From assembly GCA_031413715.1 (NCBI GenBank), contig JANOFO010000003.1, forward strand, positions 75,047-139,046: a stretch of 64,000 nt of DNA, written 5' to 3'. The stretch is from Minisyncoccota bacterium (GTDB taxonomy: Bacteria; Patescibacteriota; Minisyncoccia; Phycocordibacterales; UBA9973). Both the position numbers and the translations under genes were made by a program. Below are positions 1 to 64,000 of the stretch, in pieces; positions within the stretch are counted from its first letter, which is position 1, and each line of letters begins with the position of its first letter. The notes below the pieces were generated by a model. The model saw nothing but the letters and a program-made list of their open reading frames with translations. It was not told the DNA's origin and made no database searches.

Positions 1-280
1 TTGTGTCTTTGGAGTAAGTATACAAAGTCATCTTATTTTTTCCGACCAAATAGTTACCAAGAGTGGCACTGGAACTGACGCTAATAAGCGGTATAACTCC
101 AGACCCAGGCTTTACAATATTTGGCTCTACATCCCCTGATGGTCCAGTTGCTTTTGTTCCTGTCTCTGTTGTAGGAGGCGTAGTTGTAACGACCGGCTCC
201 TTTTTCTTTGAAGACATCATGTACCAAATACCCAAGATAACGAGAATGACTACAATCCAAATCCAAGTTGATTTTGACAT
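1..280 (-). CDS. Partial CDS running off the window start. It has an N-terminal TM anchor, a Thr/Pro-rich linker and a COG4315-like secreted lipoprotein repeat (TLYTYSKD motif).
   Basis: Manual translation of the minus strand from ATG at 278-280 gives MSKSTWIWIVVILVILGIWYMMSSKKKEPVVTTTPPTTETGTK...LVGKNKMTLYTYSKDT with no stop before position 1. The six-frame track does not list it because it is incomplete. Confidence 0.45.
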   Translation of the reverse strand, partial: MSKSTWIWIVVILVILGIWYMMSSKKKEPVVTTTPPTTETGTKATGPSGDVEPNIVKPGSGVIPLISVSSSATLGNYLVGKNKMTLYTYSKDT

Positions 281-398
281 AATATTAATGAATCATGATC
301 TAACATGATTTAAATTAGGCTGATAATAACACTCTTGTATTATACCACTATTGGGTTTGACATGTGTATACCCATTAGAAATACTTAAAACAAAGTTG

Positions 399-1883
399 CT
401 ACTTATCAAGCTCTAATGTCTCGTCAATGCGAATCTGAGAGACAAATTCAGGTACGTGTGAGACGAGAATCATCGCACCCTGGTATTGATCAAGGGCTTT
501 GGCGATAACGGGTAAATGACGGAAGTTAATGTGATTCGTTGGTTCATCGAGAATAAGGAGTCCGGGCGCTTCTATTACAAGCCGAGCAAAAGCAACCAAT
601 CCCTTCTGCCCCTCAGATAGAGCGCCTATCTTGGTATGAACCATATCGCCTACTATCAAGAATCCTGCGGCGATAGCGCGGATCTTTTCTTCATCAACAC
701 GCCCTGTGATGGAGCGCGAGACATCTGCAAGAGATTCATAGACAGTATCACTAAAATTAAGCGTCGAGAAATCTTGACGATAATATCCTACGCGTACATC
801 TTTAGTGATAACAGCGCCTTCTGCAGTACCATTCGCAAGCGATTCTAAAAGCGTACTCTTGCCGATACCATTCGGACCAGAGAGTAATAGGTGTTTATTC
901 TTACGGAGTTTAATATTTACTTTTATTTTCTTCAGTTTGCCATTTTTGAAAATCGACAAAGAAGATATTGTCAGGATATCCCCTATCTGGTCAGGTTGAT
1001 TAGGAATCGTAAAAGGGCGAATCGTCTTGTCTTCTTTTCGGACATCTACTTTCTCTTCTTCTAATTCTTCTGCCAAGTCACGCATGCGCTTGGCTACCGC
1101 GCGCAAATTGCCTCCTTTCATCGCAAAAGCATTTGCTTGATCTTTCTTTGCTTGAATTTCCTTTGAGAGAAGAGCGTTCTTGCGATTCTCACGCTCCATA
1201 CGAGCGGCAATCTGATCACGCACATCAGTATAGTTTCCTACGTATTGTTCGATCTTTTTTGTATATACATCAAGATATAGCACCGCATCTGTAAAAGCAT
1301 TTAGAAAGTGCGCATCATGCGAAATGACGATGACTGTCTTCTTGTATTTGACAAGAAAATCAGTCAGGTGAGAAATCCCCGCTTTATCTAGATTGTTCGT
1401 CGGCTCATCTAAAAGTAAAATGTCTGGTTCTTGGATTAGAGCAGAGGCAAGTAAAAGACGCGCTTGCTGGCCACCAGAGAATGATTTGATTATCCTATCG
1501 TGAACTTGGACATGACCTTTCAGATTAACTATTTCTAGGACTTCGTCTATTTTCGGATCAATATCATAAACTTTCTTTTTGAAGCATTTCTCGAAGAATG
1601 CACGCACAGAAAGATCGAGTTCGTCGCGAGGTATAACTTGTCGCGAAAGAGCGATGGTTGTGCGTTGCGCAAGGTGTACTTGGCCATCTTCGGGCTGGTT
1701 TGCTCCAGTAATAAGTGAGAAGATCGTACTTTTGCCTGCACCATTCTGCCCCATGATTGTGACTTTCATCCCTCGGCGAATAGAAAAATCCACATTATCT
1801 AAAATGTGCTTGTTGTGCCCGTATTCAAATGAGACATGCTCAAAACGTATAACTACTTCTTTGTGTGAATTTGCATCTGCCAT
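399..1883 (-). CDS. ABC-F family ATPase with two tandem ABC cassettes and no TM domain
   Basis: Two Walker A motifs (GQNGAGKST, GPNGIGKST) and two ABC signatures (LSGGQQARLLLA, LSEGQKGLVAFARL) with a charged linker between them. Confidence 0.9.
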   Translation of the reverse strand: MADANSHKEVVIRFEHVSFEYGHNKHILDNVDFSIRRGMKVTIMGQNGAGKSTIFSLITGANQPEDGQVHLAQRTTIALSRQVIPRDELDLSVRAFFEKCFKKKVYDIDPKIDEVLEIVNLKGHVQVHDRIIKSFSGGQQARLLLASALIQEPDILLLDEPTNNLDKAGISHLTDFLVKYKKTVIVISHDAHFLNAFTDAVLYLDVYTKKIEQYVGNYTDVRDQIAARMERENRKNALLSKEIQAKKDQANAFAMKGGNLRAVAKRMRDLAEELEEEKVDVRKEDKTIRPFTIPNQPDQIGDILTISSLSIFKNGKLKKIKVNIKLRKNKHLLLSGPNGIGKSTLLESLANGTAEGAVITKDVRVGYYRQDFSTLNFSDTVYESLADVSRSITGRVDEEKIRAIAAGFLIVGDMVHTKIGALSEGQKGLVAFARLVIEAPGLLILDEPTNHINFRHLPVIAKALDQYQGAMILVSHVPEFVSQIRIDETLELDK

Positions 1884-1942
1884 ACAGACATCTACTTTAC
1901 CTTGTTTTTGCTTAAATGAAAAGGGTGAGTCAGAAAACTCTG

Positions 1943-2986
1943 TTAATCCCTCTCTAAAATTTTTGATTGTCTCTTATGCTTCTTCAAATCTTTTTCTTTC
2001 AATTTCATTTCTGTCTTCAAGTAAATAGCTGCTTCTTTAGCTGAACTTTCAGAGTCAAGTAGCGTCTTATACGCTTCACTTAAATCTTCACTTTGGTCTT
2101 CTTTATCGGCTTCGTCTAGATATCTCCTTGCTTGATCAAGTGTCTTATGAGCATTATCTATGACCGCTTGTTGTACTTTGTATTCACTGTTTTGTGTATG
2201 ATCTAGATCTATCGATGTCGAATTTATTATTGACTGGATGGCATCCTTTTTCTTTATATATGATCTAGCGCGATCTTCCGTAGTATCTTTACTATCAGCC
2301 CTTTTTTCTTTCTTGAATGTATTCCTGACTTTACTTCCTTTCGATCGAGCATTCTTTGAAATCTTGTTTTTTCCGGAATATTCCGGCATGTCTTTTGACG
2401 AATTGATAAGATCAAGAACTCCGGCATGTGCATTCATACCAGCTTCAAAATTTGTAACAATATCATCGACCTCATCGGCTGATGTGGTTTTATCAATTTT
2501 CTCGAGCGCTTTATCGAGGGAGAGCGTGTGCCGGTCTAATAGATCGTTTAGCTTCTTTTCTTTAGATTGATCCAACTTATTTTCTCTAGCTAGCGCCTGA
2601 GCTTCCACTAGGCGGCGAGTAGCGAGATTGCTTTCATACTCTGCTTTTGCTTTCGAAGAAAATGTGAGTGCAGCATGAATGGGCTCAATAACACTAACTT
2701 TGATCGGGTAAAGTGTATCACCAGGGAGACTTTCCTCTGAAGCAGAAACGATCCCCGTCCCCGAAAGAGCGATAATCAGAAAGAGTGCAATAATGTATGA
2801 AGCCCATCGATTCTTGCGTATTCCTAATACAAACACATACATGGCCCACGGACTTCTAATAGACTGTTTTGGCAAGACAGACGAAGTTATGTTTTCATAT
2901 ATGCGCTTTTTCTCAGCACTAGTCATCTTGATCATAGCAATCTCTTCCCATCCATTATTTAGTTTTGTATTTTTAATTTCATTCAT
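1943..2986 (-). CDS. Membrane-anchored coiled-coil protein, likely a partner or anti-sigma factor of the upstream ECF sigma (DUF5667-like)
   Basis: It has a single TM helix (YIIALFLIIALSGTGIV), a periplasmic PIKVSVIEP segment and a long charged coiled-coil. Its start overlaps the stop of the sigma gene by 4 nt, which suggests translational coupling. Confidence 0.5.
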   Translation of the reverse strand: MNEIKNTKLNNGWEEIAMIKMTSAEKKRIYENITSSVLPKQSIRSPWAMYVFVLGIRKNRWASYIIALFLIIALSGTGIVSASEESLPGDTLYPIKVSVIEPIHAALTFSSKAKAEYESNLATRRLVEAQALARENKLDQSKEKKLNDLLDRHTLSLDKALEKIDKTTSADEVDDIVTNFEAGMNAHAGVLDLINSSKDMPEYSGKNKISKNARSKGSKVRNTFKKEKRADSKDTTEDRARSYIKKKDAIQSIINSTSIDLDHTQNSEYKVQQAVIDNAHKTLDQARRYLDEADKEDQSEDLSEAYKTLLDSESSAKEAAIYLKTEMKLKEKDLKKHKRQSKILERD

Positions 2987-3534
2987 TTGGTTGATTCATT
3001 ATTATCATAACCTGTCCGTTTCCGTAGCTCCTCAAGTCCTCGATTGATTCGAACCGAAGCGGCATTGGCTGATATCCCCAATATGTCTCCTATCTCACCC
3101 GGTGACAGGCCTTCTACAAATCGTAGATACACTGGATTCCTATGTGTAGGTGCAAGCTCATCAAGTTTGCACAGAAGATATCTCCCTTCTGGTCCAAGGC
3201 TCATATTCTCGAGTGTTGTCTCATCGGGTGGATCGTAGGGTGCTTCTTCATCTTCATACAAGATATTGTCGAGAGGTATGCTTTTTTTCTTGCGATACCA
3301 GTCGATGATGCGTCGGCGAGCGATCGTAAAGAGAAATGCTCTTTCATTATCGATTTTGGTATTTTCTGCCAAAGTCTGCCAAAGGCGCAAAAATGTGTCT
3401 TGGGTAATATCGAGGGCTTGCTCCCGATCAGAAACTCTGATCAAGCAGAACCTGAAAATGGCATCTGATTCTTTTTCATATATTTCCTCAAATTCGTGGA
3501 TATGATCGGGTTTCATATTTAAGAGTCGTATCAA
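2983..3534 (-). CDS. ECF-type RNA polymerase sigma-70 factor
   Basis: Sigma-70 region 2 (ITQDTFLRLWQ) and a region 4 HTH (LSPGEIGDILGISANAASVRINRGLEELR). Confidence 0.85.
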   Translation of the reverse strand: MIRLLNMKPDHIHEFEEIYEKESDAIFRFCLIRVSDREQALDITQDTFLRLWQTLAENTKIDNERAFLFTIARRRIIDWYRKKKSIPLDNILYEDEEAPYDPPDETTLENMSLGPEGRYLLCKLDELAPTHRNPVYLRFVEGLSPGEIGDILGISANAASVRINRGLEELRKRTGYDNNESTK

Positions 3535-3702
3535 GCGCTTATTTCTTACAGCCTTCCTCTTAATTTAAAATACAACAAAATAGAATCCGTGTCCATGTAA
3601 GAATACCTAGTGCGAGTCGTCTACCCTTATGGAGGTCGCGTATTCGGGTCATAAGACTTGTAATATGAATTATCAGATGTAACTAGATAAAATAAAACAA
3701 AT

Positions 3703-4740
3703 ATGAAAAAGTTTAAACCATTATTAGTAAGTTCTCTTATTATAACCGCTCTTGTCCTTGCTCCATTTGTGAGTTACGCAAAGAACGATGATAAATACAG
3801 AAATAAAGAGAATAAGAGTGCACGTGCTGCAATAAATACAAAAGTAAAACCATCTATCTCGGGCATTACTGCTCCGACAGTCTTAAAAGTTGGAGAGATG
3901 GGGACCTGGACAGTCAATGCTTCGGATCCGCAAAATGGGTCATTGAGCTATGCTGTTAATTGGGGAGACGCTAAAGATTCACTATTCTCAAAGATGGCAC
4001 AGCCGGAGATATTCGTTCAGTCATCAACATTTACTCATGCATACGCGAGTGCTGGTAAATATAAAGTAATGTTTCGAGTGAGTAACAGTGCCGGTCTTGA
4101 TACCACATCAAGCGTAACCGTCCATGTTACAGGATCCCAAGCGAATGCGCCTATTATCAGCAATGTGACGGCTACGTCAACCAAATGGCATCAAGCTACG
4201 ATACACTGGACAACCGATGTCCGCGCCTCAAGCCTCGTTTGGTACAGCAAGACATCTCCAGTTAATACAACAGTCCGACCAAGAGTATACCGTACTGCGA
4301 AAGTTTTTGATCACAAGATCAACTTGAACAAACTACAACCAAACACGACATATTATGTCGTAGTCGGATCTGGGAATGGTGTTCGGACACTCGGAACTGA
4401 AATTTCATTCACAACTCCCGCGAAAGATGCCATCGCGAGTACTCCGGTCATCACAAGTCTTTCCGGCCCTACTACAATAGCTGTCGGACAGACGGAGACA
4501 GTGACAATCAATGCATATGACCCACAGAATGAATCTATATCGTATTCCGCCGATTGGGGCGATAGTGCATCAGTGATATCAATTTCACGTTCATCGAACC
4601 CTGTATTCGTGCAAACTGCCACATTCGAGCATGTCTATAGCACGCCTGGAACATACACTGCTACATTTACCGCAAAAAACAGTTCAGGTAAGAGTACATC
4701 TTCATCAATGAAGATCACCGTAACGGCAACCACTCTTTAA
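3703..4740 (+). CDS. Secreted protein with two PKD domains flanking a fibronectin-III-like domain
   Basis: Signal peptide present. The PKD-like blocks are VNWGDA...FTHAYASAGKYKV and ADWGDS...FEHVYSTPGTYTATF. The Fn3-like block is ISNVTATSTKWHQATIHWTTD. Confidence 0.7.
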   Translation: MKKFKPLLVSSLIITALVLAPFVSYAKNDDKYRNKENKSARAAINTKVKPSISGITAPTVLKVGEMGTWTVNASDPQNGSLSYAVNWGDAKDSLFSKMAQPEIFVQSSTFTHAYASAGKYKVMFRVSNSAGLDTTSSVTVHVTGSQANAPIISNVTATSTKWHQATIHWTTDVRASSLVWYSKTSPVNTTVRPRVYRTAKVFDHKINLNKLQPNTTYYVVVGSGNGVRTLGTEISFTTPAKDAIASTPVITSLSGPTTIAVGQTETVTINAYDPQNESISYSADWGDSASVISISRSSNPVFVQTATFEHVYSTPGTYTATFTAKNSSGKSTSSSMKITVTATTL

Positions 4741-4861
4741 GGACTTTCAGCAAGCACTCTCTTCACTTTGTCATAGTATCTGCTAATAGTTCAAACAACG
4801 TGAGAATCTCAAATGAATTGATATTTGCCACAACATTCTAGACAGGAATGAAATAAAAAAT

Positions 4862-4901
4862 AAATCACCCGCCACTGAAAGGTGGCGGGTGATTTATTTT
4901 T
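4862..4901. terminator. Bidirectional rho-independent terminator between convergent genes
   Basis: Perfect hairpin aaatcacccgccac-tgaaag-gtggcgggtgattt followed by a T-run. Confidence 0.75.
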
Positions 4902-5942
4902 CTAAGAGAGAACTACTCTGTTTTCCTCCGTATCTTCCAAAAGTATAACCGCTTCTTTCTTATATATCATCTGTGTAAATTGCTCGATATCATGATTCTG
5001 TATTGCTTCGATAAACTTTTGATTAAGCGTGAGTCCACCAACTCCTGATTCTGGATATTCTATTGCATTATTCGGCCAAGGCAAGATCGGCTTTTTGCTT
5101 TCATCTTTTGAATCAAAGATTGATTGATAATACTCATGAGAATTTTTCAAATATCGATATCGTATGAAAAGATCCTCGGGATTTATCTTTGTAAACAAAT
5201 GGAAGAGGAACTGTAATTGAAAATCATATCGATGCTGATGATCTCGAGTATGCGTCTGTTCATCTTTGTGATCACGATTTTCCCAGCGCTTCAGCGTATC
5301 GAAGATTTTCTCCGAGATCAGCTCATTCGGAGTAAACTGCAATTCTTTATACGCTTCGGGTGCTAGGGTAACCTGTTCGATAAATTTGACCGAACCGTCT
5401 TCTTGAGCTATCACATTATGCCCCTTCCAAAATACCGCATCCTTGAGATATACATCGTTGCTCGCCAAAGTGTAGAGGGCGAGAGCGGATTCTTTGGCAT
5501 ATGCAGCTCTGAATGAATCATCTTTCAACTTCTCATCCATGCCAAGTTCGATGCCGTGAAGACGCTCCATGATCACCCACCCATCTTCTACGCCATACAA
5601 AAGAGGCAGATATTTTTTAATGACAGGTTTTTTCTCAACAGCTTTTTTATAATCTTCCGCATCCGACGGCTCATTTCTGAGGACACATTCGAATTTTTGA
5701 CCGTCTTTTTCCAGATCCAAAAAATATACCCGAGCATGCTTGCCCAGCCGTTCAGATGGATTCGAGAGCTTTATGCCATTTTCATCTATAAACACATGAT
5801 TTGTAGGTCCACGGGGAAAATCTTCAGGTTTGCCATTTATCTTCTGTATGACAGACCGGATATCTTCTTCAAAAAGCTCAAAAAGCTTTCTCTTTGATTC
5901 TTGTTCTGATCCGGGTAATGCGTTTACTTCGAAATTTTTCAT
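4902..5942 (-). CDS. Hypothetical protein. A kinase-like fold is only a weak guess.
   Basis: Long ORF with clean coding statistics. No motif I can name with confidence. Confidence 0.5.
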   Translation of the reverse strand: MKNFEVNALPGSEQESKRKLFELFEEDIRSVIQKINGKPEDFPRGPTNHVFIDENGIKLSNPSERLGKHARVYFLDLEKDGQKFECVLRNEPSDAEDYKKAVEKKPVIKKYLPLLYGVEDGWVIMERLHGIELGMDEKLKDDSFRAAYAKESALALYTLASNDVYLKDAVFWKGHNVIAQEDGSVKFIEQVTLAPEAYKELQFTPNELISEKIFDTLKRWENRDHKDEQTHTRDHQHRYDFQLQFLFHLFTKINPEDLFIRYRYLKNSHEYYQSIFDSKDESKKPILPWPNNAIEYPESGVGGLTLNQKFIEAIQNHDIEQFTQMIYKKEAVILLEDTEENRVVLS

Positions 5943-5984
5943 ACAATTTTATTTTTAATAATAAATATGCATAGATTGATTATA

Positions 5985-6740
5985 TCAAATTGTTAAAAAC
6001 CCTTGGATTTTCGAAAGTGGCAATGGAAATGCGACGGCCCCCAAAACCCCCGGTCCGATTTCATACTTATCAAAGTATAGAATAAGATTGCGATCATTGT
6101 ATGACCAATTCCTAAATGATGAAAATGTAAGAGTATTGACGTCTTCTGGAAAGACAGCAATTTCTGTACTTCCTTCGGGACGCCATTCATTCAGTTCTTT
6201 TTTAACAAGCGCAGTGAATGCTTCTTGTTTTGATGGAATAATGACATTACCAAGAGACAAGAGCTTCCCTGTCGCACGCGAAGCGGTAAAAACCTTAAAT
6301 GAACTACTACCGTTTGCTCCACCAGTATAGACATATTGGTCTATGATAATCGATTCAGTTTTCTGGCCTCTTACATATTTAGCATTAAGCTCAATCTCGT
6401 AATTTGCTGAAGGGCTGTCTGCGCCAAACTCAGAGCGCATCGGTGGCACTTCGGCATCAGCAGATTGTTTAAATAATTCTATGGTTTCATTTATATACAT
6501 CCGAGCCGCATCAGCCATCGCTCCCGAACCTAGGATAACGGCTTTGCTGCCTGTAAAATTAACTTCTTTAATATTATTTTTTGTAATGGTAATAGGTGTT
6601 AGGGTATTTGGGGTTTGCCCTTTTGGATCGGTATCGACGGAAGATTGAGGTTTTTTAATAAAAATGACACCAAGAACAATAATCACAAGTCCAATAAGGA
6701 CTATAAGGGTTTCAGATTTTTGTTTTCTTTTTTTCGCCAT
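5985..6740 (-). CDS. Membrane-anchored DUF3298/DUF4163-like protein (RsiV/PdaC-N-like fold)
   Basis: N-terminal TM helix. The C-terminal block is TFSSFRNWSYNDRNLILYFDKYEIGPGVLG. Confidence 0.45.
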   Translation of the reverse strand: MAKKRKQKSETLIVLIGLVIIVLGVIFIKKPQSSVDTDPKGQTPNTLTPITITKNNIKEVNFTGSKAVILGSGAMADAARMYINETIELFKQSADAEVPPMRSEFGADSPSANYEIELNAKYVRGQKTESIIIDQYVYTGGANGSSSFKVFTASRATGKLLSLGNVIIPSKQEAFTALVKKELNEWRPEGSTEIAVFPEDVNTLTFSSFRNWSYNDRNLILYFDKYEIGPGVLGAVAFPLPLSKIQGFLTI

Positions 6741-6847
6741 ACAGAAAGTATATCAGATTAAAGGGCTACATGCTTGTCGTGTCATATCCAAGTTCTTTGG
6801 CGCGACTGATTTGAGAGATTCAGAAAAAATATCCAATAGTCACAGTG

Positions 6848-7093
6848 TTACTTTTTTATGAGTTCAATTTTCTGCATTCTTGTTAATCTTTTTAATTCTC
6901 CTTCTCTTTTTCTCATGTGGGCAAAAGTTTTGTACTTCTTGGAGTATTTTAGAGTGACTGGTCGTCTGATCTTTGTATAATGTGCACCGGATTTATAGTT
7001 GTTATGCTGATGTACTCTTTTTTCAAGGTCGTTGGTAGAGCCTACATAGAAAGTTTTATCGGCACACTCGAGAATATAGACATAAAACGGCAT
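6848..7093 (-). CDS. GIY-YIG nuclease family protein (UPF0213-like)
   Basis: FYVYILECADKTFYVGSTNDLEKRVHQHN is the GIY-YIG core. The true start is probably the internal Met at 7093, not the track start at 7162. Confidence 0.75.
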   Translation of the reverse strand: MPFYVYILECADKTFYVGSTNDLEKRVHQHNNYKSGAHYTKIRRPVTLKYSKKYKTFAHMRKREGELKRLTRMQKIELIKK

Positions 7094-7131
7094 ACATCCA
7101 TTATACCACCCATAAATGTTATACTGGAAAG

Positions 7132-7536
7132 GTGAATAAATGCCGTACTCGTATCCATACATGGCTCGAGCGCCACAACAGGGCGCGGGCGATAACCATT
7201 ATTATACTTTTAATGCTCTGTGTTGTTGAAGTGCGAGCGATCGCGATGGATTTTTACGAAACACATCAGATAAAAATATATGAACGTGAGTATCTCAAAG
7301 AACAAGCAAAACATCCTGGAAAAGTTATGACAATAGACGACATAAAATCTTGGATGACATTTTCGTATATTAACTTTGTGTTTAAGTTGCCGACAAACTA
7401 TCTATTACAGAAACTTTCTATTTTTGATTTCCGTTACCCTAACATTCATATCGAACGCTATGCCAAAATGCACAATCTAGACCAGGCAGAATTCCTTTTA
7501 CAAGTAAAACAGGCAGTGAGCGCGTACAAGTTGTAA
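7132..7536 (+). CDS. Hypothetical protein, possibly starting at the internal Met (MDFYETHQ...)
   Basis: ORF only. It overlaps the 5' end of the GIY-YIG ORF. Confidence 0.3.
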   Translation: MNKCRTRIHTWLERHNRARAITIIILLMLCVVEVRAIAMDFYETHQIKIYEREYLKEQAKHPGKVMTIDDIKSWMTFSYINFVFKLPTNYLLQKLSIFDFRYPNIHIERYAKMHNLDQAEFLLQVKQAVSAYKL

Positions 7537-7543
7537 CTCGATT

Positions 7544-8137
7544 ATGAATTTCTTCCTCGACATTGCGCTGCCATACATTCTTTTATACAAATATTGGGCA
7601 ATATTCGGCGTTACCTTGATAGCAGCGCTTGCGTGCCCCGTACCGCCCGGTACGCTTCTGATGGCATCTGCCGCGTTTGCAAGCCAAGGGTATTTCTCAC
7701 TCTTTTGGGTAATAATTGTCGGCAGCCTTGGCAACATAGTTGGTGACAATTTGGGTTACTTCCTCGCTAGACGTTACGGTCGAAAAATCCTCTATACAAT
7801 AGGTCTTCGTAAAGTACTTGAGTCTGAAAAGTACAAAAATATTGAAAAAAGGCTAGAGCGACGACCTGGATTCCTGATTTTCATCACACGATTCGAAGTC
7901 TTCGCTAATTTGGCGGTGAATCTGATGTGCGGATTAAGTAAAGTACCCTACAGAAAGTATCTGCCGTTTGAAATTGCTGGCGAAATAGCGCAAGTTACAC
8001 TCTATGCTTGCATTGGATATCTTGTCGGAGACAATTGGCACGTCATCAGTAATATCATCAGTAAGTCCTTATTGTTCCTAATCCTTCTAGCAGTGCTTAT
8101 TATTGCCATATTTTGGAAAAAGATTTGGAGAAAATAA
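7544..8137 (+). CDS. DedA/VTT-family membrane protein
   Basis: GDNLGYFLARRYGRKIL motif and multiple TM helices. Confidence 0.8.
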   Translation: MNFFLDIALPYILLYKYWAIFGVTLIAALACPVPPGTLLMASAAFASQGYFSLFWVIIVGSLGNIVGDNLGYFLARRYGRKILYTIGLRKVLESEKYKNIEKRLERRPGFLIFITRFEVFANLAVNLMCGLSKVPYRKYLPFEIAGEIAQVTLYACIGYLVGDNWHVISNIISKSLLFLILLAVLIIAIFWKKIWRK

Positions 8138-8186
8138 GTGAATAAAAATAAAATAATCCTATTTTTTCATCTTAAGAAAAGCTTGA

Positions 8187-8438
8187 TTAACGATGACTGC
8201 AACCAGCCCAGCAACAAGGACGGCGCATTCCGCCATTTAGCTTCGAGAGCGCCTTCTCGATTCGTATATTTCTAGTCTCTACTTTTTTGCCCGATGTAAT
8301 CCAGCAGATCCATTCATTGCGAGCAAGTGGGGTAATATCACCCCATACTGCTTGTGCTACCGTAGTAGAAGCAAGAGCTCTCCCAAAGTCTGCTGGCATT
8401 TTATGTACTACACCACTCGCAATTGCTTTATTGGTCAT
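8187..8438 (-). CDS. YdeI/OmpD-associated family protein (bacteriocin-protection domain)
   Basis: VWGDITPLARNEWICWITSGKKVETRNIRIEKA resembles the YdeI C-terminal domain. Confidence 0.45.
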   Translation of the reverse strand: MTNKAIASGVVHKMPADFGRALASTTVAQAVWGDITPLARNEWICWITSGKKVETRNIRIEKALSKLNGGMRRPCCWAGCSHR

Positions 8439-8548
8439 AAGATTATTAGATTAAAATGTATAGTCAATTGATAGTCGAAAGTCAATACCTCATAAGCTTT
8501 TCTAACGATTTTTATTATAGCATTTTGATGCTCCTCTGACAGGTTAAT

Positions 8549-9025
8549 TTAAGCCAAAACCTTTTCTGCTTTCCCTAAAGCAGTTGGAGCAAAAAGATTA
8601 ATAAAATAATGAGCGATAACTGCGATCCACAAAGTTCCCGTATATATAGTAACAATTGCCATGATTGGACCTAATACGACTGCAGTGCAAAGCATCTGCA
8701 CGGCAAGTTCTCGTTTCGAATAAACAAAGATATTCTTGAGATGCCAAAGACTGAACAATAACGAAGATATAATGATCGCGATGGGTATTGAATACAGAAT
8801 AAGCAAGGCAGACAAAATGAACCCTCGGAAAATAACTTCTTCATATATCGGACAGAAGAAAAAGAACATCGGAGATTGAAAACGCCCCCGTAGAGTTTTC
8901 CCTGTTTTCTTAGATTCCCTATACTGAAGAAAAACGGTCGCGGAAAATAATACACCGATAAGGAGTATTTGAAGTCCGGGACTTAAAAAGCCGACATTCT
9001 GTAAATTGAAAAATCCGTAATTCAT
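8549..9025 (-). CDS. CPBP-family intramembrane metalloprotease (CAAX protease / Abi)
   Basis: EEVIFRGF, SLWHL and HYFINL motifs. Confidence 0.8.
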   Translation of the reverse strand: MNYGFFNLQNVGFLSPGLQILLIGVLFSATVFLQYRESKKTGKTLRGRFQSPMFFFFCPIYEEVIFRGFILSALLILYSIPIAIIISSLLFSLWHLKNIFVYSKRELAVQMLCTAVVLGPIMAIVTIYTGTLWIAVIAHYFINLFAPTALGKAEKVLA

Positions 9026-9155
9026 ATAAATATAGTATACAATACTATCAGTCTTAATGATTCGTTAATCCAAGGCGACGGAGAATTCCGATTGCATCGT
9101 TGGATGCTCAAGATGCATAACTCTTCGAGCAGTCATCGTCTTTAACTAATTTAAA

Positions 9156-10007
9156 TTATTTAAGATTAGTTGGATCTCTTCGGACATGCAAATTTACATT
9201 CATAGTATTTAATGCATTCATATCTTCTTCATCAAGTTTAAAATCAAAAACATTGATATTTTCCTCTATGCGATCTTTATGAATAGATTTTGGTATTGGA
9301 ATAACTCCTTGTTCTATACTCCAACGAATTAATACTTGGGCTTTGCTCTTACCATATTTTTCAGCAATCTTATCTATTCCTTCATTCTTATGTTCCACAG
9401 CCTTAACATCAGCTATTGGGGCAAGTGGCGAGTGTGCTTCAACGACAATAGTATGTTCTTTGCAATACTCGACTAATTCTTTTTGATATAGGAATGGATG
9501 AAATTCAAATTGATTAACGCTTGGTTGAATTTGGGCATATTTTTTCATTTGTTCTAAATGAGTAATTGTATAGTTTGAAACACCAATAGCTTTCGCTTTA
9601 CCAGCTTTATATATTTCTTCCATAGCTTTCCACGTCTCTTCTCTTTTATCTAGACTTTCATTTAAATCTTCACTTGCCGTAGGCCAATGAATTAAATACA
9701 AATCTACATATGACAAACCTAATTTGTCCAAAGAAACATCTATTGCCTTAAGAGCATTTTCATAACCTTGGTCTGTATTCCATAGTTTAGTTGTTATAAA
9801 GATTTCTTCTCTTGGAATGCCAGAGTTTTTTATAGCTATACCAACGCCTTCTTCATTTTTATATATCATTGCAGCATCAATTAAACGATATCCTGCATCT
9901 AATGCCCACTTAATAGAATTTTCCACTTCTTCACCATCTTGTATTCTAAAGACACCAAATCCAATATTAGGGATTTTTATACCATTATTTAAAGTTATTT
10001 TATCCAT
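9156..10007 (-). CDS. Aldo/keto reductase
   Basis: IDAAMIYKNEEGVG, SNYTITHLEQ and VLIRWSIEQGVIPIPKS. Confidence 0.9.
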   Translation of the reverse strand: MDKITLNNGIKIPNIGFGVFRIQDGEEVENSIKWALDAGYRLIDAAMIYKNEEGVGIAIKNSGIPREEIFITTKLWNTDQGYENALKAIDVSLDKLGLSYVDLYLIHWPTASEDLNESLDKREETWKAMEEIYKAGKAKAIGVSNYTITHLEQMKKYAQIQPSVNQFEFHPFLYQKELVEYCKEHTIVVEAHSPLAPIADVKAVEHKNEGIDKIAEKYGKSKAQVLIRWSIEQGVIPIPKSIHKDRIEENINVFDFKLDEEDMNALNTMNVNLHVRRDPTNLK

Positions 10008-10140
10008 GTTTTGATTATACCAGTTGAATAACTAAAACTATAAGATTAGACTTTTAGAAAAATTCGAGCGTCCTAAGAGAGTAAATTTTTGAGAGCTAAG
10101 ATATCTCGTAAAATTAAGCTCTTGGGGCTAGCTCAAGCTG

Positions 10141-10261
10141 GCTGCCGACCAGGGAATTTCGATCCTTACAGGATCAGTATACCTTTTCCATTCACAAGTT
10201 CATATGGAAAAGGTTTTCGAATCCCTGACGCAAGACATATTGATGTCTTGCTATCGGCAGC
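10141..10261. ncRNA. Structured element, copy 1. An outer stem gctgccga/tcggcagc encloses three hairpins. The flank duplicates 15 nt of the tRNA-Gln 3' end.
   Basis: Hairpins gatcc-ttaca-ggatc, accttttccat-N12-atggaaaaggt and caagacat-attg-atgtcttg. About 85% identical to 40766-40884, with compensatory changes in the outer stem and the last hairpin. Confidence 0.5.
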
Positions 10262-10278
10262 TTTTGGCGAACAAAAGC
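10260..10278 (-). terminator. Hairpin immediately 3' of tRNA-Gln
   Basis: gcttttg-gcgaa-caaaagc followed by ttttgc. Confidence 0.4.
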
Positions 10279-10284
10279 TTTTGC

Positions 10285-10353
10285 TGCCGACCAGGGATTC
10301 GAACCCCAATACCATCCTCCAGAGGGATGTGTCCTACCATTAGACGAGTCGGC
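10285..10353 (-). tRNA. tRNA-Gln (anticodon CTG)
   Basis: Minus-strand sequence GCCGACTCG...CATCC-CTCTGGA-GGATG...TTCGAAT...GGTCGGCA with a TTCGAAT T-loop. The D- and T-stems are slightly non-canonical by hand fold. Confidence 0.65.
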
Positions 10354-10441
10354 AATAACTCAAACATAGTACCATAAAAATAAAGAAAACCAACCGAATC
10401 AGGGTTTGAAAAGGAGCCATGATTGATGTACAATCAGGTCT

Positions 10442-11170
10442 ATGGATCAAGATAAAATAAAATACCGACCAAAGCATTTAACAATTGATGACATCAGAAG
10501 CGGATGTGTGACCCTATCTGGCGACAATGATCAAGAGACGAAACTCTGTATGATTCAAGAAGAGTTCCGACAAGGAATTGATATTATCAGCGAACTCACA
10601 CCATCAGTCACATTCTACGGTTCAGCACGCTTGGAAGAAACCCACACCTCATACATACAAGCGCGAAACCTTGCTTTTAAAATTTCCAAAGAATTAGGAT
10701 ATACCATCCTCTCTGGTGGCGGTGGAGGCATAATGGAGGCAGCAAACAGAGGCGCGTTTGAGGCGGGAGGCAAGTCTATTGGGCTCACCATCAGACTGCC
10801 ACATGAACAAACAACAAATAGATACGTCACCGAAGAGATCCCTTTTTATTTCTTCTTTACAAGGCAAGTATCTCTTTCATACACTACCGAAGTATGCATT
10901 TTTTGCGCAGGAGGTTTCGGCACATTCAACGAGCTTTTTGAAATGTTAACGCTTCAGCAAACTGGAAAAATTGGCAGGATCCCGGTTATATTGCTCGGTA
11001 AAGAGTTTTGGGCACCGCTTGAGAATCTGATAAATGAAAACCTAAAAGATAAATACGAAGTGGTAGCACCTGAGGACACGAAATTGTACGTTATTACTGA
11101 CGACGAAGATGAGATAATTAAAATAATTTCAGAGAGTCGTATGCGCGATGCTCAGGATGCTTTGAAATAG
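10442..11170 (+). CDS. LOG-family (TIGR00730) Rossmann-fold nucleotide-binding protein
   Basis: GGGGGIMEAANRGA and PGGFGTFNELFE motifs. Confidence 0.85.
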   Translation: MDQDKIKYRPKHLTIDDIRSGCVTLSGDNDQETKLCMIQEEFRQGIDIISELTPSVTFYGSARLEETHTSYIQARNLAFKISKELGYTILSGGGGGIMEAANRGAFEAGGKSIGLTIRLPHEQTTNRYVTEEIPFYFFFTRQVSLSYTTEVCIFCAGGFGTFNELFEMLTLQQTGKIGRIPVILLGKEFWAPLENLINENLKDKYEVVAPEDTKLYVITDDEDEIIKIISESRMRDAQDALK

Positions 11171-11260
11171 TGATTAGATTATAGTAATTAGTATGTAGCA
11201 ACAATAAAATAAAGTGACACATATTTCGCCATGGCAGAATATGTGTCACTTTATTTTTAT

Positions 11261-12964
11261 TTATTTCTTCTTTTTCTTTATACAGGCCTTTATAAATGAA
11301 GTGAACAGAGGATGAGGAGAAAGCGGACGGGCTTTTAACTCGGGATGAAACTGAGTTCCAAGAAAGAATGGGTGCGCCTTGAAAGGAAGCTCTGCAATTT
11401 CAGCCAAATTGCCATCTGGTGAAAGCCCCGAGAAGACAAGCCCGGCTTTTTCCAGTGCATCTCTATATGCATTATTGACCTCATATCTATGGCGATGCCT
11501 CTCGGATATCTTGGTGACCCCATATGCCACAGCTGCGACACTTCCCTTCTTTAGATTAGCCGGATATGCTCCTAGGCGCATACTACCGCCCAATTTTTTA
11601 GTAGCAATCTTTTCTTTCTGATCTTCCATGACATCTATGATAAGATTCTTGGAATTAGGGTTGATCTCGCTCGTATTGGCATCCTTGAGGCCCAAGACGT
11701 GGCGGGCGTATTCGATGACCATAAGCTGCATACCGTAGCAGAGACCGAAGTACGGAATTTTTTTCTCGCGAGCAAAGCGAATAGCCTTGATCTTCCCTTC
11801 GATTCCCGTTTCACCAAATCCTCCCGGTACGATGATCCCATCATAGCTTGCAAGCTCAAATACTTTCTTCGGATATGCTTCATAATCCTTGGCATTGAGC
11901 CAGGAGATCACGGGCTTCACGCCCAAGTGATATGCAGAGAATTTAATAGCTTCGATAACTGAGAGATACGCGTCCGAAAGAAGGAAGTCGCCAGTATCAA
12001 AATATTTGCCGACAATCCCGATTTTTACGCTTTGCTTTCCATTGTGGGCATGGCGGGCGAACTCCTGCCATTTTTTAAGATTAGGCTTTTTCTTTGATAG
12101 AATGCCGAGATTCTTTAAAATGACTTCCGAGAGTTTGTCGCGCTCGAAGTTTAGCGGCACGTCATAAATCGACCTGACATCAGGAGCCGAGACGATATTT
12201 TCAGGAATGACGTTGCACCAAATTGCGAGCTTCTCTTTTCGCTTTTTGTCGAGAGGATGCGTCGAGCGGGCAATGACGATGTCAGCCTGGACTCCATAGG
12301 AGTTAAGCTCGCGAATAGCATGCTGGGTCGGACGGGTTTTCATTTCTCCGATAGTCGAAGGAACAGGAAGATACGATACCATGACAAAAAGAACACTGCC
12401 GGGATTCCTGATCTTTAGCAAACGGGCCGCTTCGATATAAAGAGCATTTTGGAAGTCGCCGATCGTACCGCCGATCTCGACAACAGAAACGTCAGACTTG
12501 GAAACAGTAGCTGCCTTTACGATTCGTTCGACAATTTCATCGCGGACATGAGGAATAGCCTCCACGAACTTGCCGCCATATCCTAGATTTCGCTCCCGCT
12601 CGATAACAGCCCGATACACCATGCCACTCGTCATGTAGTCCTCCGGACCTAAATCACGGTTCAAAAATCGCTCATAATTTCCCATGTCTTGATCGGTTTC
12701 AAGACCACAATCAAGTACAAATACCTCTCCGTGCTCGGTCGGATTCATAGTACCAGCATCAACATTGAGATACGGATCGATTTTTAGGAGATTTACCTTA
12801 AGTCCGCGTGCAGACAGAATTTTACCCAAAGAGGCAGCCGCTATTCCCTTGCCGACTCCTGACATGACTCCACCGATGACGAAAATATACTTGCTACTGT
12901 TTTTTTCTTTCTTGTTCTGTTTCTTTTCTTGCACCTTTCTAGATATTTTCTTTTTCGGGGTCAT
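11261..12964 (-). CDS. pyrG: CTP synthase
   Basis: KYIFVIGGVMSGVGKG N-terminal synthetase motif and a GATase domain (GLCYGMQ...GTQFHPE). It carries a Lys-rich N-terminal extension of about 23 aa. Confidence 0.95.
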   Translation of the reverse strand: MTPKKKISRKVQEKKQNKKEKNSSKYIFVIGGVMSGVGKGIAAASLGKILSARGLKVNLLKIDPYLNVDAGTMNPTEHGEVFVLDCGLETDQDMGNYERFLNRDLGPEDYMTSGMVYRAVIERERNLGYGGKFVEAIPHVRDEIVERIVKAATVSKSDVSVVEIGGTIGDFQNALYIEAARLLKIRNPGSVLFVMVSYLPVPSTIGEMKTRPTQHAIRELNSYGVQADIVIARSTHPLDKKRKEKLAIWCNVIPENIVSAPDVRSIYDVPLNFERDKLSEVILKNLGILSKKKPNLKKWQEFARHAHNGKQSVKIGIVGKYFDTGDFLLSDAYLSVIEAIKFSAYHLGVKPVISWLNAKDYEAYPKKVFELASYDGIIVPGGFGETGIEGKIKAIRFAREKKIPYFGLCYGMQLMVIEYARHVLGLKDANTSEINPNSKNLIIDVMEDQKEKIATKKLGGSMRLGAYPANLKKGSVAAVAYGVTKISERHRHRYEVNNAYRDALEKAGLVFSGLSPDGNLAEIAELPFKAHPFFLGTQFHPELKARPLSPHPLFTSFIKACIKKKKK

Positions 12965-12967
12965 GTT

Positions 12968-13891
12968 CTATTTTTTTAGATATCTTGTAATAGCAAAGGC
13001 GCTTGATATTCCACCAAGAAGAACACCAGTACCAAGCATAATAATAAATAATTGGAGGAAATTAGATTTGAAGTATGAAAAAAGATTAATACCGATAAAG
13101 TCTGTCAGCTGGTTGCCAAGCCAAATGGATATAGGCAAGAACAAGAGCATGGTAAGCAAACTTGCAGTTACGCCTACAAGTACACCTGATACCACAAATG
13201 GACCTTGGATATATTTTGGCCCCGCACCAACCAAGCGCATGACGCTTATCTCTTCGCGCGACATATATATTATAAGGCGAATAGTAGAGAACGTAATAAT
13301 TATAGATATAAGAACAAGAACGAGAGATACAGCAAGGCCTAGCTTTTGTGCGCCTGAGATTATAGAAGACAACCTGTCTATTACGATTTTGTTCTGATGA
13401 TAATCGACTTTGTCTACGACATTGAGAGTACCTCGGCCTAATGCATTATCGGAGTCAAAATATTTAGCGACAGACTCATATTGAGATGGATCTTTGGCTT
13501 TGATATTGAGCGAGGCGCCAAGAGGATTAGTACCAAGCTCGTCGAGAGCTTGCAAGGTAAGATAATCATCAGCATGTTTGTCCCTAAAGTCTGCTAGGGC
13601 TTGTTCTTGTGATATATAGGTTACTTCTCGGACTTCAGGCAGTTTTTCCAAAGCCTGTTTTATATTCATGATTGTATCCGTGTCTGCATCAGAAACGAAA
13701 TATGCGGTCACATCAACTTTTTCTTTTATATCGTTGAGCGATGTAGTTAAAGCAGTTTGGACAAAAATAAGACTGGTGATAACAAAGAGTGTTATCACCA
13801 TCATGAGTATGGAAGCTAGGGATGTGAAACCGCTACGCATAAAATTGCGATATCCGGAACGTATGATTCTTTTAGCGTGGATCATAAGCAT
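12968..13891 (-). CDS. ftsX: Cell-division ABC transporter permease FtsX
   Basis: FtsX topology (TM, large periplasmic loop, three C-terminal TM helices). Located directly downstream of ftsE. Confidence 0.85.
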   Translation of the reverse strand: MLMIHAKRIIRSGYRNFMRSGFTSLASILMMVITLFVITSLIFVQTALTTSLNDIKEKVDVTAYFVSDADTDTIMNIKQALEKLPEVREVTYISQEQALADFRDKHADDYLTLQALDELGTNPLGASLNIKAKDPSQYESVAKYFDSDNALGRGTLNVVDKVDYHQNKIVIDRLSSIISGAQKLGLAVSLVLVLISIIITFSTIRLIIYMSREEISVMRLVGAGPKYIQGPFVVSGVLVGVTASLLTMLLFLPISIWLGNQLTDFIGINLFSYFKSNFLQLFIIMLGTGVLLGGISSAFAITRYLKK

Positions 13892-13898
13892 GGGGGCA

Positions 13899-14576
13899 TT
13901 ATATCATATACTTACCATCTTTATCATCTCGAACTACGCGTCCATTTTCAAGAGTAATGACGCGCTTCTTTATCTGGTCAATGACATTTCTGTTATGAGT
14001 AGTAAGAATGATTGTCGTGCCCAGATCATTGATTTTCCTCAAAATATTGACTACTTCGGTCGCATTCACAGGGTCTAGATTGCCAGTCGGCTCGTCAGCG
14101 ATAATGAGCTCTGGCTGGGTGATTATAGCGCGAGCTATAGCTAGGCGTTGCTTCTCACCCCCAGAGAGCTGGTGAGGAAAATGAAGTGCCCTGTTGGTAA
14201 GATCGACGAGCTCAAGGACATGAGGAACATCTTCTAATATTTCTTCATCATTCTTGCCTGTAGCTTCCATAGCAAAAGCGATATTTTCATAGGCAGTTTT
14301 GCCAGATAGGAGACGGAAATCCTGAAAAACAACCCCGACTTTACGGCGGAATTTAGTAAGTTCTTTACTTGATAGTTTGTGTATATCAGTAGATTCAAAA
14401 AAGATAGTCCCTTCAGTCGGCCTCTCTTCTGCAAGGATAAGCTTGGTAAGCGTAGTCTTGCCAGCGCCAGAGTGTCCCACAACGGAAACAAATTCACCAG
14501 GAGCAATAGAGAGAGTCACATCATCGAGTGACATGTTGTCTTTGTATTGTTTTGTAACATTATTGAAATAGATCAT
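13899..14576 (-). CDS. ftsE: Cell-division ATP-binding protein FtsE
   Basis: [10 protein letters not shown] and [14 protein letters not shown]. Confidence 0.9.
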
Positions 14577-14660
14577 TAATTATTGAGAAGCGTATAATCA
14601 AAAGGAAGTGGCCAGAATCAGACTCTGTTCGCTTTAATCTTGCCACTTCTCACTGGAACA

Positions 14661-15551
14661 TTATAACTTTTTTTCGGCCTCAATGAAAGGCTCTAGCTCA
14701 CCGTCCTCCAAAACTTTATCTACATCATGAACCTCTACCCCTGTCCTGTGATCTTTGATTTGCTTGTAGGGATGAAGGACATACGACCGTATTTGGCTTC
14801 CCCATTCGATCTCAGTCGTTTTTGTCGCTGACATGCCGAGTTTTTGTCTTTTTTCATCCTCTTCACGCTTTTTAAATAGCTTACCTTTGAGCATATCGAT
14901 AGCCTTCTCGCGATTCTGTTCCTGAGAACGCTCGCTAGTGACGTGTACTGCTATATTGGTCGGCAGATGAATGATGCGTACCGCCGTTTCACGCTTGTTC
15001 ACATTTTGGCCGCCCGGACCGCCGGACTTTGAGAACTCAATTTTCATATCTTCGGGTGGAATTTCTATTGCATCGTTATTTTTTTCAAATTTTGGAACCA
15101 CTTCTACGAGCGAGAATGACGTGTGACGAAGAGACTTCGCATTAAACGGCGAGATTCGAACCAGGCGATGCACGCCAGATTCATTTTTTAAAGTGCCATA
15201 GGCCAAAGATCCAATTACTTCAAGAGAAATATTACGATAGCCACCGTGATCATTTATATTTTCATGAATGAGATTCACTTCCCAACCTTTGCTTTCTATA
15301 TATTTCATATACATGCGCAAAAGCATTGCTGAAAAATCTTCGGCATCATCCCCTCCTGCGCCAGATAGGATGGAGAGAATGGCATTCCCCTTGTCATATT
15401 TCAGAGATCCAAGAAGCTCATCCTTAAGCTCATTTAGCTTCCTAATTGTCAATTGCGCTTTGACTTTATCAGTCCAGAAATCTGCCCCAGCCATCTCGTT
15501 CTCGATCCCTTCTATTTCCTTTTTTATCTCTTCTGTATCAAATTCTCGCAT
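14661..15551 (-). CDS. prfB: Peptide chain release factor 2. It is N-terminally short and has no +1 frameshift leader.
   Basis: SPF tripeptide (RISPFNAKSLRHTSF) and GGQ motif (SGGPGGQNVNKRETAVRI). An in-frame TAA lies 2 codons upstream of the ATG, and tRNA genes begin about 25 nt upstream. Confidence 0.85.
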   Translation of the reverse strand: MREFDTEEIKKEIEGIENEMAGADFWTDKVKAQLTIRKLNELKDELLGSLKYDKGNAILSILSGAGGDDAEDFSAMLLRMYMKYIESKGWEVNLIHENINDHGGYRNISLEVIGSLAYGTLKNESGVHRLVRISPFNAKSLRHTSFSLVEVVPKFEKNNDAIEIPPEDMKIEFSKSGGPGGQNVNKRETAVRIIHLPTNIAVHVTSERSQEQNREKAIDMLKGKLFKKREEDEKRQKLGMSATKTTEIEWGSQIRSYVLHPYKQIKDHRTGVEVHDVDKVLEDGELEPFIEAEKKL

Positions 15552-15577
15552 AAGTTATAGTATAACAAAATCTTTGA

Positions 15578-15643
15578 GCCGAGAGTGGGAATCGGACCCA
15601 CGTTCCTGCTTTACGAAAGCAGTGTCCCGCCTGCCTACGCTTG
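15578..15643 (-). pseudogene. tRNA-like 3' portion (anticodon arm CTGCT-TTCGTAA-AGCAG, T-arm GTGGG-TCCGATT-CCCAC, acceptor 3' strand) with no intact 5' half
   Basis: Hand fold. No acceptor 5' strand or D-arm precedes it. Its acceptor 3' strand TCTCGGC pairs 6/7 with the GCCGATA fragment at 15717-15757. Confidence 0.35.
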
Positions 15644-15716
15644 AGCCCACGAGGAGAATTGCACTCCTAACCTTCGATTTACGATACCGATGCTCTACTA
15701 ATTGAGCTACATGGGC
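15644..15716 (-). tRNA. tRNA-Thr (anticodon CGT)
   Basis: GCCCATG-TA-GCTC..GAGC-A-TCGGT-ATCGTAA-ATCGA-AGGTT-AGGAG-TGCAATT-CTCCT-CGTGGGC-T. Full cloverleaf with U33 and A37. Confidence 0.75.
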
Positions 15717-15757
15717 TTAGGTGATGGCGGGCAGGTCTGCCACTGAACTATATCGGC
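15717..15757 (-). pseudogene. tRNA 5'-half-like fragment resembling the 5' part of tRNA-Thr(GGT)
   Basis: GCCGATATAGTTCAGTGGCAGAC versus GCCGTTATAGCTCAGGCAGTAGAGC in the adjacent tRNA. No matching anticodon arm or T arm follows directly. Confidence 0.35.
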
Positions 15758-15767
15758 ATATTTCGGG

Positions 15768-15840
15768 AGCCGTTAAACAGACTTGCACTGTTGACCTCGT
15801 TCTTACCAAGAACGTGCTCTACTGCCTGAGCTATAACGGC
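15768..15840 (-). tRNA. tRNA-Thr (anticodon GGT)
   Basis: GCCGTTA-TA-GCTC-AGGCAGT-AGAGC-A-CGTTC-TTGGTAA-GAACG-AGGTC-AACAG-TGCAAGT-CTGTT-TAACGGC-T. Confidence 0.8.
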
Positions 15841-15894
15841 GTACATTTCACAGCGCTTATAGTACTATAATTACCCTCTATTTTCAATGAAAGA

Positions 15895-15922
15895 TTGCAA
15901 AATTCTCAATTTTAAGTACAAT
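15895..15922 (+). promoter_or_regulatory. Sigma-70-like promoter for the plus-strand tRNA operon. TTGCAA, a 16-nt spacer, then TACAAT, about 8 nt before tRNA-Met.
   Basis: The motif TACAATAGCA(C/A)AATA recurs in front of tRNA-Asp at 16229. Confidence 0.45.
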
Positions 15923-15930
15923 AGCACAAT

Positions 15931-16001
15931 AGCGGGGTAGAGAAATGGTATCTCGTAAGGCTCATAACCTTAAGACCCTGGTTCGATTCCAGGCCCCGCA
16001 A
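15931..16001 (+). tRNA. tRNA-Met (anticodon CAT), likely the initiator
   Basis: Acceptor AGCGGGG/CCCCGCA with an unpaired 1:72 position and the 3' end CCCCGCAAC, as in bacterial tRNA-fMet. Loop CTCATAA. Confidence 0.7.
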
Positions 16002-16053
16002 CAAGGTCGGCAGGTGACATGCCAGTGAGATATATGTCACTCCTGTCGATAAC

Positions 16054-16124
16054 GCCGGTGTAGTTCAATGGTAGAACGAAGGACTCATAAGCCTTAGAAA
16101 GTGGTCCGATTCCACTCATCGGCA
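16054..16124 (+). tRNA. tRNA-Met (CAT), elongator or the lysidine-modified Ile2 species
   Basis: GCCGGTG-TA-GTTC-AATGGTA-GAAC...CTCATAA...AGTGG-TCCGATT-CCACT-CATCGGC-A. Confidence 0.7.
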
Positions 16125-16152
16125 CAGTCGGGAATAGCCCGAAAAATATACT

Positions 16153-16198
16153 GCAGTCGTAGCTCAACTCAATTTAGAATATAGCGAGCACCCGCCTG
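16153..16198 (+). pseudogene. Partial duplicate of tRNA-Asp (the first 17 nt and a 12-nt anticodon-stem segment, interrupted)
   Basis: gcagtcgtagctcaact ... agcacccgcctg are identical to segments of the tRNA-Asp at 16245-16318. Confidence 0.5.
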
Positions 16199-16206
16199 GG
16201 CGAACG

Positions 16207-16234
16207 TTGTAATCTGATAGAGATTAGTTACAAT
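16207..16234 (+). promoter_or_regulatory. Sigma-70-like promoter for tRNA-Asp (TTGTAA, 16-nt spacer, TACAAT)
   Basis: Same -10 context as the tRNA-Met promoter at 15895-15922. Confidence 0.4.
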
Positions 16235-16244
16235 AGCAAAATAT

Positions 16245-16318
16245 GCAGTCGTAGCTCAACTGGTTAGAGCACCCGCCTGTCACGTGGGAGGTTGAGGGTT
16301 CAAGTCCCTTCGACTGCG
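16245..16318 (+). tRNA. tRNA-Asp (anticodon GTC)
   Basis: GCAGTCG-TA-GCTC-AACTGGTT-AGAGC-A-CCCGC-CTGTCAC-GTGGG-AGGTT-GAGGG-TTCAAGT-CCCTT-CGACTGC-G. Confidence 0.85.
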
Positions 16319-16323
16319 CAAGT

Positions 16324-16351
16324 AAAAAGAGAGGCGAAAGCCTCTCTTTTT
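16324..16351 (+). terminator. Rho-independent terminator after tRNA-Asp
   Basis: aaaaagagaggc-gaaa-gcctctcttttt. Confidence 0.7.
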
Positions 16352-16474
16352 CGCGCAGGAGAAGCAAGCAAACTGCTTTGCTTGCGGAGGGACTTGAAAG
16401 GCTTTTCGTTCTCCGATTATTCGGAGCGAAAAGCACCCGCGCCGGTAAGGCGAAAGACTCCCTTCGACTGCGCA
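16352..16474. ncRNA. Structured element linked to the tRNA-Asp 3' end. It ends with a direct 15-nt duplicate of the tRNA 3' end (16460-16474).
   Basis: Starts with cgcgcag (inverse of ctgcgcg), then hairpins gcaagcaaa-ctgc-tttgcttgc, the nested gcttttcg/ctccga-ttat-tcggag/cgaaaagc, and cgcc-ggtaa-ggcg, and ends with cccttcgactgcgca. Confidence 0.45.
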
Positions 16475-16547
16475 AAGGAAAACCACCCATTCTATATGGG
16501 TAGTTTTCTGTATACTGATTCGACAGACAACTGCTATAATAAAATCA

Positions 16548-17114
16548 ATGGTAAAATTAATTCTTGTCGTCGTCGCTTCCCTGCTTGCGTTAGTGGGCAA
16601 CATTCCTTACTTGCTTGATGTTATAAAAGGAAAAATAAAACCGCATCCTTACACTTGGTTTATATGGACGCTGGTTTCTTGTGTGGTCTTTTTTGGACAG
16701 GTAGCAAAAGGTGCAGGCATAGGAGCAATACCTACAGCCATTTCAGAGATGTTTACAGTAATTATATTTTTGTTTTCCATAAAATATGGTTTTAAGAACC
16801 CTCCCAAAACAGATAAGTATTTTTTAGCTCTGGCTCTGCTTGGTCTTATTCCGTGGATTTTGACCAAAGACCCGACTCTTTCAGTTATTACTGTTGTTTC
16901 TATAGATTTGATTGCATTCATACCGACTTTTCGTAAAACATATTGTCATCCTAAAAGTGAAACACCGCTCCTCTACGGCACAAATGTCTTACGGCATGCT
17001 CTTGCTCTAGGCGCTTTGGGTTCATACAACATAGCTACCATGCTTCACTCCATAGTGATGATAATAACAAATTCAATAATGGTGATTTTTATAAAAACTT
17101 GCAAGGAAAAGTGA
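16548..17114 (+). CDS. Polytopic membrane protein, hypothetical
   Basis: Six predicted TM helices. No recognisable motif. Confidence 0.5.
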   Translation: MVKLILVVVASLLALVGNIPYLLDVIKGKIKPHPYTWFIWTLVSCVVFFGQVAKGAGIGAIPTAISEMFTVIIFLFSIKYGFKNPPKTDKYFLALALLGLIPWILTKDPTLSVITVVSIDLIAFIPTFRKTYCHPKSETPLLYGTNVLRHALALGALGSYNIATMLHSIVMIITNSIMVIFIKTCKEK

Positions 17115-17126
17115 TATACTTAAAAT

Positions 17127-17564
17127 ATGAATATACAAAAATTAGTGTGGCTTAAGTTGCGTTTTGTAATGTCTTTTATTTTTCTCTGGGCTTTCTTTGA
17201 TAAATTGTTTGGTCTTGGCTTTGCAACAACGAGTGATAAGGCGTGGATTCACGGAGGTTCTCCAACTACGGGGTTTTTAATGGGAGGTGTTCAGGGGCCG
17301 TTTGCTCCACTATTTCATAGCTTGGCAGGAGTGGCCCTTGTGGATTGGTTGTTTATGCTCGGGCTTCTTCTAATAGGGCTCACTTTGCTTTTGAATAGAT
17401 ATGTCGTGTGGGGTGCTGTAGCAGGGATAATAATGATGGTTTTGATGTGGCTCGCACTCCTTTTCCCTGCAAACAACCCAATCATTGATGAGCACATCGT
17501 GTATGCTCTAGTTTTGGCTCTACTTGCCATGCAAAGCAAGAAAGGCGAACCCTCCTCTACCTAG
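17127..17564 (+). CDS. DoxX-family membrane protein
   Basis: FLWAFFDKLFG and a four-TM topology typical of DoxX. Confidence 0.55.
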   Translation: MNIQKLVWLKLRFVMSFIFLWAFFDKLFGLGFATTSDKAWIHGGSPTTGFLMGGVQGPFAPLFHSLAGVALVDWLFMLGLLLIGLTLLLNRYVVWGAVAGIIMMVLMWLALLFPANNPIIDEHIVYALVLALLAMQSKKGEPSST

Positions 17565-17616
17565 TTAAGCTAGTTGCTTCTCTCGCTTTTCATCCACTAA
17601 ATTGCGCAATAAATTT

Positions 17617-18231
17617 CTATATTGCTTTCAATTCTTCAAAAAAGTTTTGATACATTCGTATAACTCTGCGACCTTCCACCTGCGAGAGAGAGAATTCAGA
17701 GCCGGCATGGGCTATCTGATTGCGGACTAAGTGCGCATCCCAGGCGTTCTGGATGTTTGCATATCCACTGGACCGTGCAGCCTCCAAGAGTTCACTGACA
17801 GTTTCGCCCGTAAAGCTTTTCCCGCGAAGTATTTCATCGAGCATGGTGTCAGCTTCGATAATCGCTACGCGCCAATCAGATTCATTTGAACTTTCAATAA
17901 GAGTGAGGATGTAATGCCATCTTGGATTCTCTGCTTTTATCGCTTCTTGATCACGACTTAGAGCTTCGTGAATTTCATGGTCAAGTTCCATTTTTTCATG
18001 AAGTTGAATTTCTCGCATGCGCACTAGTGAGAATATAATAATTGCAATAAAAAGTATCGAAAGGCTGGAAGATATAAAACCTATCACGATCCACGTATGC
18101 GAGCTGGTAAAAAAAGCCACGATCGGACTGAAAACAGCAAGTATCTTGGCAAAGATATATTCAATATTGAGATAGGTAGGATTAAAAAGTGGTTTGTCTA
18201 TAAAAGGCTGTACAATTCCTTGTTGATCCAT
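17617..18231 (-). CDS. Membrane-anchored protein with a C-terminal HEPN-like (Rx4H) domain
   Basis: Two N-terminal TM helices. The C-terminal block is ...LVRNQIAHAGSEF..., which matches the HEPN Rx4-6H motif and resembles DUF4145. Confidence 0.4.
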   Translation of the reverse strand: MDQQGIVQPFIDKPLFNPTYLNIEYIFAKILAVFSPIVAFFTSSHTWIVIGFISSSLSILFIAIIIFSLVRMREIQLHEKMELDHEIHEALSRDQEAIKAENPRWHYILTLIESSNESDWRVAIIEADTMLDEILRGKSFTGETVSELLEAARSSGYANIQNAWDAHLVRNQIAHAGSEFSLSQVEGRRVIRMYQNFFEELKAI

Positions 18232-18245
18232 ATTCGTCTATTATA

Positions 18246-19667
18246 CTAGTTTTTGAGTGTATTCTCAAAGTCTTTCCCGACAGAAAAGAGAATATCTTCA
18301 CGCAAAGAAGGAGCCATAATGTGTAGACCTAGCGGCAGTCCACCCTCTGTTATACCAGAAGGGACTGATATGGCTGGAATGCCGACGATATTAGCAGGTA
18401 CGGTAAATAAATCTGACATATACATAGAAATAGGATCTTTCGATTTCTCGCCGAATTTGAATGCCGGGAACGGCACTGTCGGAGTGATAATAGCATCCAC
18501 TTCCAAAAACACATTAGCAAGCTCTTTAGAGATGGCGTTACGAACTTTTACTGCCTTGTTGTAGTAGGCATCGTAGTAGCCGTGAGAGAGTATATATGTG
18601 CCGAGAAGTATGCGGCGGCGAACTTCCTTGCCAAAGCCTTTCCCGCGCGTTTTTGTATATACATCAAAAAGTTTTGAGGCCTGCTCAGAGAGTCCATAAC
18701 GCATACCATCATAGCGTGCCAAATTACTTGAGACTTCGGCTGGCATCAAAATATAGTAGACCGGGAGTGAGTACTTAATGAGTGAAAGCGACACATCGAT
18801 AAGTTCATATCCGGCGCTCTCGAGTTTCTTGCAACTTTCTTCGAAGTTCGCAAGAACTTCTTTGTCTATCCCCTCACCCAAGAGGAATGATCGTGGAATA
18901 CCGATCTTCTTCTTAAGAGGCGAAGAGGTGAGTCGCTTCTCCTTCGGAATCGAGGTGCTATCATTTTTATCATATCCATTTATGGCTTCAAATAAGATCT
19001 CAACATCTCTGACCGTTTTGCCCATCGGACCAACTTGATCAAGAGAACTTCCCATGGCAATGATACCCGAACGTGAGACGGTGCCATAGGTTGATTTCAT
19101 CCCGACTACTCCGCAGAATGATGCTGGCTGGCGCACTGAGCCTCCTGTATCGGATCCAAGAGAGACAAGCGCTCCATCCATAGCGACAGCAGCTGCAGAA
19201 CCACCTGATGTGCCACCTGGCACACGCGATGTATCAAGAGGATTCTTGGTTATGCCGAAAGCACTCGTCTCAGTAGACGAACCCATAGCGAATTCATCCA
19301 TATTTACCCGGCCAAGCAATACCGCCCCTTGTGCTTTTAGCTGGGTGATAATTCCTGCATCGTATGTTGCTTTGTATCCTTCGAGAATTTTTGATCCGGC
19401 CGAGGCAACATGCCCTTCCACAAGCATATTATCCTTGAGCGCAAGCGGTATACCGGTCATGAGAGTGGCAGTTCCTTGCGCAAACATATCTTCAGCATGC
19501 TTTGCTTGTGCCACAACATCATCATACACTTCTAGATATGCATTTATATCTGTATTTTTTTCTTTTATAATCTCAAGATATTTATTTACTAAATCAGTAA
19601 CAGTAAAATCGCCATTTTTAAAATGCCCATGGGCCTTTTCAATTGTGAGAGTTTTTAAATCAATCAT
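18246..19667 (-). CDS. gatA: Glutamyl-tRNA(Gln) amidotransferase subunit A
   Basis: Amidase signature GGSSGGSAAAVA and the Ser-cisSer-Lys region. Confidence 0.9.
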   Translation of the reverse strand: MIDLKTLTIEKAHGHFKNGDFTVTDLVNKYLEIIKEKNTDINAYLEVYDDVVAQAKHAEDMFAQGTATLMTGIPLALKDNMLVEGHVASAGSKILEGYKATYDAGIITQLKAQGAVLLGRVNMDEFAMGSSTETSAFGITKNPLDTSRVPGGTSGGSAAAVAMDGALVSLGSDTGGSVRQPASFCGVVGMKSTYGTVSRSGIIAMGSSLDQVGPMGKTVRDVEILFEAINGYDKNDSTSIPKEKRLTSSPLKKKIGIPRSFLLGEGIDKEVLANFEESCKKLESAGYELIDVSLSLIKYSLPVYYILMPAEVSSNLARYDGMRYGLSEQASKLFDVYTKTRGKGFGKEVRRRILLGTYILSHGYYDAYYNKAVKVRNAISKELANVFLEVDAIITPTVPFPAFKFGEKSKDPISMYMSDLFTVPANIVGIPAISVPSGITEGGLPLGLHIMAPSLREDILFSVGKDFENTLKN

Positions 19668-19942
19668 AAAATCTGCTTTACCTTAAGGAATCCATCTTGT
19701 GTATCTGGCATCTCTCTAAGAATTTTATCTGTATATGAACCTGCTACATTTATGACTATATCATCGCGCATTATATTCTCTAGTATATAGTCGGGTTCGG
19801 TATCGGAGAGTTCGGAGAGTTCCTGAACCTGACCTACATACGCCAAAATAGAGTCAAAGTCTTTGGCTATGTCTGCAAGTTCATCTTGCTTCATATCAAT
19901 ACGGGCCCTCTCGGCAAGTTTTTTAATATCATCCAATTGCAT
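19664..19942 (-). CDS. gatC: Asp/Glu-tRNA amidotransferase subunit C
   Basis: About 90 aa, sits 4 nt from gatA, with a GatC-like motif (ILAYVGQVQEL). Confidence 0.8.
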   Translation of the reverse strand: MQLDDIKKLAERARIDMKQDELADIAKDFDSILAYVGQVQELSELSDTEPDYILENIMRDDIVINVAGSYTDKILREMPDTQDGFLKVKQIL

Positions 19943-19961
19943 TCCCTTACAATAGCATATT

Positions 19962-22471
<2,510 letters not shown>

Positions 22472-22472
22472 A

Positions 22473-23072
22473 TTATTTTTGCCAATTAAGAAGACTGACA
22501 ACGAGTGATCGGGAACGAACCAACTTTCCATTTAGCCACTCAACAGTGACTTTCACATCTATCTCATCCGCTCTGTTCGGATTGACTGACATGATCACCT
22601 GCCTTTTAAAATTGACAGGAGTGCCGGAATTATATGTATAAAAGCTGTCATTTAGGGCATCTGGATCATATAGAAAGACCGGGCAATGTGAAACTCCAAA
22701 GCTAGGCAAAGTCGCGCAGGGTCGTATCGAGGTTGGATCAGCCGGCTCAACATAACACCCCTGGTCTGTATCGGAAAAATTGGCAAAGCACTCTCCCGCT
22801 ACATACTTCGCTATAAAATTATCCCATCCATCATTGATACTTGGGTCATTGTTCTGAAAAGCTATCGTGTCGCGATCATTCCTTATAAAATCAACAGCTT
22901 CTTGTAGCATATAATTCGCAGTAAGTTCATTCTGAGAATAGCGGGCAGAAAAGAGACTACTGGAAGCGAGACCAAAGAAAGCATCGAGCGCTACTGCCAA
23001 TATAAAGATAGCGACCATTGTCTCAACAAGAGTGAAACCGCGATTATTCTTTTTTTGAGTAGAAAATTTCAT
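22473..23072 (-). CDS. Type IV minor pilin / pseudopilin
   Basis: Class III leader peptide ...NRGFTLVETMVAIFIL. Start taken at the internal Met MKFSTQKK. Confidence 0.75.
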   Translation of the reverse strand: MKFSTQKKNNRGFTLVETMVAIFILAVALDAFFGLASSSLFSARYSQNELTANYMLQEAVDFIRNDRDTIAFQNNDPSINDGWDNFIAKYVAGECFANFSDTDQGCYVEPADPTSIRPCATLPSFGVSHCPVFLYDPDALNDSFYTYNSGTPVNFKRQVIMSVNPNRADEIDVKVTVEWLNGKLVRSRSLVVSLLNWQK

Positions 23073-23073
23073 A

Positions 23074-23706
23074 TTATTCTGTATTTCTTTGTGAGACATT
23101 TGTTTGAATTGCAAAAGTGGTTGCTCGCCCCTTGATAGTAACAACACCCTTGATGATAATATAAACACTCGGCTGTATTCTGTCATCTGTACGTGAACCA
23201 TTGACGAAGAAGGTCAATTTTTGGATATCGATATTAGAAGCCACTAGATCAAGACAACTGCTTGGATCGCAACTCTGGAGTACATACGTATTTGTTGCAT
23301 CACCTCGGGCAGTGAGAGTAAAAGCTGCATCTCGAGGTTGAGCATGGCCGGCTGGGGTAAAAATTATTGCCCCTCCACCTCCGCTACCTAAAGGACAGTC
23401 ATTGTTCGCTCCGGCCGGTAATGATACAGAGCCTCCGGTGACACAGGTGTAATCAGTCCCCATGCGAAGCGATCGTGTCATGCTCTCTAGAGCAAAATTC
23501 ACATTATCCATTGCGGTTCGAAGTGCTTGGGCTTTTTTAGCAGCGTCTGAGGTCGTAATAAGCGCACCCATGGCCATAAGCATGATGATCATAAAGATAG
23601 AGGTTGCAACCATAATCTCTATGAGAGTGAATCCGCCTGAAACTTTCTTTGAAAAGTTTTGGTGGATAAAGCCGGTATTTTTTTGTTTATTAAAAATTTT
23701 TTTCAT
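23074..23706 (-). CDS. Type IV minor pilin / pseudopilin
   Basis: GGFTLIEIMVATSIFMII leader. Start taken at MKKIFNKQ. Confidence 0.75.
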   Translation of the reverse strand: MKKIFNKQKNTGFIHQNFSKKVSGGFTLIEIMVATSIFMIIMLMAMGALITTSDAAKKAQALRTAMDNVNFALESMTRSLRMGTDYTCVTGGSVSLPAGANNDCPLGSGGGGAIIFTPAGHAQPRDAAFTLTARGDATNTYVLQSCDPSSCLDLVASNIDIQKLTFFVNGSRTDDRIQPSVYIIIKGVVTIKGRATTFAIQTNVSQRNTE

Positions 23707-23731
23707 CGGATTTACAAAATCATACATGACA

Positions 23732-24427
23732 TTATTGTATGCTAATCTGACCCACATTTGAAACGGTAATAGTTTTTATTTCTTTACTAAGTGTGTTTTC
23801 TACCTTAATATCTATACTTGTAAGCGATTGACTACAAGTACCGCCACCTTCCTCATAAAGGCATATATAGGCATTGGGGTTGGGGCGAAGGAACGTGATA
23901 TCCACAGAAGCATTAGTGCTACATGTCTCTGGATCACTATTTGGACAGAGAGAGGCAATTGTATCGTTACTTGTTATCGTAAGAAAATTGAAACATTCAC
24001 TGCCTGCTTCCAACGTTGTTACGTTGCAGACTGTTGAACTCGCGCCGCCCTGATCGTAGTCGTAGAATTTATTCTGAATCCCATTAATGTCAGGGATGTC
24101 CGCAAAGATAACGAATGATTTATTGGAACCTGCAATTGCAGGCTGATCCTTGATTGTAGTGAGATGAATTCCGTATCCATTCGAGAAAGTATTTATTGCA
24201 TTTTCGACTCCTATGGCATAACTCTGGGCTAGGCGAACTGATAATGCGATATCATCTGCCAAATTCTGTAAAGAAACAGCAGAACGGAAACGGCCATAAT
24301 CAAAGACTGTGAGTCCAGCAACTATCAAAAATATTGCAAGAACGACCATGAGTTCCACAAGGGTCATACCCCTTTCCTTTAATACAGAACTTCGGTTATA
24401 TTTTATTTTAAGTAAGTTTTTTAACAT
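23732..24427 (-). CDS. Type IV minor pilin / pseudopilin
   Basis: RGMTLVELMVVLAIFLIVAG leader. Confidence 0.75.
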   Translation of the reverse strand: MLKNLLKIKYNRSSVLKERGMTLVELMVVLAIFLIVAGLTVFDYGRFRSAVSLQNLADDIALSVRLAQSYAIGVENAINTFSNGYGIHLTTIKDQPAIAGSNKSFVIFADIPDINGIQNKFYDYDQGGASSTVCNVTTLEAGSECFNFLTITSNDTIASLCPNSDPETCSTNASVDITFLRPNPNAYICLYEEGGGTCSQSLTSIDIKVENTLSKEIKTITVSNVGQISIQ

Positions 24428-24442
24428 ACACAAAGGAGTTAT

Positions 24443-25255
24443 TTACAGACGAAATAACGATGTCAATGTAAATATATCGAGATTGAATAAAAATACAACA
24501 AGCGTACTTATGATAAGAAATGGAGCAAATGGTATCTCGGTCTTCAAGCTCATGCGTGTGCGGGAAAAGAACATAATAAAAAGACTCACAACCGCCCCCA
24601 TCCAAAATGAAAGCGTAATAGCGGCGAGACCGAGGACTGGTCCCAGCATCCACCCAATGCCAAGCACAAGCTTGGCATCCCCTAAGCCCATCCATCTACC
24701 ACGCGAGATGAGCCACAAAAGTCCGAACGGCAAGGCAAAAAGAGGACCTGAAACAACATCAAGAAGTGAAGCTTTTATAAAAAGAGGTCCAATACCTGTG
24801 TGATTGATAAAAATTGAAAGAAAAGAGAAAAATGCATATACATAGACTAGCTTATCGGGGATAATCTTGTGCCTGATATCATACACAGAGATCACTATAA
24901 GTAGAGAAAATATAAAAGAAAATAAAATGACAAGGAATATATATGAACTTTGCGAGAATGAAAGAACATTCAAGAAATGAAAAGCCAAGAGGGTAAAAAT
25001 CAAACCAGTCCCGAATTCAACAAGCGGATATTGATGCGAGATACTGCTTGCGCAACTGCGGCAGCGGCCAGACTGAATCAAGAAAGAAAAGATAGGGATG
25101 AGTTCGTACCAAGCAAGTTTGTGATTGCAAGTCATACAGATTGATCTCCCACGTATAATTGATTTGCTAGTATTAAATCTATAGATAACGACATTGAGAA
25201 AACTGCCGATGATAGTACCGAGAAGGAAAATGAAGATAAAGGCAAGGACGTACAT
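24443..25255 (-). CDS. pilD: Prepilin peptidase (A24 family)
   Basis: N-terminal Cys-x-x-Cys zinc-binding segment (CMTCNHKLAW...CRSC) and a polytopic peptidase domain. Confidence 0.85.
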   Translation of the reverse strand: MYVLAFIFIFLLGTIIGSFLNVVIYRFNTSKSIIRGRSICMTCNHKLAWYELIPIFSFLIQSGRCRSCASSISHQYPLVEFGTGLIFTLLAFHFLNVLSFSQSSYIFLVILFSFIFSLLIVISVYDIRHKIIPDKLVYVYAFFSFLSIFINHTGIGPLFIKASLLDVVSGPLFALPFGLLWLISRGRWMGLGDAKLVLGIGWMLGPVLGLAAITLSFWMGAVVSLFIMFFSRTRMSLKTEIPFAPFLIISTLVVFLFNLDIFTLTSLFRL

Positions 25256-25280
25256 GCGTATAGTATATCATTTGCACAAC

Positions 25281-25308
25281 AAAAAACCACCGGATAGAGT
25301 GGTTTTTT
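25281..25308 (-). terminator. Hairpin terminator or attenuator after the major pilin gene
   Basis: aaaaaaccac-cggataga-gtggtttttt. Confidence 0.6.
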
Positions 25309-25335
25309 GAGAGAACAGAACACAATAATCAAACA

Positions 25336-25878
25336 TTAGTTACACAAGTAGCTCGTAGAGTTTGCGTTTGTGTATCCACCTTGACCAGCACCAACTGTTG
25401 TCCAGTTAGCAAGTACTGTTGGAGCAGTGATAACGATAGTTCCAGTCTTTGTTGTACCTGTGTAATCAACACAGAATGTACCTGTCGAAGTCTCAGTGAT
25501 GAAGAACCATTTTCCGCCATTACCAGCAGTAGTTGATTCTGAACCAGCATAGAAATCAGTACCCACATTTAATCCTCCGACCAAAGTTGTTAGACTATTG
25601 CTGGCTGCTGTATCGGCGAACAAGCTAACTGCTGATGTAATAGGGTTAGTACCCGCTGTTACAATAACACCGACAGCAGGAGCATGAGCGACAGCTGTAC
25701 CGGACGGTACCCAAAGCTGAGCCTGAGCGCGCATTGAAGAGACTTGTGACACGTTTTTTGCGTCTAGACCTTTAGCACGAGCGCTTGAAAGCGCCGCGAG
25801 CACGACTGATGCCAAGATACCAATGATCGCGATAACGACCAAGAGTTCGATAAGCGTGAAACCTTTATTTTTATTCAT
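25336..25878 (-). CDS. pilA: Type IV major pilin
   Basis: MNKNKGFTLIELLVVIAIIGILASVVLAAL. The C-terminal region is Thr/Gly-rich. Confidence 0.9.
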   Translation of the reverse strand: MNKNKGFTLIELLVVIAIIGILASVVLAALSSARAKGLDAKNVSQVSSMRAQAQLWVPSGTAVAHAPAVGVIVTAGTNPITSAVSLFADTAASNSLTTLVGGLNVGTDFYAGSESTTAGNGGKWFFITETSTGTFCVDYTGTTKTGTIVITAPTVLANWTTVGAGQGGYTNANSTSYLCN

Positions 25879-25944
25879 ACTAAATTTAATTCTATTAATT
25901 GTGTGTCTTTATATAAAAGACGCGACCTTATTTTTAATACGCTC

Positions 25945-25950
25945 ATTATA
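25945..25950 (-). promoter_or_regulatory. Candidate -10 box (TATAAT on the minus strand) about 70 nt upstream of pilA
   Basis: gtgaTATAATgagc on the minus strand. No clean -35. Confidence 0.3.
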
Positions 25951-26009
25951 TCACGGAACAGCTCAAAAAGTGCAATGGAAAGCCTTCCTGTGGATATCTT
26001 TGATATCTT

Positions 26010-27227
26010 TTACTGTATTCCTCCTGCAATGTTGTAAATAGGCATGAGCACCGAAGTAAGGAGAAGTCCGACACCAACACCGAGACCGACGATCATAAGA
26101 GGCTCAATCAATCCAACAAGCGTGTCAACAGCATCATTAACTTCACGACTATAGAAATGTCCGAGGGTCTTTAAGATATTCCCAAGTGATCCTGTCTCTT
26201 CACCAACTCTAACCATGCCTGACATAATAGGTGGTATTTCCTTGTGGTGAGACAGAGCATCGGAAAAAGAACTGCCGCCTTTGACCTCTTCGGACACTTT
26301 GGTGAGTATATCTTGATACACACGATTTCCCACGATATCAGCAGTCAGTTCAATAGCTCGGACAATGGGAATACCTGAGGAGAGCATTGTGTCCATATTA
26401 TCGGAAATTCGTGAAAGATAAAGTTTGGTGTATATATTTTTAAAAACTGGAGTTGTGATCTTGATCCTATCAAGATACATTCTGCCGGAGCGAGAACGGC
26501 TAAGCTTGTACATATACATAACAAAAAGTGCCAGTCCGATGAGAATAAAGATACCATAGTTAACGAGGAGGTCGCTAATACCCAAGACGATTTTAGTAGA
26601 GAATGGTAGTGCTTGTCCCGATTCTTCAATAATGACTGCAAGCCTCGGCACAATAAATACAAACATCAGGGTCATCACCATGATAAAAACACCGACGACA
26701 AATCCTGGATAGACAAGGGCATTTTTCGTTTTGGATGTAAGTTGGTATTGTCGATCAAGATAATCGGCCAAGTAAGCAAACGTCTGAGTGAGCTTCCCTG
26801 ACTCTTCTCCCGCCTTGACCATATTCACATAGAAACTCGAGAATGCTTCTGGGTGCTTCGCAAGAGCCTGCGATATAGATGTACCTGAGGAAATGTCATC
26901 AGAGATATTCGTTAGCACTTTGATCAGAGATTTGTTTTCTGTATTCGTCGCAAGAAGATTGAAAGCTTTGAGAGCTGACACTTGCGCTTCGAAAAGTGTA
27001 GAGATCTGTCGAGACATGATAACCACGTCTTTCATAGATACTTTTTTCTCAAAGAAAGACATATTCATGATACTCTTGAAATCTTTTTTGCCGCTCCCTT
27101 CTCCTACTGACAAAACGATGAGTCCTCTACGCTGAATAGCGGCAATGGCTGAATCCTTGGAGCTCGCGTCTACGGATCCTTTTTTTCTTTCGCCTGTATT
27201 TGATATAGCTTCGTAATCAAAGAGCAT
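26010..27227 (-). CDS. pilC: Type IV pilus inner-membrane platform protein (GspF/PilC family)
   Basis: Two T2SSF repeats and three TM segments. Confidence 0.9.
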   Translation of the reverse strand: MLFDYEAISNTGERKKGSVDASSKDSAIAAIQRRGLIVLSVGEGSGKKDFKSIMNMSFFEKKVSMKDVVIMSRQISTLFEAQVSALKAFNLLATNTENKSLIKVLTNISDDISSGTSISQALAKHPEAFSSFYVNMVKAGEESGKLTQTFAYLADYLDRQYQLTSKTKNALVYPGFVVGVFIMVMTLMFVFIVPRLAVIIEESGQALPFSTKIVLGISDLLVNYGIFILIGLALFVMYMYKLSRSRSGRMYLDRIKITTPVFKNIYTKLYLSRISDNMDTMLSSGIPIVRAIELTADIVGNRVYQDILTKVSEEVKGGSSFSDALSHHKEIPPIMSGMVRVGEETGSLGNILKTLGHFYSREVNDAVDTLVGLIEPLMIVGLGVGVGLLLTSVLMPIYNIAGGIQ

Positions 27228-27232
27228 AATAT

Positions 27233-28291
27233 TTAGAGCATGCGCTCAAGAGCTTTAGGATTAATAGAATACTGATAGGCAGATTCCATGCTGATCTCCC
27301 CTTTCTGTATCAGTTCCACAAGAGATCTATTCATATCCACCATGCCTTGATCTGAAGATGTCTCGATCACGTTGGAGATCTCGTGAGTGCGTTTCTCTCG
27401 TATCAAGTTAGCGACAGCATTGTTGTTAATGAGAAGTTCGTACGCCGGTATACGTCCGCCTGAAATGCGAGGAATAAGTCTTTGCGAGAATACTCCAAGA
27501 AGGCTCGAAGAGAGTTGGAGTCGAATTTGATCCTGTTGAGATGAAGGGAACGAGTCTATAATACGATCGATTGTTTGAGCTGCATTGTTTGTATGGAGTG
27601 TCGAGAAAACCAAGTGCCCAGTCTCGGCAGCTGTTACCGCAGCAGCCATAGTATCAGGACTGCGCATTTCGCCGATGAAAATAACATTCACATCCTCACG
27701 GAAAACGGACTTTAGAGCTACAGGAAAATCTTTCGTGTCATCACCAACTTCACGCTGGTCAATAATGGATTTCTCTGGTTCGTAGATAAATTCAATGGGG
27801 TCTTCAATAGTTACAATATGACTTGCTCTTGATTTATTTATCATATTTATCATTGTTGAGAGCGTAGTTGACTTACCTTGACCAACAGGACCGACAACAA
27901 GGAAAAATCCCTGATTTTTCTGAGTGAAAGACTCAAGTATTGGCGGAAGATTAAGTTCTTGGAAAGATTTCGCTTTCGGAATGAGACGGAGAGTCATTGC
28001 TATAAGACCTCTTTGGAAGAAAGCGTTACCGCGCAGATGCGTTGTTTCTTTAAATGAATAAGAGAAATCTACTTCTTTCTCTTCGGTAAATTTCTTGGTT
28101 CGTTCTTTGCCGATAATCACTTCAAGAACTCCTATCATATCCTCTTTCGTAGTCACTTCTTGGTTAACAAGAAAGAGAAGTTCTCCATTGATACGCATTG
28201 CTGGCTTGCGACCTGCTCCCAAATGCAAGTCTGATCCGTCTTCATGCATCAAACTCGTTAATAGCTCATCTATGTATTTCTCGTAGTTCAT
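27233..28291 (-). CDS. pilT: Twitching-motility (retraction) ATPase PilT
   Basis: Walker A GPVGQGKSTT, an Asp box, a His box (GHLVFSTLHTN), and a PilT-sized length of 352 aa. Confidence 0.85.
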   Translation of the reverse strand: MNYEKYIDELLTSLMHEDGSDLHLGAGRKPAMRINGELLFLVNQEVTTKEDMIGVLEVIIGKERTKKFTEEKEVDFSYSFKETTHLRGNAFFQRGLIAMTLRLIPKAKSFQELNLPPILESFTQKNQGFFLVVGPVGQGKSTTLSTMINMINKSRASHIVTIEDPIEFIYEPEKSIIDQREVGDDTKDFPVALKSVFREDVNVIFIGEMRSPDTMAAAVTAAETGHLVFSTLHTNNAAQTIDRIIDSFPSSQQDQIRLQLSSSLLGVFSQRLIPRISGGRIPAYELLINNNAVANLIREKRTHEISNVIETSSDQGMVDMNRSLVELIQKGEISMESAYQYSINPKALERML

Positions 28292-28683
28292 ATCGCTGAT
28301 TTTTTGCTGTTAATAATGCTCGATACTTTCTCGATAACTTCGGTCGGCGTACTTGAAGCTTTGACAATATATCCAGAAGCTCCGAGTGATTCCCCGCGAG
28401 CAATATCTGAAGGTTGACCTCTGTTTGAGAGAATGATGAAAATAGTTTTTTCTGCAAGGTGATCTTCTTTCATTTTCTCCATAAGTTCAAATCCATCCAT
28501 CACTGGCATTACGATATCCAAAAGCATAACATCGGGGACGAATCCTTGGTGAAGTTTTTCAAGAGCTGGCTCGGGGCCGAGTGCAGTCGTCACTGCAAAA
28601 TTCGACTGGTTGAACTTAAGGGCATACATATCCAAAAGAAAGCTATCGTCGTCAACAATAAAGATTTTTTTCTTAGGTTCCAT
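28288..28683 (-). CDS. Single-domain response regulator (CheY-like receiver) embedded in the pilus operon
   Basis: KIFIVDDDSFLLD...DVMLLDIVMPVMDGFE...K. No output domain. Confidence 0.85.
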   Translation of the reverse strand: MEPKKKIFIVDDDSFLLDMYALKFNQSNFAVTTALGPEPALEKLHQGFVPDVMLLDIVMPVMDGFELMEKMKEDHLAEKTIFIILSNRGQPSDIARGESLGASGYIVKASSTPTEVIEKVSSIINSKKSAI

Positions 28684-28725
28684 GTATACGTATTATATTA
28701 TAGTTATAATCCTTTTCCTATAGGA

Positions 28726-30462
28726 CTAGTAGTTGTAAATCTCCTTGAACGGTATATCACCATGAAGGGCTTTGACTATAGCATCCTCGCGTATAGAGAG
28801 CATGCCGCGAGTCCGAGCCAATTTATAGATTTCCTGCTCTTGAGGCTTCTTCAAGATTATATCTTGCATTTCCTTATCAACACTAAACATCTCAAATAGC
28901 GCCATGCGTCCGCGGAGTCCTGAGGGGCATTCAGATGATGGCACGGCTTCATATATAGTATTGCCGATATTCAATTTTGATTTAAACTCTTCCGGCAAAT
29001 CTGAAAACTGCTTATCGAGCATGACTCTGGTTGCCTCATCAATCGGAATTTCATGTTTTGAGGCCGGATAAATACGGTGCGCCAAGCGTTGGGCGATGCA
29101 AAGTACAAGTGTCGGAGCTATCAGATATGGATCAATACCCATATTGATTAAACGCGGGATGGCGCCAATAGAAGAATTTGTATGGAGAGTTGAAAAGACA
29201 AGGTGTCCGGTAAGAGCCGCTTGGATAGCAAGCTCGGCTGTTTCTTTATCGCGGATCTCTCCCACATAGATAATATCGGGGTCCTGACGAAGAATGGAAC
29301 GCAGACCCGAGGCAAATGTATACCCGATTTCCGGCATGACTTGGGATTGATTAATACCCTCTATATGATATTCAACCGGATCTTCAAGCGAGATGATATT
29401 TTGCGCTTCGTGATCAAGTTCATTGATCATCGAGTAAAGAGTCGTAGTCTTACCTGAACCAGTCGGACCAGTAATAAGAATAAGTCCGTAGGGTTTGTCC
29501 AAGGCATCACGTACAAGCGCCAAATTTTCAGGCGACATATCGAGTTTATCAAGCGGCTGCACGCCTTTCTGTGAATCGAGGATTCTCATTTCTATTTTCT
29601 CTCCATAATACGATGGCATCGTAGAGACACGAAAATCAATCTTGCGGCCATCAATTTTAGCAGAAAATCCTCCGTCCTGAGGTTTGCGCTTTTCATCAAG
29701 ACGAAGCTTGGCTAATATTTTTATACGGGCAACAACTCCGTTATATACACTGATCGGAAGAACTAGTGATGTGTGGAGAGTTCCATCGACACGAAATCGA
29801 ACACGTATCTTATCTCCTAAGTTTTCTATATGGATATCAGAGGCTGAACCTTCAGTCGCATGACGAAGTATTACTGCTACAATCTTTATGATCGGAGCAT
29901 CTTCGACAATCTTTTCCTCTTCACCGGGTTTTAAACTGTCAGATGTTTTTACACTTGTTTCAATACTAACCTTGTCGTTCTTATTGCTCTCAATCTCTGC
30001 GTCAAGCTCAGAAAGCGCTTGATCGACTTGGCTATCGAGTCCCTCATAAGAGCTTAACAGCTTGTCATAGACCGAAGTTTTAATGAGAAAAAGTTTGAAC
30101 GGTTTACTTAATTTTGCCGTGATAAATGTCAGTGCATCCATTGCCTGTACGTTTTCAGGATCTATAATACCAATCTCAAGAACAGAGTCATTTTCGCCAA
30201 TAGGCACAAAGCGATAAATTTTGGCAGCGTCGACAGGAATAAGTTTCAGGATTGCAGACGGAATTGCTTTCGGGTCTACTTCCTTTGAGGGAATATTGAA
30301 GAGGGCTTCTTTTATCTTAAGAATTTTATCTTCATCGAGATTGAAATTTAGGAGAGCTTCGTCTATGCTACCATTATATTTTTCCTCGGCAATTTTTATG
30401 ATTTCAAGTACCTGCTCTTCTTTTATAATATTATTTTGAACCAGGGCTTCAAGAAGTGTCAT
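28726..30462 (-). CDS. pilB: Type IV pilus assembly (extension) ATPase, GspE/PilB family
   Basis: N-terminal GSPII domain. Walker A GPTGSGKTTTL and HLVFSTLHTN. Confidence 0.9.
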   Translation of the reverse strand: MTLLEALVQNNIIKEEQVLEIIKIAEEKYNGSIDEALLNFNLDEDKILKIKEALFNIPSKEVDPKAIPSAILKLIPVDAAKIYRFVPIGENDSVLEIGIIDPENVQAMDALTFITAKLSKPFKLFLIKTSVYDKLLSSYEGLDSQVDQALSELDAEIESNKNDKVSIETSVKTSDSLKPGEEEKIVEDAPIIKIVAVILRHATEGSASDIHIENLGDKIRVRFRVDGTLHTSLVLPISVYNGVVARIKILAKLRLDEKRKPQDGGFSAKIDGRKIDFRVSTMPSYYGEKIEMRILDSQKGVQPLDKLDMSPENLALVRDALDKPYGLILITGPTGSGKTTTLYSMINELDHEAQNIISLEDPVEYHIEGINQSQVMPEIGYTFASGLRSILRQDPDIIYVGEIRDKETAELAIQAALTGHLVFSTLHTNSSIGAIPRLINMGIDPYLIAPTLVLCIAQRLAHRIYPASKHEIPIDEATRVMLDKQFSDLPEEFKSKLNIGNTIYEAVPSSECPSGLRGRMALFEMFSVDKEMQDIILKKPQEQEIYKLARTRGMLSIREDAIVKALHGDIPFKEIYNY

Positions 30463-30464
30463 AG

Positions 30465-31115
30465 TTAGTTTGTATCGAAAGAGATTATCTCGCCAAAGTG
30501 AAGTGTGCCATTTATTTTTGCTACAGCACGGAAGAAATATGGAGTACGAGACGCGAGTCCATTAACAGTAGTGACAAACGTACCGATGAGAGACTGCTTG
30601 ACGGGAGCTGTTGATTTACCTAAAACTTCTGTCGGTCCGTATTCAAAATAGGTAGTGGTGACTCCTGTCGCTTCATCGCTTAAGGTTCCATTTAAAACCG
30701 CAGACTTGTTGGTAATTCCTGTTACGCTGTTTGTTATGACAGGAGAGACTGGCGCAGTATCCTCGGGAATGCTTGTATTGATGGGCGCGAATGGATTAGG
30801 ACGACCAGTAGGACTCGCTTGAAGCAAGACAGTGTTGTCATTGAGAGCGTTAAAAGAAGCGCGGGAAAATAACGAGGTGTCAATCTTAATCTTCGTGAGT
30901 GATGTAAGAGTTAGAAGGAAAGCAGTATCTTCTGCAATCTGCTGATCTTCACTTTGTATTACGCTGGCAGAAATATCACCCAAGGAAGAAGAAACAAGAG
31001 ACGATGACGGAGTATCAGCATGCACCTTCAAATCATTTGAGAAATAGACGTAAACTCCTCCGAGGATAATGGCGATGGCTGATATTATTAAAAATTTGTG
31101 ATATGTAGTATTCAT
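30465..31115 (-). CDS. Pilus-cluster membrane-anchored protein (PilP-position), hypothetical
   Basis: Single TM helix. The C-terminal region is a beta-rich, Fn3-like domain. Confidence 0.4.
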   Translation of the reverse strand: MNTTYHKFLIISAIAIILGGVYVYFSNDLKVHADTPSSSLVSSSLGDISASVIQSEDQQIAEDTAFLLTLTSLTKIKIDTSLFSRASFNALNDNTVLLQASPTGRPNPFAPINTSIPEDTAPVSPVITNSVTGITNKSAVLNGTLSDEATGVTTTYFEYGPTEVLGKSTAPVKQSLIGTFVTTVNGLASRTPYFFRAVAKINGTLHFGEIISFDTN

Positions 31116-31116
31116 T

Positions 31117-31725
31117 TTATTTAAGCCAGTATGTTTCTACTTTTATATTATACGTATAAATATTCGGATCAACTGTGCCGGTATTTTTAGCATCAACAAG
31201 CGGAACGATGAAGCTTACGGATTTCACATCAACGAGACGGAGATTGTGTTCCAGATCCTTAAGAAGAAGGACAAACGTATCGTAGTCACCTTTTGTTGTA
31301 AATTCAACAGGGAAGACGCCATATGATTTCGACGATGAAGACGGATCACTTGGGGCAATAATCGTTGTACCCCCTGGAGCTGCTCCACTTGTTGTCCCTT
31401 GGACTTTTTGCGGATCAAATCTTATATTCTCTACTGGCATACTGTGGATATTGGCAATGCGTTCGATCTCGAGAACGAATTTAATATTATTGACGGTGTT
31501 TGGCAAGAAATGCTCAAGTCGCTCTCGATCCTCTGGCTTTATATTTTTGTATGTGTCTACCAAGGAGTCACGCGTTTTCTGAAGGTCGGTAGAGTTGCTA
31601 AGAGCCAAATTGTATGCGGCGACATCAGTACGCAGACTCGATACATCAGCGCGCAGCGGATTAACGATAGTGAAGAATAGTGCGCCAGATATTATTATAA
31701 GTGATATGGAAAAGATAAATTTCAT
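31117..31725 (-). CDS. pilO: PilO-like pilus assembly protein
   Basis: Single TM helix followed by a coiled-coil and a PilO-like periplasmic domain. Sits in pilMNO order. Confidence 0.55.
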   Translation of the reverse strand: MKFIFSISLIIISGALFFTIVNPLRADVSSLRTDVAAYNLALSNSTDLQKTRDSLVDTYKNIKPEDRERLEHFLPNTVNNIKFVLEIERIANIHSMPVENIRFDPQKVQGTTSGAAPGGTTIIAPSDPSSSSKSYGVFPVEFTTKGDYDTFVLLLKDLEHNLRLVDVKSVSFIVPLVDAKNTGTVDPNIYTYNIKVETYWLK

Positions 31726-31727
31726 AA

Positions 31728-32453
31728 TTATTGAGATGGATTATTATCTGATACAGGAATATCTGACGAAGCAGATGAATCATCCGGAACAATCGGGGCT
31801 GGTGTCACAGACGCTTGCGGCACAAATACTCCAGCGGAAGACTCGGTCTTTGTTTGTGCTTGTTCAAGAGCCATATTTCTCTCGTATGAAAGAAGTTCAG
31901 GGTCAACAGTGAATTCTATATTAAAAGCGACACGATTATTCTTATCTTTAGTCAAATTAGAAAAGACAACATTCTTGAAAGAGCGGCCCTTAGCAGTATT
32001 GAATACATCAGCTTGAAGCGCGATTGCCTTGTAATCCTCGGCAATACCAGACATCTTAACAGAGAATGCACCAGCGGCAGTATCTTGACTAAATTGTGTA
32101 TATTGAACTTGGGGCAATGTTAACGTGCCAAGAAGCGCAAACATCGGCGAAAACACGATATGGTTACCTAATATTTGCTTGGATGCAGAAACACGCTTGT
32201 CGTATAACTCAAGTTCGTCAATGGTATCCTTCTCAAAGCTATTCCGCACCTTTCCCAATGAAGTCGAGAGGACTTCTTTTTGGTTAATTAAATAGTTTTT
32301 ATATAAAAATAATCCGCCGGATGCAACACCCATAATAACAAGAAGGAGAAAGGCTATCACAGTAAAGAGACTAGTCGGAGGACGATTAATCCTACCATTT
32401 GTAGCGTTCACTGGCTTTTTTGGTATGAATGATGTTTGGAATGAATTTTCCAT
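31728..32453 (-). CDS. pilN: PilN-like pilus assembly protein
   Basis: Short cytoplasmic N-terminus, a TM helix (LFTVIAFLLLVIMGVASGGLFLY) and a periplasmic domain. Sits between pilM and pilO. Confidence 0.55.
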   Translation of the reverse strand: MENSFQTSFIPKKPVNATNGRINRPPTSLFTVIAFLLLVIMGVASGGLFLYKNYLINQKEVLSTSLGKVRNSFEKDTIDELELYDKRVSASKQILGNHIVFSPMFALLGTLTLPQVQYTQFSQDTAAGAFSVKMSGIAEDYKAIALQADVFNTAKGRSFKNVVFSNLTKDKNNRVAFNIEFTVDPELLSYERNMALEQAQTKTESSAGVFVPQASVTPAPIVPDDSSASSDIPVSDNNPSQ

Positions 32454-32461
32454 AAGTTATA

Positions 32462-33613
32462 TTAAGCAAGTTCACGAAGCGCAAGTCCTACAGCTACAGC
32501 GAATTCCGGACCGCTCATCTCGAGCACTGGCTTCAAGAACGCCGGCGCTTCTGTTTTCGAAAACGGATCACCGTAAGCTACATCTCTACGAAGTCTGTCG
32601 CGAGCTTGCTCCAAGAGGCCTTTCAAAAGCGAACCGCCGCCAACCATGATGACTTTGCTTATGCTTTTATTATACTTCTTCTCATAGGCAAGTACAATAC
32701 TATTAGTATCTGAGAATATATAATCTGTGGATAGACGGGCAATGTCGGCAGCTTGAGCATTCTCTAACACATCGAGCCCGACCGAGCGCTTCAACTTTTC
32801 CGCCGCTTCAAATGGCAGAGAGAGCGAAGCGGATATATTTTTGGTTATGTCCTGGGAACCACGATTCACTACATGAAATACTCGAACGACACCGGCTTCC
32901 ACGATAGAGAGTTTGGTTTTTGAAGCCCCAAAATCCATAAAAAGCACTGGAGTAAGATCATAGTTGAATGATGAACGAATATTGGAAAATATTTCCATCT
33001 CAAAGGAATCAGAGCGCAGGTCGGTCTTGGTGAGTATCTCTTGATATCGAGAGAGAATGTCATTATGGATCGCAACTACGAGAACTTCGACAGGTGGCAG
33101 AGGCGTGGATTTATCCGTCGGTTCATCGTCAGTCCGGCTATTTTGGAATTCCTGTAGTTCTGGCGGAACCATGAACCAGTCGAGGCTGACCTCGGTAATC
33201 GGAACAGGGATATATTTGCGTGCTTCGTTAGGCACAATATTTGCAAGTTGGTCTTCCGTCACATTGGCAGGCAGCGAGAGCGTAAAGATAAGGCTTGATG
33301 ATGAAGGAATAGCGACTACTCCGGAAGATGTAGTGATATTGGATTCTTTCATGACATCTTTGAGTGCGCGGGCGATATCATCAGTGCCCAAATTAGTTAC
33401 AGCGCCGACATCAGTTGCTCCATATGGACCAAGCGCAAGGGCGCCATACGTTTCGAGGATTGCTTTGCCTCCTTTCTTTTTTATTTGCACTACTTTGATT
33501 GAAGAAGAGCCGATATCAATACCGAGTGCGCTTTTCGATGACTTGCTTGAAGTAAAAATACTCGATAGGTTTGAAAGTCCGGAGGATATGATTTTCTTTA
33601 GTGAATTATCCAT
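32462..33613 (-). CDS. pilM: Type IV pilus assembly ATPase-like protein PilM (actin/FtsA fold)
   Basis: LGIDIGSSSIKVVQI phosphate-1 motif and an FtsA-like architecture. Confidence 0.8.
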   Translation of the reverse strand: MDNSLKKIISSGLSNLSSIFTSSKSSKSALGIDIGSSSIKVVQIKKKGGKAILETYGALALGPYGATDVGAVTNLGTDDIARALKDVMKESNITTSSGVVAIPSSSSLIFTLSLPANVTEDQLANIVPNEARKYIPVPITEVSLDWFMVPPELQEFQNSRTDDEPTDKSTPLPPVEVLVVAIHNDILSRYQEILTKTDLRSDSFEMEIFSNIRSSFNYDLTPVLFMDFGASKTKLSIVEAGVVRVFHVVNRGSQDITKNISASLSLPFEAAEKLKRSVGLDVLENAQAADIARLSTDYIFSDTNSIVLAYEKKYNKSISKVIMVGGGSLLKGLLEQARDRLRRDVAYGDPFSKTEAPAFLKPVLEMSGPEFAVAVGLALRELA

Positions 33614-33655
33614 ATATGCACTACACAGTATACCATAGCTGTAGTAAAATAGAGT

Positions 33656-34330
33656 GTGGAGCGAACTTCATATTATATGAATTTTTTAGCAAAATGGTTC
33701 TTGGATATACTCTTGCCGGAGAAATGCCTCGGGTGCAATATGCACGGTGAAATTATGTGCGATGTATGTATTTCAAAAATCCGTAAAGCGGAGCGTGAGA
33801 CCGAACATGACATGTATGCATGTTTTGATTACAGAGATCCCCTTGCTAAAAAAGCGATTTGGAATTTGAAATATTACAATAGAAGAGGCTTGGGTCAAAA
33901 ACTGGGGAATTTACTCTACGATACCCTTCTTGAAGAAATCGCCGATATGAAAATGTATAAAGGAGAAGGGCCTTTTTGTGTCATCCCTGTACCGCTTTCC
34001 CCAAAGAGAAGCCGAGCTCGCGGATACAATCAAGCTGCAATCATCGCCCGTCATTTTTGTTCGTCAGGCGAGAAAAATATGTTCCGGCAGAGAAATAATG
34101 TCGTAATAAAAAGATCCGATACGCTTCCCCAGGCACGGATTCTAAATCGAACCAAGCGACTCGCTAATATCCGCAATGCATTTGAAGTAAAAAATCCGCA
34201 CTTGGTCAGGGGACAGACATGCATCGTGATAGACGATGTCACCACAACTGGTGGCACGATACTAGAGATAATGAAGACCTTAAAGAAAGCAGGCGCCAAA
34301 AAAGTTGTCGGTTTTGCCATAGCGCATTAG
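33656..34330 (+). CDS. comFC: ComF-family phosphoribosyltransferase (competence protein ComFC)
   Basis: Double zinc ribbon (CLGCN...CDVC) plus a PRTase motif (CIVIDDVTTTGGT). Confidence 0.85.
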   Translation: MERTSYYMNFLAKWFLDILLPEKCLGCNMHGEIMCDVCISKIRKAERETEHDMYACFDYRDPLAKKAIWNLKYYNRRGLGQKLGNLLYDTLLEEIADMKMYKGEGPFCVIPVPLSPKRSRARGYNQAAIIARHFCSSGEKNMFRQRNNVVIKRSDTLPQARILNRTKRLANIRNAFEVKNPHLVRGQTCIVIDDVTTTGGTILEIMKTLKKAGAKKVVGFAIAH

Positions 34331-34331
34331 A

Positions 34332-35522
34332 TTATCCCCATAGATCCCAGATCATACCGGCAATATTGCGTGGTGTACCTTTGAGAGCATAATAGTGCAT
34401 ATTGATAAACGGAAGTGTATTGCATTCTATTATTCCCCATCTCTGAGAACTTTGATCTTTTGTAGGGTCTGGAATAATACAATCAAATCCGAGCACCGAG
34501 AGGCCAGTAATCCGAGCAGCTTTTTCAAGAATTGGGATAAAGCTCGGATGAAGTTCGTCTATCATTTCCTCTGTCATTCCCCCAAATAACTGACCTGTGC
34601 GGTGGGAAAGAGGTAGAGATGTTCCTTTTAGTAAAATATCATCGATACTAAAACCCGATCGAGATATATGACTGTGTAGTTCATTAGTAATACGGAAATG
34701 GTAACGTTCAATTCTTTGCGCGTCTTTCTCTTCAATCAATTCTTTAATTGTTTTTTCCCCATCACCAATAATAAATGGTAGCTCGCCTTTATAAAATCCT
34801 GCTAGTACTCCACCGATAAGAGTCGCCCTACACACATGACCATATAGATGCTCTTCTACTACGAGATATGGTGAAATTTGCCTTACGATTCGAATTCCCT
34901 CTTTAAAATGTTCAAAACTATGAATATTTGTCACGGTATGTCTAGCGCGTGAACCAGCTTTAGGCTTTACAATCACAGGCGTTTTAAATTGCGAGTATAA
35001 ATGCTTGAGGCTATTCCAACTAAAAGGCGAGAGTTTCTTATACATAGGAACGGGGATACCTTCCTTTGATAATTCCCTCTTCAGTATAATTTTGTCATCC
35101 CAATCTTTTTTAAAATCAAGAAACTCAGATTGGATCGGAATGCTTTCAAAATAAATAGTATTGCCGTTAATTTTAGCGCGATACCAATCAATCGGTTTCT
35201 TCCCTAGGATGACCTGTTGCATATCTATTCCTCGCCTCTGTGCTTCTTCCCATATGACACGAGAGCGGAAAGAGTTTGTTTTTTCAATATCAGAGGAAAA
35301 GTGTGCAAGCTTAAATAGCCTTAGAGTATTAAAAAGAATTATCGGGATCCAGTTCGCAAGATCTTTCATAAACATTGGCGCATGGTTAGTTACCCATACC
35401 ATATGTGAATCAAAATGAGCTGCAATCAGATTCTCTACGTATTTGAGCTTGTGATTAATATGCGCATCTCCACAATAGGAGCATGCGCCTTGTTTTGTTT
35501 TTGATTCAAGCGTAGATTCCAT
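34332..35522 (-). CDS. ATP-grasp domain protein (RimK/cyanophycin-synthetase-like ligase)
   Basis: VIVKPKAGSRARH, LVVEEHLYGHVCRATLIGG and GIIECNTLP motifs. Confidence 0.55.
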   Translation of the reverse strand: MESTLESKTKQGACSYCGDAHINHKLKYVENLIAAHFDSHMVWVTNHAPMFMKDLANWIPIILFNTLRLFKLAHFSSDIEKTNSFRSRVIWEEAQRRGIDMQQVILGKKPIDWYRAKINGNTIYFESIPIQSEFLDFKKDWDDKIILKRELSKEGIPVPMYKKLSPFSWNSLKHLYSQFKTPVIVKPKAGSRARHTVTNIHSFEHFKEGIRIVRQISPYLVVEEHLYGHVCRATLIGGVLAGFYKGELPFIIGDGEKTIKELIEEKDAQRIERYHFRITNELHSHISRSGFSIDDILLKGTSLPLSHRTGQLFGGMTEEMIDELHPSFIPILEKAARITGLSVLGFDCIIPDPTKDQSSQRWGIIECNTLPFINMHYYALKGTPRNIAGMIWDLWG

Positions 35523-35824
35523 ATCCTATATTATACACAAAGAGACAGCGTACGCTGTCTCTTTGTTAGTAAAAACTATTTTCTAATGATCTGCTCCTTT
35601 TAACATAGATAAATCTTCATAGGGTTGATAAACGACCCACGGTACAAGTATACCACTTTTCTAAATTGCAACAACCTCCTAGAGGCCATTCTTACCTTGG
35701 AGCTCAATAGTATAATCAGTAACAAAACTCTCCAAATGATTGGAAAAGAAGGAGAATATTGCGATATTAGCTATTACAATAAGCGCAACCAGAATCCAAT
35801 AATTTTTTATTTTTGCTTTCATGT

Positions 35825-36268
35825 CTATTTTCGTGATAACGGATGCAAATGCGCAGCGATGACAATTGCAGCTGCAATCAAGACTAGATTCTTTATTATA
35901 TACTGTCCTTCCATGGTTGGCACCAGGAATCCAGACCATGTAATTTCTGGTAGCATAAAGAGCGGCATAAATGTCGTGATCATGTGGAGGAAAAGAAGCG
36001 GAATGACAGCGCGCTCGGCTCCTCGGATAAGGAAGAGTACACCTATCAACATTTCAAATAGCCCAAAGAGGATAAGGAAGGTTGAGAACGGCATGAAATG
36101 AATTGTATTTTCAAATAAATGCTGTACTAGCCCGCTTGCTGGACTTTGACCTACAACCTTGAGAACGCCAAACCAAAAAAACACAACAAATAATCCAAAT
36201 CGAGCAAAAGGTATAGATATTCGACGAAAAAAATGGATGAGCGAAGCATCAGTTCTACTGATATTCAT
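35825..36268 (-). CDS. Small polytopic membrane protein (DoxX/DUF417-like)
   Basis: Strongly hydrophobic, four TM helices. Preferred over the overlapping plus-strand ORF 35625-36101, which has no features. Confidence 0.45.
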   Translation of the reverse strand: MNISRTDASLIHFFRRISIPFARFGLFVVFFWFGVLKVVGQSPASGLVQHLFENTIHFMPFSTFLILFGLFEMLIGVLFLIRGAERAVIPLLFLHMITTFMPLFMLPEITWSGFLVPTMEGQYIIKNLVLIAAAIVIAAHLHPLSRK

Positions 36269-36306
36269 ATAATTTCATTATACCATCATAATAACTTTAC
36301 TTGTAT

Positions 36307-36831
36307 TTAATACTCCCCAGTATATATGTTTGGACTATATGTCGGATACCAGGCTGTTTGGATTGCACGTTGTATCCAACCCTTGAGCTGAGCTCTCTGA
36401 GGATTAGAACTACTCTCAAATTGAGTGACGAGGTCATATGTATTGCCTGCAAGTGGATATGAAACTGGATCGTATCCATATGCATATGTAAAGTGACCAG
36501 TAACCCAAGGATCTGTCGCATTGTTTGTAGGATCTTTTGGTAACTTAGGCATATATGGAGAAAGAGCAGTTTGGAGCGCATTCCAACTTGCATCACTACT
36601 ATTTATATAGTAGGAGATATAAGGATAGTAACCATTTGTATTCCTATACAACTCAAGAGCAATCCTTATTTGCCTTATATCAGAAATTCGTTGTGTATCG
36701 CGAGCTTGAATTCTTGCGTTATTTAAAGCTGTAAGCACTATGCTCGAGAGAAAACTGATGATAGATATGACAACCAAAAGTTCTATAAGAGTGAATCCTT
36801 TGGTGTGTGATTTTTTCATTTCGAGCTTCAT
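36307..36831 (-). CDS. Type IV pilin-like protein (prepilin-type N-terminal cleavage/methylation domain)
   Basis: KGFTLIELLVVISIISFLSSIVLTAL. Confidence 0.8.
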   Translation of the reverse strand: MKLEMKKSHTKGFTLIELLVVISIISFLSSIVLTALNNARIQARDTQRISDIRQIRIALELYRNTNGYYPYISYYINSSDASWNALQTALSPYMPKLPKDPTNNATDPWVTGHFTYAYGYDPVSYPLAGNTYDLVTQFESSSNPQRAQLKGWIQRAIQTAWYPTYSPNIYTGEY

Positions 36832-36836
36832 ATAAA

Positions 36837-37109
36837 TTAATTGCTTCTTAATTGTTGCTCCATCATACTTTTCTGTCTCGAAGTTTCAGATTCTGAAGAA
36901 GTATTCTTGTTGCCAGAAAAAGCGAAGTTATATATTGAGAAAATAATCAAGAAGAGTGCAAATACAAGGAGAATGTATGATGCTTTTTGTTCACCAATCT
37001 TCCCACCTGAGATTTTAATCACTAACTGTATTGCCCACGACTTTTTCAGTGCTGCATGCTCCATAGGCACTGGTCGTGAAACTTCCTTTTCAAATTCAAT
37101 GCCTTCCAT
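36837..37109 (-). CDS. Small membrane protein, hypothetical
   Basis: Single TM helix. Stop-start coupled to the pilin-like gene. Confidence 0.3.
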   Translation of the reverse strand: MEGIEFEKEVSRPVPMEHAALKKSWAIQLVIKISGGKIGEQKASYILLVFALFLIIFSIYNFAFSGNKNTSSESETSRQKSMMEQQLRSN

Positions 37110-37317
37110 TATAAATATTTAGAATCCTAAATCCAATGCGCCAAGTAGGCGATAAATATGAGCGCCCCGAGCAAGCCCAAAAGGGGTTGAGCTCTGGATA
37201 GAAGCGCGATAATAACCACAGCGATCACGACCTTGACCCAACCCAAAACTAGAATCGATGCCCAGATAGTTTGTAGAAGTGTTTGAATGAATACCATATA
37301 TTTTTATTATATAACTA

Positions 37318-37701
37318 TTATGATGTTATGCCTAGAGGACCAGACTTGATCTTATAATAATTTACATAGGAGATTGCCAAGATTACAAAGGCTGCGATTG
37401 GCAATAACAAGCCAACATTTATCCCATCTACAATCCAGATGCTTATAAATGCAAAAATGAAATCAAACCCAAAGCCTGCATATGCCCATTCCTTTATTTG
37501 AGCTGGAAATTTGGGGATTATAAGCACAATAGCTCCGAGCACTTTAAATACAGTGAGTATAGTGACGAAGTACACAGGATAGCCTAAATGTGTAATCCCT
37601 TGTATCGCCATTTCTGAATGCCCAGTCAGCGCTGGCATAACTCCCTCTCCTAAGAAAATAATAATAGTTGTAATCCAAAACAGTATCTTTGCTTTTTTCA
37701 T
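37318..37701 (-). CDS. DoxX-like membrane protein
   Basis: Four TM helices and a PF13564-like pattern. Confidence 0.45.
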   Translation of the reverse strand: MKKAKILFWITTIIIFLGEGVMPALTGHSEMAIQGITHLGYPVYFVTILTVFKVLGAIVLIIPKFPAQIKEWAYAGFGFDFIFAFISIWIVDGINVGLLLPIAAFVILAISYVNYYKIKSGPLGITS

Positions 37702-37799
37702 ATATGTATAATTTATCATGTTTTAATTATTAAGGAAAGAAAAAACCCAGCATGCGCTAGGCTTTTTTACGTTACGAAAAGAATTTGAAAGAATTTAGT

Positions 37800-38186
37800 T
37801 TAGATGGCATCAGTTGAGATGTTTTCGATTGATCTATCAATTTCCAGCTGGCGGGCCAGCATAGAAATATAGAACTCTAAGTTATCCTTCATCTCATCTG
37901 ACATATCTTTAAGATACTTAGCCCTTAATTCAAGAATACCACTGTACAAATTCTTGGTGTCCTTATCACTGTTCCATTTTTTTATGAGATTACTTTGTTC
38001 ACTTATAACAAAGTAATCTTTCTTATGTGTATGGACTAAAAGGCGAATATCTCGTCTTACGACGAATATAAATCCAATTAACAAAAGTGCCATTAGGGCA
38101 CAAAAGATTACTGAAAGAGTGAGTGGGTTCATAGCTAAAAAAATTTTTGATGAATAAATATACGATACTCGTTTGGAATATAGCAT
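37800..38186 (-). CDS. Hypothetical membrane-anchored protein
   Basis: ORF with one TM helix. Confidence 0.35.
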   Translation of the reverse strand: MLYSKRVSYIYSSKIFLAMNPLTLSVIFCALMALLLIGFIFVVRRDIRLLVHTHKKDYFVISEQSNLIKKWNSDKDTKNLYSGILELRAKYLKDMSDEMKDNLEFYISMLARQLEIDRSIENISTDAI

Positions 38187-38231
38187 GCTTTATCAAACAT
38201 GTCAAATATATTAACTTTTTTGTACTAGCTC

Positions 38232-38453
38232 TTACTTACTCCACTTTATTTGAAACTCAAGCTCTTCCTCTTTTTTTGTTGATTCATGTTCAATGTTTAC
38301 CATTGCATCTTTGGGGATATCTATCGTCTCGCCTTTCACTTGAATGCGAAATTTCTTGCCACTCTCGAGTGAATCAGCAAAACGGCGAAGCTTTTTGATA
38401 AACTCACTTTTTGTATACTCTTTTTCAATATCACGTGATTTTTTTCTTTTCAT
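38232..38453 (-). CDS. amphi-Trp domain protein
   Basis: MKRKKSRDIEKEY...KFRIQVKGETIDIP...ELEFQIKWSK matches the amphi-Trp pattern. Start taken at the internal Met. Confidence 0.45.
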   Translation of the reverse strand: MKRKKSRDIEKEYTKSEFIKKLRRFADSLESGKKFRIQVKGETIDIPKDAMVNIEHESTKKEEELEFQIKWSK

Positions 38454-38490
38454 ATAAATTATTTTTTGCATGGGCAATAGCGGGCCGTGT

Positions 38491-38553
38491 GGTACGCAGT
38501 TGGAACTGCTTTGTTGATAAATAAGGGTTAAATACCCTCCAGTATATTTATAG
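38491..38553. repeat. Dispersed repeat module M3. It overlaps the last 7 codons and the stop (..INILEGI*) of the NUDIX gene.
   Basis: About 95% identical to 41996-42058. A related copy lies at 38968-39000. Confidence 0.7.
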
Positions 38554-38974
38554 CCCCTAATATCCACTCACTTCTAAGTTTATCTTTCATCCCTTTTATT
38601 TCTTCAAATGTAAACCATCTGGCATCTAAGAGTTCATCTTCTGGAAACTTTAATTCTCCGCCAGTTATTTTGGCTTCAAAGGCATGCTTTACAGCAGCAG
38701 TCGGTGTTTCGTGAAAAGCATCTATTTCTCTTATTAATTCGACGTCATAACCCGATTCCTCTTTTGCTTCTCGAATCGCTGCTTGCTCAAAGGATTCTCC
38801 TTCATCTACTCTGCCTGCAGGAAAATTCCAAAAACCACGAGCCTTATTTTTCTCTTGAACTAAAAGATATTTGCCATCTTGTTTGATAACGACACCTGCT
38901 ACTACATCTACTTTTATAACTTCTGACATGTTTATTATTATATCAAATTCTTTTGCAGACAGCATGATACCCAA
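38528..38974 (-). CDS. NUDIX hydrolase
   Basis: Nudix box GRVDEGESFEQAAIREAKEESGY. Confidence 0.8.
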   Translation of the reverse strand: MGIMLSAKEFDIIINMSEVIKVDVVAGVVIKQDGKYLLVQEKNKARGFWNFPAGRVDEGESFEQAAIREAKEESGYDVELIREIDAFHETPTAAVKHAFEAKITGGELKFPEDELLDARWFTFEEIKGMKDKLRSEWILGAINILEGI

Positions 38975-39064
38975 TTGGAACCAGCTTGTTGGGAAATAAG
39001 AACTAAAGAGGAAGTTGTTTTAAAAACATCCCTTTCACCTTTCTATACTCATCCATACTTGAGA

Positions 39065-40072
39065 CTAAACTGGGACATGTGGGTCGCGGAGGTATTCTTC
39101 AGCAAGCTGAGTAATTTTCACCGATCCGTTCTCTCCTGTGACATTTGAAAGGAAGACAAAGGTCATTCTTTCAGGAAGAGCGTAATAGATGCCGATTTCA
39201 AAGCCTATGGTACTTCCGCCATGATATGCGACGAACTTCCCATTTTTCTCTTTCAAAAAGATACCGAACCCATAATAAATTTCCGGACCTTCATCAGTCA
39301 GGACATGTTTCGTGAGCATCAGCGCTTTCATTTCCGGAAAGAGTATCTTGTCGCTTTGTATAATTTCGCTCCACAGCGCAAGATCGTGTATAGAAGAATA
39401 AATGCCGCCGTCGCCTATTGTTGTGCTTGTTTGGCGTTGGTCCGTTCGTAGCCACTCGCCGTCTTTTTTTGAATATCCATACCCGCGGTTCGGGATGATG
39501 GTAACGGCTTCCAGGTTTGGTAGCGTAGTTTTCATGCTTAAGGGTTCAAATATATTTTCTTGGAGGAAGTCTCTAAAATCTTGTTTGGAAATTTTCTCCA
39601 CGATGAGTTTCAAAAGGCAAAATCCGCCATTGTTATAAAAATATTTTTCTCCTGGAGTCGAATCCAGCATTTTTTTCCTACTTAGTATCGCAACGACATC
39701 GCTGTCATATAGCTGCTTTCCTTCATATTCAGGAATAGGTTCGACATCATACTCTCCCAGACCGGATGTGTGAGTGAGAAGATGCTGTATAGTGACGTCT
39801 TTGGCATGGATTGGGAATTCAGAAAAGAAATCTCTGAGCTTCGCATCAAGACTCAAAAGACCTTTTTGAACGAGAACAAGGATTGCTACCGCAGTAAAGT
39901 GTTTTGAGACGGATGCTAGACGGAAATTCGTATCAATAGAAATCAGAGTATGTTTGTCAAGATCGGAATATCCAGCTAGGGCAACGTGAACGATTTTACC
40001 GTCTTTTATAATGCCGATCGCGCAACCTGGCGTAATTCCATTGCGATAAGGGGCCAAGAAATTATTTTCCAT
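39065..40072 (-). CDS. Serine hydrolase of the beta-lactamase / PBP4* family
   Basis: SVSK (S-x-x-K) active-site motif in FRLASVSKHFTAVAI. Confidence 0.85.
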   Translation of the reverse strand: MENNFLAPYRNGITPGCAIGIIKDGKIVHVALAGYSDLDKHTLISIDTNFRLASVSKHFTAVAILVLVQKGLLSLDAKLRDFFSEFPIHAKDVTIQHLLTHTSGLGEYDVEPIPEYEGKQLYDSDVVAILSRKKMLDSTPGEKYFYNNGGFCLLKLIVEKISKQDFRDFLQENIFEPLSMKTTLPNLEAVTIIPNRGYGYSKKDGEWLRTDQRQTSTTIGDGGIYSSIHDLALWSEIIQSDKILFPEMKALMLTKHVLTDEGPEIYYGFGIFLKEKNGKFVAYHGGSTIGFEIGIYYALPERMTFVFLSNVTGENGSVKITQLAEEYLRDPHVPV

Positions 40073-40151
40073 TTTTTAATTTTACCTTAAGTCTCGGCAT
40101 TAGTGTACCTGAGTCTGCCGATACTATTTTTTACTGCGGAGGCAGTGTGAA

Positions 40152-40232
40152 TTCAGTACCCACGCTCTCAACCCTTGTAAGGGTATTCTAGTATCTTTGA
40201 GAGTGTTTCGTTGAGGCATGTGAGTCATAGTA
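40152..40232. repeat. Dispersed repeat X (copy 1), located just downstream of a stop codon
   Basis: About 85% identical (inverted) to 56146-56226, including the hairpin acccttgtaagggt. Confidence 0.65.
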
Positions 40233-40236
40233 AAAC

Positions 40237-40740
40237 TTAAATAGAACTATCTTTTAATAACTGTAAGAGCTCTTTATGAGTTTTTTTATTTCCTGCAATA
40301 AAAATTCTATCTCCTTCAGAAAATTCAACATCTCCTTTTCCGTTCGTAAACATACCACCTGCTTCTCTTATTAAAAGACTCCCTGCAAACTCAGGAAATG
40401 AATCTTTGGTTAATGATATAACTCCATCTAATCTTCCACATGCTACAGAGCAATAATTAAAAGAATAAGAATAAAAACTACGTTCCATTTTATATGAAGA
40501 TAATTTTTCAAGTAAATTATCAACTAATTCTCTATCAGGGTAATGCATAACACCTCGAAAAATTATGTCGCTAATGATATTAATGTCAGAAATTTTCTGT
40601 CCTTCTTTGTTTGAGTCTTCTCTAACTACTTTAGTGCCGGCAGAAGTAGCTTGATGTTTCCCTTCGACAAGTTTATTAAAAATTGCTTCTGCTAATTGAC
40701 TTCTGCCATTGTTAGCTTTGCAGACGAATAATATTTTCAT
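40237..40740 (-). CDS. Chimeric ORF: an ArsC/LMW-PTP-like N-terminus (C-x5-R loop) fused to the C-terminal half of an inositol-monophosphatase-like protein
   Basis: N-terminal ILFVCKANNGRSQLAEAI. C-terminal ...CGRLDGVISLT..FAGSLLIREAGGMFTNGKG, an IMPase C-terminal signature. Confidence 0.45.
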   Translation of the reverse strand: MKILFVCKANNGRSQLAEAIFNKLVEGKHQATSAGTKVVREDSNKEGQKISDINIISDIIFRGVMHYPDRELVDNLLEKLSSYKMERSFYSYSFNYCSVACGRLDGVISLTKDSFPEFAGSLLIREAGGMFTNGKGDVEFSEGDRIFIAGNKKTHKELLQLLKDSSI

Positions 40741-40765
40741 ACTTATAGATTATAACTTAAAACCT

Positions 40766-40884
40766 GCGGAGACGAAGAAAATTTCGATCCTTACAGGATC
40801 AGTATACCTTTCCCATTCATTCTTCATATGGAAAAGGTTTTCGAATCTCTCACGCAAGCAAAAAACGTTGCTTGGTCGTCTCCG
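40766..40884. ncRNA. Structured element, copy 2. It has the same core as 10141-10261 with an outer stem cggagacga/tcgtctccg.
   Basis: Conserved core AATTTCGATCCTTACAGGATCAGTATACCTTT(T/C)CCATTCA...TTCATATGGAAAAGGTTTTCGAATC(C/T)CT(G/C)ACGCAAG. The last hairpin is caagcaa-aaaacg-ttgcttg. Confidence 0.5.
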
Positions 40885-41237
40885 CTTTCGCGGGGCTCAA
40901 GCGGAGAGCGTCGAGTTGGAACTTTTTATAGGCAAGACCTGTAAGGTTATTTTAGCACTTTTTGAGAATCTTAATCGACGTATCTCGTGCGCTTCAAAAA
41001 ATGACATGGTATTGAGTATAAAAGGTGCACTCATCTGTCACTTTTTGGCTATATTTTAGTGCCATATTGTGCTATAATAATGACATGAAAATAGGTGGAA
41101 AAACACAAACCAATAGCCGAACAACCTTCTCTATAAAGGCTCTAAACAAGGATCAAGTCAAGTCTCGATCCTTCGATACCATGCGCACATCCTTTGCCAT
41201 CGAGGGCATTCGTTTTAGCGAGTCGCAATTCGCAGCC

Positions 41238-41846
41238 CTAAAGTCCGGGCGACATCTCAAGAAATAGTCTTTCCATCAGACTATACTCTTTTTGGCCAGC
41301 TTGCTGCACAGCCGCAATATATTCCTCAATATTATTTTCCAGAATTTTGAAATCCAATTCCTTGCCTGTCTTTGACATATAGACCATATTGGTGAACATT
41401 CGGATCGTTCTTCCATTGCCTTCACGGAAGGGGTGAATGAACAATAGCTCGGCATGCATTCGCGCCAAATCGGTCAACAGTACTTCTTCGTCATTCGGAA
41501 TACCTTTTAGTTGATTCAAGAACTCGTTTTCAAAATCACTCATTACTTGTGCTAGAAAACTAGCGGGAGGAAAGGTAAAGTTCCCCTTTGACATGTTCAC
41601 TGTTCTCAGTTTCCCTGCAAAACTATACAAATGACCCAAGGCACTCTTGTGTAGTTTATAAAGATAGAACAAATCAAAAATAGTATCATCAGATAGTTCG
41701 TCAATGGCCTTTTGCTGGGCATGAACAAAACCAAGAAATTCTGATTCGGCAATTTCCTCAGTCAGTGTGAAATTCGAGAGGTTTGGCAAGACCTCGCCTT
41801 CCACCTCATTGTCAGGAACAGTATATTTATCAATATTGATACTCAT
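41238..41846 (-). CDS. Fic/DOC family protein
   Basis: HPFREGNGRTIR Fic motif. Confidence 0.85.
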   Translation of the reverse strand: MSINIDKYTVPDNEVEGEVLPNLSNFTLTEEIAESEFLGFVHAQQKAIDELSDDTIFDLFYLYKLHKSALGHLYSFAGKLRTVNMSKGNFTFPPASFLAQVMSDFENEFLNQLKGIPNDEEVLLTDLARMHAELLFIHPFREGNGRTIRMFTNMVYMSKTGKELDFKILENNIEEYIAAVQQAGQKEYSLMERLFLEMSPGL

Positions 41847-41962
41847 ACACCTATTTTATCACAAAGAGTGAGACAGACTAAGACACAAAAAAGAGGCACT
41901 GAAACAGTTTGAAGAATTAATAGACAAAATCAATCTTAATGAGATCGAGGTTAAGTGAATTA

Positions 41963-42058
41963 CCAAAACTAACAGGTTCTCAATGCAGGCAGTTTGGTAC
42001 GCAGTAGGAACTACTTTGTTGATAAATAAGGGTTAAATACCCTCCAGTATATTTATAG
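41963..42058. repeat. Dispersed repeat modules M2+M3. They supply the last 9 codons and the stop of the truncated msrA.
   Basis: M2 (ccaaaactaacaggttctcaatgc) recurs at 46880-46902. M3 is about 95% identical to 38491-38553. Confidence 0.7.
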
Positions 42059-42251
42059 ACCCATCTAGAAGATTTTTGTATGAGGTTTTCGTTTCATCGT
42101 ATTCTATCTCCACAGCCTCAGCATGGCCTGGATGATTTTCGTATGTAGGAGTTGCATTTGTTCCTCCAGTATATCCAACGAGAGTATTAATAACCCCAAC
42201 CTGAGTCCTTGTGAGGTCTTCAAGTCCCAGAAACATCCACCCGCTGTACAA
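42033..42251 (-). pseudogene. msrA: Truncated peptide methionine sulfoxide reductase MsrA. It lacks the GCFWG catalytic Cys and ends inside the repeat.
   Basis: LVGYTGGTNATPTYENHPGHAEAVEIEYD is MsrA core sequence. The ORF stops after about 70 aa with repeat-encoded ..SINILEGI*. Confidence 0.55.
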
Positions 42252-42256
42252 TTTTC

Positions 42257-42622
42257 TTATTCATTAGATTTACCAGGAATAAACTTCATTGATATTGAAT
42301 TTACACAATGACGGATATCTTTTTCTGTTAACCCTTCACCTGTAAATAAATGTCCTAGATGCCCACCACATTTTTCACATGTTATCTCTGTACGCATTCC
42401 ATCTTTATCTATACTTTTGTGTATTGCACCAGATATCTCATCATCAAAACTAGGCCAACCACAAGTAGATTCGAATTTACTATGTGAGTCATATAAAGGT
42501 GCGTCACATTGCTTGCAAACATAGACCCCATTCCCCTCGTTATTTACATACTCACCTGTAAATCGAGCCTCTGTTCCTTTGTCTAAAATAACTCTTTTTT
42601 CCTCTTCGTTTAGTGTATTCAT
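42257..42622 (-). CDS. msrB: Peptide methionine (R)-S-oxide reductase MsrB
   Basis: Two CxxC zinc motifs ([20 protein letters not shown]) and RYCINS-like HCVNS. Confidence 0.9.
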
Positions 42623-42650
42623 ATTTAATTAAATTAAAAAATAATAATCT

Positions 42651-44408
42651 TTATCCAAAGGTAAATGTAAATGCTTGTAATCCTGCTTTTGGTAATACAA
42701 TACGAAGTATGTGTTTTTCGTAATCGGCATCACTAATGAGCTGATAGAGAGTTTCATTTTTTATTGCTACTTTTTTTACAAACACATCGTCTTTATAAAT
42801 CTCAACTTCCACACCTTCAGTTGATCCGGCAGTAATATATACATTCTTTGCTTCATACTTAAAGACAATACTCCCTGCACTTTTATTTTCTGCATATTCA
42901 GAAGTTATGTTCCATGTGCCACCAAGATATAGTTTGCTTGAAATAATGTTTGTAGGAACAGAGAGTAATTGCTCTCCACTTATACCACTCTTTCCATTAG
43001 CAAGAAGACTATTTCTCGCCGATCCAAAATATGTTTCAGGACTATTCACCTTTGATGAATCTACTGAAGTAACATTAGTTGGTTTTGATATGTCATTACT
43101 TATTTCTGTATCTTTATTCAGACGATAATTGAGTTCATTTAATGCTTTCTGAATTTGCTTTTCTGTTTCTGTATATTGACCTTCTCCTGCATGGTCATAC
43201 ACGATGTAACCATCAATATCTATAAGGTACTTTCTTGGCCAGTATTGATTTTCATATGCTCTCCATGTTGAGAAGTCATTGTCTAATACTACAGGATATT
43301 TTATGCCAAAATCTTGTACTGCTTTTTCTACATTTTTCTGTATTTTCTCAAAAGCAAATTCAGGGGCATGTAATCCGATTATCACCAGTCCAGCGTCCTC
43401 ATATTTTTTATACCATTCGTTTAAGTATGGAATAGTCCGCTGGCAATTAATACAGCTATACGTCCAAATATCTAGCAATACAACTTTCTTGCCTTTATAC
43501 TGAGAGATTGTAACCGGCAAGCTGTTTGTATTTATATAGCCATCGATAGAACTTAGGTCAGGTGCAAGTGTATATTTTCTTTGTTTTTGCGCAAGACTTA
43601 AAAATGATATTTCTTTTTCTTTCAGTGTATCTTCAGTAGGTACTTCTGAGTTTTCATTTTTACTTTCGTCCTTAGTTTTATTTTCAGTATCTAATAATTT
43701 TTGTTCAATTTTTGTAACATCAAGGAATCCTGAGTTCAGTAGACTAATTTGTATTTTTTTATCATATCCAGAGATTATAGCGAGTGCTACTAAAATAAAA
43801 ATAATTCCGAATATCTTTTTAAACCATCCTCTTGGATCTGAAACTTTTCCAACTTTAGCCATAATTCGTTCACCTAGTAGGGCTACAATGATAAGGGCAA
43901 GTGATAAACCTAGCACATATGCCATAAGATATATCATTCCCAATATCGGTGACACTGGTAAAATTGTAGCCAAGATCACAAAGTAAGTTGGGCTACAAGC
44001 AGAAAATATGGGACCAAGAGATGCACCTATAATGACATCGCCCCAGATGCTATCTTTTTTATATCCCTCCGAAAGAACTCTGTTTGATTTTAAAGATAGC
44101 GTATTTGCGAAAGAGAATTTCTCCCAAATACTTGGGAAAATCATAGTGATACCAAAGAAGAATATAATTCCACCAGAGATCCATTTCCAAAAATCTTGAG
44201 GGATGTCTATTAGTAAGGAGCTCGCTTTCAGAAGTAGGGTGAAAAGTATCACAGATACTGCGAGAGAAGCTACCACAACAAACAGCCTCCTTCTGCTTGG
44301 GGTAGTATCCGTAATAGAGTGCCCAACAATTACGGGTAATAGTGGCAAGATACACGGAGCAAGTATTGTAAGTACACCACTTACAAATGAGATCAGGAGG
44401 AGCAACAT
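42651..44408 (-). CDS. Thiol-disulfide oxidoreductase: a CcdA/DsbD-like TM domain fused to a thioredoxin-like (TlpA/ResA) domain and a C-terminal beta-rich domain
   Basis: N-terminal TM domain with APCILPLLP, plus a thioredoxin-like block GKKVVLLDIWTYSCINCQRTIPYL. Confidence 0.65.
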   Translation of the reverse strand: MLLLLISFVSGVLTILAPCILPLLPVIVGHSITDTTPSRRRLFVVVASLAVSVILFTLLLKASSLLIDIPQDFWKWISGGIIFFFGITMIFPSIWEKFSFANTLSLKSNRVLSEGYKKDSIWGDVIIGASLGPIFSACSPTYFVILATILPVSPILGMIYLMAYVLGLSLALIIVALLGERIMAKVGKVSDPRGWFKKIFGIIFILVALAIISGYDKKIQISLLNSGFLDVTKIEQKLLDTENKTKDESKNENSEVPTEDTLKEKEISFLSLAQKQRKYTLAPDLSSIDGYINTNSLPVTISQYKGKKVVLLDIWTYSCINCQRTIPYLNEWYKKYEDAGLVIIGLHAPEFAFEKIQKNVEKAVQDFGIKYPVVLDNDFSTWRAYENQYWPRKYLIDIDGYIVYDHAGEGQYTETEKQIQKALNELNYRLNKDTEISNDISKPTNVTSVDSSKVNSPETYFGSARNSLLANGKSGISGEQLLSVPTNIISSKLYLGGTWNITSEYAENKSAGSIVFKYEAKNVYITAGSTEGVEVEIYKDDVFVKKVAIKNETLYQLISDADYEKHILRIVLPKAGLQAFTFTFG

Positions 44409-44409
44409 G

Positions 44410-45015
44410 TTATTTTACTTCGGATACAAGCTTCGAGAGAGTTGGACTACCACTCCATTTCTTGATCATATTTCCATCTTTATCAACTTGCACAAATGTG
44501 TGTTGGTAAGTGACACCATACTTTTTCTTTAGGTCGCTTGAGTTGTCATAATTAACATATAAAATAGAGAGACTCGCTGGAATCTTCCCAAGATTTGCTT
44601 TTATGTCTTTGTCCACTGCAATACATGTAGGACACCAACTAGCTCTAAAAAACAAAACTACATCATGTGTCGCAGAAGCCAAAATAACTTTCTCTGATGA
44701 ATAAGCTTCATATGAACCAGCTTTCATCATGGTGTCTGCTTTCTCCATCATACTTGTTTCGTCTTTCTTCATCATGCTGTCAGTCTTTGTAGTATCCGCT
44801 TTCATCATTACATCTTTTTCTTCCATAGCCTTTTTCTCCATCATTGCTTTTTCCTCAGCCATTTTTTTATCTTCCATGGCTTGTTGTTCCATCTTTTCTT
44901 TAGCCATCATTACATCTTTTTTACTATTTGTTGATGCATATATTCCTCCCACTATTACGACTAGTGCAATAACCCCTATAATAATTCCTGTGTTTTTATT
45001 CATAAATATGTACAT
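44410..45015 (-). CDS. Membrane-anchored thioredoxin-like protein with a methionine-rich low-complexity linker
   Basis: WCPTC active site in VLFFRASWCPTCIAVD. The linker is M/K/E-rich (MMAKEKMEQQAMEDKKMAEEKAMMEKKAMEEKDVMMKADTTKTDSMMKKDETSMMEKADTMMKAG). Confidence 0.7.
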   Translation of the reverse strand: MYIFMNKNTGIIIGVIALVVIVGGIYASTNSKKDVMMAKEKMEQQAMEDKKMAEEKAMMEKKAMEEKDVMMKADTTKTDSMMKKDETSMMEKADTMMKAGSYEAYSSEKVILASATHDVVLFFRASWCPTCIAVDKDIKANLGKIPASLSILYVNYDNSSDLKKKYGVTYQHTFVQVDKDGNMIKKWSGSPTLSKLVSEVK

Positions 45016-45106
45016 TATTAATTAATAATTATAATAGATAAAGTATATACAATACTAAAACAGATGTAAAGTACGCTTTACATCTGTTTTAGTGGATAAC
45101 TTTATA

Positions 45107-45469
45107 TTAGAGGTTCTTGTCGCTCCACATCCGAGTAGCAATTTTAACTAAAATCATTACTATCAAAGCAATAACTAGCCATGGATCTACGGCGTGTGAG
45201 TATCCTTGTATTACTATACCAATCATCAGAATTGATGACCCAGCAAGGAATGCATTTCTTCCTGCAAGTGTACGGTGAGCATCATCTCGTTCATCTACTG
45301 TTTGCTCCCGAAGTATGAAGCTTGCAAATATGCCAAAGAGAACCAATGCTACTGCAAGCATAGCCATAACCATCATATCTGGCATCCAAAAATGGAAGGG
45401 GTTCAGTAAAAGAATTGCTATCGCAATCAAACACACAGTTATGATTGTTTCTTTGATGTTATTTTTCAT
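45107..45469 (-). CDS. DUF2178-like membrane protein
   Basis: Four TM helices. Overlaps and is co-oriented with the upstream XRE regulator, a known gene pair. Confidence 0.5.
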   Translation of the reverse strand: MKNNIKETIITVCLIAIAILLLNPFHFWMPDMMVMAMLAVALVLFGIFASFILREQTVDERDDAHRTLAGRNAFLAGSSILMIGIVIQGYSHAVDPWLVIALIVMILVKIATRMWSDKNL

Positions 45470-45671
45470 ATGATATTTTAAATACTTTCTCTACTGGCAT
45501 CTTGAAGTAGCCAGCAATCTTTAATGCTAATAATATAGACGGGGTGTAGTTGCCCTTCTCAAGAGCAATAATGGTTTGACGGCTCACGCTGACCTTGCTA
45601 GCAAGATCTTCTTGAGTAGCCCCTACTTGCGTCCGTAATTTTCCGACTTCATTTTTTATGCATTCTTTCAT
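45459..45671 (-). CDS. XRE-family helix-turn-helix transcriptional regulator
   Basis: LRTQVGATQEDLASKVSVSRQTIIALEKG. Confidence 0.8.
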   Translation of the reverse strand: MKECIKNEVGKLRTQVGATQEDLASKVSVSRQTIIALEKGNYTPSILLALKIAGYFKMPVEKVFKISYEK

Positions 45672-45770
45672 ATATTTTCGTATTTTGAGTATACATATTT
45701 ATTTCGATGATGTAAAGCCGTCTTTACTTTTTTATTAGAGAAAATAGTTAGAAAATGTTAACATTAGATC

Positions 45771-46226
45771 ATGGTTAAAAAGTTATTAATCGCAATAGTA
45801 ATAATCGCAGTAATTGGAATTGGATACTATCTTATCTCTCCACTTTTCATAAACATAAAAGCTAACGAAGCTGTACCTGTTTCAAATACAAAAGATATAC
45901 CAAAAGAAGTAGAGATTAAATCTGCTCAAATAGTAGGTACTTCAGGACACGAAGCTAGCGGATCGGTTCGGGTGATTTCTGACGGTATTGATACATATAT
46001 TAGATACGAGAATTTTAAGACAATCAATGGACCAGATATTTACATATACCTTGCAAAAGATTTAGATGCAAAAGAATATGTAAGCCTTGGCAAAGTAAAA
46101 GCCACTGAAGGAAATGTAAACTACAAAATACCTACAGGTGTAAACATCAAAGATTACAAATATGTGATGGTTTGGTGCAAAGCATTTGGGGTATTGTTTA
46201 ACCACGCTGATATTTCAAGTTTGTGA
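45771..46226 (+). CDS. DM13 domain protein (membrane-anchored)
   Basis: GHEASGSVRVISDG...YIRYENFKTINGPDIYIYL resembles a DM13 domain. Confidence 0.45.
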   Translation: MVKKLLIAIVIIAVIGIGYYLISPLFINIKANEAVPVSNTKDIPKEVEIKSAQIVGTSGHEASGSVRVISDGIDTYIRYENFKTINGPDIYIYLAKDLDAKEYVSLGKVKATEGNVNYKIPTGVNIKDYKYVMVWCKAFGVLFNHADISSL

Positions 46227-46260
46227 ATTTTTAATTAAAAGAGTAGTGAAGGAAAAGTAA

Positions 46261-46554
46261 GTGAAGAAGATATATAAAATCAAATCAAGTGTCTGGCTCT
46301 ATCCTGGTATGGCAGGATGGCATTTCGCAGGTATTCCAAAGAAAGAATCTGAAGAAATAAGAAGCAAGATAAAAATAAAAGCTGGTTTTGGTTCTGTTCC
46401 AGTTATGGTGACTATAGGTAAAACAAAATGGGAGACTTCTATATTCCCAGACAAGAGATCTGGCACATATTTACTACCACTAAAAGCCCAAGTTCGCAAA
46501 AAAGAAGGGATATTTTCTGAAGATACAATTTCTTTTAGTTTGGAATTAATATAA
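46261..46554 (+). CDS. DUF1905 domain protein
   Basis: VWLYPGMAGWHFAGIP...VPVMVTIGKTKWETSIFP. Confidence 0.55.
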   Translation: MKKIYKIKSSVWLYPGMAGWHFAGIPKKESEEIRSKIKIKAGFGSVPVMVTIGKTKWETSIFPDKRSGTYLLPLKAQVRKKEGIFSEDTISFSLELI

Positions 46555-46597
46555 AAAGTCTTATAATATAATTAATTATTAATAAGTTTTTAATACT

Positions 46598-46783
46598 ATG
46601 AAAACATTAAAATGTGATTTATGTGAAGTAACAGCACAAGGTGATACTTTTGAACAATGGATGCAAGCACTAATGCCTCATTATATGGAAGCTCATGCTG
46701 ATGTAATGAATGATCCATCAAAGACAAAAGAAGATCAAGAGAAGTGGATGGTTGAAAATAAGGCAAGATTTGAGACTGCCTAA
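46598..46783 (+). CDS. DUF1059-like small protein
   Basis: MKTLKCDLCEVTAQGDTFEQWMQALMPHYMEAH. Confidence 0.45.
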   Translation: MKTLKCDLCEVTAQGDTFEQWMQALMPHYMEAHADVMNDPSKTKEDQEKWMVENKARFETA

Positions 46784-46800
46784 AATATTTTATATCAACA

Positions 46801-46828
46801 AAAAAGAACGATACTCATCGTTCTTTTT
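46801..46828 (+). terminator. Rho-independent terminator
   Basis: aaaagaacgat-actc-atcgttctttttt. Confidence 0.7.
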
Positions 46829-46900
46829 TGTAACATGAAGCTTTGTGGGTCGCACCTCAAGCTAGAGCATGTGGGTCATCAAAACTAACAGATTGTCAAT

Positions 46901-46987
46901 GCGGAGACGGTGGGATTTGAACCCACGAGGGCGATTAAACCCTGCCTCCTTAGCAAGGAGGTACGTTAGACCACTCCGACACGTCTC
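46901..46987 (-). tRNA. tRNA-Ser (anticodon GCT), class II with a long variable arm
   Basis: GGAGACG...CCTCC-TTGCTAA-GGAGG-(long variable arm)-GTGGG-TTCAAAT-CCCAC-CGTCTCC-G. Confidence 0.8.
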
Positions 46988-47061
46988 CGTATAACGCTTT
47001 TATACCTTATCATATTTAGCATTTTTACTCAAAAAGTAATTATGCTAGTATGAGAGAATTA

Positions 47062-47196
47062 GGAAGCGTGGATATGAAATATGAACTGCTTCATATTTCA
47101 TCCGTTCGGCAACAAGTCGACAAACTAATGTGCGTCGCACAGGTTTGAGGGAAGGGCCCGGGAGGGCACGAAGACACGCTGACTGAGCAAAGCGAA
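47062..47196 (+). ncRNA. Structured insert starting with a 12-nt duplicate of the following tRNA's 5' end
   Basis: ggaagcgtggat is duplicated at 47062 and 47197. In between are a 12-bp hairpin atgaaatatgaa-ctgc-ttcatatttcat, a GC-rich segment, and cacgct (the inverse of agcgtg). Confidence 0.4.
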
Positions 47197-47282
47197 GGAA
47201 GCGTGGATGAGTGGTTTAAATCAACGGTTTACTAAACCGTCGTCCCTTTAAAGGACCGTGAGTTCGAATCTCACCGCTTCCG
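47197..47282 (+). tRNA. Class II tRNA (long variable arm). The hand fold gives anticodon loop TTACTAA, so the anticodon reads ACT (Ser) with an unusual A34.
   Basis: Acceptor GGAAGCG/CGCTTCC, a 3-bp D-stem, anticodon stem ACGGT/ACCGT, T-arm GTGAG-TTCGAAT-CTCAC. Isotype uncertain. Confidence 0.6.
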
Positions 47283-48890
47283 CATAGTAATACTTTCAGG
47301 CATGAAAGAAACATTCTGCCTTGATACATAAGTACCTTTATCGGTTCGAACTTGAATCAATTCTTGTTCGGCCTTTTTTAGATTCTCGAATATGAATTTG
47401 AACGGCATATGCAAATCTATAACGAGTTTCTGGTCTTTTATGAGGAGGTTCGAACCAAGACATGAAAAAATGGCTCGCTTAGTTTGCAAGTCTCCCTTTT
47501 GGAACCAGATTTGCGCATAGCGTGCGAAATTAAATGTTCTCTCGCTTAGTTCCATCCATTGTTCCTTAGCCTTGCCGTAGGCCTCTAATTCGGTCTCTAG
47601 GGCGTGTTTCTCCTTCACTAGGCCATTCTTGAGCATCTTGTAATCCTCATTGGTTATAAGCTCATTTTGGGTATTCTCTGCGGAAGTGTATTTAAGCAAC
47701 AAGCTATTTAACTGCGTATCAATTTCAGAAAGCCGCTTCTGCTTGTTAAGCAAAACTTGATGGTATGATTGAGCCTCATTTGAGCGTACTTCATGCAAAT
47801 ACTTTATTGCCCATTGCTGAAATCTTTCAGAAATAGTTATTCCGGAAATCAAAGTGTCAATTTGAGCGGTTAAAGATTCTAGTCTGACACTTCTCTCCGC
47901 ACAGTTCTTGTCTATTCTTTTCGTGCAGTGATAAAAAATATAAGTGTGGGTGTTACCATTCTTTTGTCTTTTTGTTTTTATCTCCGCAGTTATCATTGCT
48001 CCGCAACTTCCACACTTCATTAATCCTGTGAATGCGAAGCTGTGTTTCTTAGGTTTCGGTTTTCCTTTCTTACCGAGAATCACTTGAGCGCGTTCATACT
48101 CCTCATCACTTATCATTGCTTCATGATTACCTTTTTTATTTTCTTCGTTATCAGAATATCCTGCATAAAATCTATTAGAGAATAGCCTGTATACCCCTGC
48201 CTTCCCTAAAGACTTACCTTTATATTTTTTTGTCGTGCGAGTTCTTAAATGAAATTCATTATTGGCAATATCGAGAATTTGCATCACCGTATAATTTCCG
48301 GACAAGAGCATTTGCCACATCCGCTTTACAATATCGAAACGCTCAGGGTCATTAACTATGATGTTGTCTCCTTTATCGCGGATAATAGTGTTTAAGTATC
48401 CCAGCGGCGCCCGACCAGGACGCCAGCCCATCTCTATCTTTGTTTTTAATCCTCGTTTTACATTTACACTCAAGTCTCGAATGTATTGATTTGCAATACC
48501 GAATTCCAGATATGAAAGCAAAGAATTGTCTTCTGGATAATAATCTTTCTCTGGAGTTTTAATGTGCTTTATTTCACCTCGTTGAAGCATGCCTATAATT
48601 ATTCCAGCCTCATCTGGGTTTCGAGCTAGCCTATCTAACTTCCAACATAAAATACCACTGGCTTCACCTTTCTTTATTCGACTAATCATTTCATTAAAGA
48701 CCGGACGATTAGCTGGAGTCTTTGCAGATTTCGATTCTCTTAATTTGCTTACAATCTTAAAAGAAAGTCGCGTTCCTAAATCTTCAAGTGCTTTCTCTTG
48801 GGAATCAAGACTGAGAATCTGCCGGTCATCATCTTCTGTGGACTTTCGGCAGTAAATAAAATAATTATTTTGGTTATGTTTTGTGTTCAT
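47271..48890 (-). CDS. Large serine recombinase (resolvase/invertase N-terminal domain, recombinase domain, zinc ribbon, coiled-coil)
   Basis: YCRKSTEDDDRQ...SLDSQ catalytic Ser region, and CGSCGAMI...CTKRIDKNC zinc ribbon. The 3' end overlaps the tRNA 3' end by 12 nt. Confidence 0.85.
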   Translation of the reverse strand: MNTKHNQNNYFIYCRKSTEDDDRQILSLDSQEKALEDLGTRLSFKIVSKLRESKSAKTPANRPVFNEMISRIKKGEASGILCWKLDRLARNPDEAGIIIGMLQRGEIKHIKTPEKDYYPEDNSLLSYLEFGIANQYIRDLSVNVKRGLKTKIEMGWRPGRAPLGYLNTIIRDKGDNIIVNDPERFDIVKRMWQMLLSGNYTVMQILDIANNEFHLRTRTTKKYKGKSLGKAGVYRLFSNRFYAGYSDNEENKKGNHEAMISDEEYERAQVILGKKGKPKPKKHSFAFTGLMKCGSCGAMITAEIKTKRQKNGNTHTYIFYHCTKRIDKNCAERSVRLESLTAQIDTLISGITISERFQQWAIKYLHEVRSNEAQSYHQVLLNKQKRLSEIDTQLNSLLLKYTSAENTQNELITNEDYKMLKNGLVKEKHALETELEAYGKAKEQWMELSERTFNFARYAQIWFQKGDLQTKRAIFSCLGSNLLIKDQKLVIDLHMPFKFIFENLKKAEQELIQVRTDKGTYVSRQNVSFMPESITMRKR

Positions 48891-48891
48891 A

Positions 48892-49101
48892 CTATCTAAG
48901 GATGTAATAAATAATGGTTGGTATCATTAAAAAAATCATTAAGTGATAAAACTCAATCTTCTTTTTTAATTTACCTTCTTTGATAACTAAATGAATTAGT
49001 AATTCGTGAGGAGTTAATTGAAATCTTCTGCAATCTTGCTCAATTTTTTCCTCAGCTCGCATCTCCTCTACTTTCTCTTTTGTGGTTTTTTGATTACCCA
49101 T
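48892..49101 (-). CDS. Small hypothetical protein with a C-terminal TM helix, directly downstream of the recombinase. Its function is unknown; it could be a recombination-directionality factor.
   Basis: ORF only. Start taken at the internal Met MGNQKTTKEK. Confidence 0.3.
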   Translation of the reverse strand: MGNQKTTKEKVEEMRAEEKIEQDCRRFQLTPHELLIHLVIKEGKLKKKIEFYHLMIFLMIPTIIYYILR

Positions 49102-49460
49102 AAAATAATCTAAATTATTTTTAATAGGATAATCGCCAAGAACGCAAAAAGGGACGACTAGAGCCTGCGTCCCACAAGATTGAATTGCACAAGGCAACCA
49201 ATTGTGGAGGATAGTCGCCCCTTTCAGCCCGCAATTGGGCTTCCAAGAAGCAAAATACCCTGTGCACTTATTCAAACTTGTAGGACGCAAGTTAATTATA
49301 CCACCCCGGCAAGATATGTTAAATGGTTAACTGAACTCATAGTAATAACTATAATTAACTAATATAGTTAACAATATAGAATAACTTACTGTATAGGTAA
49401 CTATTAGCTATATAATAGATTTCCTATTAAGTGAAAGAGTTATCTATACCTTTGCCAGGA

Positions 49461-49790
49461 TTAGAATACTTGGTTAGCTTCCTCGTCATTGAGCTTATAA
49501 ATCTTCTTATAATGCTCTTTATTCGCGGCGTCGTAAGTGTCCCATATTTTAGTTTCCAGTTTATCCCAAATTTCTTTGTCGGGAGCAAAAAATATAGGAT
49601 GATACCTCCCGCCTCCGAGATACGCCGGTGGGGTTAGCCAGAGTTTTTGGCCTCTAGGGTTTTCGTATTGAGATTCCTGAATTCGGAATCCCTTCACCAG
49701 GAAATCACCAAAATCCACACCAACAATTGCCTTAACTTTACCTTCGGTGATTTTGACCTTAATTTTTACTTCATCGAAATCAATTTTCAT
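49461..49790 (-). CDS. SpoVG-like small protein (tentative)
   Basis: VKAIVGVDFGDFLVKGFRIQ...GRYHPIFFAPDK resembles the SpoVG fold. Confidence 0.3.
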   Translation of the reverse strand: MKIDFDEVKIKVKITEGKVKAIVGVDFGDFLVKGFRIQESQYENPRGQKLWLTPPAYLGGGRYHPIFFAPDKEIWDKLETKIWDTYDAANKEHYKKIYKLNDEEANQVF

Positions 49791-49960
49791 TTTTCATAAT
49801 GGTTACTCCATTCACTTTTAATAGGCTTGTATGTCGCATCAAAAAGCACCAGCAAGTTTATTGCTTGTTCTGTGGCAATTTCATTAGAGATTTGTTCCCC
49901 AAATTCCTCGCCCCAAATATTCTTAAATTCTAAGAGTGCTTTTTCTGACAACATAAAAGT
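49787..49960 (-). CDS. 57-aa helical protein coupled to the downstream gene by an ATGA overlap
   Basis: Manual translation: MLSEKALLEFKNIWGEEFGEQISNEIATEQAINLLVLFDATYKPIKSEWSNHYEK. It falls below the ORF-track length cutoff. Confidence 0.3.
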   Translation of the reverse strand, partial: TFMLSEKALLEFKNIWGEEFGEQISNEIATEQAINLLVLFDATYKPIKSEWSNHYEK

Positions 49961-50364
49961 CCGCTCTTGACCTTATAGGTTTCCACTGGGATGGCGACCT
50001 ATAAAGTCAGCAACGGACTTCATATATTCCCCCAGTGGAATTACCGCAATCAAAACAAAAACCGCATTTATCTTGCGGTTCTTGCTGAAACTTCCATAGC
50101 AAAACCCACTAAGATAAATGGATTCGGCATTGGAAGTTTCTCTTGCTAATTAAATTAGGGAGAAACAACTGCTCGAGATTATTTAAGAAATATCACTGGC
50201 CTCCTCATGAAGAACCACCAATGACTTGTACCGAAAATAATCTGTTGCGATGTTTTGATTTTTCAAGAACTAATTTAAGTATACCAACCATGTCAATAAA
50301 TTTCATCCACGAAAAATACCCTTTGTTTATTAGGTATTTTACGAGAAAGTATTAGAATGATTAT

Positions 50365-51903
50365 ATGGCAGACTCAAATACCCAAAACCCACAAATTTAC
50401 GAAATGTATAAACCTCTGAGAAACAGAATGCGTGAATTAAATATCATAGAATCCTTATATGTTATTTGGGCTTATTGTAATCACATGCAGTTTACCAACT
50501 CAAAAATACCTTCGGATATTCAAGTTGATAATTCCTTTCTTAACCCTACACATTGGGCTAAGCGTAATATATACGAATGGGAACTTGAGGTCTTAACGCG
50601 AGAAGTAATTTTGCACGGCGAGGATGCTGGAAGCAGAAAAACACTAAAGAGGTGGGACACTCTAGTCAACGCAGTTAATACATTAAAATCTATTGAGAAT
50701 AACATTGGTGGAATTTTTGTAAATAAAAATAATATCCTCTCCGAGTTATTTAGAATCACCCATCGGCAGTTTCCGTGGCAACAACTTAGACCCACGCATG
50801 AGCATATTATCCGTTACTATAAAATTTTTAACTTTCCACCGGTGAGTACTATCGTAGAACAAACTACGGGACTTACCACAAGACAAATATATTTTCTTCA
50901 TATGGCATTATTAGGTGCATTTACTAAAAGCGCAAAATTAAACTTGCCCTTGGAAATTTCTTTACACGGTTTTACTAAAGAACAAGCAAACAGTTTTGCG
51001 AAATCTTTTGCTAAACCAATCGATGATATTAGAGAAATGGTAAAAAATTCTCAACAGTATAATGATAAGTTTGCATATAACAACCAGAGTATTCACGAAT
51101 ATCCCTTAATTACTTTCCAAGAGAACGGCAGAGAAATAGCTATGTGCCCAATGCCAACTTTGCTATTTTGGCGTGCTAGTAGTGGTTTATATTACAAATT
51201 GATAAATCAACCAGGTTTCGATAAAGCATTTGGAGAGTCTTTCGAAAAATATACAGGTGAAGTTTTACAAAAAGCAGTACAATCCAAAAACATTTCTGTA
51301 ATACCCTCTGTAAAATACAACACCGGAAAAGGTAGAGACGAAGAGACCACAGACTGGATATTAAAAGATACAAATGGATTATTGTTTATAGAATGTAAAA
51401 CCAAAAGAGTTCCTTATACGGCAAAATTTGAATTAGACGCAACACTTGTAGCTACCGAATTTGAGAAGATGGCAAAAATTATTGTACAGACCTATAAATC
51501 AATTAAAGATTACCAAGATGGTCATTACCCAAACTTGCCTTTTGAAAAAGGAAAATCCGTCTACCCACTGGTCGTTACTTTAGAGGAGTGGTATGTTTTT
51601 CAAGGAGATTTTATAAAACCGATAAAGGAAGCTGTACTGAGGTTGTTTAACAAGGAATCACTTCCAGAATCATGGCTAGAAGAAATGCCATATCAAATTT
51701 GCTCAATACAAGAATTTGAGGTTGCAATTCAAACTATTAATCATACTGGAATTAAAGAGTTCATGGAGAAAAAAGTTATGGATAAAGAGAAAAAAACTTG
51801 GTCTATTAATACTTTTGCATCGTCAGAATTCCCAGAGATTTCAAAAAACTATAAACCACTTTTTGTTGATGAGTTTGATGCCCTGTTCTCATCTTTTCTC
51901 TAG
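50365..51903 (+). CDS. Uncharacterised 512-aa protein with a PD-(D/E)xK-like nuclease motif in its C-terminal half
   Basis: DWILKDTNGLLFIECKTK (a D...E-x-K arrangement). No other recognisable domain. Confidence 0.4.
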   Translation: MADSNTQNPQIYEMYKPLRNRMRELNIIESLYVIWAYCNHMQFTNSKIPSDIQVDNSFLNPTHWAKRNIYEWELEVLTREVILHGEDAGSRKTLKRWDTLVNAVNTLKSIENNIGGIFVNKNNILSELFRITHRQFPWQQLRPTHEHIIRYYKIFNFPPVSTIVEQTTGLTTRQIYFLHMALLGAFTKSAKLNLPLEISLHGFTKEQANSFAKSFAKPIDDIREMVKNSQQYNDKFAYNNQSIHEYPLITFQENGREIAMCPMPTLLFWRASSGLYYKLINQPGFDKAFGESFEKYTGEVLQKAVQSKNISVIPSVKYNTGKGRDEETTDWILKDTNGLLFIECKTKRVPYTAKFELDATLVATEFEKMAKIIVQTYKSIKDYQDGHYPNLPFEKGKSVYPLVVTLEEWYVFQGDFIKPIKEAVLRLFNKESLPESWLEEMPYQICSIQEFEVAIQTINHTGIKEFMEKKVMDKEKKTWSINTFASSEFPEISKNYKPLFVDEFDALFSSFL

Positions 51904-52120
51904 AATAAATTAACCTCTAACAGAGGTCATCCCTTCCATAGATTATTTTGTTGTTTTAGGAACTGGTACCACCTAAATTTCTTTTTTCGAAACAGAGAGA
52001 GGAAGACTTTATACCTCTTTGAGTTAATAACTTTATATATAAATGTATACTCAAATATAATAACGGATAGAAAGATACCCCCTTCTATATTAGCTAATAA
52101 GTAAGTGCTATAATTCCCTT

Positions 52121-53866
52121 ATGAGCTCACAAACCCTGGTTTGTCAAAACTGCAAGAAAGACTTTGTAATAGAGTCAGAAGATTTTAGTTACTACGAAAG
52201 AATCAAGGTTCCAGCTCCAACTTGGTGCGCTGATTGTCGTTTAGTAAGACGCATGTCTTACAGGAATGAAAGAAATTTGTATAAAAGAAAATGCCAAGCT
52301 CAAGGGCACGGAGAAGAAATGATTTCAACTTTCTCTCCTGATAAACCAGATACAATCTATTGTCATACTGCTTGGAATGGAGATAGTTGGGATGCAATGA
52401 ATTACGGACGAGAATATGACTTTTCAAAATCATTTTTTGAACAAATGAGGGAGCTTTGGAAAAGTGTTCCTGATGTGGGGCTATTTAATATAAACCCAGT
52501 AAATAGTGATTATTGTAGCATCACTCAAGACAACAAAAATTGCTATCTAGTTATTGGAGGAGATTTCAACGAAGACTCTTTATATTCTTCCTTCATATTC
52601 CACTCCAAAGAATGCATGGATTGTCATTTAGGCTCAAAAATTGAGAAAAATTACGAAACCACAGACTGCATTTCTTGTTTTAATTTGAAATATAGTCGCT
52701 ACTGTGAAACTTGCTATGATAGCGCTTTCCTCTTCAACTGTCGCAATTGTCATGATTGTTTCGGGTGCGTAAATTTAGTAAACAAAGAATATTGTATTTT
52801 CAACAAACAATACACCAAAGAAGAGTACAAAGAAAAAATGAAGGCGATAGATTTTGGCTCTTTCCAGGATATTCAAAAAACAAAAAAAGAATTTGAGGAG
52901 TTTAGTTTGAAGTTTCCAAGGCGCTTCGCAAAAATAGTAAAATCAGTTGATGTCTCAGGAGATTTTATAGAAAACTCTAAAAAATGTACTTACTGCTTTT
53001 CTGTGTTTGGTGGAGCCGAAGAGAGTAAAAATTTATGGCTCATTTATTCTCAAGTAAAGGATTCTTATGACATAGACCACTCTGGGCTCAACTCCATGGA
53101 ATGTTATGAATCTTCAAGCGTATACCCAGGAAACCAAGTAATGTTTTCTAGGTTTATTTGGGATAGCCATCATATTGAATATTCGTATAACTGTAATAAC
53201 TCTTCATACTTATTTGGCTGTGTAGGGGTAAAGAATAAAAAATATTGCATATTTAATAAACAATACGAGCCAGAGGAATGGAAAGTTATGCGAGAAAAAA
53301 TTATTAGCCACATGAAAGAAATGCCATATAAAGATAGAGGGGGTAGAGTATATTCTTATGGAGAGTTTTTTCCTATTGAACTTTCTCCTTTCGCATACAA
53401 CGAAACAGTAGCTCAGGAGTTAAAACCGCTTGATAAAAAAGAAATAGAAGGTTCTGGATATAACTACGCCGAAAATACTGATAGAAATTACAAAATCGAA
53501 AGAGAATACAAAGATTTGCCTGACAATATAGACCAGGTAGATAAAAACATCTTAAACAAAACAATTAGTTGTGCGCATGGTGGAAATTGTAAGGATGGTT
53601 GTACTCAGGCATTCAAAATTACCGAACCGGAACTTTCTTTTTACAATAATTACAGAATACCCCTCCCTAGAATGTGTCCAAACTGTAGGTACGCGGACAG
53701 GTTAAAACAGAAAAATCCTCTCCATCTCTGGCGCAGGACTTGTATGTGCGACAAAAAGCATTCTAATCACACAGGAAATTGCGATATTGAATTTGAAACT
53801 TCTTATTCCCCTGACCGGCCGGAGATAGTGTATTGTGAAAAATGCTATCAGCAAGAAGTTTACTAG
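52121..53866 (+). CDS. Uncharacterised 581-aa cysteine-rich protein with N- and C-terminal zinc-ribbon-like CxxC pairs and an internal duplication
   Basis: CQNCKK...CADCR at the N-terminus and CPNCR...CEKCYQQ at the C-terminus. The segment ..FGCV..K.YCIFNKQY..EE.K is repeated. Many CxxC/CxC clusters. Confidence 0.5.
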   Translation: MSSQTLVCQNCKKDFVIESEDFSYYERIKVPAPTWCADCRLVRRMSYRNERNLYKRKCQAQGHGEEMISTFSPDKPDTIYCHTAWNGDSWDAMNYGREYDFSKSFFEQMRELWKSVPDVGLFNINPVNSDYCSITQDNKNCYLVIGGDFNEDSLYSSFIFHSKECMDCHLGSKIEKNYETTDCISCFNLKYSRYCETCYDSAFLFNCRNCHDCFGCVNLVNKEYCIFNKQYTKEEYKEKMKAIDFGSFQDIQKTKKEFEEFSLKFPRRFAKIVKSVDVSGDFIENSKKCTYCFSVFGGAEESKNLWLIYSQVKDSYDIDHSGLNSMECYESSSVYPGNQVMFSRFIWDSHHIEYSYNCNNSSYLFGCVGVKNKKYCIFNKQYEPEEWKVMREKIISHMKEMPYKDRGGRVYSYGEFFPIELSPFAYNETVAQELKPLDKKEIEGSGYNYAENTDRNYKIEREYKDLPDNIDQVDKNILNKTISCAHGGNCKDGCTQAFKITEPELSFYNNYRIPLPRMCPNCRYADRLKQKNPLHLWRRTCMCDKKHSNHTGNCDIEFETSYSPDRPEIVYCEKCYQQEVY

Positions 53867-54023
53867 CTCAGAACAGCTTCTGTTTCAGATAGTTTGGGTA
53901 TGAAAAAGTATGTATTTGGATTGCTATAATAGGTTCTAATGTCGTATACTAACCTCCGCAGACAATTTATATCGGAGCGACCTGAGTACCAAAAATAGCA
54001 TATTTGAGTTAAAATAGCTGTAT

Positions 54024-55016
54024 ATGGAAAAACAAAATTTAGGTTTAAAAAACGATACTGTAGATATGGAGAAACCTGAAGTTCAGAATAATTTGGGCTC
54101 TTTATTGAAAGAAAAAGGCATTGAAAATGTGCCTAGGATTAAAACCAACTTCTTCTTTAATAAGCATGCAACCACAGAGGATGGAGAGGCCATCAGTGAA
54201 CGATTAAAAAATACCGACATCTTACTTCAAGAAAATGCAGGTTGGGATCCTGCTCGCCTCGATATTTTCAATAATGTATCAAACGGCATCCTAACGCCCG
54301 AACAGGCAATGGACATGGAGAAACAGAGAGGAAAACCATTCTTCCATGAAGATTTTTATAACGCACTATTAAAAGGTTTGTATAAATCAGAAAAGAAAGT
54401 AATGCTAGTTGATGTTCCAGACGATAATGTAGTCTTCAAAAACCTCATGGGTCTGTTTTCAGGTAACGGCACTTATAATAATCTCATAGACAAGTCCTTG
54501 CCTTATGAAGAAATGTTACGGAGGGTCGGTAATGTATCAAAATTTGAATCTGACATGCAAAAGGCTCGCGAAGATTATATTTTGGAAAATCTTCCAGAAG
54601 CTCTGGTCAAAATATTGAAGCAAAATCCTGAGTTCCAGAAAAAAGAAGATTTGAAGATACTTTTCTCGATGGGAGGTTTTCACACTCGGCTGTATCACGA
54701 GATGAAAAAATCAGGAAATGATGTAAATCGAGAATTTTCAAGTATGCCGTATAAGTTTGATCCTCGGATGGCCGCTGAACGCAATATCCACTTCAGGGGT
54801 ATGGAGAAGTCAAAATATTTATTGCCTAAGATTACCCTCTATCTTCTTCTAAAAAAAGAACTGCCGAATTTAAATATATCAAATAATATTATGTCTGCTT
54901 TTTCTGATGAAAAAATTAAGAATCTCTATGAAAAATACCAAGCAGTTTCTTCCAAAGAGTTCAAAGAATACCTCGAATCGATATTATCAGTATCCGACCC
55001 ATATGTCCCAGTTTAG
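54024..55016 (+). CDS. Hypothetical 330-aa protein. Its last 7 codons and stop lie inside dispersed repeat module M1.
   Basis: Long ORF with no recognisable motif. The C-terminus ...SDPYVPV* is encoded by gacccatatgtcccagtttag, which recurs at the end of the 39065-40072 gene. Confidence 0.5.
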   Translation: MEKQNLGLKNDTVDMEKPEVQNNLGSLLKEKGIENVPRIKTNFFFNKHATTEDGEAISERLKNTDILLQENAGWDPARLDIFNNVSNGILTPEQAMDMEKQRGKPFFHEDFYNALLKGLYKSEKKVMLVDVPDDNVVFKNLMGLFSGNGTYNNLIDKSLPYEEMLRRVGNVSKFESDMQKAREDYILENLPEALVKILKQNPEFQKKEDLKILFSMGGFHTRLYHEMKKSGNDVNREFSSMPYKFDPRMAAERNIHFRGMEKSKYLLPKITLYLLLKKELPNLNISNNIMSAFSDEKIKNLYEKYQAVSSKEFKEYLESILSVSDPYVPV

Positions 55017-55158
55017 CTCTCAAAAATCTCCCGAACCAGTCTTATAGGACCTCGTGAATTCGGTACTGAACCCACAATGCCCACATTCATCACGACGTAG
55101 CTTTAGCGAAGTCGGATTCGCCAAATCTATATCACGATTTTAAGCTAAAATACAATAT

Positions 55159-56139
55159 ATGAGCGAAAAACCTCGACACAAACGTAGATTCAAAAATCCT
55201 GAGAAATGTTTTCAGACTAAAGGATTCCATTTTGCATCGGTTCGATGGATCCTCACTCGAATATTTAAAAATTCTTACAAATTGGGAATAGACTTGCCAG
55301 AGACACATGTGGTTTCTAAGAAAGAAGCCCTTTCTTTAAAAGAAAAATATCATAATGTTCCATCTATAACTTGGCTTGGTCATGCTTCATTTCTCTTAAA
55401 AATTGGAGATGTACAAATATTAACTGACCCGATTTTATTTGGTACCCCTGCAACACCATTACTAAAAAGTTTAAAAAGGTTACCGAGCCCACTTCAAGCA
55501 ATGGAATTAACTGGGGTAAACATACTACTCCTTTCCCATGAGCATGCTGATCATGTACATCATCCCTCTTTGGCAAGTCTCTTAAAAAAAGAAGATATCC
55601 AACCTATTGTTTCACTTGGCATAGGCAAAAAGATACTTAAGCATAAATTCAAAGAATCTATTGAGCTTGATTGGTTTGAAATATACAAAGTAGGTAATAC
55701 GATAACGATTACCGCTGTACCCGCAGTTCATTATTCTGATTTCACTAATAGCACATTGTGGTCTGGATTTATTATTTCTTTTACAGATCAAGAGGGAAAG
55801 ATAAAGAAAATATATTTTGGCGGAGATACTGGCTATGGTCCATTCATAACAAGAGATATAGCTCCATACGGTCCATTTGATATTGCCCTTATTGGAGTGG
55901 GCGCCTTCGAACTTCCCTATCAATCTCGCGCGCCAGTTGTGCATACGAACCCAGAACAAGCTGTTAATATTGCCAAAGAAATACAAGCTCAAAAAATTAT
56001 TGGGATGCATTGGGGAACAATGAGAATGGCAGATGAAGTTCCACACACATTATTCCCTCGTATGATTCAGCATGCAAATGAGATCGGATATCAAGGAGAA
56101 ATAAACATGCTTCGTATCGGGGAAACCATTGCAATGTAA
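55159..56139 (+). CDS. MBL-fold metallo-hydrolase
   Basis: LLLSHEHADHVH (HxHxDH) and ITWLGHASFLLK. Confidence 0.85.
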   Translation: MSEKPRHKRRFKNPEKCFQTKGFHFASVRWILTRIFKNSYKLGIDLPETHVVSKKEALSLKEKYHNVPSITWLGHASFLLKIGDVQILTDPILFGTPATPLLKSLKRLPSPLQAMELTGVNILLLSHEHADHVHHPSLASLLKKEDIQPIVSLGIGKKILKHKFKESIELDWFEIYKVGNTITITAVPAVHYSDFTNSTLWSGFIISFTDQEGKIKKIYFGGDTGYGPFITRDIAPYGPFDIALIGVGAFELPYQSRAPVVHTNPEQAVNIAKEIQAQKIIGMHWGTMRMADEVPHTLFPRMIQHANEIGYQGEINMLRIGETIAM

Positions 56140-56145
56140 TTTATC

Positions 56146-56226
56146 TACTGTGACTCACATACCTCAATAACTACTCAAGAAAAGTGATAAAATACCCTTA
56201 CAAGGGTCGAGAGCGTGGGTACTGAA
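56146..56226. repeat. Dispersed repeat X (copy 2), inverted relative to 40152-40232
   Basis: It begins 7 nt after the stop of the MBL gene, as copy 1 does after the 40237 gene. Confidence 0.65.
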
Positions 56227-56279
56227 CTAACATGGCCACACAACAAAAATAATTTAGGAAAATCTGATATACTATTCTT

Positions 56280-57026
56280 ATGGATGACCTTGAGAAATTA
56301 AAAGTTGAGAATGAGGAACTAAAAAAGGTAAACGCGGTCAGATCGGATTTGATTTCTATTTCTGCCCATCAGCTCCGCACTTCACTCTCGGCGCTCAAAT
56401 GGATTCTTAGGATGTTTGCAGATAAAGACCTCGGCAAGATTACCCAAGAGCAGGAAGGATTTATCGAGAAAGCACTAGAAAGCAATGAACGCATGATAGT
56501 GCTCGTCAACGATCTGCTGACGCTCAATCATTCTGATGATGCGAGTATTCCATTTAACTTTAAACAGGTAAATATCATAGGACTGCTTGAAGAGACATTG
56601 TTTGAATTCTATGGCGAGACTCACAAGAAAAATATCGAGCTTATATTCATAAAACCCACTACCGATATTCCCCTTGTTCGCTGTGATAGTGAAATGATTC
56701 GAGTGGTCATGCAAAACCTGATCGAGAACTCCATAAAATATAGCGATCAGAACGACAAAGTTTTCGTATCACTCAAATACAAGGCGGAAACAAATACAAT
56801 CGACATATCAATTCACGACACCGGTATCGGAATCAAGCAGGAAGACCAAGACAAGATTTTTAATAAATTCTTCCGCACTAGAAATGCAATCGAGAAGGAT
56901 AATATCGGCTCAGGCTTAGGATTGTATACCACAAAGAACATAATTCTGCGTCATAAAGGGAAAATCTGGTTCGAAAGTGCTCCCGATTCAGGAACGACCT
57001 TTTATGTTACATTACCTATAAATTAG
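56280..57026 (+). CDS. Soluble sensor histidine kinase (HisKA + HATPase_c, no TM or sensor domain)
   Basis: H-box ISAHQLRTSLSALKW, N/G boxes DTGIGIKQEDQDKIFNKFFR and GSGLGLYTTK. Confidence 0.85.
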   Translation: MDDLEKLKVENEELKKVNAVRSDLISISAHQLRTSLSALKWILRMFADKDLGKITQEQEGFIEKALESNERMIVLVNDLLTLNHSDDASIPFNFKQVNIIGLLEETLFEFYGETHKKNIELIFIKPTTDIPLVRCDSEMIRVVMQNLIENSIKYSDQNDKVFVSLKYKAETNTIDISIHDTGIGIKQEDQDKIFNKFFRTRNAIEKDNIGSGLGLYTTKNIILRHKGKIWFESAPDSGTTFYVTLPIN

Positions 57027-57042
57027 AGCCTGTGATATAATT

Positions 57043-57414
57043 ATGCACATGAAAAAGGTACTCATAGTAGAAGATGACGCGTTCTTGCAAGGTTTGGAGG
57101 CAGGCAAATTAAAGAAGGACAATTATGAAGTGGTTGTGGCATCGACCGGCGAGGAAGGAATGGAGAAAATCCATGAACCAGGAATTGACCTCGTTCTTCT
57201 TGACCTGATACTACCGAAGTTTGATGGTTTTGAAATTTTACGTAAAATAAAAGAGACAGAAAATCTCAAACATATTCCTGTCATCGTATTTTCGAACTTA
57301 TCCGAGGAGAAAGATATCAAAAGAGCTGAAAGCCTGGGTGCGGCAGACTTCATGGTCAAATCCAATTTTACGCTCGATGAGCTCGTAGACCATATCAATA
57401 AGATCTTGAAATAA
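57043..57414 (+). CDS. Single-domain response regulator (receiver)
   Basis: KVLIVEDDAFL...DLVLLDLILPKFDGFE...K. Confidence 0.9.
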   Translation: MHMKKVLIVEDDAFLQGLEAGKLKKDNYEVVVASTGEEGMEKIHEPGIDLVLLDLILPKFDGFEILRKIKETENLKHIPVIVFSNLSEEKDIKRAESLGAADFMVKSNFTLDELVDHINKILK

Positions 57415-57515
57415 AGCCGTGAAGAAAGCGGAGCATACACGCGCCATAATCTTACTCCTTATCCTTATCGCTATCGGCGGTGTTGTTCTTTACGGCAAAG
57501 AAAAGGTTCCTTACA

Positions 57516-59753
57516 ATGCCAAGGCCCCTCGTTATGAATCTCCACGATAAAATTGAAAATAGTTTCCGGATTGATCCGCTTCAAAAGAAAGCACTGGACC
57601 GCCTTGGGATCCATACAATTCACGATTTACTATACTATTTTCCTACTCGCTATACCGATATATCGGAAGTCCGCCATATCAATACTCTCTCCAATGGTGA
57701 GACGGTCACGATACTTGGCACCATTTCAAAACTAAAAACTAAGAAAGGGTTTAAGAGTAAAATTCCTATGGGCCAAGCAGTGCTCACAGACCTGACAGGT
57801 ACAATAAATATCATCTGGTTTCATCAACCATACTTGGCCAAGATGCTTAAGGAAAGTTCAACGGTCCGAGTCACAGGTAAAATTTCCGAGAACAAGACGT
57901 ATGGACTGACACTGACCAATCCAGAAATAAAACCGGAAGATGTGTTACCTATTGATTTGCACGATACACTTTTCGAGAAACCAAACGGTGAAGGGCAACA
58001 AAAGCAATTTGGTTACCCCATATACCCTGAATCAAAAGGAGTTACTTCAAAGTGGATCTACCACACAATCCAAAAGATATTGAAACAAGATTTCGTTAAA
58101 AACACTGTCGATTATCTGCCAAAGGAAATCGTAAAAGAATACAAACTTCCGGCACTGCACACCGCGCTCGTCTGGATCCATATGCCGCAAAAAAAGGAGC
58201 ATGCCGAGATCGCCCGCAAGCGCTTTGCCTTTGAAGAAGTTTTTTTCATTCAGCTTGCTCGCCAGCAAGAGCGAAAAGCATACGAAGAATTATTCTCATA
58301 TAAACTTATCATTCCAGAGGAAGACATCGAGGATTTCATCTCACGCTTCCCTTTCATGCCAACTAAAGCTCAAAGTAATACCATAAGAACTATTTTAGAT
58401 GATTTGAAGCGTGACAAACCAATGTCTCGATTAATAGAGGGTGATGTAGGAAGCGGTAAGACATTCGTTGCTGCGACGATCGCCTATGCAGTTATTAAAA
58501 ACAGACCTGCGGGGCAGAATTTCGGCAATTTGCAGGTAGCGTACATGGCACCGACGGAAGTTCTGGCTACCCAGCTTTATGAGAGCTTTATAGAGTATTT
58601 TGATCATACTGGTATTTCAATAGGGTTGGTGACCGGCTCTGGCTGTCGTAAATTCCCAAGTAAAAGCGCCCACTGGGAAAACGGTTCACAAGTAAAAACT
58701 TGGACTCCGATATCGCGCAATCAGCTTTTGAAGTGGGTCAAGAATGGCGAGATACCGATTGTCATTGGTACACATGCACTTATATCGAAAAGCGTAGAAT
58801 TCCAAGACTTGGGCTTAGTTATTATTGATGAACAACATCGCTTCGGAACCAACCAGCGAATGAAGCTTGCGAAAAAACCCGTCCGAACGGGTCATCCGGG
58901 CGGAGAAGGTCATGCACCACACTATCTCTCTATGACTGCAACTCCAATCCCCCGCACACTTGCACTCACTATCTATGGAGATCTTGATTTATCTATCATT
59001 GACCAGATGCCAGCTGGAAGAAAAGAAGTCATTACAAAAATTGTAAGTCCAGACAAGCGTAGAGATGCATATGAAGATATTCGCAAAGAATTGGAACAAG
59101 GTCGACAAGCGTATGTCATTTGTCCGCGTATTAACGAGCCCGATCCCGATAAAGAGCAAGCGGTTATCGCCAAATCAGTCCTTGCCGAAGCTAAACTTTT
59201 GGCGAAGGAAGTTTTCCCGAACTATCGCATCGGAGTTATGCATTCGAAGATGGCGAAACAGAAAAAGGAAGACATCATGCAGGAATTCAAGGATCACGAG
59301 ATAGATATCCTTGTTTCAACATCTGTCATCGAAGTCGGTGTCAATGTTCCCAACGCAACTTCGATCATCATAGAGGGTGCCGAGCGCTTTGGGCTTGCTC
59401 AGCTCCATCAGCTCCGTGGACGTGTTATCCGTAGTACTCATCAATCATATTGCTATTTATTTGCCGATGCCAAGACTGACAAAACGATTGATCGCTTAAA
59501 AGCTCTCGTCAAAGCATCGAATGGATTTGAACTGGCAGAACTTGATCTTACACTCCGCGGTGCAGGTTTGCTTTCTGGCGACAAGCAATGGGGTATAACC
59601 GACCTCGGCATGGAAGCAATCAAGAATATAAAAATGGTAGAAGCTGCGCGAACTGAAGCTATTAAACTAATAGAAAAAGACCAGAATCTTTCTAGATTTC
59701 CTCTCCTTGACCAAACTCTTAAAAAGAAAGACTTAAATTTACACTTTGAATAA
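57516..59753 (+). CDS. recG: ATP-dependent DNA helicase RecG
   Basis: Wedge domain, Walker A GDVGSGKT, DEQHRFG. Start taken at MPRPLV. Confidence 0.9.
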   Translation: MPRPLVMNLHDKIENSFRIDPLQKKALDRLGIHTIHDLLYYFPTRYTDISEVRHINTLSNGETVTILGTISKLKTKKGFKSKIPMGQAVLTDLTGTINIIWFHQPYLAKMLKESSTVRVTGKISENKTYGLTLTNPEIKPEDVLPIDLHDTLFEKPNGEGQQKQFGYPIYPESKGVTSKWIYHTIQKILKQDFVKNTVDYLPKEIVKEYKLPALHTALVWIHMPQKKEHAEIARKRFAFEEVFFIQLARQQERKAYEELFSYKLIIPEEDIEDFISRFPFMPTKAQSNTIRTILDDLKRDKPMSRLIEGDVGSGKTFVAATIAYAVIKNRPAGQNFGNLQVAYMAPTEVLATQLYESFIEYFDHTGISIGLVTGSGCRKFPSKSAHWENGSQVKTWTPISRNQLLKWVKNGEIPIVIGTHALISKSVEFQDLGLVIIDEQHRFGTNQRMKLAKKPVRTGHPGGEGHAPHYLSMTATPIPRTLALTIYGDLDLSIIDQMPAGRKEVITKIVSPDKRRDAYEDIRKELEQGRQAYVICPRINEPDPDKEQAVIAKSVLAEAKLLAKEVFPNYRIGVMHSKMAKQKKEDIMQEFKDHEIDILVSTSVIEVGVNVPNATSIIIEGAERFGLAQLHQLRGRVIRSTHQSYCYLFADAKTDKTIDRLKALVKASNGFELAELDLTLRGAGLLSGDKQWGITDLGMEAIKNIKMVEAARTEAIKLIEKDQNLSRFPLLDQTLKKKDLNLHFE

Positions 59754-59879
59754 GGCTTAATTTACAAGCTTTATTAGATTGACAAGCATTGATATTTGTG
59801 ATACAATATAACTGAGGTTGCTAGCTAGACCTGATAATTAGCTAATAAACAAATTCTTTAAAAAATTAAAACCCAGAAA

Positions 59880-60605
59880 ATGGCACAGTTAACGTTCAAA
59901 AAAAAGCCAGGCGGCTCTCTTATCGCAAGAGTTAAAGCATCCAGTAATTTCACAGTTGAAGTAACGAACCGTGGGTACTGGCTACCCTCAGCAACAGAAT
60001 TAGAAGGTAAGCTTCGGCCTGAAAAAGATTTTTTTGATGCAAAAGGTGAGGAGACGGACAAAGTCAACAGACACCTATACAACAGGGTTAAAGCCCTGAT
60101 CAGGTACCTTACTGAAGACCTGAGCCAGCAGCTTGACTGCAGCTTAATCAATGCAGAGAAAATATTAACCAGTGCTGGCAATGCTCTGTACCGGGCATGG
60201 TTCGGGAAGGAGAAAGAAGAGGCTTGCTACTTCTTTTTATCTCAAAACCCTAAAAAGAAATCATTTCTGTACCGTACATCAAGTGACGAAATTAATTTCG
60301 GCTCACTGATGACCCGTAAAAGCTGGGTAGGTTTAAAAGACATGATTGCTGCTGCCAAAATGCAATGCAAAGTAGTCCCTGTAATAGACAAGGATGAGAA
60401 AAAAGCAGCAATGAATGCCTTCTTTTATTCATTAGAACTCCGAAGAATTAAAAAAGAGAGTATCGATGATTATAAGAAATCTGCAGACAGGAGACAGCAG
60501 CAGCAAAAGCCGGAAGTAAAAATAACTAAGAAAACGGTACCAGTTATTAAAATTGATAAAAAAATAAAAACTGGTAAAAAAATCAAAGTTACAGCTACAA
60601 AGTAA
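59880..60605 (+). CDS. Hypothetical protein with a Lys-rich C-terminus
   Basis: ORF only. Confidence 0.45.
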   Translation: MAQLTFKKKPGGSLIARVKASSNFTVEVTNRGYWLPSATELEGKLRPEKDFFDAKGEETDKVNRHLYNRVKALIRYLTEDLSQQLDCSLINAEKILTSAGNALYRAWFGKEKEEACYFFLSQNPKKKSFLYRTSSDEINFGSLMTRKSWVGLKDMIAAAKMQCKVVPVIDKDEKKAAMNAFFYSLELRRIKKESIDDYKKSADRRQQQQKPEVKITKKTVPVIKIDKKIKTGKKIKVTATK

Positions 60606-60630
60606 AAGTAGCAACGGTGAATAACACCGC

Positions 60631-60680
60631 AATGCCTCACACGTTCTATTCATAGAAACGAGTGAGGCATTTTTTTATAT
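60631..60680. terminator. Bidirectional terminator-like stem-loop between convergent genes
   Basis: aatgcctcac-(nested hairpin)-gtgaggcatt followed by ttttttt. Confidence 0.55.
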
Positions 60681-60703
60681 TAATTCAACTTGAATAAAGG
60701 AAA

Positions 60704-63700
60704 TTACGCAGCTTGAGTAATCCTTTTTGATGCTACTCTTCTTTTAGGAATTTTTTTAACAACAGAGGTTTTCCTTTCACTATCTTTTATGCCTTGCATC
60801 TGTTTAGCAAATTCAGCTTCTATAGCGGAAATCGAATCTTTCAAAAATGTTTCTTTGTCTTTATCCTCATTTCCAGCTATTTTTTTGTACTCTTCGTATG
60901 CACCATCAATAGTCACTTTAGTTGGACTATCATCATCTAAATTTTTATAGTCCTTCATTGCAAAATATCCATCATGCCATTTCCGATATAGTTTCATAAG
61001 TCGAGGTTCCTTAGAAAGTCGTCCCATAAATTCTCGTGTTAGTCTAGAATTTTTATTTGTTTTCTGTCGATTTGGGTTTAATGTTTTTGGTTTGTTTGCT
61101 TTTTGTTTTACTTTATCATTCGCTTTTCTTAATTCAGATATAAACTCTTTCATCGAAGGGTATCGATCTTTCGGGTCTGGACTCATACCCTTTTTGATAA
61201 CATTCTTTATTTCTGTTGGTACAATGCGAGGGAATCTAATTACTCCTTGTTCATGTAATTTTTCATATTCGGCGAATTTTTCTGACGGAGATAGGCCTTT
61301 TGTTTTCTCTTCAATGTTATACGGCCATTTACCTGTAATATATCTATAAAGATTAGCTGAGGCAGCGTATACATCTACTGTTTTATCAAAACTTGGAGTA
61401 TCTTTAAATAATTCAGGAGCCATAGCGAATCTATTGCCGTTTGGAAATTCTTGTCTTGAAATTCCATTTGAATCTGGGTTAATTGCAGCACCATCAAGAT
61501 CAGTCAATCTTAGGCTATTTTTTGTTAAGATAATATTGCCTGGAGATATATCAACATTTATTACCCCTGCATCATTTAATGAATCAACTATTTCAGAAAT
61601 ACGCAACATAGATGAAACCGATTCATCTGCAGATAATTTATTAGAACCTAGGTACTGTAGAAGATCAGTATCTCCTGCTTCATAGAACCTATACGTTTTG
61701 CCGTTTTGTTCAAATGTTTTGAGAGGTAACAGAACTCCTGGATTTTTGAATCCTTTACTTGCTAAGAACGATTCAGGTGTTTCGTTACCCCAGAAACGTG
61801 ATTTCTTCCAATCATTAAGATATGAAGTACTGACTTCTTTAGCTACTAAAATTTTATTGTCACCAGGCCTATACGCTAATGATACTTTGCCTGTTGCCGC
61901 ATCAGAAAGAACAAAATCTTTTGCGATAATATACCCATCTATATTTTCTTTATTCTGTGAATTTAAGAGTTCATTGATATTTTGAGCTCGCCTATTTACA
62001 TTAAAATTAAGTTTATTTTGATTGTTCGTATCGATCGATTTCTGAGATTTATTTCCAGTATCTTTCCCTCTAATTCTATTGAGCTTTTCAATAGCTTCAG
62101 GTTTGCCTGAGCGCGCATCACGCATGAGTTTACCTTCAATTTGATATCCTTTTAATCCTTTAATAAGCGAAGTCATACTAGTTATCAATACATCGCCCTT
62201 ATAATCGAGAGTATATTTTATACCCAACCACCCTAAGGCCTTACTATAATAGGCATTGTCTTTCCCGAGTTTCTCACCTGACTCCCAAGAGTCCAAGGTT
62301 CTATTTATTATGTATTCTAGAGATTTTTTCAATTTAATTTGAGTCTCTCTGTCGTTATAATCAATGGCATCTCCTTGTTCCATAGTCAACTTCCTGACTT
62401 CATCGTCAAAAGCACTAAAGCCTTTATTCCATTGTTCAACAGGGGCTAGACCAGATTTTAATGCATCAATAGAACGACGTGATGAAGTAAAAAGACGAGT
62501 ATTTACACCAGCAAACCCTAGAGCTTTTTTATTATCTCCTCGGGCTTTTATTATAGCCTGACCAATTGAAATATCCTCTCCACCTTCTAAGTTATCTATG
62601 TAACCTCCAATACCGGCAAACATACTTGACCTGAAAGCAGAGTTTGCTCCACTTGAAACCATACTATTAGTTTTATGACGACCAATTACACTTAAGTATT
62701 GGAAAAGTCTAGTACCTATATGAATAGCCGGGTATTTTTGATAGGATTCTGGATCCCAATCGAGCTGCCCTAAAAGAGCATCGACAGTTGGATTATCTTC
62801 AAATTTATTAATAAATGTTTGAATATACTTAGGATCAATTCCTTTATTATCTGCATCGTTACTTATCATTATTAGATCAGGGGCATCTTTACCTCTTTCA
62901 TTCTGACGAATCAACGTAGCGTCAGATAATATCTTTCTGATTCTACCTATTTTTGCTTCCTCATTTGGTAAAATCTCATACATGATCCTGATATTGATAG
63001 TAGGATGATTCGTTTTGAATTTTTCAATTTCAGCAAGTGTTTCATCTGCGTTTAGTATGTTGCCATCTCTATCTTTTTCAGGATGATTAACATATAAAAC
63101 TATCTCATACTCTTCTGGTTTAGCAGTTTGGTAAGTATAATTTTTAAGAGATTCATAGATTTGATTACCCTCTTGGTGACCAGCTACGGGAATACAAACA
63201 GAGACTTTGCATTCTTTTTCCATTTTTTCACATGTTTGTGAAAGCCTTTTTACTCTTTCTAGATAGGCTTTGTCTTGTTTCTCTAAATAATCAGCAATCT
63301 CTTTATAGTGATCTAATTTTGCATTCGGATTTTCTTTTAATGTTTTTGATCTTAGTTTTTCGAATAGAGCTAGCTTTTCTTCTGAAGTAGCTCCACCATT
63401 ATAATTTAAGTAGTATTCCATTTGATTATTGAAGGAAAGAGGTTCTGGAAGTAATTTTTTTCTATATCCTATCGACTCCAGCGGTCTTCGTGGAACAATT
63501 GGAATAAAATATGGAGGATCAACTTTATGATCAAGCGGAATTTGTAATTCATTTATAATGATACTTTTTGGTCCTGGGATAGTTATCTCGCCATGATCAG
63601 GGCCTACGTATGTTGCTAGCTCTTTAACATGTAGGCGACCACTTGCATCATTTCCAAAAGTCTCAGAGACCTCAGCATATTTTCCATGGAAAACTGCGTG

Positions 63701-63979
63701 ACCATTTGCATCAGTACTGAAGAACAATCGGCCTATTTCGCTATCTGGAGGAATAGTAGCATTCCCATATATATCAATATCAACTGGAAATGGATGAGTT
63801 TGAGTACCTCTAGTTAATGAAAGGAAAATTTTCAATCCACCGTGTTTTATTTTTTCTTGAGCATCTACCGAGAGACCATCGTGGAATGATCCACCCGATG
63901 TCATGTGAGAAACATTGAACACAAAATTACCATTGGCATCAATTCCCGTATTCCCTCCCCCTCCCCACCACAACTTCAA
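60704..63979 (-). CDS. 1091-aa multidomain protein: an N-terminal region, a GT2 glycosyltransferase (GT-A) domain, a protein-kinase-like domain, and a Lys-rich tail
   Basis: GT-A block: CIPVAGHQEG...LIMISNDADN...GGEDISIG. Kinase block: VAKEV..., VDISPGNIIL (HRD-like), DLDG (DFG-like), APELF (APE). The N-terminus is close to the window edge. Confidence 0.65.
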   Translation of the reverse strand: MKLWWGGGGNTGIDANGNFVFNVSHMTSGGSFHDGLSVDAQEKIKHGGLKIFLSLTRGTQTHPFPVDIDIYGNATIPPDSEIGRLFFSTDANGHAVFHGKYAEVSETFGNDASGRLHVKELATYVGPDHGEITIPGPKSIIINELQIPLDHKVDPPYFIPIVPRRPLESIGYRKKLLPEPLSFNNQMEYYLNYNGGATSEEKLALFEKLRSKTLKENPNAKLDHYKEIADYLEKQDKAYLERVKRLSQTCEKMEKECKVSVCIPVAGHQEGNQIYESLKNYTYQTAKPEEYEIVLYVNHPEKDRDGNILNADETLAEIEKFKTNHPTINIRIMYEILPNEEAKIGRIRKILSDATLIRQNERGKDAPDLIMISNDADNKGIDPKYIQTFINKFEDNPTVDALLGQLDWDPESYQKYPAIHIGTRLFQYLSVIGRHKTNSMVSSGANSAFRSSMFAGIGGYIDNLEGGEDISIGQAIIKARGDNKKALGFAGVNTRLFTSSRRSIDALKSGLAPVEQWNKGFSAFDDEVRKLTMEQGDAIDYNDRETQIKLKKSLEYIINRTLDSWESGEKLGKDNAYYSKALGWLGIKYTLDYKGDVLITSMTSLIKGLKGYQIEGKLMRDARSGKPEAIEKLNRIRGKDTGNKSQKSIDTNNQNKLNFNVNRRAQNINELLNSQNKENIDGYIIAKDFVLSDAATGKVSLAYRPGDNKILVAKEVSTSYLNDWKKSRFWGNETPESFLASKGFKNPGVLLPLKTFEQNGKTYRFYEAGDTDLLQYLGSNKLSADESVSSMLRISEIVDSLNDAGVINVDISPGNIILTKNSLRLTDLDGAAINPDSNGISRQEFPNGNRFAMAPELFKDTPSFDKTVDVYAASANLYRYITGKWPYNIEEKTKGLSPSEKFAEYEKLHEQGVIRFPRIVPTEIKNVIKKGMSPDPKDRYPSMKEFISELRKANDKVKQKANKPKTLNPNRQKTNKNSRLTREFMGRLSKEPRLMKLYRKWHDGYFAMKDYKNLDDDSPTKVTIDGAYEEYKKIAGNEDKDKETFLKDSISAIEAEFAKQMQGIKDSERKTSVVKKIPKRRVASKRITQAA

Positions 63980-64000
63980 TTCATTTTTATCAAAAATGGG

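Follow-up and report, generated by a model that had tools for sequence, protein, structure and literature searches.

A candidate GAPS1-type anti-phage nuclease gene on a serine-recombinase island at a tRNA gene

An island inserted at a tRNA gene

The gene that we studied lies in a window of 64,000 nucleotides (the whole stretch of DNA that was analyzed) as an open reading frame on the forward strand (50365..51903) that starts with ATG and encodes a protein of 512 amino acids, just as the initial annotation had described it. Upstream of this gene and divergent from it lies the gene of a large serine recombinase (47271..48890, reverse strand; Pfam domains Resolvase, Recombinase, and Zn_ribbon_recom). 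Downstream and on the same strand as the 512-residue ORF follow 3 further genes (52121..56139, forward strand) that encode a cysteine-rich protein of 581 residues, an unknown protein of 330 residues, and an MBL-fold hydrolase of 326 residues. The recombinase gene reaches a tRNA gene (47197..47283, forward strand; predicted by ARAGORN and matching the Rfam tRNA model with 56.8 bits), the 3′ end of which is the point of insertion.

The extent of the insertion was determined by comparison with an empty site. Searching metagenome contigs with the 3′ end of the window’s tRNA gene yielded a related contig of 169 kb, apparently from groundwater (L115), in which 2 tRNAs are directly followed by genes for a histidine kinase, a response regulator, and RecG, the same genes that start at position 56280 in the window. 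The match boundaries (window 47294 corresponding to contig position 2042 and window 56259 to contig position 2046), together with an alignment of the junction, delimit an integrated island of ca. 8.97 kb (~47285..56258) that begins directly after the ...CCGCA of the tRNA and comprises the recombinase gene, 2 or 3 small ORFs, the 512-residue ORF, and the genes of the 581-residue protein, the 330-residue protein, and the MBL-fold hydrolase. Since this empty-site-defined island holds both the recombinase and the gene under study, the earlier description of this gene as recombinase-associated cargo is correct. The gene had also been called the first gene of a cargo trio, which is not how the locus presents itself: With the MBL-fold gene, 4 larger genes follow the recombinase module, and comparison across loci revealed no functional tie among them. 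Repeat searches of the island found no direct repeats of the att type, as is expected for a serine recombinase. Due to its large family and housekeeping surroundings elsewhere, we had also considered the 581-residue protein’s gene as part of the chromosomal backbone but dropped this idea because the empty-site comparison places it inside the insert.

The genes flanking the island as well as the closest relatives of the 512-residue and 581-residue proteins suggest Patescibacteria (Paceibacteria-like) as the host, and the genome bearing the island is probably that of a groundwater member of the Patescibacteria. Comparable arrangements were found elsewhere: Homologues of the recombinase lie near relatives of the 512-residue protein in around 10 independent loci, mostly of Patescibacteria, and in one of them (L005), a recombinase of 43% identity is encoded beside the relative in an equal layout. 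At the recombinase loci whose contig reaches far enough (L006, L007, L009, and L014), the recombinase gene borders with its 3′ end on a tRNA gene as it does in the window, and these tRNAs are specific for Gln, His, Glu, and Asn.

Catalytic motif, predicted fold, and homology to GapS1

The initial annotation had noted a D-x(10)-E-C-K motif in the C-terminal half of the protein. The residues are indeed present and conserved, but their spacing is different: The motif-bearing peptide DWILKDTNGLLFIECKTK (encoded by 51352..51405) contains the predicted catalytic motif D330-x12-E343-C-K345 (51352..51399, forward strand), with x7 if counted from the second Asp. Taken by itself, a loose D...[DE]xK pattern is at chance level and proves nothing, with 2 instances of D-x(8-20)-[DE]-x-K in this protein versus a mean of 2.3 in shuffled versions, 636 out of 1,000 of which reach 2; a stricter version of the motif that includes a hydrophobic strand context was seen in 1.9% of shuffles of the protein. 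We nevertheless regard the motif as real because D330, E343, and K345 are conserved across the family. All 3 residues are invariant among 40 relatives with 36% to 45% identity to the protein, and among 247 full-length family members, D330 and K345 are found in every single one and E343 in 246. Conservation is also high for Q375-x-Y377 (51487..51495, forward strand; Q375 in 239 and Y377 in 246 of the 247), which may have a role judging from this conservation and its place in the predicted structure on the helix after the ExK strand. In the N-terminal half, each of the residues composing the motif E127-x2-R130-x2-H133-x-Q135-F136-x-W138 (50743..50778, forward strand) is retained in 214 to 239 of these proteins.

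An AlphaFold2 model of the protein built from the 40-sequence alignment (pLDDT 91.3, pTM 0.90) divides it into 2 parts. Residues 1–283 (50365..51213, forward strand) form a mostly helical domain, seen in the secondary structure of the model and in the alignment to GapS1 (see below), which we regard as a putative sensor of phage proteins or regulatory domain. Residues 284–512 (51214..51900, forward strand) are assigned to a PD-(D/E)xK nuclease domain by the topology of the model, structure searches with Foldseek, and a weak PADLOC match. Its elements follow the αβββαβ order of the restriction-endonuclease fold (helix 285–304; strands 325–327, 331–334, and 338–345; helix 359–384; strand 398–405), with the strand 331–334 directly preceded by D330 and the strand 338–345 ending in E343-x-K345. 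The best match of the whole model in the PDB was the defence nuclease Upx (9wuf; E 1.3e-6 over 550 columns), and further matches included Cdn1, VC1899, R.BspD6I, SduA, R2 endonuclease domains, Can2, and HamA, so that the meaningful fold matches are PD-(D/E)xK nucleases without exception. The proposal to combine structure prediction with a search of structure databases has therefore led to this nuclease class, with Upx ranking first. Taken together with the profile alignment to GapS1 described below, model topology and Foldseek matches bear out the previously suspected restriction-endonuclease fold of the C-terminal half, and we consider it close to certain that this predicted domain has the PD-(D/E)xK fold, with the geometry of the site read from the order of secondary structure elements and from alignments.

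The N-terminal half had been described as having no recognizable domain. This holds for Pfam, which gave no match for the protein at all, but not beyond it, since this half is conserved, aligns with GapS1, and matches the fold of Upx. Modeled alone, the N-terminal domain reached a pLDDT of 91.0 and matched only Upx (9wuf) in the PDB above noise, with a probability of 1.00 and a TMq of 0.50; neither a DNA-binding fold nor a CARF fold was found above noise in the same search. A fold search of the viral structures in BFVD gave nothing at E ≤ 0.001 and generic nuclease folds only.

Other sequence searches were similarly unspecific. Sequence searches of the PDB with the protein, its profile, or a GapS1 profile returned only noise, matches in PHROGs were marginal, and PADLOC reported a weak match to CARF_PDDEXK limited to residues 290–349, while its 2023 models recognized neither the protein nor its relatives as a defence system. 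In the source annotations, the protein and its relatives are either named “hypothetical protein” or are without annotation. A clear match was obtained with the NCBIfam model NF047931 (“antiphage_GapS1”), which aligned with residues 89–471 of the protein over model positions 55–439 out of 455 (80.3 bits, E 1.3e-22), though without reaching the curated cutoff of 320 bits. Nine relatives from different phyla and from plasmids also match this model with 45 to 98 bits, and the matches of all 10 proteins span approximately positions 60–440 of the 455 with E values from 1e-12 to 5e-28.

A bridge from the protein to the GapS1 family was provided by a tblastn search against phage records. The single, weak match (L089:845-2422) is a true GapS1 that scores 495.8 bits with NF047931 and shares 99% identity with a protein of Pseudomonas proteolytica to which NCBI gives the name “GapS1 family protein”. 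BLASTP aligns it with the 512-residue protein at 23% identity over 336 amino acids (E 4e-10), and D330, E343, and K345 face D, D, and K in this alignment. For comparison, the experimentally validated GAPS1 homologues of E. coli are themselves only 24% to 29% identical to the GAPS1 of Vibrio. The profile–profile search that had been suggested was informative as well: Using hhalign, a profile of 40 relatives aligned with a profile of 28 GapS1 proteins at 99.6% probability (E 2.1e-24) over 465 columns. This alignment spans positions 4–505 of the query and 18–507 of the template, and the homology therefore takes in the N-terminal half, in which the conserved motif of our protein aligns with the GapS1 segment bearing the conserved residues R111, Q116, Q117, and Q121. 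By these comparisons, the protein is almost certainly a full-length remote homologue of GAPS1. Because its 80 bits are far below the 320-bit cutoff, we place it in a sister clade outside the curated NF047931 model, and the function of this clade could have shifted from that of GAPS1.

Family distribution and possible functions

A scan of species-representative genomes yielded 80 loci with relatives of the protein. These are patchily spread across many lineages of Patescibacteria, Nitrospirota, Alpha-, Beta-, and Gammaproteobacteria, Bacteroidota, and one Woesearchaeote; relatives were also found on 24 plasmids, while none was found among the viral contigs of IMG/VR, which counts neither for nor against a role in defence. 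The gene thus spreads horizontally. With clusters formed at 50% identity, an exhaustive profile search retrieved 3,144 of them at E ≤ 1e-3, of which 737 also pass E ≤ 1e-30, and the best 150 of the 3,144 clusters are mostly proteins of ca. 500 amino acids with one matched stretch each.

No recurrent neighbor gene was detected when we clustered the ORFs over about 83 to 84 loci with relatives, and the 150 flanking ORFs at positions ±1 and ±2 matched 141 different Pfam families. Methyltransferases, a type II restriction endonuclease, PtuA-like ATPases, integrases, and resolvases occur occasionally in these neighborhoods, and recognizable defence genes are a minority of the genes flanking the relatives. 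Since no neighbor is conserved across loci, the gene looks like a self-contained, stand-alone single-protein unit, comparable to GAPS1 in this respect. Regarding the other cargo of the window’s island, PADLOC gave no match for any of the 3 proteins, no other locus encoding a relative has the MBL-fold gene, and a tblastn search of plasmids with the 581-residue and 330-residue proteins gave no match.

GAPS1 is a single protein that loses its defence activity with D313A/K328A substitutions (Mahata et al., bioRxiv 10.1101/2023.03.28.534373), and the predicted catalytic site of our protein aligns with these positions. Phage T7 escapes it via mutations in the capsid protein Gp10, and co-expression of Gp10 and GAPS1 causes growth arrest without killing; no nucleic-acid substrate of GAPS1 was reported in the literature that we searched. 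Upx, in turn, is a single-protein defence nuclease that is monomeric, has the active site residues D1161, E1176, and K1178, shows Mg-dependent activity on single-stranded DNA, and was reported to be a sensor of phage terminase (PMC13099982; PMC13601566). Full-length homology to the experimentally validated GAPS1 family makes a role in defence or growth arrest the best reading of the gene, and we consider it fairly probable that it encodes a stand-alone GAPS1-type anti-phage nuclease in which a phage-protein trigger would unleash nuclease activity and result in growth arrest. Defence activity, trigger, substrate, and outcome are extrapolated here from this homology and from the literature. Since GAPS1 and Upx have been described as outlined above, we propose that the N-terminal domain would sense a late phage protein. 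This helical domain of ca. 280 residues would keep the nuclease inactive as long as no abundant late protein of the phage is bound to it. Binding of such a protein (capsid protein in the case of GAPS1, terminase in the case of Upx) would release the PD-(D/E)xK domain with D330, E343, and K345, which would then cut nucleic acid. The infected cell would then halt its growth and leave the phage’s infection cycle incomplete. An earlier suggestion that the protein is an effector of a defence or abortive infection system is thus upheld as far as defence and growth arrest are concerned, but not in the sense of an effector serving a gene trio.

This reading has to be weighed against several others. 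The protein could be a solitary restriction-type endonuclease such as a modification-dependent type IV enzyme, with an N-terminal domain that reads foreign DNA directly and without a phage-protein trigger. Such a function would be in line with the fold matches to R.BspD6I, Nt.BspD6I, and SdaI, with the single-gene layout that suits type IV enzymes, and with the few relatives that adjoin DNA methyltransferases or, in one case, a type II restriction endonuclease. However, methyltransferase domains are encoded by only about 3 of the 150 flanking ORFs and by none in the window’s island, and the restriction-modification pair located beside one relative (L002) is already complete. Homology to GAPS1, for which a capsid protein acts as the trigger, moreover extends over both halves of the protein, and the N-terminal domain’s lack of any match to a DNA-binding fold above noise also speaks against direct DNA reading, so that we judge this alternative to be improbable though worth keeping in mind. 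A housekeeping nuclease of DNA repair or recombination is the least credible option. Many repair enzymes are found among PD-(D/E)xK nucleases, and weak fold matches to Bax1 and Holliday-junction resolvases point in this direction, but the gene is missing from the closely related genome with the empty site, its distribution across phyla is patchy, and its neighborhood changes from locus to locus.

Two further alternatives explain the gene by its place on the island. The nuclease might serve the island itself, either as an addiction-type toxin that stabilizes the element or as a nuclease participating in its transfer or integration, and this idea would fit with the large serine recombinase lying close by in the roughly 10 independent loci, in most cases on the upstream side and in divergent orientation as in the window. 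Yet no such recombinase lies within 8 kb of the relative at ca. 70 out of 80 loci, no conserved antitoxin-like partner was found, and we know of no large serine recombinase that needs an accessory nuclease, which makes a function of this kind quite unlikely. Alternatively, the protein could be the nuclease effector of a 3-gene system together with the 581-residue and 330-residue proteins. All 3 genes share one strand and one island, and the 581-residue protein shows a weak match to treble-clef zinc fingers, but the genes of its 2 supposed partners are found in none of the 84 other loci with a relative, and downstream of the relative, the islands of other genomes contain other genes. In addition, over 6,000 Patescibacteria proteins make up the family of the 581-residue protein, and this family occurs in housekeeping contexts without the nuclease gene. 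The 3 genes are also separated by gaps of 217 bp (after the nuclease gene) and 157 bp (after the gene of the 581-residue protein), and the 217-bp gap contains a hairpin directly 3′ of the nuclease gene’s stop codon as well as a promoter-like site, though the counts in these scans equal those of shuffled sequences and are weak evidence. We therefore regard a 3-gene system as very unlikely.

If the gene encodes a stand-alone GAPS1-type nuclease as we favor, its link to GAPS1 provides a testable function for an unannotated family of ca. 3,100 clusters at 50% identity. Patescibacteria are symbionts with small genomes, and apart from restriction-modification, few defence systems are on record for them to our knowledge. 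For their immunity, the finding would mean that small serine-recombinase islands targeting tRNA genes repeatedly carry a GAPS1-like gene, and the similarity in fold to Upx hints at a way in which GAPS1-type proteins might recognize proteins of phages. More speculatively, a single ancestral module composed of a helical sensor and a PD-(D/E)xK domain may have given rise to the clade studied here, to canonical GAPS1, and to each of the 2 halves of Upx. Our clade would then be the smallest version of a wide superfamily whose members detect conserved structural or packaging proteins of phages and, in Patescibacteria, one of the main portable immune genes, which large serine recombinases would carry from one tRNA gene to another, with a trigger and a substrate that could differ from those of GAPS1. 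We view this scenario as possible but would rather bet against it as a whole.

Comparison with known defence systems

Several known groups of nucleases resemble the protein in part. We rejected its assignment to type II restriction-modification because no cognate methyltransferase is conserved next to it. An analogy to the DUF4263 domain of Shedu, as drawn in the initial annotation, does not carry as far as membership. Shedu is likewise a single-gene defence system with a PD-(D/E)xK nuclease, but its N-terminal region is unlike that of our protein, neither Pfam nor PADLOC gave a DUF4263 or SduA match, and the Foldseek matches to SduA (E 0.046) and to the nuclease domain of Shedu (E 0.11) cover the nuclease core only; membership was therefore rejected. 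The CARF nucleases (Card1/VC1899, Can2, and Cdn1) have a similar nuclease domain and occupy ranks 2, 3, 10, and 32 among the Foldseek matches. However, the N-terminal half of our protein is helical and unrelated to theirs, and its genomic context shows no CRISPR or cyclic-oligonucleotide signaling components. With no N-terminal CARF domain and a PADLOC match limited to residues 290–349, the protein was not assigned to this group either.

The resemblance to Upx (PDB 9wuf; Zhou et al. 2026; Evans et al. 2026) goes further. Similarity of the folds extends past the nuclease core, and both proteins appear to combine a large sensor region and a PD-(D/E)xK domain with a D...ExK motif in a single polypeptide. 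Yet Upx comprises ca. 1,200 to 1,270 residues organized as NTD, MD, and CTD with 2 nuclease-type domains (PMC13099982; PMC13601566), whereas our protein is a single module of 512 amino acids. Membership in Upx was rejected on the grounds of this size and the lack of 2 nuclease-type modules, and neither the PADLOC models nor sequence searches of the PDB gave a sequence-level match between the two.

Closest of all is GAPS1 of Vibrio parahaemolyticus (WP_005477165.1), which is likewise a single protein of ca. 500 amino acids. In both proteins, the catalytic Asp and Lys are 15 residues apart (D330 and K345 in ours, D313 and K328 in GAPS1), they have a conserved helix before the catalytic motif (FG-SF-xYVG) and an N-terminal R..QF..Q motif in common, and both are encoded on mobile islands without a partner gene. 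They differ in that our protein is only ~23% identical to a true member of the GapS1 family and has an ExK where the GapS1 consensus is DxK. While ca. 78% of the GAPS1 homologues described in the original study come from Klebsiella pneumoniae genomes (10.1101/2023.03.28.534373), the clade of our protein is found mainly in Patescibacteria, Nitrospirota, and Alpha- and Betaproteobacteria, and the gene in the window was moved by a serine recombinase at a tRNA gene and not by a GMT trio. Defence has been demonstrated by experiment for GAPS1, whereas our clade is known from sequence and structural model. The kind of system is thus already known, and the protein is a divergent, unannotated representative of the GAPS1 type that is mechanistically unsurprising. 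Modestly interesting are 2 points that it adds to this picture, the recurrent serine-recombinase mini-islands at tRNA sites of Patescibacteria and the fold link between GAPS1-type proteins and Upx.

A tRNA gene whose 3' end may be a variable hotspot

For the tRNA gene at the insertion point of the island (47197-47283, plus strand), ARAGORN predicted a tRNA-Ser whose anticodon, ACT, is unusual; the gene also matched the Rfam tRNA family at 56.8 bits. A convergent tRNA-Ser(GCT) gene lies about 200 bp away (46901-46988). When window positions 47284 and 56291-56492 were compared with related contigs, we found that L117 and L105 carry inserts of ~0.45 kb and ~1.5 kb separating this same tRNA from the histidine kinase gene, which suggests that its 3' end is a variable hotspot. 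The first 12 nt of the insertion-point tRNA (GGAAGCGTGGAT) are also present as a second copy ~134 bp upstream, at about 47063-47074.

Close to the right end of the island, a 20-nt direct repeat beginning GGTACTGAAC flanks the gene of the MBL-fold hydrolase (55062-55081 and 56218-56237; copies 80% identical). In the alignment of the window with the empty-site contig that places the island ends, the right copy pairs loosely with the T-arm region of the tRNA. The repeat could be an att-like remnant or could mark a nested module.

Other proteins encoded by the island

The large serine recombinase gene is adjoined by a 132-aa ORF (48892-49290, minus strand) whose first ~36 residues share 89% identity with a recombinase-adjoining ORF in a Saccharibacteria locus (L021, 2472-2579), and which may encode a small protein conserved among such islands, for example a regulator or a directionality factor. 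For a 109-aa ORF (49461-49790, minus strand), the Pfam match to SpoVG (E = 1.7e-5, 25 bits) stayed under the 29.6-bit cutoff.

The 581-aa Cys-rich protein (52121-53866, plus strand) contains internal repeats of the form C..C.DCFGC...KYCIFNKQY and has more than 6000 homologues in Patescibacteria, of which the best 120 listed are each 52-80% identical to it. In other genomes, the protein is present as tandem paralogues adjoining DnaK, GrpE, and DnaJ, and also adjoining TrwB/TraG-like ATPases.

GapS1 on a phage-labelled scaffold

A GapS1 protein is encoded at 845-2422 of an unverified 5.9-kb scaffold from human faeces that is labelled "Bacteriophage sp." (MT837992.1). This scaffold is either a fragment of a prophage or island or else a wrongly labelled bacterial contig; its GapS1 protein is 99% identical to a protein of Pseudomonas proteolytica.

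What the first reader, a model, noticed from the sequence alone, without database searches (positions are those of the whole stretch)
52121..53866. 581-aa cysteine-rich protein with terminal zinc ribbons and an internal duplication
- There are about 45 cysteines, arranged as CxxC/CxC clusters.
- The N-terminus (CQNCKK...WCADCR) and the C-terminus (CPNCRYADR...YCEKCY) look like matching zinc ribbons.
- An internal block (..FGCV..NK.YCIFNKQY.) occurs twice, about 150 aa apart.
- The protein matches no named family.
- It is the second gene of the cargo trio and has operon-like spacing to the third.
- It may be a metal-binding scaffold or a nucleic-acid sensor.
Basis: seen in the sequence. Interest (0 to 1): 0.55.

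Follow-up and report, generated by a model that had tools for sequence, protein, structure and literature searches.

The report
Zinc-finger-capped beta-solenoid protein of Paceibacteria
The gene encodes one member of a very large, unnamed, cysteine-rich protein family found only in Paceibacteria (Candidate Phyla Radiation bacteria); elsewhere its relatives sit in tandem arrays next to "orphan" type IV coupling-protein ATPases, so it is a conserved core gene of unknown function and not mobile-island cargo.

Summary
The ORF is real (52121-53866, +, 581 aa) and strikingly Cys-rich. It has 35 Cys, not about 45: 6.0% against 0.8% in the other window ORFs.

- The N- and C-terminal zinc modules are homologous (HHalign 99.2%).
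- The internal repeat is a roughly 105-residue domain duplication (99.3%).

AlphaFold (pLDDT 90, pTM 0.91) gives treble-clef zinc modules at both ends and two beta-solenoid domains with a 12-residue period. No solved structure resembles it (TM no higher than 0.21), and no named family covers it; the only Pfam match is a sub-threshold zf_Tbcl hit.

The "cargo trio" reading fails:
- More than 6,000 full-length relatives exist, and nearly every organism label is Patescibacteria/Paceibacteria.
- They lie in chromosomal contexts and under strong purifying selection.
- An 83%-identical orthologue has entirely different neighbours.
- The upstream gene is a distant relative of GAPS1, which is a single-protein defence system.

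Family members usually form co-directional arrays of 2-12 paralogues. In a reverse test, 27 of 30 well-flanked loci centred on a VirD4-type ATPase had a family gene within 1.5 kb.

Best guess: a zinc-stabilised scaffold, adaptor or substrate of these exapted coupling-protein ATPases. The biochemical function is unknown.

The parts
52105..52113 (+). Extended -10-like box TGCTATAAT, 7 nt upstream of the ATG, with no Shine-Dalgarno sequence (leaderless-looking start)
   Evidence: Read directly from the sequence. DNA similarity to the orthologue in L092 begins at 52105. A second promoter-like site lies at 52032-52061. These are consensus matches only and function is not shown.
52121..53866 (+). 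Complete CDS, 581 aa plus stop. It is a member of the unnamed Paceibacteria 'FAM' family.
52121..52375 (+). N-terminal zinc module (res 1-85). It holds a treble-clef site C8/C11/C36/C39 followed by a basic helix (R40, R43, R44). The second site is degenerate in this copy (C58, Q61, C81, A84).
   Evidence: Pfam zf_Tbcl res 5-44, sub-threshold. AF2 gives a beta-hairpin plus helices at pLDDT above 90. Cys conservation is 97-99%. Homology to the C-terminal module is shown.
52376..52480 (+). Acidic helical linker (res 86-120) with conserved D88, W90, F105, Q108, L112 and P117
52481..52816 (+). Beta-solenoid domain A (res 121-232). It is Cys-rich, with CxxC every 6 or 12 residues, and ends in the FGC...YCIFNKQY motif.
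   Evidence: Hydrophobic autocorrelation peaks at lag 12 (0.44). AF2 places beta bridges about every 6 residues, pLDDT 63-80. Homology to domain B is shown. The central Cys are only 29-97% conserved.
52817..52915 (+). Helical connector (res 233-265)
   Evidence: AF2 helices 233-240 and 248-262.
52916..53269 (+). Beta-solenoid domain B (res 266-383). It is a duplicate of domain A in which most Cys are replaced. C367 and C376 are conserved.
   Evidence: HHalign probability 99.3%. AF2 pLDDT is about 88-98. Autocorrelation at lag 12 is 0.30.
53270..53569 (+). Long helix (res 384-400) and an acidic alpha/beta middle domain (res 401-483) with the conserved motif GEFFP..SPFAYNET
53570..53863 (+). C-terminal zinc module (res 484-581). 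It carries C484/H486/C490/C494, C519/C522 and C541/C554/C572/C575. The last finger resembles zf_Tbcl_2 of the neighbouring-type ATPases.
   Evidence: The similarity to the ATPase zinc finger is weak (pairwise E 0.023, HHalign E 1.3e-3, probability 18%). Ten of 54 family members weakly hit PF23477.

Best explanation
The gene encodes a soluble cytoplasmic protein of a huge, unnamed family ('FAM') whose organism labels are almost all Patescibacteria/Paceibacteria. Its layout is: treble-clef zinc module, beta-solenoid A, beta-solenoid B, alpha/beta linker, treble-clef zinc module. This layout arose by two internal duplications.

Shown:
- Family membership, the domain anatomy, the conserved Cys ligand sets, strong purifying selection, and a chromosomal (not island-bound) location.
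- A tight, reciprocal genomic linkage of the family to the 'orphan' VirD4/TrwB-type coupling-protein (T4CP) ATPases of Paceibacteria. One of these ATPases carries the same type of zinc finger. CutA1 is often part of the cluster.

Inferred:
- Zinc staples the end modules and part of solenoid A.
- The proteins act as scaffolds, adaptors or substrates that dock on these exapted hexameric ATPases. They probably work as sets of paralogues.
- The window copy belongs to the best-conserved, often solitary subgroup and would act in trans.

The biochemical activity itself is not known.
For: Size and range of the family:
- 6,047 hits, with the top 120 full-length at 52-80% identity.
- 3,751 clusters at 50% identity have E<=1e-3, and 1,463 have E<=1e-30.
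- 589 relatives in GTDB species genomes, nearly all labelled Patescibacteria.

Anatomy: (pLDDT 89.9, pTM 0.91). There is no TM segment or signal peptide.

Selection: against an 83%-identical orthologue there are 222 synonymous and 100 nonsynonymous codon changes, dN is 0.105 and dS is saturated.

Arrays: 133 of 213 family genes are adjacent to another one. All 81 adjacent pairs are co-directional with a median gap of 16 bp. Up to 12 copies occur in 21 kb.

Linkage, forward direction: a T4CP-like ATPase is present in 34 of 84 family-centred loci, directly adjacent in 24, and brackets the array in 16.

Linkage, reverse direction: of 80 metagenome loci centred on the short T4CP, 62 have a family gene within 1.5 kb on the same strand. 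Of the 30 loci with at least 2.5 kb on both sides, 27 do. CutA1 is present in 37.

Window-type orthologues inside such arrays: L007, L091, L122 and L142.

Literature: 5,713 VirD4-type T4CP homologues in 2,918 Patescibacteria genomes, only 148 of them near virB4, with exaptation suggested (PMC12102498).
Against: - No physical interaction, zinc content or activity has been measured. Linkage is not mechanism.
- The window has no T4CP gene within 52 kb upstream or 10 kb downstream.
- The window-type subgroup is often solitary, lying next to TrmB, cca or xerC-region genes. Most array copies are only 30-45% identical to it.
- The similarity between the family's last finger and the ATPase zf_Tbcl_2 is weak.
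- Both locus sets are biased samples. The first is family-centred; the second is centred on sequences close to one ATPase subtype.
- Central Cys positions are variable, so the number of metal sites is uncertain.
Confidence: 0.5

Rival explanations
1. One reading: the gene is the middle gene of a three-gene cargo module of a mobile island (serine recombinase at a tRNA-Ser). It would work with the flanking genes as a sensor or scaffold, for example in defence.
For: - It lies 3.2 kb from a large serine recombinase and next to a GapS1-like PD-(D/E)xK gene.
- Its GC content (35.5%) is like these neighbours and lower than the roughly 41-43% of housekeeping genes in the window.
Against: - Orthologues at 74-83% identity sit in unrelated chromosomal contexts without any of these neighbours.
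- Nucleotide similarity to the nearest relative covers only 52105-53866.
- The flanking genes (clusters c89 and c90) occur next to none of the other family genes.
- There is no PADLOC or PHROGs hit.
- GAPS1 is a self-sufficient single-protein system.
- The intergenic gaps are 217 and 157 bp, with a promoter-like box of the gene's own.
- No att repeats were found.
- The low GC is partly expected from an Asn/Lys/Tyr/Phe-rich composition.
Confidence: 0.05
2. Nucleic-acid-binding housekeeping factor. The two treble-clef modules with basic helices would clamp DNA or RNA, and the solenoids would act as a spacer. The link to FtsK/HerA-superfamily T4CP ATPases would reflect DNA or RNA handling such as uptake, segregation or processing.
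For: - Conserved R40/R43/R44/R48/R51 and R523/R527 follow the CxxC helices.
- Both end modules carry net positive charge across the family (+3.3 and +3.5).
- BFVD fold hits include HNH and Endo VII-type treble-clef proteins.
- Solitary copies lie near cca, RNase T/H, PNPase/S15 and TrmB genes.
- T4CPs are DNA-dependent ATPases (established knowledge; Pfam TrwB_AAD_bind).
Against: - The whole protein is acidic (pI 6.0, net -8).
- The end-module charge is modest.
- There are no catalytic His/Asn residues of HNH type (read from the sequence).
- The neighbourhoods are heterogeneous.
- Nothing was tested directly.
Confidence: 0.2
3. Zinc or other metal buffering, or a redox-switch holdase. In this reading the protein is a folded, Cys-rich metal store or thiol-switch chaperone, analogous in logic to Hsp33 or the DnaJ zinc centres.
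For: - Family members have 22-44 Cys each and occur in many copies per small genome.
- CutA1 (divalent-ion tolerance family) is in 37 of 80 ATPase-centred loci.
- A ZIP transporter lies directly downstream in L088, and FUR plus ZIP lie nearby in L008.
- In one lineage the arrays are inserted between dnaK and dnaJ.
Against: - Most conserved positions are non-Cys (aromatic residues, Asn, Asp), which is not what a metal sponge looks like.
- Half of the central Cys positions are dispensable, and domain B folds without them.
- The dnaK/dnaJ context is lineage-specific: DnaJ appears in 2 of 80 ATPase-centred loci.
- There is no Pfam hit to the DnaJ_CXXCXGXG or Hsp33 families.
Confidence: 0.12
4. Translocated substrates. 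The paralogue arrays would be a repertoire of effectors that the coupling proteins hand to the Patescibacteria type IV secretion system for delivery to the host cell.
For: - The arrays of paralogues lie next to T4CP genes.
- The T4SS is essential for epibiotic growth in a cultivated patescibacterium, while its substrates are unknown (PMC12102498).
Against: - The family is highly conserved and under purifying selection, unlike typical effectors.
- Tightly folded multi-zinc proteins are poor secretion substrates (general knowledge).
- The T4CP genes are mostly far from virB4, and in Ca. Southlakia epibionticum ML1 the T4CP homologue was not found essential for epibiotic growth.
Confidence: 0.08
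5. Fe-S or radical-SAM type redox enzyme.
For: High Cys content, including a CX2CX2CX2C run at residues 207-216.
Against: - There is no CxxxCxxC motif.
- There is no Pfam or NCBIfam hit to any Fe-S family.
- The Cys spacing follows the 6/12-residue solenoid repeat.
- The homologous domain B lacks these Cys.
Confidence: 0.02

Closest known systems
Pfam zf_Tbcl (PF13451) and zf_Tbcl_2 (PF23477), 'probable treble clef' zinc-finger domains
   Same: - Both ends of the protein have the pattern CxxC, about 24 residues, then CxxC-R..RR, with a beta-hairpin followed by a helix.
- There are weak HMM hits.
- The best BFVD fold matches are phage 'putative zinc-ribbon domain' proteins (40 columns at rmsd 0.6).
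- The long T4CP-like ATPases in the partner clusters carry zf_Tbcl_2 above threshold.
   Different: - These Pfam families are short stand-alone domains of unknown function, and scores here are below the gathering cutoff.
- Each end module of this protein is about 80-100 residues with a second finger.
- About 400 residues of solenoid and linker, which no family describes, lie between the end modules.
Beta-solenoid / beta-helix proteins: hexapeptide-repeat left-handed beta-helix enzymes (LpxA/LpxD, GlmU, gamma-carbonic anhydrase) and, by recollection only, the 12-residue Cys-rich beta-helix of the beetle antifreeze protein TmAFP
   Same: - The domains are stacked short beta strands with a regular repeat.
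- Every weak Foldseek hit is a beta-helix protein.
- The repeat is 12 residues and Cys-rich, as in TmAFP (the TmAFP comparison is from memory and was not tested).
   Different: - The period is 12, not 18.
- TM-scores are no higher than 0.21 and E is at least 0.02, so no solved structure is a real match.
- There is no Hexapep Pfam hit.
- The protein is cytoplasmic, so the Cys are more likely metal ligands than disulfides.
Type IV coupling protein (VirD4/TrwB/TraG) systems and their adaptor or substrate proteins
   Same: The family genes are the fixed neighbours of T4CP-family ATPases, much as adaptors, relaxases and substrates often neighbour T4CPs.
   Different: - In Patescibacteria generally only 148 of 5,713 T4CP homologues lie near virB4, and relaxase homologues are rare (109 in 103 genomes).
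- They lack a TM domain of their own; a separate DUF8128-like gene appears to supply it.
- The short form is 65-95% identical across lineages, which is housekeeping-like conservation.
- No known T4CP partner resembles this protein.
GAPS1 single-protein anti-phage system (neighbouring gene only)
   Same: The upstream gene 50365-51903 matches NF047931 over most of the profile (E 1.3e-22) and has a D...ECK PD-(D/E)xK-like motif (and the sequence).
   Different: - The score of 80 bits is far below the cutoff of 320.
- GAPS1 acts alone.
- It is not linked to the family elsewhere.
- It concerns the neighbour, not the gene under study.

Membership tests
Unnamed Paceibacteria 'FAM' family (this report) | Full-length collinear similarity (about 550-610 aa) with the architecture zinc module, two solenoids, zinc module | tested here: met
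   The top 120 hits are full-length at 52-80% identity. Paralogues at 30-45% identity also align end to end.
Unnamed Paceibacteria 'FAM' family (this report) | Conserved Cys set: C8, C11, C36, C39, C213, C367, C484, C494, C519, C522, C541, C554, C572, C575 | tested here: met
   All are present in the window protein. Each is conserved in 89-99% of 182 members.
Pfam zf_Tbcl PF13451 | HMM score at or above the gathering cutoff (24 bits) | tested here: not met
   20.5 bits, E 4.6e-4, res 5-44. Only 7 of 54 relatives match at E<=0.1.
Pfam zf_Tbcl PF13451 | Two CxxC pairs in a treble-clef arrangement (knuckle, hairpin, then a helix whose N-terminus supplies the ligands) | tested here: met
   C8xxC11 and C36xxC39 are present. 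AF2 gives strands 4-7 and 14-17 and helices 19-27 and 37-45 at pLDDT above 90. BFVD matches zinc-ribbon-domain proteins. Metal binding itself was not tested.
Radical SAM / Fe-S cluster proteins | CxxxCxxC or ferredoxin-type CX2CX2CX3C motif, and a family HMM hit | tested here: not met
   Neither motif is present. There are no Pfam or NCBIfam hits.
Hexapeptide-repeat left-handed beta-helix superfamily | 18-residue turns (6-residue sides), and a fold match to LpxA, GlmU or gamma-CA | tested here: not met
   Autocorrelation peaks at lag 12, with none at 6 or 18. Foldseek E is at least 0.022, TM no higher than 0.21 and rmsd above 10 A. There is no Hexapep hit.
Known anti-phage defence systems (PADLOC) / phage protein families (PHROGs) | An HMM match to a component model | tested here: not met
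   There are no PADLOC families, and only noise-level PHROGs hits (E of 0.2 or more).
Mobile-island cargo of the adjacent serine recombinase | Co-inheritance with the recombinase and the flanking genes, and island borders (att repeats) enclosing the gene | tested here: not met
   Orthologues lack these neighbours. DNA similarity ends at the gene borders. No convincing repeats were found. The window's own sister strains with and without the island could not be compared.
T4CP-partnered gene cluster (ATPase, FAM array, CutA1, ATPase) | A T4CP-like ATPase gene within a few genes of the family gene | tested here: not met
   There is no T4CP homologue anywhere in the 64-kb window (tblastn at E<=1e-4). 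The feature is met for the family at large, but this copy is solitary.
DnaJ-type zinc-finger domain | CxxCxGxG repeats and a PF00684 hit | tested here: not met
   There is no such motif in the sequence and no Pfam hit.

The most novel reading that the evidence does not exclude
The family, two exapted VirD4-type ATPases (one split from a DUF8128-like membrane part), and CutA1 together form a previously undescribed, Paceibacteria-wide cellular machine. In it, sets of zinc-capped beta-solenoid paralogues assemble, perhaps end to end through their homologous terminal modules, and are loaded, remodelled or translocated by the coupling-protein-derived motors. This would explain what the roughly two 'orphan' T4CP genes per patescibacterial genome are for.
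Probability: 0.3. Interest if true: 0.8.

Novelty: new variant of a known kind. Interest (0 to 1): 0.55.

Why it matters
Paceibacteria are among the most abundant uncultivated bacteria and have genomes below 1 Mb. Even so, many carry 4-12 copies of this 1.7-kb gene, which is more than 1% of the genome. The copies are under strong purifying selection, and no database gives the family a name, a fold match or a function.

A 2025 survey noted that Patescibacteria have about two VirD4-type coupling-protein genes per genome, almost never near the secretion apparatus, and suggested they may have been exapted (PMC12102498). This work shows that in Paceibacteria those ATPases have a fixed genomic partner, namely this family. 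That gives the open question a concrete, testable handle: pull-downs, co-folding and zinc analysis.

For the window itself, the result is a correction. The gene is a conserved core gene that happens to sit beside a small defence and recombinase island. It is not that island's cargo.

Tried and rejected
- Sequence searches of the protein and of a 54-sequence profile against PDB chains found nothing at E<=10.
- NCBIfam, PADLOC and PHROGs gave nothing useful.
- Pfam scans of 54 relatives and 7 divergent paralogues gave only weak zf_Tbcl and zf_Tbcl_2 hits plus noise.
- The left-handed beta-helix (hexapeptide) idea was rejected because the period is 12 and TM-scores are below 0.21.
- A search for att-type direct or inverted repeats around the recombinase and the gene found only chance-level matches.
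- Rfam at a permissive threshold across 49.7-55.2 kb found nothing credible.
- Literature searches for the Pfam accessions, DUF8128, and Cys-rich or zinc-ribbon proteins of Parcubacteria/Patescibacteria found no description of the family.
- Single-linkage clustering of paralogues at 45-50% identity did not separate orthologous subgroups, so subgroup statements rest on identity to the window protein only.
- The one informative-looking source name, 'Caib/baif family protein' for P0315, has no Pfam support and was dismissed as a legacy mis-annotation.
- GC and GC3 comparison was inconclusive for horizontal origin.
Full report
**1. The observation**

The ORF exists exactly as stated: 52121-53866, + strand, ATG start, 581 aa.
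- It has 35 cysteines (6.0%), not about 45. The other ORFs of the window average 0.8% Cys, and the next richest ORF over 150 aa has 3.8%.
- There are ten non-overlapping CxxC motifs (eleven with overlaps), against 2.0 +/- 1.3 in 10,000 shuffles. There is a single CxC and no CxxxCxxC.
- So the Cys-richness and its CxxC organisation are real and far beyond chance. The count was overestimated.

**2. Internal anatomy**

I cut an alignment of 54 relatives (A1) into segments and compared them profile against profile.
- N-terminal residues 11-81 align to C-terminal residues 494-572 at HHalign probability 99.2%, E 9e-20.
- Residues 139-243 align to residues 290-394 at probability 99.3%, E 9e-21.

A first AlphaFold model was uncertain in the middle (pLDDT 81). 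After adding 73 divergent paralogues to the alignment (A3), the model reached pLDDT 89.9 and pTM 0.91, with no segment below 50. It shows:
- a beta-hairpin-plus-helix zinc module at each end;
- two runs of very short strands spaced about 6 residues apart (res 121-232 and 266-383), each followed by helices;
- a compact alpha/beta region (res 401-483).

Across 182 family members the hydrophobicity profile of both repeat domains autocorrelates at lag 12 (0.44 and 0.30). It does not at lag 6 or 18, and a control region shows no periodicity. The domains are therefore beta-solenoids with 12-residue coils.

The protein has no hydrophobic segment (maximum Kyte-Doolittle over 19 residues is 0.74) and is acidic overall (pI 6.0), with mildly basic end modules. 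It is a soluble cytoplasmic protein.

**3. Which cysteines matter**

Family-wide, fourteen Cys positions are conserved in 89-99% of members:
- C8/C11/C36/C39, the N-terminal treble clef;
- C213 and C367, the equivalent 'FGC' position of each solenoid;
- C484, C494/C519/C522 and C541/C554/C572/C575, in the C-terminal module.

The many Cys of solenoid A are present in only 29-87% of members. Most are absent from the homologous domain B, which AlphaFold nevertheless models with the highest confidence.

My inference is that the end modules are obligate zinc sites. The Cys ladder of solenoid A (CxxC at 6/12-residue spacing) probably adds optional metal staples. Nothing here resembles an Fe-S or radical-SAM site.

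**4. Comparison with named families and folds**

Pfam gives only zf_Tbcl (PF13451, 'probable treble clef') at 20.5 bits, below its 24-bit cutoff. Among 54 relatives, 7 weakly match zf_Tbcl and 10 weakly match zf_Tbcl_2. NCBIfam, PADLOC, PHROGs and PDB sequence and profile searches are empty.

Foldseek of both models against the PDB finds nothing significant. The best E-values are 0.086 and 0.022, TM-scores are no higher than 0.21 and rmsd exceeds 10 A. Every weak hit is a beta-helix protein: LpxD, GlmU, LpxA, gamma-carbonic anhydrase or phi29 gp12.

Against viral models, the best matches are small phage 'putative zinc-ribbon domain' proteins (E 5.8e-3; another hit covers 40 columns at rmsd 0.6 A). 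A hexapeptide-repeat protein and HNH-type treble-clef proteins follow.

The building blocks are therefore of known kinds (treble-clef fingers, beta-solenoid). The protein as a whole has no named family and no solved structural analogue.

**5. It is one of thousands**

- The word-indexed search returned 6,047 significant hits. The top 120 are all full-length, 52-80% identical and 'hypothetical', and their source labels are almost all Paceibacterota, Nomura-, Staskawicz-, Lipton-bacteria and similar.
- The exhaustive search of 50%-identity representatives found 3,751 clusters at E<=1e-3 and 1,463 at E<=1e-30, nearly all 540-610 aa.
A few short contigs labelled Gammaproteobacteria or Bacteroidales look mis-binned.
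- A second search with a profile of divergent paralogues again returned only unnamed proteins.
- No paper in the library describes the family.

**6. Is it island cargo?**

The window places the gene 217 bp downstream of a 512-aa gene and 157 bp upstream of a 330-aa gene. A large serine recombinase lies 3.2 kb upstream, beside tRNA-Ser.

The 512-aa gene is a distant GapS1 relative: NF047931, E 1.3e-22 but 80 bits against a cutoff of 320. GAPS1 is a PD-(D/E)xK anti-phage protein that works alone (bioRxiv 10.1101/2023.03.28.534373).

Evidence against cargo status:
- The closest orthologues (74-78% identity) lie between xerC-type integrase, Exo_endo_phos, TMEM175 and cca genes, next to TrmB, after grpE, or inside ATPase-bracketed arrays.
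- A relative with 83% amino-acid but only 77.7% nucleotide identity sits beside a glycosyltransferase, rpoD, dnaG and rpoC. The nucleotide similarity runs only from 52105 (16 bp before the ATG, including a TGCTATAAT box) to the stop codon.
- Between these two copies, 222 codons differ synonymously and 100 nonsynonymously, dN is 0.105 and dS is saturated. That is strong purifying selection on a vertically maintained gene.
- The two flanking genes occur next to none of the other 213 family genes examined.
- No att-like repeats enclose the gene.

The gene's GC (35.5%) is lower than the window's housekeeping genes. I regard this as inconclusive because the protein is rich in residues with AT-rich codons.

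The most economical reading is that a small recombinase and GapS1-like island landed next to a resident gene.

**7. What the family keeps company with**

I called ORFs in 84 non-redundant family-centred loci and clustered all the proteins.
- These loci hold 213 family genes. 133 are adjacent to another family gene, and all 81 adjacent pairs are co-directional with a median gap of 16 bp. Copy number is 1-9 per locus.
- MAGs represented by two loci have at least 4-6 copies.
- The only other protein cluster that recurs strongly is a VirD4/TrwB/TraG-type ATPase, with Pfam TrwB_AAD_bind, DUF87, TraG-D_C and T4SS-DNA_transf.
- This ATPase is present in 34 loci, directly adjacent on the same strand in 24, and brackets the array (ATPase, FAM x n, ATPase) in 16.

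The ATPase comes in two forms:
- a long form with a C-terminal zf_Tbcl_2 finger above threshold (48.7 bits);
- a short form of about 490 aa with an N-terminal PPPPELP motif.

Neither form has a TM segment. A separate upstream gene with two TM helices is weakly similar to the DUF8128 part of fused versions.

A recurrent order is: secD, secF, HTH protein, small TM protein, DUF8128-like gene, long ATPase, FAM x n, CutA1, short ATPase, then dnaJ in one lineage.

**8. Reverse test**

Family-centred loci cannot show reciprocity. I therefore fetched 80 metagenome loci centred on the short ATPase, which is itself 65-95% identical among ten diverse Paceibacteria.
- 62 of the 80 loci have a family gene within 1.5 kb on the same strand.
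- Of the 30 loci with at least 2.5 kb of sequence on both sides, 27 do.
- CutA1 is present in 37.
- One 21-kb locus (L104) holds 12 family genes.

The linkage is therefore strong in both directions. It matches the report that Patescibacteria carry 5,713 VirD4-type T4CP homologues in 2,918 genomes, only 148 of them near virB4, 'possibly exapted for other functions' (PMC12102498).

**9. Where the window copy fits**

Array copies are mostly 30-45% identical to the window protein. Only four in the ATPase-centred set reach about 50% or more. The window protein belongs to the best-conserved subgroup, which holds 53-58% identity across candidate phyla.

This subgroup is often solitary, next to TrmB or in cca or xerC-region neighbourhoods. 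It also occurs inside ATPase-bracketed arrays (L007, L091).

The 64-kb window contains no second family gene and no T4CP homologue. If the protein works with those ATPases, it does so in trans. Whether the rest of this genome has the array could not be checked.

**10. Mechanism, with status of each step**

Shown:
- the domain architecture;
- the conserved ligand sets;
- solubility;
- purifying selection;
- tandem paralogy;
- the reciprocal linkage to T4CP-type ATPases and the frequent presence of CutA1.

Inferred:
- zinc occupies the end modules and staples part of solenoid A;
- the rigid double solenoid acts as a spacer or scaffold;
- the homologous end modules mediate binding, either to the ATPases or to each other;
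- the ATPases load, remodel or move these proteins or something bound to them.

For binding to the ATPases, the long ATPase form has the same finger type, but the alignment to the family's last finger is weak: pairwise E 0.023, HHalign E 1.3e-3 at 18% probability.

I put about 0.5 on 'zinc-stabilised partner (adaptor, scaffold or substrate) of the exapted T4CP ATPases'. The rivals are:
- a nucleic-acid-binding housekeeping factor (0.2);
- a metal-buffer or redox-switch role (0.12);
- secreted effectors (0.08);
- island cargo or sensor (0.05);
- an Fe-S enzyme (0.02).

**11. Verdict**

Its context-based interpretation is wrong.

The gene is an ordinary member of an extraordinary family: abundant, conserved, multi-copy, Paceibacteria-restricted, unnamed, without a structural analogue, and genomically wedded to orphan coupling-protein ATPases whose role is an acknowledged open question.

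I rate it a new variant of known kinds (zinc-finger-capped beta-solenoid), of moderate-to-good interest. The more novel possibility is that the whole cluster is an undescribed cellular machine.

Noticed in passing
window 50365-51903 (+), with 47271-48890 (-) and 46901-46988 (-): A 512-aa distant GapS1 (GAPS1) homologue: NF047931 E 1.3e-22, 80 bits, far below the cutoff of 320, with a D...ECK PD-(D/E)xK-like motif. It lies next to a large serine recombinase and tRNA-Ser(GCT). This looks like a small defence island in a CPR genome. A recombinase plus weakly GapS1-like pair also occurs in L077 (17801-20792).
   Followed up: partly
window 47197-47283 (+): ARAGORN calls a second 'tRNA-Ser' with the unusual anticodon ACT. 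It overlaps the 3' end of the recombinase gene and lies about 210 bp from the genuine tRNA-Ser. It may be an att-site remnant or duplicated tRNA fragment, or a false call.
   Followed up: no
window 52105-52113 (+): A TGCTATAAT extended -10 box ends 7 nt before the ATG of the Cys-rich gene, and there is no Shine-Dalgarno sequence, which suggests a leaderless mRNA. The box is inside the only non-coding stretch conserved with the orthologue in L092.
   Followed up: partly
L065 18337-19812, L007 9808-11298 and 8 others (alignment A4); loci L095-L174: The short VirD4-type ATPase of Paceibacteria is exceptionally conserved: 65-95% identity to the first sequence among the ten aligned, 78% mean column identity. 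It has no TM segment and starts with a PPPPELP motif. This looks like a housekeeping motor, not a conjugation protein.
   Followed up: partly
L104 3-21464; also L103, L108, L109: Extreme tandem amplification of the family. L104 has 12 copies in 21.5 kb flanking CutA1 and the short ATPase. L103 and L108 have about 6-7 and L109 has 8. These are genomes expected to be under 1 Mb.
   Followed up: partly
L007 1-12406, L016, L025, L026, L055, L082, L083: In one Paceibacteria lineage the ATPase, FAM array, ATPase block is inserted between dnaK and dnaJ, and further family genes follow grpE. This splits the classical heat-shock operon.
   Followed up: partly
L004 7061-9773, L008 7085-9743, L071, L068: Solitary window-type copies are repeatedly preceded by a divergently transcribed TrmB-family regulator gene (PF01978), which is a possible dedicated regulator.
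   Followed up: no
window 49461-49790 (-): A 109-aa ORF with a sub-threshold SpoVG match (25.2 bits against a cutoff of 29.6) lies between the recombinase and the GapS1-like gene.
   Followed up: no
window 15578-15716 (-): Two tRNA-Thr(CGT) calls overlap by 2 nt (15578-15644 and 15643-15716) inside a tRNA cluster. The shorter 67-nt call may be a truncated duplicate.
   Followed up: no

Follow-up and report, generated by a model that had tools for sequence, protein, structure and literature searches.

A dispersed intergenic module at gene junctions lends unrelated Patescibacteria proteins a shared C-terminus

The window analysed here, a 64,000-nt stretch of a Minisyncoccota contig (JANOFO010000003.1), contains a gene for a 330-aa protein followed by genes for an MBL-fold hydrolase and a histidine kinase and, on the opposite strand, a gene for a serine hydrolase (Table 1). 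The initial annotation had noted that the last 21 nt of the 330-aa gene and of the serine hydrolase gene are nearly identical, and had proposed that two unrelated proteins share a repeat-encoded C-terminus and stop codon; both observations were confirmed. The 21-mer GACCCAYATGTCCCAGTTTAG has exactly two copies in the window, at 54996-55016(+) and 39065-39085(-), and the identity between them reaches one base further upstream, giving the 22-nt form CGACCCA[Y]ATGTCCCAGTTTAG at 54995-55016(+) and 39065-39086(-) with 21 of 22 positions identical (inverted pair I16). No chance matches to the 21-mer are expected (0 in 100 dinucleotide shuffles at up to 3 mismatches). Both copies of the 22-mer make up the last 7 codons with the TAG of their ORFs, and beyond the stop codon ~7 nt more match if a 1-nt indel is allowed (TAG[C]TCTCAA). 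The ORF at 39065-40072(-) belongs to the beta-lactamase family (PF00144) by Pfam, while Pfam and PHROG searches with the ORF at 54024-55016(+) gave no match, so the two proteins are regarded as unrelated. The end of the 330-aa gene, extension included, is found with 0 mismatches in Logan contigs L001 and L002, which are independent read-set assemblies from different runs, and the shared ending is therefore not an assembly error of the record. Homologues of both proteins place the window in Patescibacteria (CPR), near Yonath-/Kaiserbacteria, and speak against Leptospira, which its low GC content had at first brought to mind.

The 21-mer is not free-standing. It is the 5′ edge, which we call box 1, of a longer non-coding intergenic module, and similarity among copies runs ~75 nt further beyond the stop codon. 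An nhmmer profile was built from six copies and used to search the window and related loci. R55 occupies the entire spacer that separates the MBL-fold gene from the 330-aa gene and consists of the core, a weak hairpin and a TAAAAT 7 nt before the ATG at 55159. R40 sits between the serine hydrolase gene and a 167-aa ORF (40237-40740), and past the truncated R39 there is unrelated spacer as far as a NUDIX gene. The 167-aa ORF is itself chimeric, joining an N-terminal phosphotyrosine-phosphatase fragment to a C-terminal inositol-monophosphatase fragment.

Several other identities for the repeats were rejected. Inverted pair I1 (40141-40190 / 56188-56237) is R40 and R56 on opposite strands, and I1 and the 22-mer pair are separate co-oriented module copies; they do not mark the inverted ends of a 16-kb transposon or sites of inversion, a reading also contradicted by L016, a related locus described below, which shows the R55 side to be ancestral. 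A remnant of a paralogous hydrolase was dismissed, with nothing hydrolase-like near 45-47 kb and similarity that begins abruptly at box 1, as were the template and variable repeats of a diversity-generating retroelement, there being no sign of a reverse transcriptase and, by inspection, no restriction of the differences to adenines. Two box-1-like sequences, TGACCCACATGCTCTAG and GCGACCCACAAAGC, lie 3′ of tRNA-Ser(GCT) and are followed by a terminator hairpin; judging by their letters the pair is possibly a mini-copy of the module. Duplication of the tRNA-Ser was rejected, a second copy of the tRNA 3′ end being absent from the window.

Table 1. Modules, module fragments and associated genes in the window.
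Feature	Position	Strand	Basis or remark
Beta-lactamase-family serine hydrolase gene	39065..40072	-	PF00144
Module R39, truncated	39061..39094	-	profile positions 4-37 only
Box 1 of R39	39065..39086	-	last 7 codons (DPHVPV plus TAG) of serine hydrolase
Module R40, full, type I	40070..40234	-	nhmmer E=1.2e-37; TAAAAT 6 nt before ATG
Module fragment upstream of 167-aa ORF	40938..40984	-	profile positions 19-65
Two box-1-like sequences, TGACCCACATGCTCTAG and GCGACCCACAAAGC	46840..46880	-	by eye; no profile match
Module fragment, 3′ (promoter) part only, upstream of 330-aa gene	53956..54019	+	profile positions 98-165; weak, E=2.5e-4 in 2.5-kb search
330-aa protein gene, no assigned family	54024..55016	+	ORF list; Pfam/PHROG negative
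Module R55, full, type II	54987..55161	+	nhmmer whole-module profile E=1.3e-32; alignment
Nine-codon extension SVSDPYVPV plus TAG	54990..55016	+	protein and DNA alignments
Box 1 of R55	54995..55016	+	last 7 codons (DPYVPV plus TAG) of 330-aa protein
MBL-fold hydrolase gene between R55 and R56	55159..56139	+	domain search
Module R56, type I	56145..56294	+	nhmmer E=1.1e-25; MBL-fold gene on one side, histidine-kinase gene on other

The profile found copies in five other Patescibacteria assemblies with E values of 1e-13 to 1e-40: two in L003 (GCA_013334825), four in L005 (the same MAG as L008), two in L016, and one each in L019 and L025 (Kaiserbacteria GCA_001783435). Those in L005 form a run of four consecutive gene-module units. 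A diverged copy of the 22-mer lies in L003 in the spacer after the 330-aa orthologue, and further copies exactly end a Pol-beta nucleotidyltransferase gene, also in L003, and the serine hydrolase orthologue in L005. The module upstream of the 330-aa gene that keeps its 3′ part only is also found in the orthologous loci L003, L016 and L019. Profile searches found no module in L014, which has a 330-aa orthologue, or in L006, which has a hydrolase homologue. Scanning the genome collection with the type I core pattern returned the L005 genome and chance matches only, and a mixed pattern one unrelated metagenome contig only; these patterns are too strict, L025 differing at one fixed base. Scans of viral contig collections for module patterns found none. 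The family is thus described from ~14 distinct copies, and its profile could serve as a tool for finding variable accessory-gene regions in uncultured CPR bacteria.

Modules are intergenic and 105-175 nt long, with a conserved, non-coding core of ~95 nt, then a variable hairpin and, in full copies, a promoter-like TAnAAT box. In the alignments the core runs from box 1 (consensus CGACyCACATnnCTC...) through a variable stretch and CCCTTAynnGGG to box 2 (GGTACTGAAcyCACAnTGCCCGC), which is the best-conserved block and a direct repeat of box 1 ~72 nt downstream. Full copies carry TTTAAGcTAnAAT, with the next ATG 6-8 nt later. Type I copies (R40, R56, L5_76, L5_86, L5_95 and L16a) have an internal TGcTAnAAT box within the core, and type II copies (R55, R39, L3a, L3b, L5_107, L16b, L19 and L25) read ...GTTTAG after box 1. 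The type II box 1 has one open reading frame, D-P/S-H-x-x-V, closed by TAG (TAA in L19), and its translations are DPYVPV*, DPHVPV*, DPHTSD*, ELHVSV*, DSHSSV*, DPHTSV*, DPHASV* and DPHTST* (asterisk, stop). A hidden small ORF was ruled out by stops in all six frames across the copies. Identity between the cores of R55 and L025 is 65%; for the adjacent coding DNA of the hydrolase it is 62%. Identity of 65-70% across genera exceeds what a plain spacer needs, and from these alignments a specific function, such as protein binding to the direct boxes, seems likely. In the tiny genomes of Patescibacteria spacers are very short; one of ~150 nt that is retained, multiplied and conserved between genera is not expected there and probably has a role.

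Every copy points in the same direction as the genes on both sides, and the module start ranges from 21 nt before to ~60 nt after the upstream stop codon. These positions bear on a further proposal of the initial annotation, that the repeat inserts into gene 3′ ends or is tolerated there. A dispersed repeat is indeed present, but nothing points to a 21-nt inserting element; the 21-mer is the edge of an intergenic module, the usual start of which is at a stop codon or shortly after it, and the overlap of the module with the 330-aa gene comes from the loss of a stop codon. A miniature transposable element that targets gene 3′ ends, or is tolerated at them, would account for a dispersed non-coding sequence that follows unrelated genes and overlaps several stop codons. 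We nevertheless consider it very improbable: the alignments contain no terminal inverted repeats within modules, the conserved boxes are direct, every copy runs in the direction of its flanking genes where a MITE would insert in either orientation, no transposase is linked, and copies fill the spacer up to the next ATG. In addition, the difference seen at the repeat-free L014 is not a clean insertion but takes in all of the sequence downstream.

The gene and box 1 overlap at the 330-aa gene because the native stop was lost. The nine orthologues that come closest to the 330-aa protein (63-79% identity), repeat-free L014 included, all end ...FESIL*, and the nine extra residues SVSDPYVPV are found only on the window protein among those compared. 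Where the orthologous genes read ATATTA-TAG-A(C/T)..., the window reads ATATTA-TCA-GTA-TCC-GAC...; the ancestral TAG is TCA in the window, and translation continues for nine codons to the TAG of the module. The change may have been a 1-nt insertion, going by the spacing in L003 and L016, or substitutions, going by the spacing in L019. In these three loci 4-5 nt separate the native TAG from the box that follows it (4 nt in L003), and in L003 and L016 the box DNA after the stop is out of frame and non-coding.

Altogether three gene families stop at box 1 in its open frame. The serine hydrolase does so in the window, L005 and L025, with the tails RDPHVPV*, SDSHSSV* and PDPHTST*, respectively; Pol-beta nucleotidyltransferase stops in the module in L003 and, at an earlier TAG, in L005 (SELHVSV* and LDSAA*); and the 330-aa protein stops in box 1 only in the window genome. 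Repeat-free hydrolase homologues end differently, for example ...RRSNI* in P0023/L006. Since the orthologues of the 330-aa protein end ESIL* and the hydrolase ends vary, the tail does not go back to an ancestral protein motif, and the comparison with orthologues that the initial annotation had proposed comes out on the side of a DNA repeat rather than conserved protein sequence for both genes. That DPxVPV is a conserved functional C-terminal peptide, with the DNA identity secondary, is effectively refuted. Several hydrolase homologues do end D-P/S-H-x-x-V/T, but the motif is missing from all nine 330-aa orthologues, the similarity continues ~75 nt past the stop, residues at the variable positions are not conserved, and the same box DNA stands out of frame after the stop in L003 and L016. 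We infer that the shared tail arose as a by-product and has no role in itself. For annotation this would mean that proteins of this clade ending D-P/S-H-x-x-V carry repeat-encoded tails and not functional motifs.

At their far end, full modules show the promoter layout that is usual in this genome. A Shine-Dalgarno-like motif precedes none of 61 ORFs, and a TAnAAT ends 4-10 nt before the ATG in 25 of them, a combination that fits leaderless mRNAs. In R55, R40, L3a, L5_76, L5_86 and L5_95 the TAnAAT stands 6-8 nt before the ATG, the genome-wide mode for this spacing; a two-hexamer sigma-70 scan of 54900-56400 gave nothing above shuffles. Hairpins 3′ of the core in L3b, L5_107, L16b and L25 have predicted energies of -33 to -46 kcal/mol and are intrinsic-terminator-like, and those of R55 and R56 are weak. 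The layout is that expected of a terminator plus promoter, with a predicted hairpin after the upstream gene and a putative -10 box at typical spacing before the ATG.

The core itself has no conserved fold. RNAalifold on the aligned copies gave 0 consensus pairs on either strand, two hand-picked helices had 75% paired cells against 72% in shuffles with no covariation, and fold z-scores are ~0 for most copies. Rfam 15 returned no match at the gathering score, at E<=1 for L005 or at E<=10 for the window module regions. Taken together these results led us to reject a structured RNA, and a likeness to 5S rRNA noticed by eye was dropped after permissive Rfam scans gave no 5S match. It is possible, if doubtful, that the core works at the RNA level within the upstream gene's 3′ untranslated region, either as a C-rich unstructured landing site for a termination factor, ribonuclease or RNA-binding protein, or as a 3′-derived small RNA. 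The core is always on the sense strand between a stop codon and a terminator-like hairpin, is unstructured and conserved across genera, and has a sense-strand C/G of ~1.5 overall and up to 2.2 in type II (window ~1.0). The absence of covariation and of Rfam matches up to E<=10 speaks against this, and type I is not C-rich.

The two direct boxes (GACyCACA... and GAACyCACA.TGCC, ~72 bp apart) could instead bind one protein that co-regulates the downstream accessory genes, which would make the modules shared regulatory regions. The boxes are the best-conserved blocks, and the 8-mer box is found 11 times where 2.6 occurrences are expected. Additionally, box 1 and box 2 have the same base at the C/T position (T in type I, C in type II) in 9 of 10 copies that allow comparison by eye, and type I copies have the extra TGcTAnAAT box inside the core. 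We find this unlikely, as the agreement between boxes is explicable by a single split into two subfamilies, and there is no linked candidate regulator, the response regulator adjoining the kinase having a receiver domain only. Since the similarity extends over 100-170 nt, beyond what an operator site needs, common descent of the modules is required in any case.

Comparison of individual copies revealed that they are mosaic. The 5′ third of L5_95 is 70% identical to L5_86, its neighbour in the same genome, and 52% to R40, whereas its 3′ third is 86% identical to R40, which lies upstream of the window hydrolase gene, and 62% to L5_86; over the middle 50 nt R40, L5_76 and L5_95 share 90-96% identity. 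For Pol-beta the gene-linked similarity begins only ~50 nt before the ATG, and breakpoints fall at profile positions of ~37, ~45-58, ~97-108 and ~130, differing between hydrolase-linked and Pol-beta-linked copies. Mosaic copies with variable breakpoints point to recombination between copies, and the variability fits homologous or illegitimate recombination better than a single crossover site. The box pair R39-R55, at 21/22, is the most similar of the non-orthologous pairs; other type II pairs score 14-20 and the orthologous pair L3a-L16b scores 21. This one 22-nt comparison suggests that the window copies may have been homogenised within the genome by short-tract gene conversion.

Gene neighbourhoods around the modules vary. 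Between the window and L003, L005 or L006 only the gene and its module flanks are common, and the surrounding genes differ. L016 has the order 330-aa gene, module, HisKA kinase, receiver and RecG, and the window has the same order plus one MBL-fold gene and one module; the MBL-fold gene is absent from L016. With the same downstream neighbours kept in L016, the 330-aa gene is a resident and not demonstrably the cargo of a recombinase, and the 1 kb of L016 contig upstream of its orthologue contains no recombinase, so the "cargo gene" label it had been given initially is doubtful. Of the MBL-fold orthologues, the two nearest in sequence (77% and 65% identity) are in other contexts with no nearby modules. 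Our prediction that they would keep module flanks failed, and the modules therefore belong to the spacers of one lineage rather than to each gene.

A large serine recombinase, a phage-type integrase at 47271-48890, is the sole recombinase in the window region (Pfam, ORFs at 37-60 kb). The modules were rejected as its attachment site, given that they occur at five other loci that have no serine recombinase and that the 330-aa gene keeps its ancestral neighbours.

An integron-like cassette system, in which site-specific recombination between directly repeated modules moves the genes and the tails mark the crossover side of a cassette, would explain much of this arrangement. Co-oriented gene-module arrays are present, with four units in L005, and both the hydrolase (window, L005, L025) and the 330-aa gene (four loci) have differing neighbours with module sequence on both sides. 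One gene with one module is present in the window and absent from L016 between the 330-aa gene and the kinase, R39 is cut at profile position ~37, and the hydrolase-linked part of R40 begins at about 45-58. We still consider such a system quite unlikely. Neither an IntI-type tyrosine recombinase nor any other integrase-family gene was found among called genes in the 10-kb flanks in L003, L005, L016 and L025, and Pfam found no tyrosine integrase among the window ORFs at 37-60 kb. There is no attC-like inverted-repeat hairpin (0 consensus pairs on either strand, z-scores near 0, conserved boxes direct and not inverted), and several breakpoint positions occur in place of one. Integron cassettes are co-oriented ORFs, mostly promoterless and each with one site after it, but each unit here has its own promoter-like TAnAAT 6-8 nt before the ATG, and MBL-fold orthologues exist without modules.

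Taking the module family with its anatomy and constant orientation, the lost stop codon and the mosaic copies as the observed ground, the explanation that we favour, at a probability of roughly 55%, is a lineage-specific portable gene junction that has been spread and reshuffled by recombination between copies, with the shared C-termini as by-products. In this scheme the module would combine the 3′ untranslated region or terminator of the upstream gene with the leaderless-type promoter of the downstream gene, and copies would spread and reshuffle through recombination with one another at variable points, with short-tract gene conversion keeping R55 and R39 at 21/22 identity. A gene that becomes joined to a type II box 1 in the open frame, or that loses its own stop in that frame, would then end at the TAG of the box. 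The hydrolase, Pol-beta and 330-aa tails all come about because the type II box 1 is open in one frame and closed by TAG. The conservation of the core and the presence of two direct boxes are not explained by a portable junction alone. An unlikely further reading is that the modules are the junctions of a gene-cassette exchange system new to CPR, with a recombinase acting on the direct boxes or the CCCTTAynnGGG palindrome, or with the modules as portable homology anchors for naturally competent cells swapping accessory genes between species. If that were true, cassette-exchange modules would amount to a functional analogue of the integron without IntI or attC. The modules are in any event a testable lead on accessory-gene shuffling in CPR bacteria.

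We found no description of the module family in Rfam or in literature searches on CPR intergenic repeats, integrons and leaderless expression. Its closest known kinds are dispersed intergenic repeats of the ERIC, BOX and Correia type, and it approaches integron arrays by layout only. ERIC/IRU and the pneumococcal BOX are dispersed intergenic repeats of ~100-150 nt, imperfect palindromes that form stable stem-loops and occur in either orientation. The module shares with them its size class, its non-coding nature, a position near gene ends in transcribed spacers, modular subtypes, restriction to one lineage and a debatable function, but it has no conserved fold, is always co-oriented and includes the putative promoter of the next gene. 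Correia elements of Neisseria are ~100-155 nt long, with 26-bp terminal inverted repeats and a TA target duplication. They are similar in length, bring promoter or terminator signals to their neighbours and can alter gene ends; neither terminal inverted repeats nor a TA duplication was seen in the module. The REP/BIME sequences of enterobacteria are ~35-nt palindromes linked to RAYT transposases, and like the module they are extragenic, lying directly 3′ of stop codons inside 3′ untranslated regions. Unlike these 20-40 nt palindromes, the module has an unstructured core of ~95 nt with no conserved stem, and no RAYT gene is nearby.

With integron arrays the modules have in common co-oriented unrelated accessory genes, a repeated site at or in ORF 3′ ends and variable gene content, and they differ in lacking IntI and attC hairpin symmetry, in their variable breakpoints and in having a putative promoter per gene. 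In the minimal mobile elements of Neisseria, DNA taken up by the cell recombines homologously at conserved flanks, and accessory genes are exchanged in this way. The accessory genes described here also lie between conserved possible recombination anchors, and the junction copies are mosaic; there, however, the anchors are conserved flanking genes, whereas here they would be short portable intergenic modules.

The three gene families that stop in box 1, together with a second repeat pair nearby, make a concrete case of dispersed intergenic repeats rewriting protein C-termini. That second pair is an 83-nt repeat in the same region, which is much rearranged in general; through this repeat the NUDIX protein (...GAINILEGI*) has its tail in common with a truncated MsrA-like ORF (...GSINILEGI*). 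Independent assemblies break within these repeats and inside R55 at 55104-55127.

Two unrelated ORFs, one a NUDIX gene and the other a truncated MsrA-like ORF (42033-42251), share the tail ...INILEGI* because an 83-nt direct repeat lies at both gene ends. One copy of this repeat spans the final ~30 nt of the NUDIX gene along with the spacer downstream, and the other makes up the end of the MsrA-like ORF. The 3′ part of the repeat (GTACCACACGGCCCGC) is similar to the box 2 end of the intergenic module, box 2 being the block that directly repeats box 1 at the module's 5′ edge. Positions of the features discussed here are collected in the table.

Window positions and properties of repeats, palindromes, tRNA genes and ORFs
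Feature	Position	Strand	Details
83-nt direct repeat	38475-38557 and 41981-42062	both minus	92% identical
32-nt direct repeat	41955-41986 and 46871-46902		81% identical
80-nt direct repeat	10155-10234 and 40780-40858		91-96% identical
167-aa ORF	40237-40740	-
tRNA-Ser, unusual anticodon ACT	47197-47283	+	ARAGORN; Rfam tRNA 56.8 bits
Recombinase and ORFs after it	47271-53866		recombinase 539 aa, large serine, phrog_95 integrase
Six-tRNA-gene cluster	15578-16319	both	three Thr, two Met, one Asp
Near-perfect palindrome	11206-11257		26-nt arms, no gap
Near-perfect palindrome	4856-4901		20-nt arms, 6-nt gap

The 32-nt repeat, in which the flank of the tRNA-Ser(GCT) 3′ end is found again beside the 83-nt repeat near 42 kb, adds to the patchwork make-up of the 38-47 kb region. 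The 167-aa ORF looks like a chimera produced by rearrangement, in which the first ~46 residues of a low-molecular-weight phosphotyrosine phosphatase are joined to the last ~120 of an inositol monophosphatase. The second copy of the 80-nt repeat is found upstream of this ORF, the first copy lies directly downstream of tRNA-Gln (10283-10354, minus strand), and one Logan contig (L023) terminates within the repeat.

The tRNA-Ser(ACT) gene, divergent relative to tRNA-Ser(GCT) at 46901-46988, overlaps the recombinase gene stop at 47271, and another Logan contig (L001) starts within it, at 47255. It may mark the left-hand boundary of the element carrying the serine recombinase. The four ORFs after the recombinase (132, 109, 512 and 581 aa) had no match to any family, and at the right side of this region the DNA adjoins a module truncated at position ~98 of the module profile (53956).

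Across the whole window, none of the 61 ORFs had a Shine-Dalgarno-like motif, and in 25 of 61 the ATG was preceded by a TAnAAT box whose end fell 4-10 nt away (mode 6-8). This suggests that transcripts in this organism are as a rule leaderless.

In the relative GCA_040384045, the hydrolase orthologue (positions 9727-10747 of contig L005) was called as two overlapping ORFs of 112 and 248 aa, a split that probably reflects either a frameshift in a pseudogene or an error in sequencing. The Rfam LOOT RNA (RF03000) matches the same contig strongly at 3450-3568 (+; 85.9 bits, E=2.6e-15); the array of four gene-module units opens ~3.3 kb downstream of this match, with its first gene at 6901.

Elsewhere in the window, the two palindromes are probably bidirectional terminators. 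At Thr(CGT) (15578-15716) in the tRNA cluster, ARAGORN gives two overlapping genes, just one of them confirmed by Rfam.
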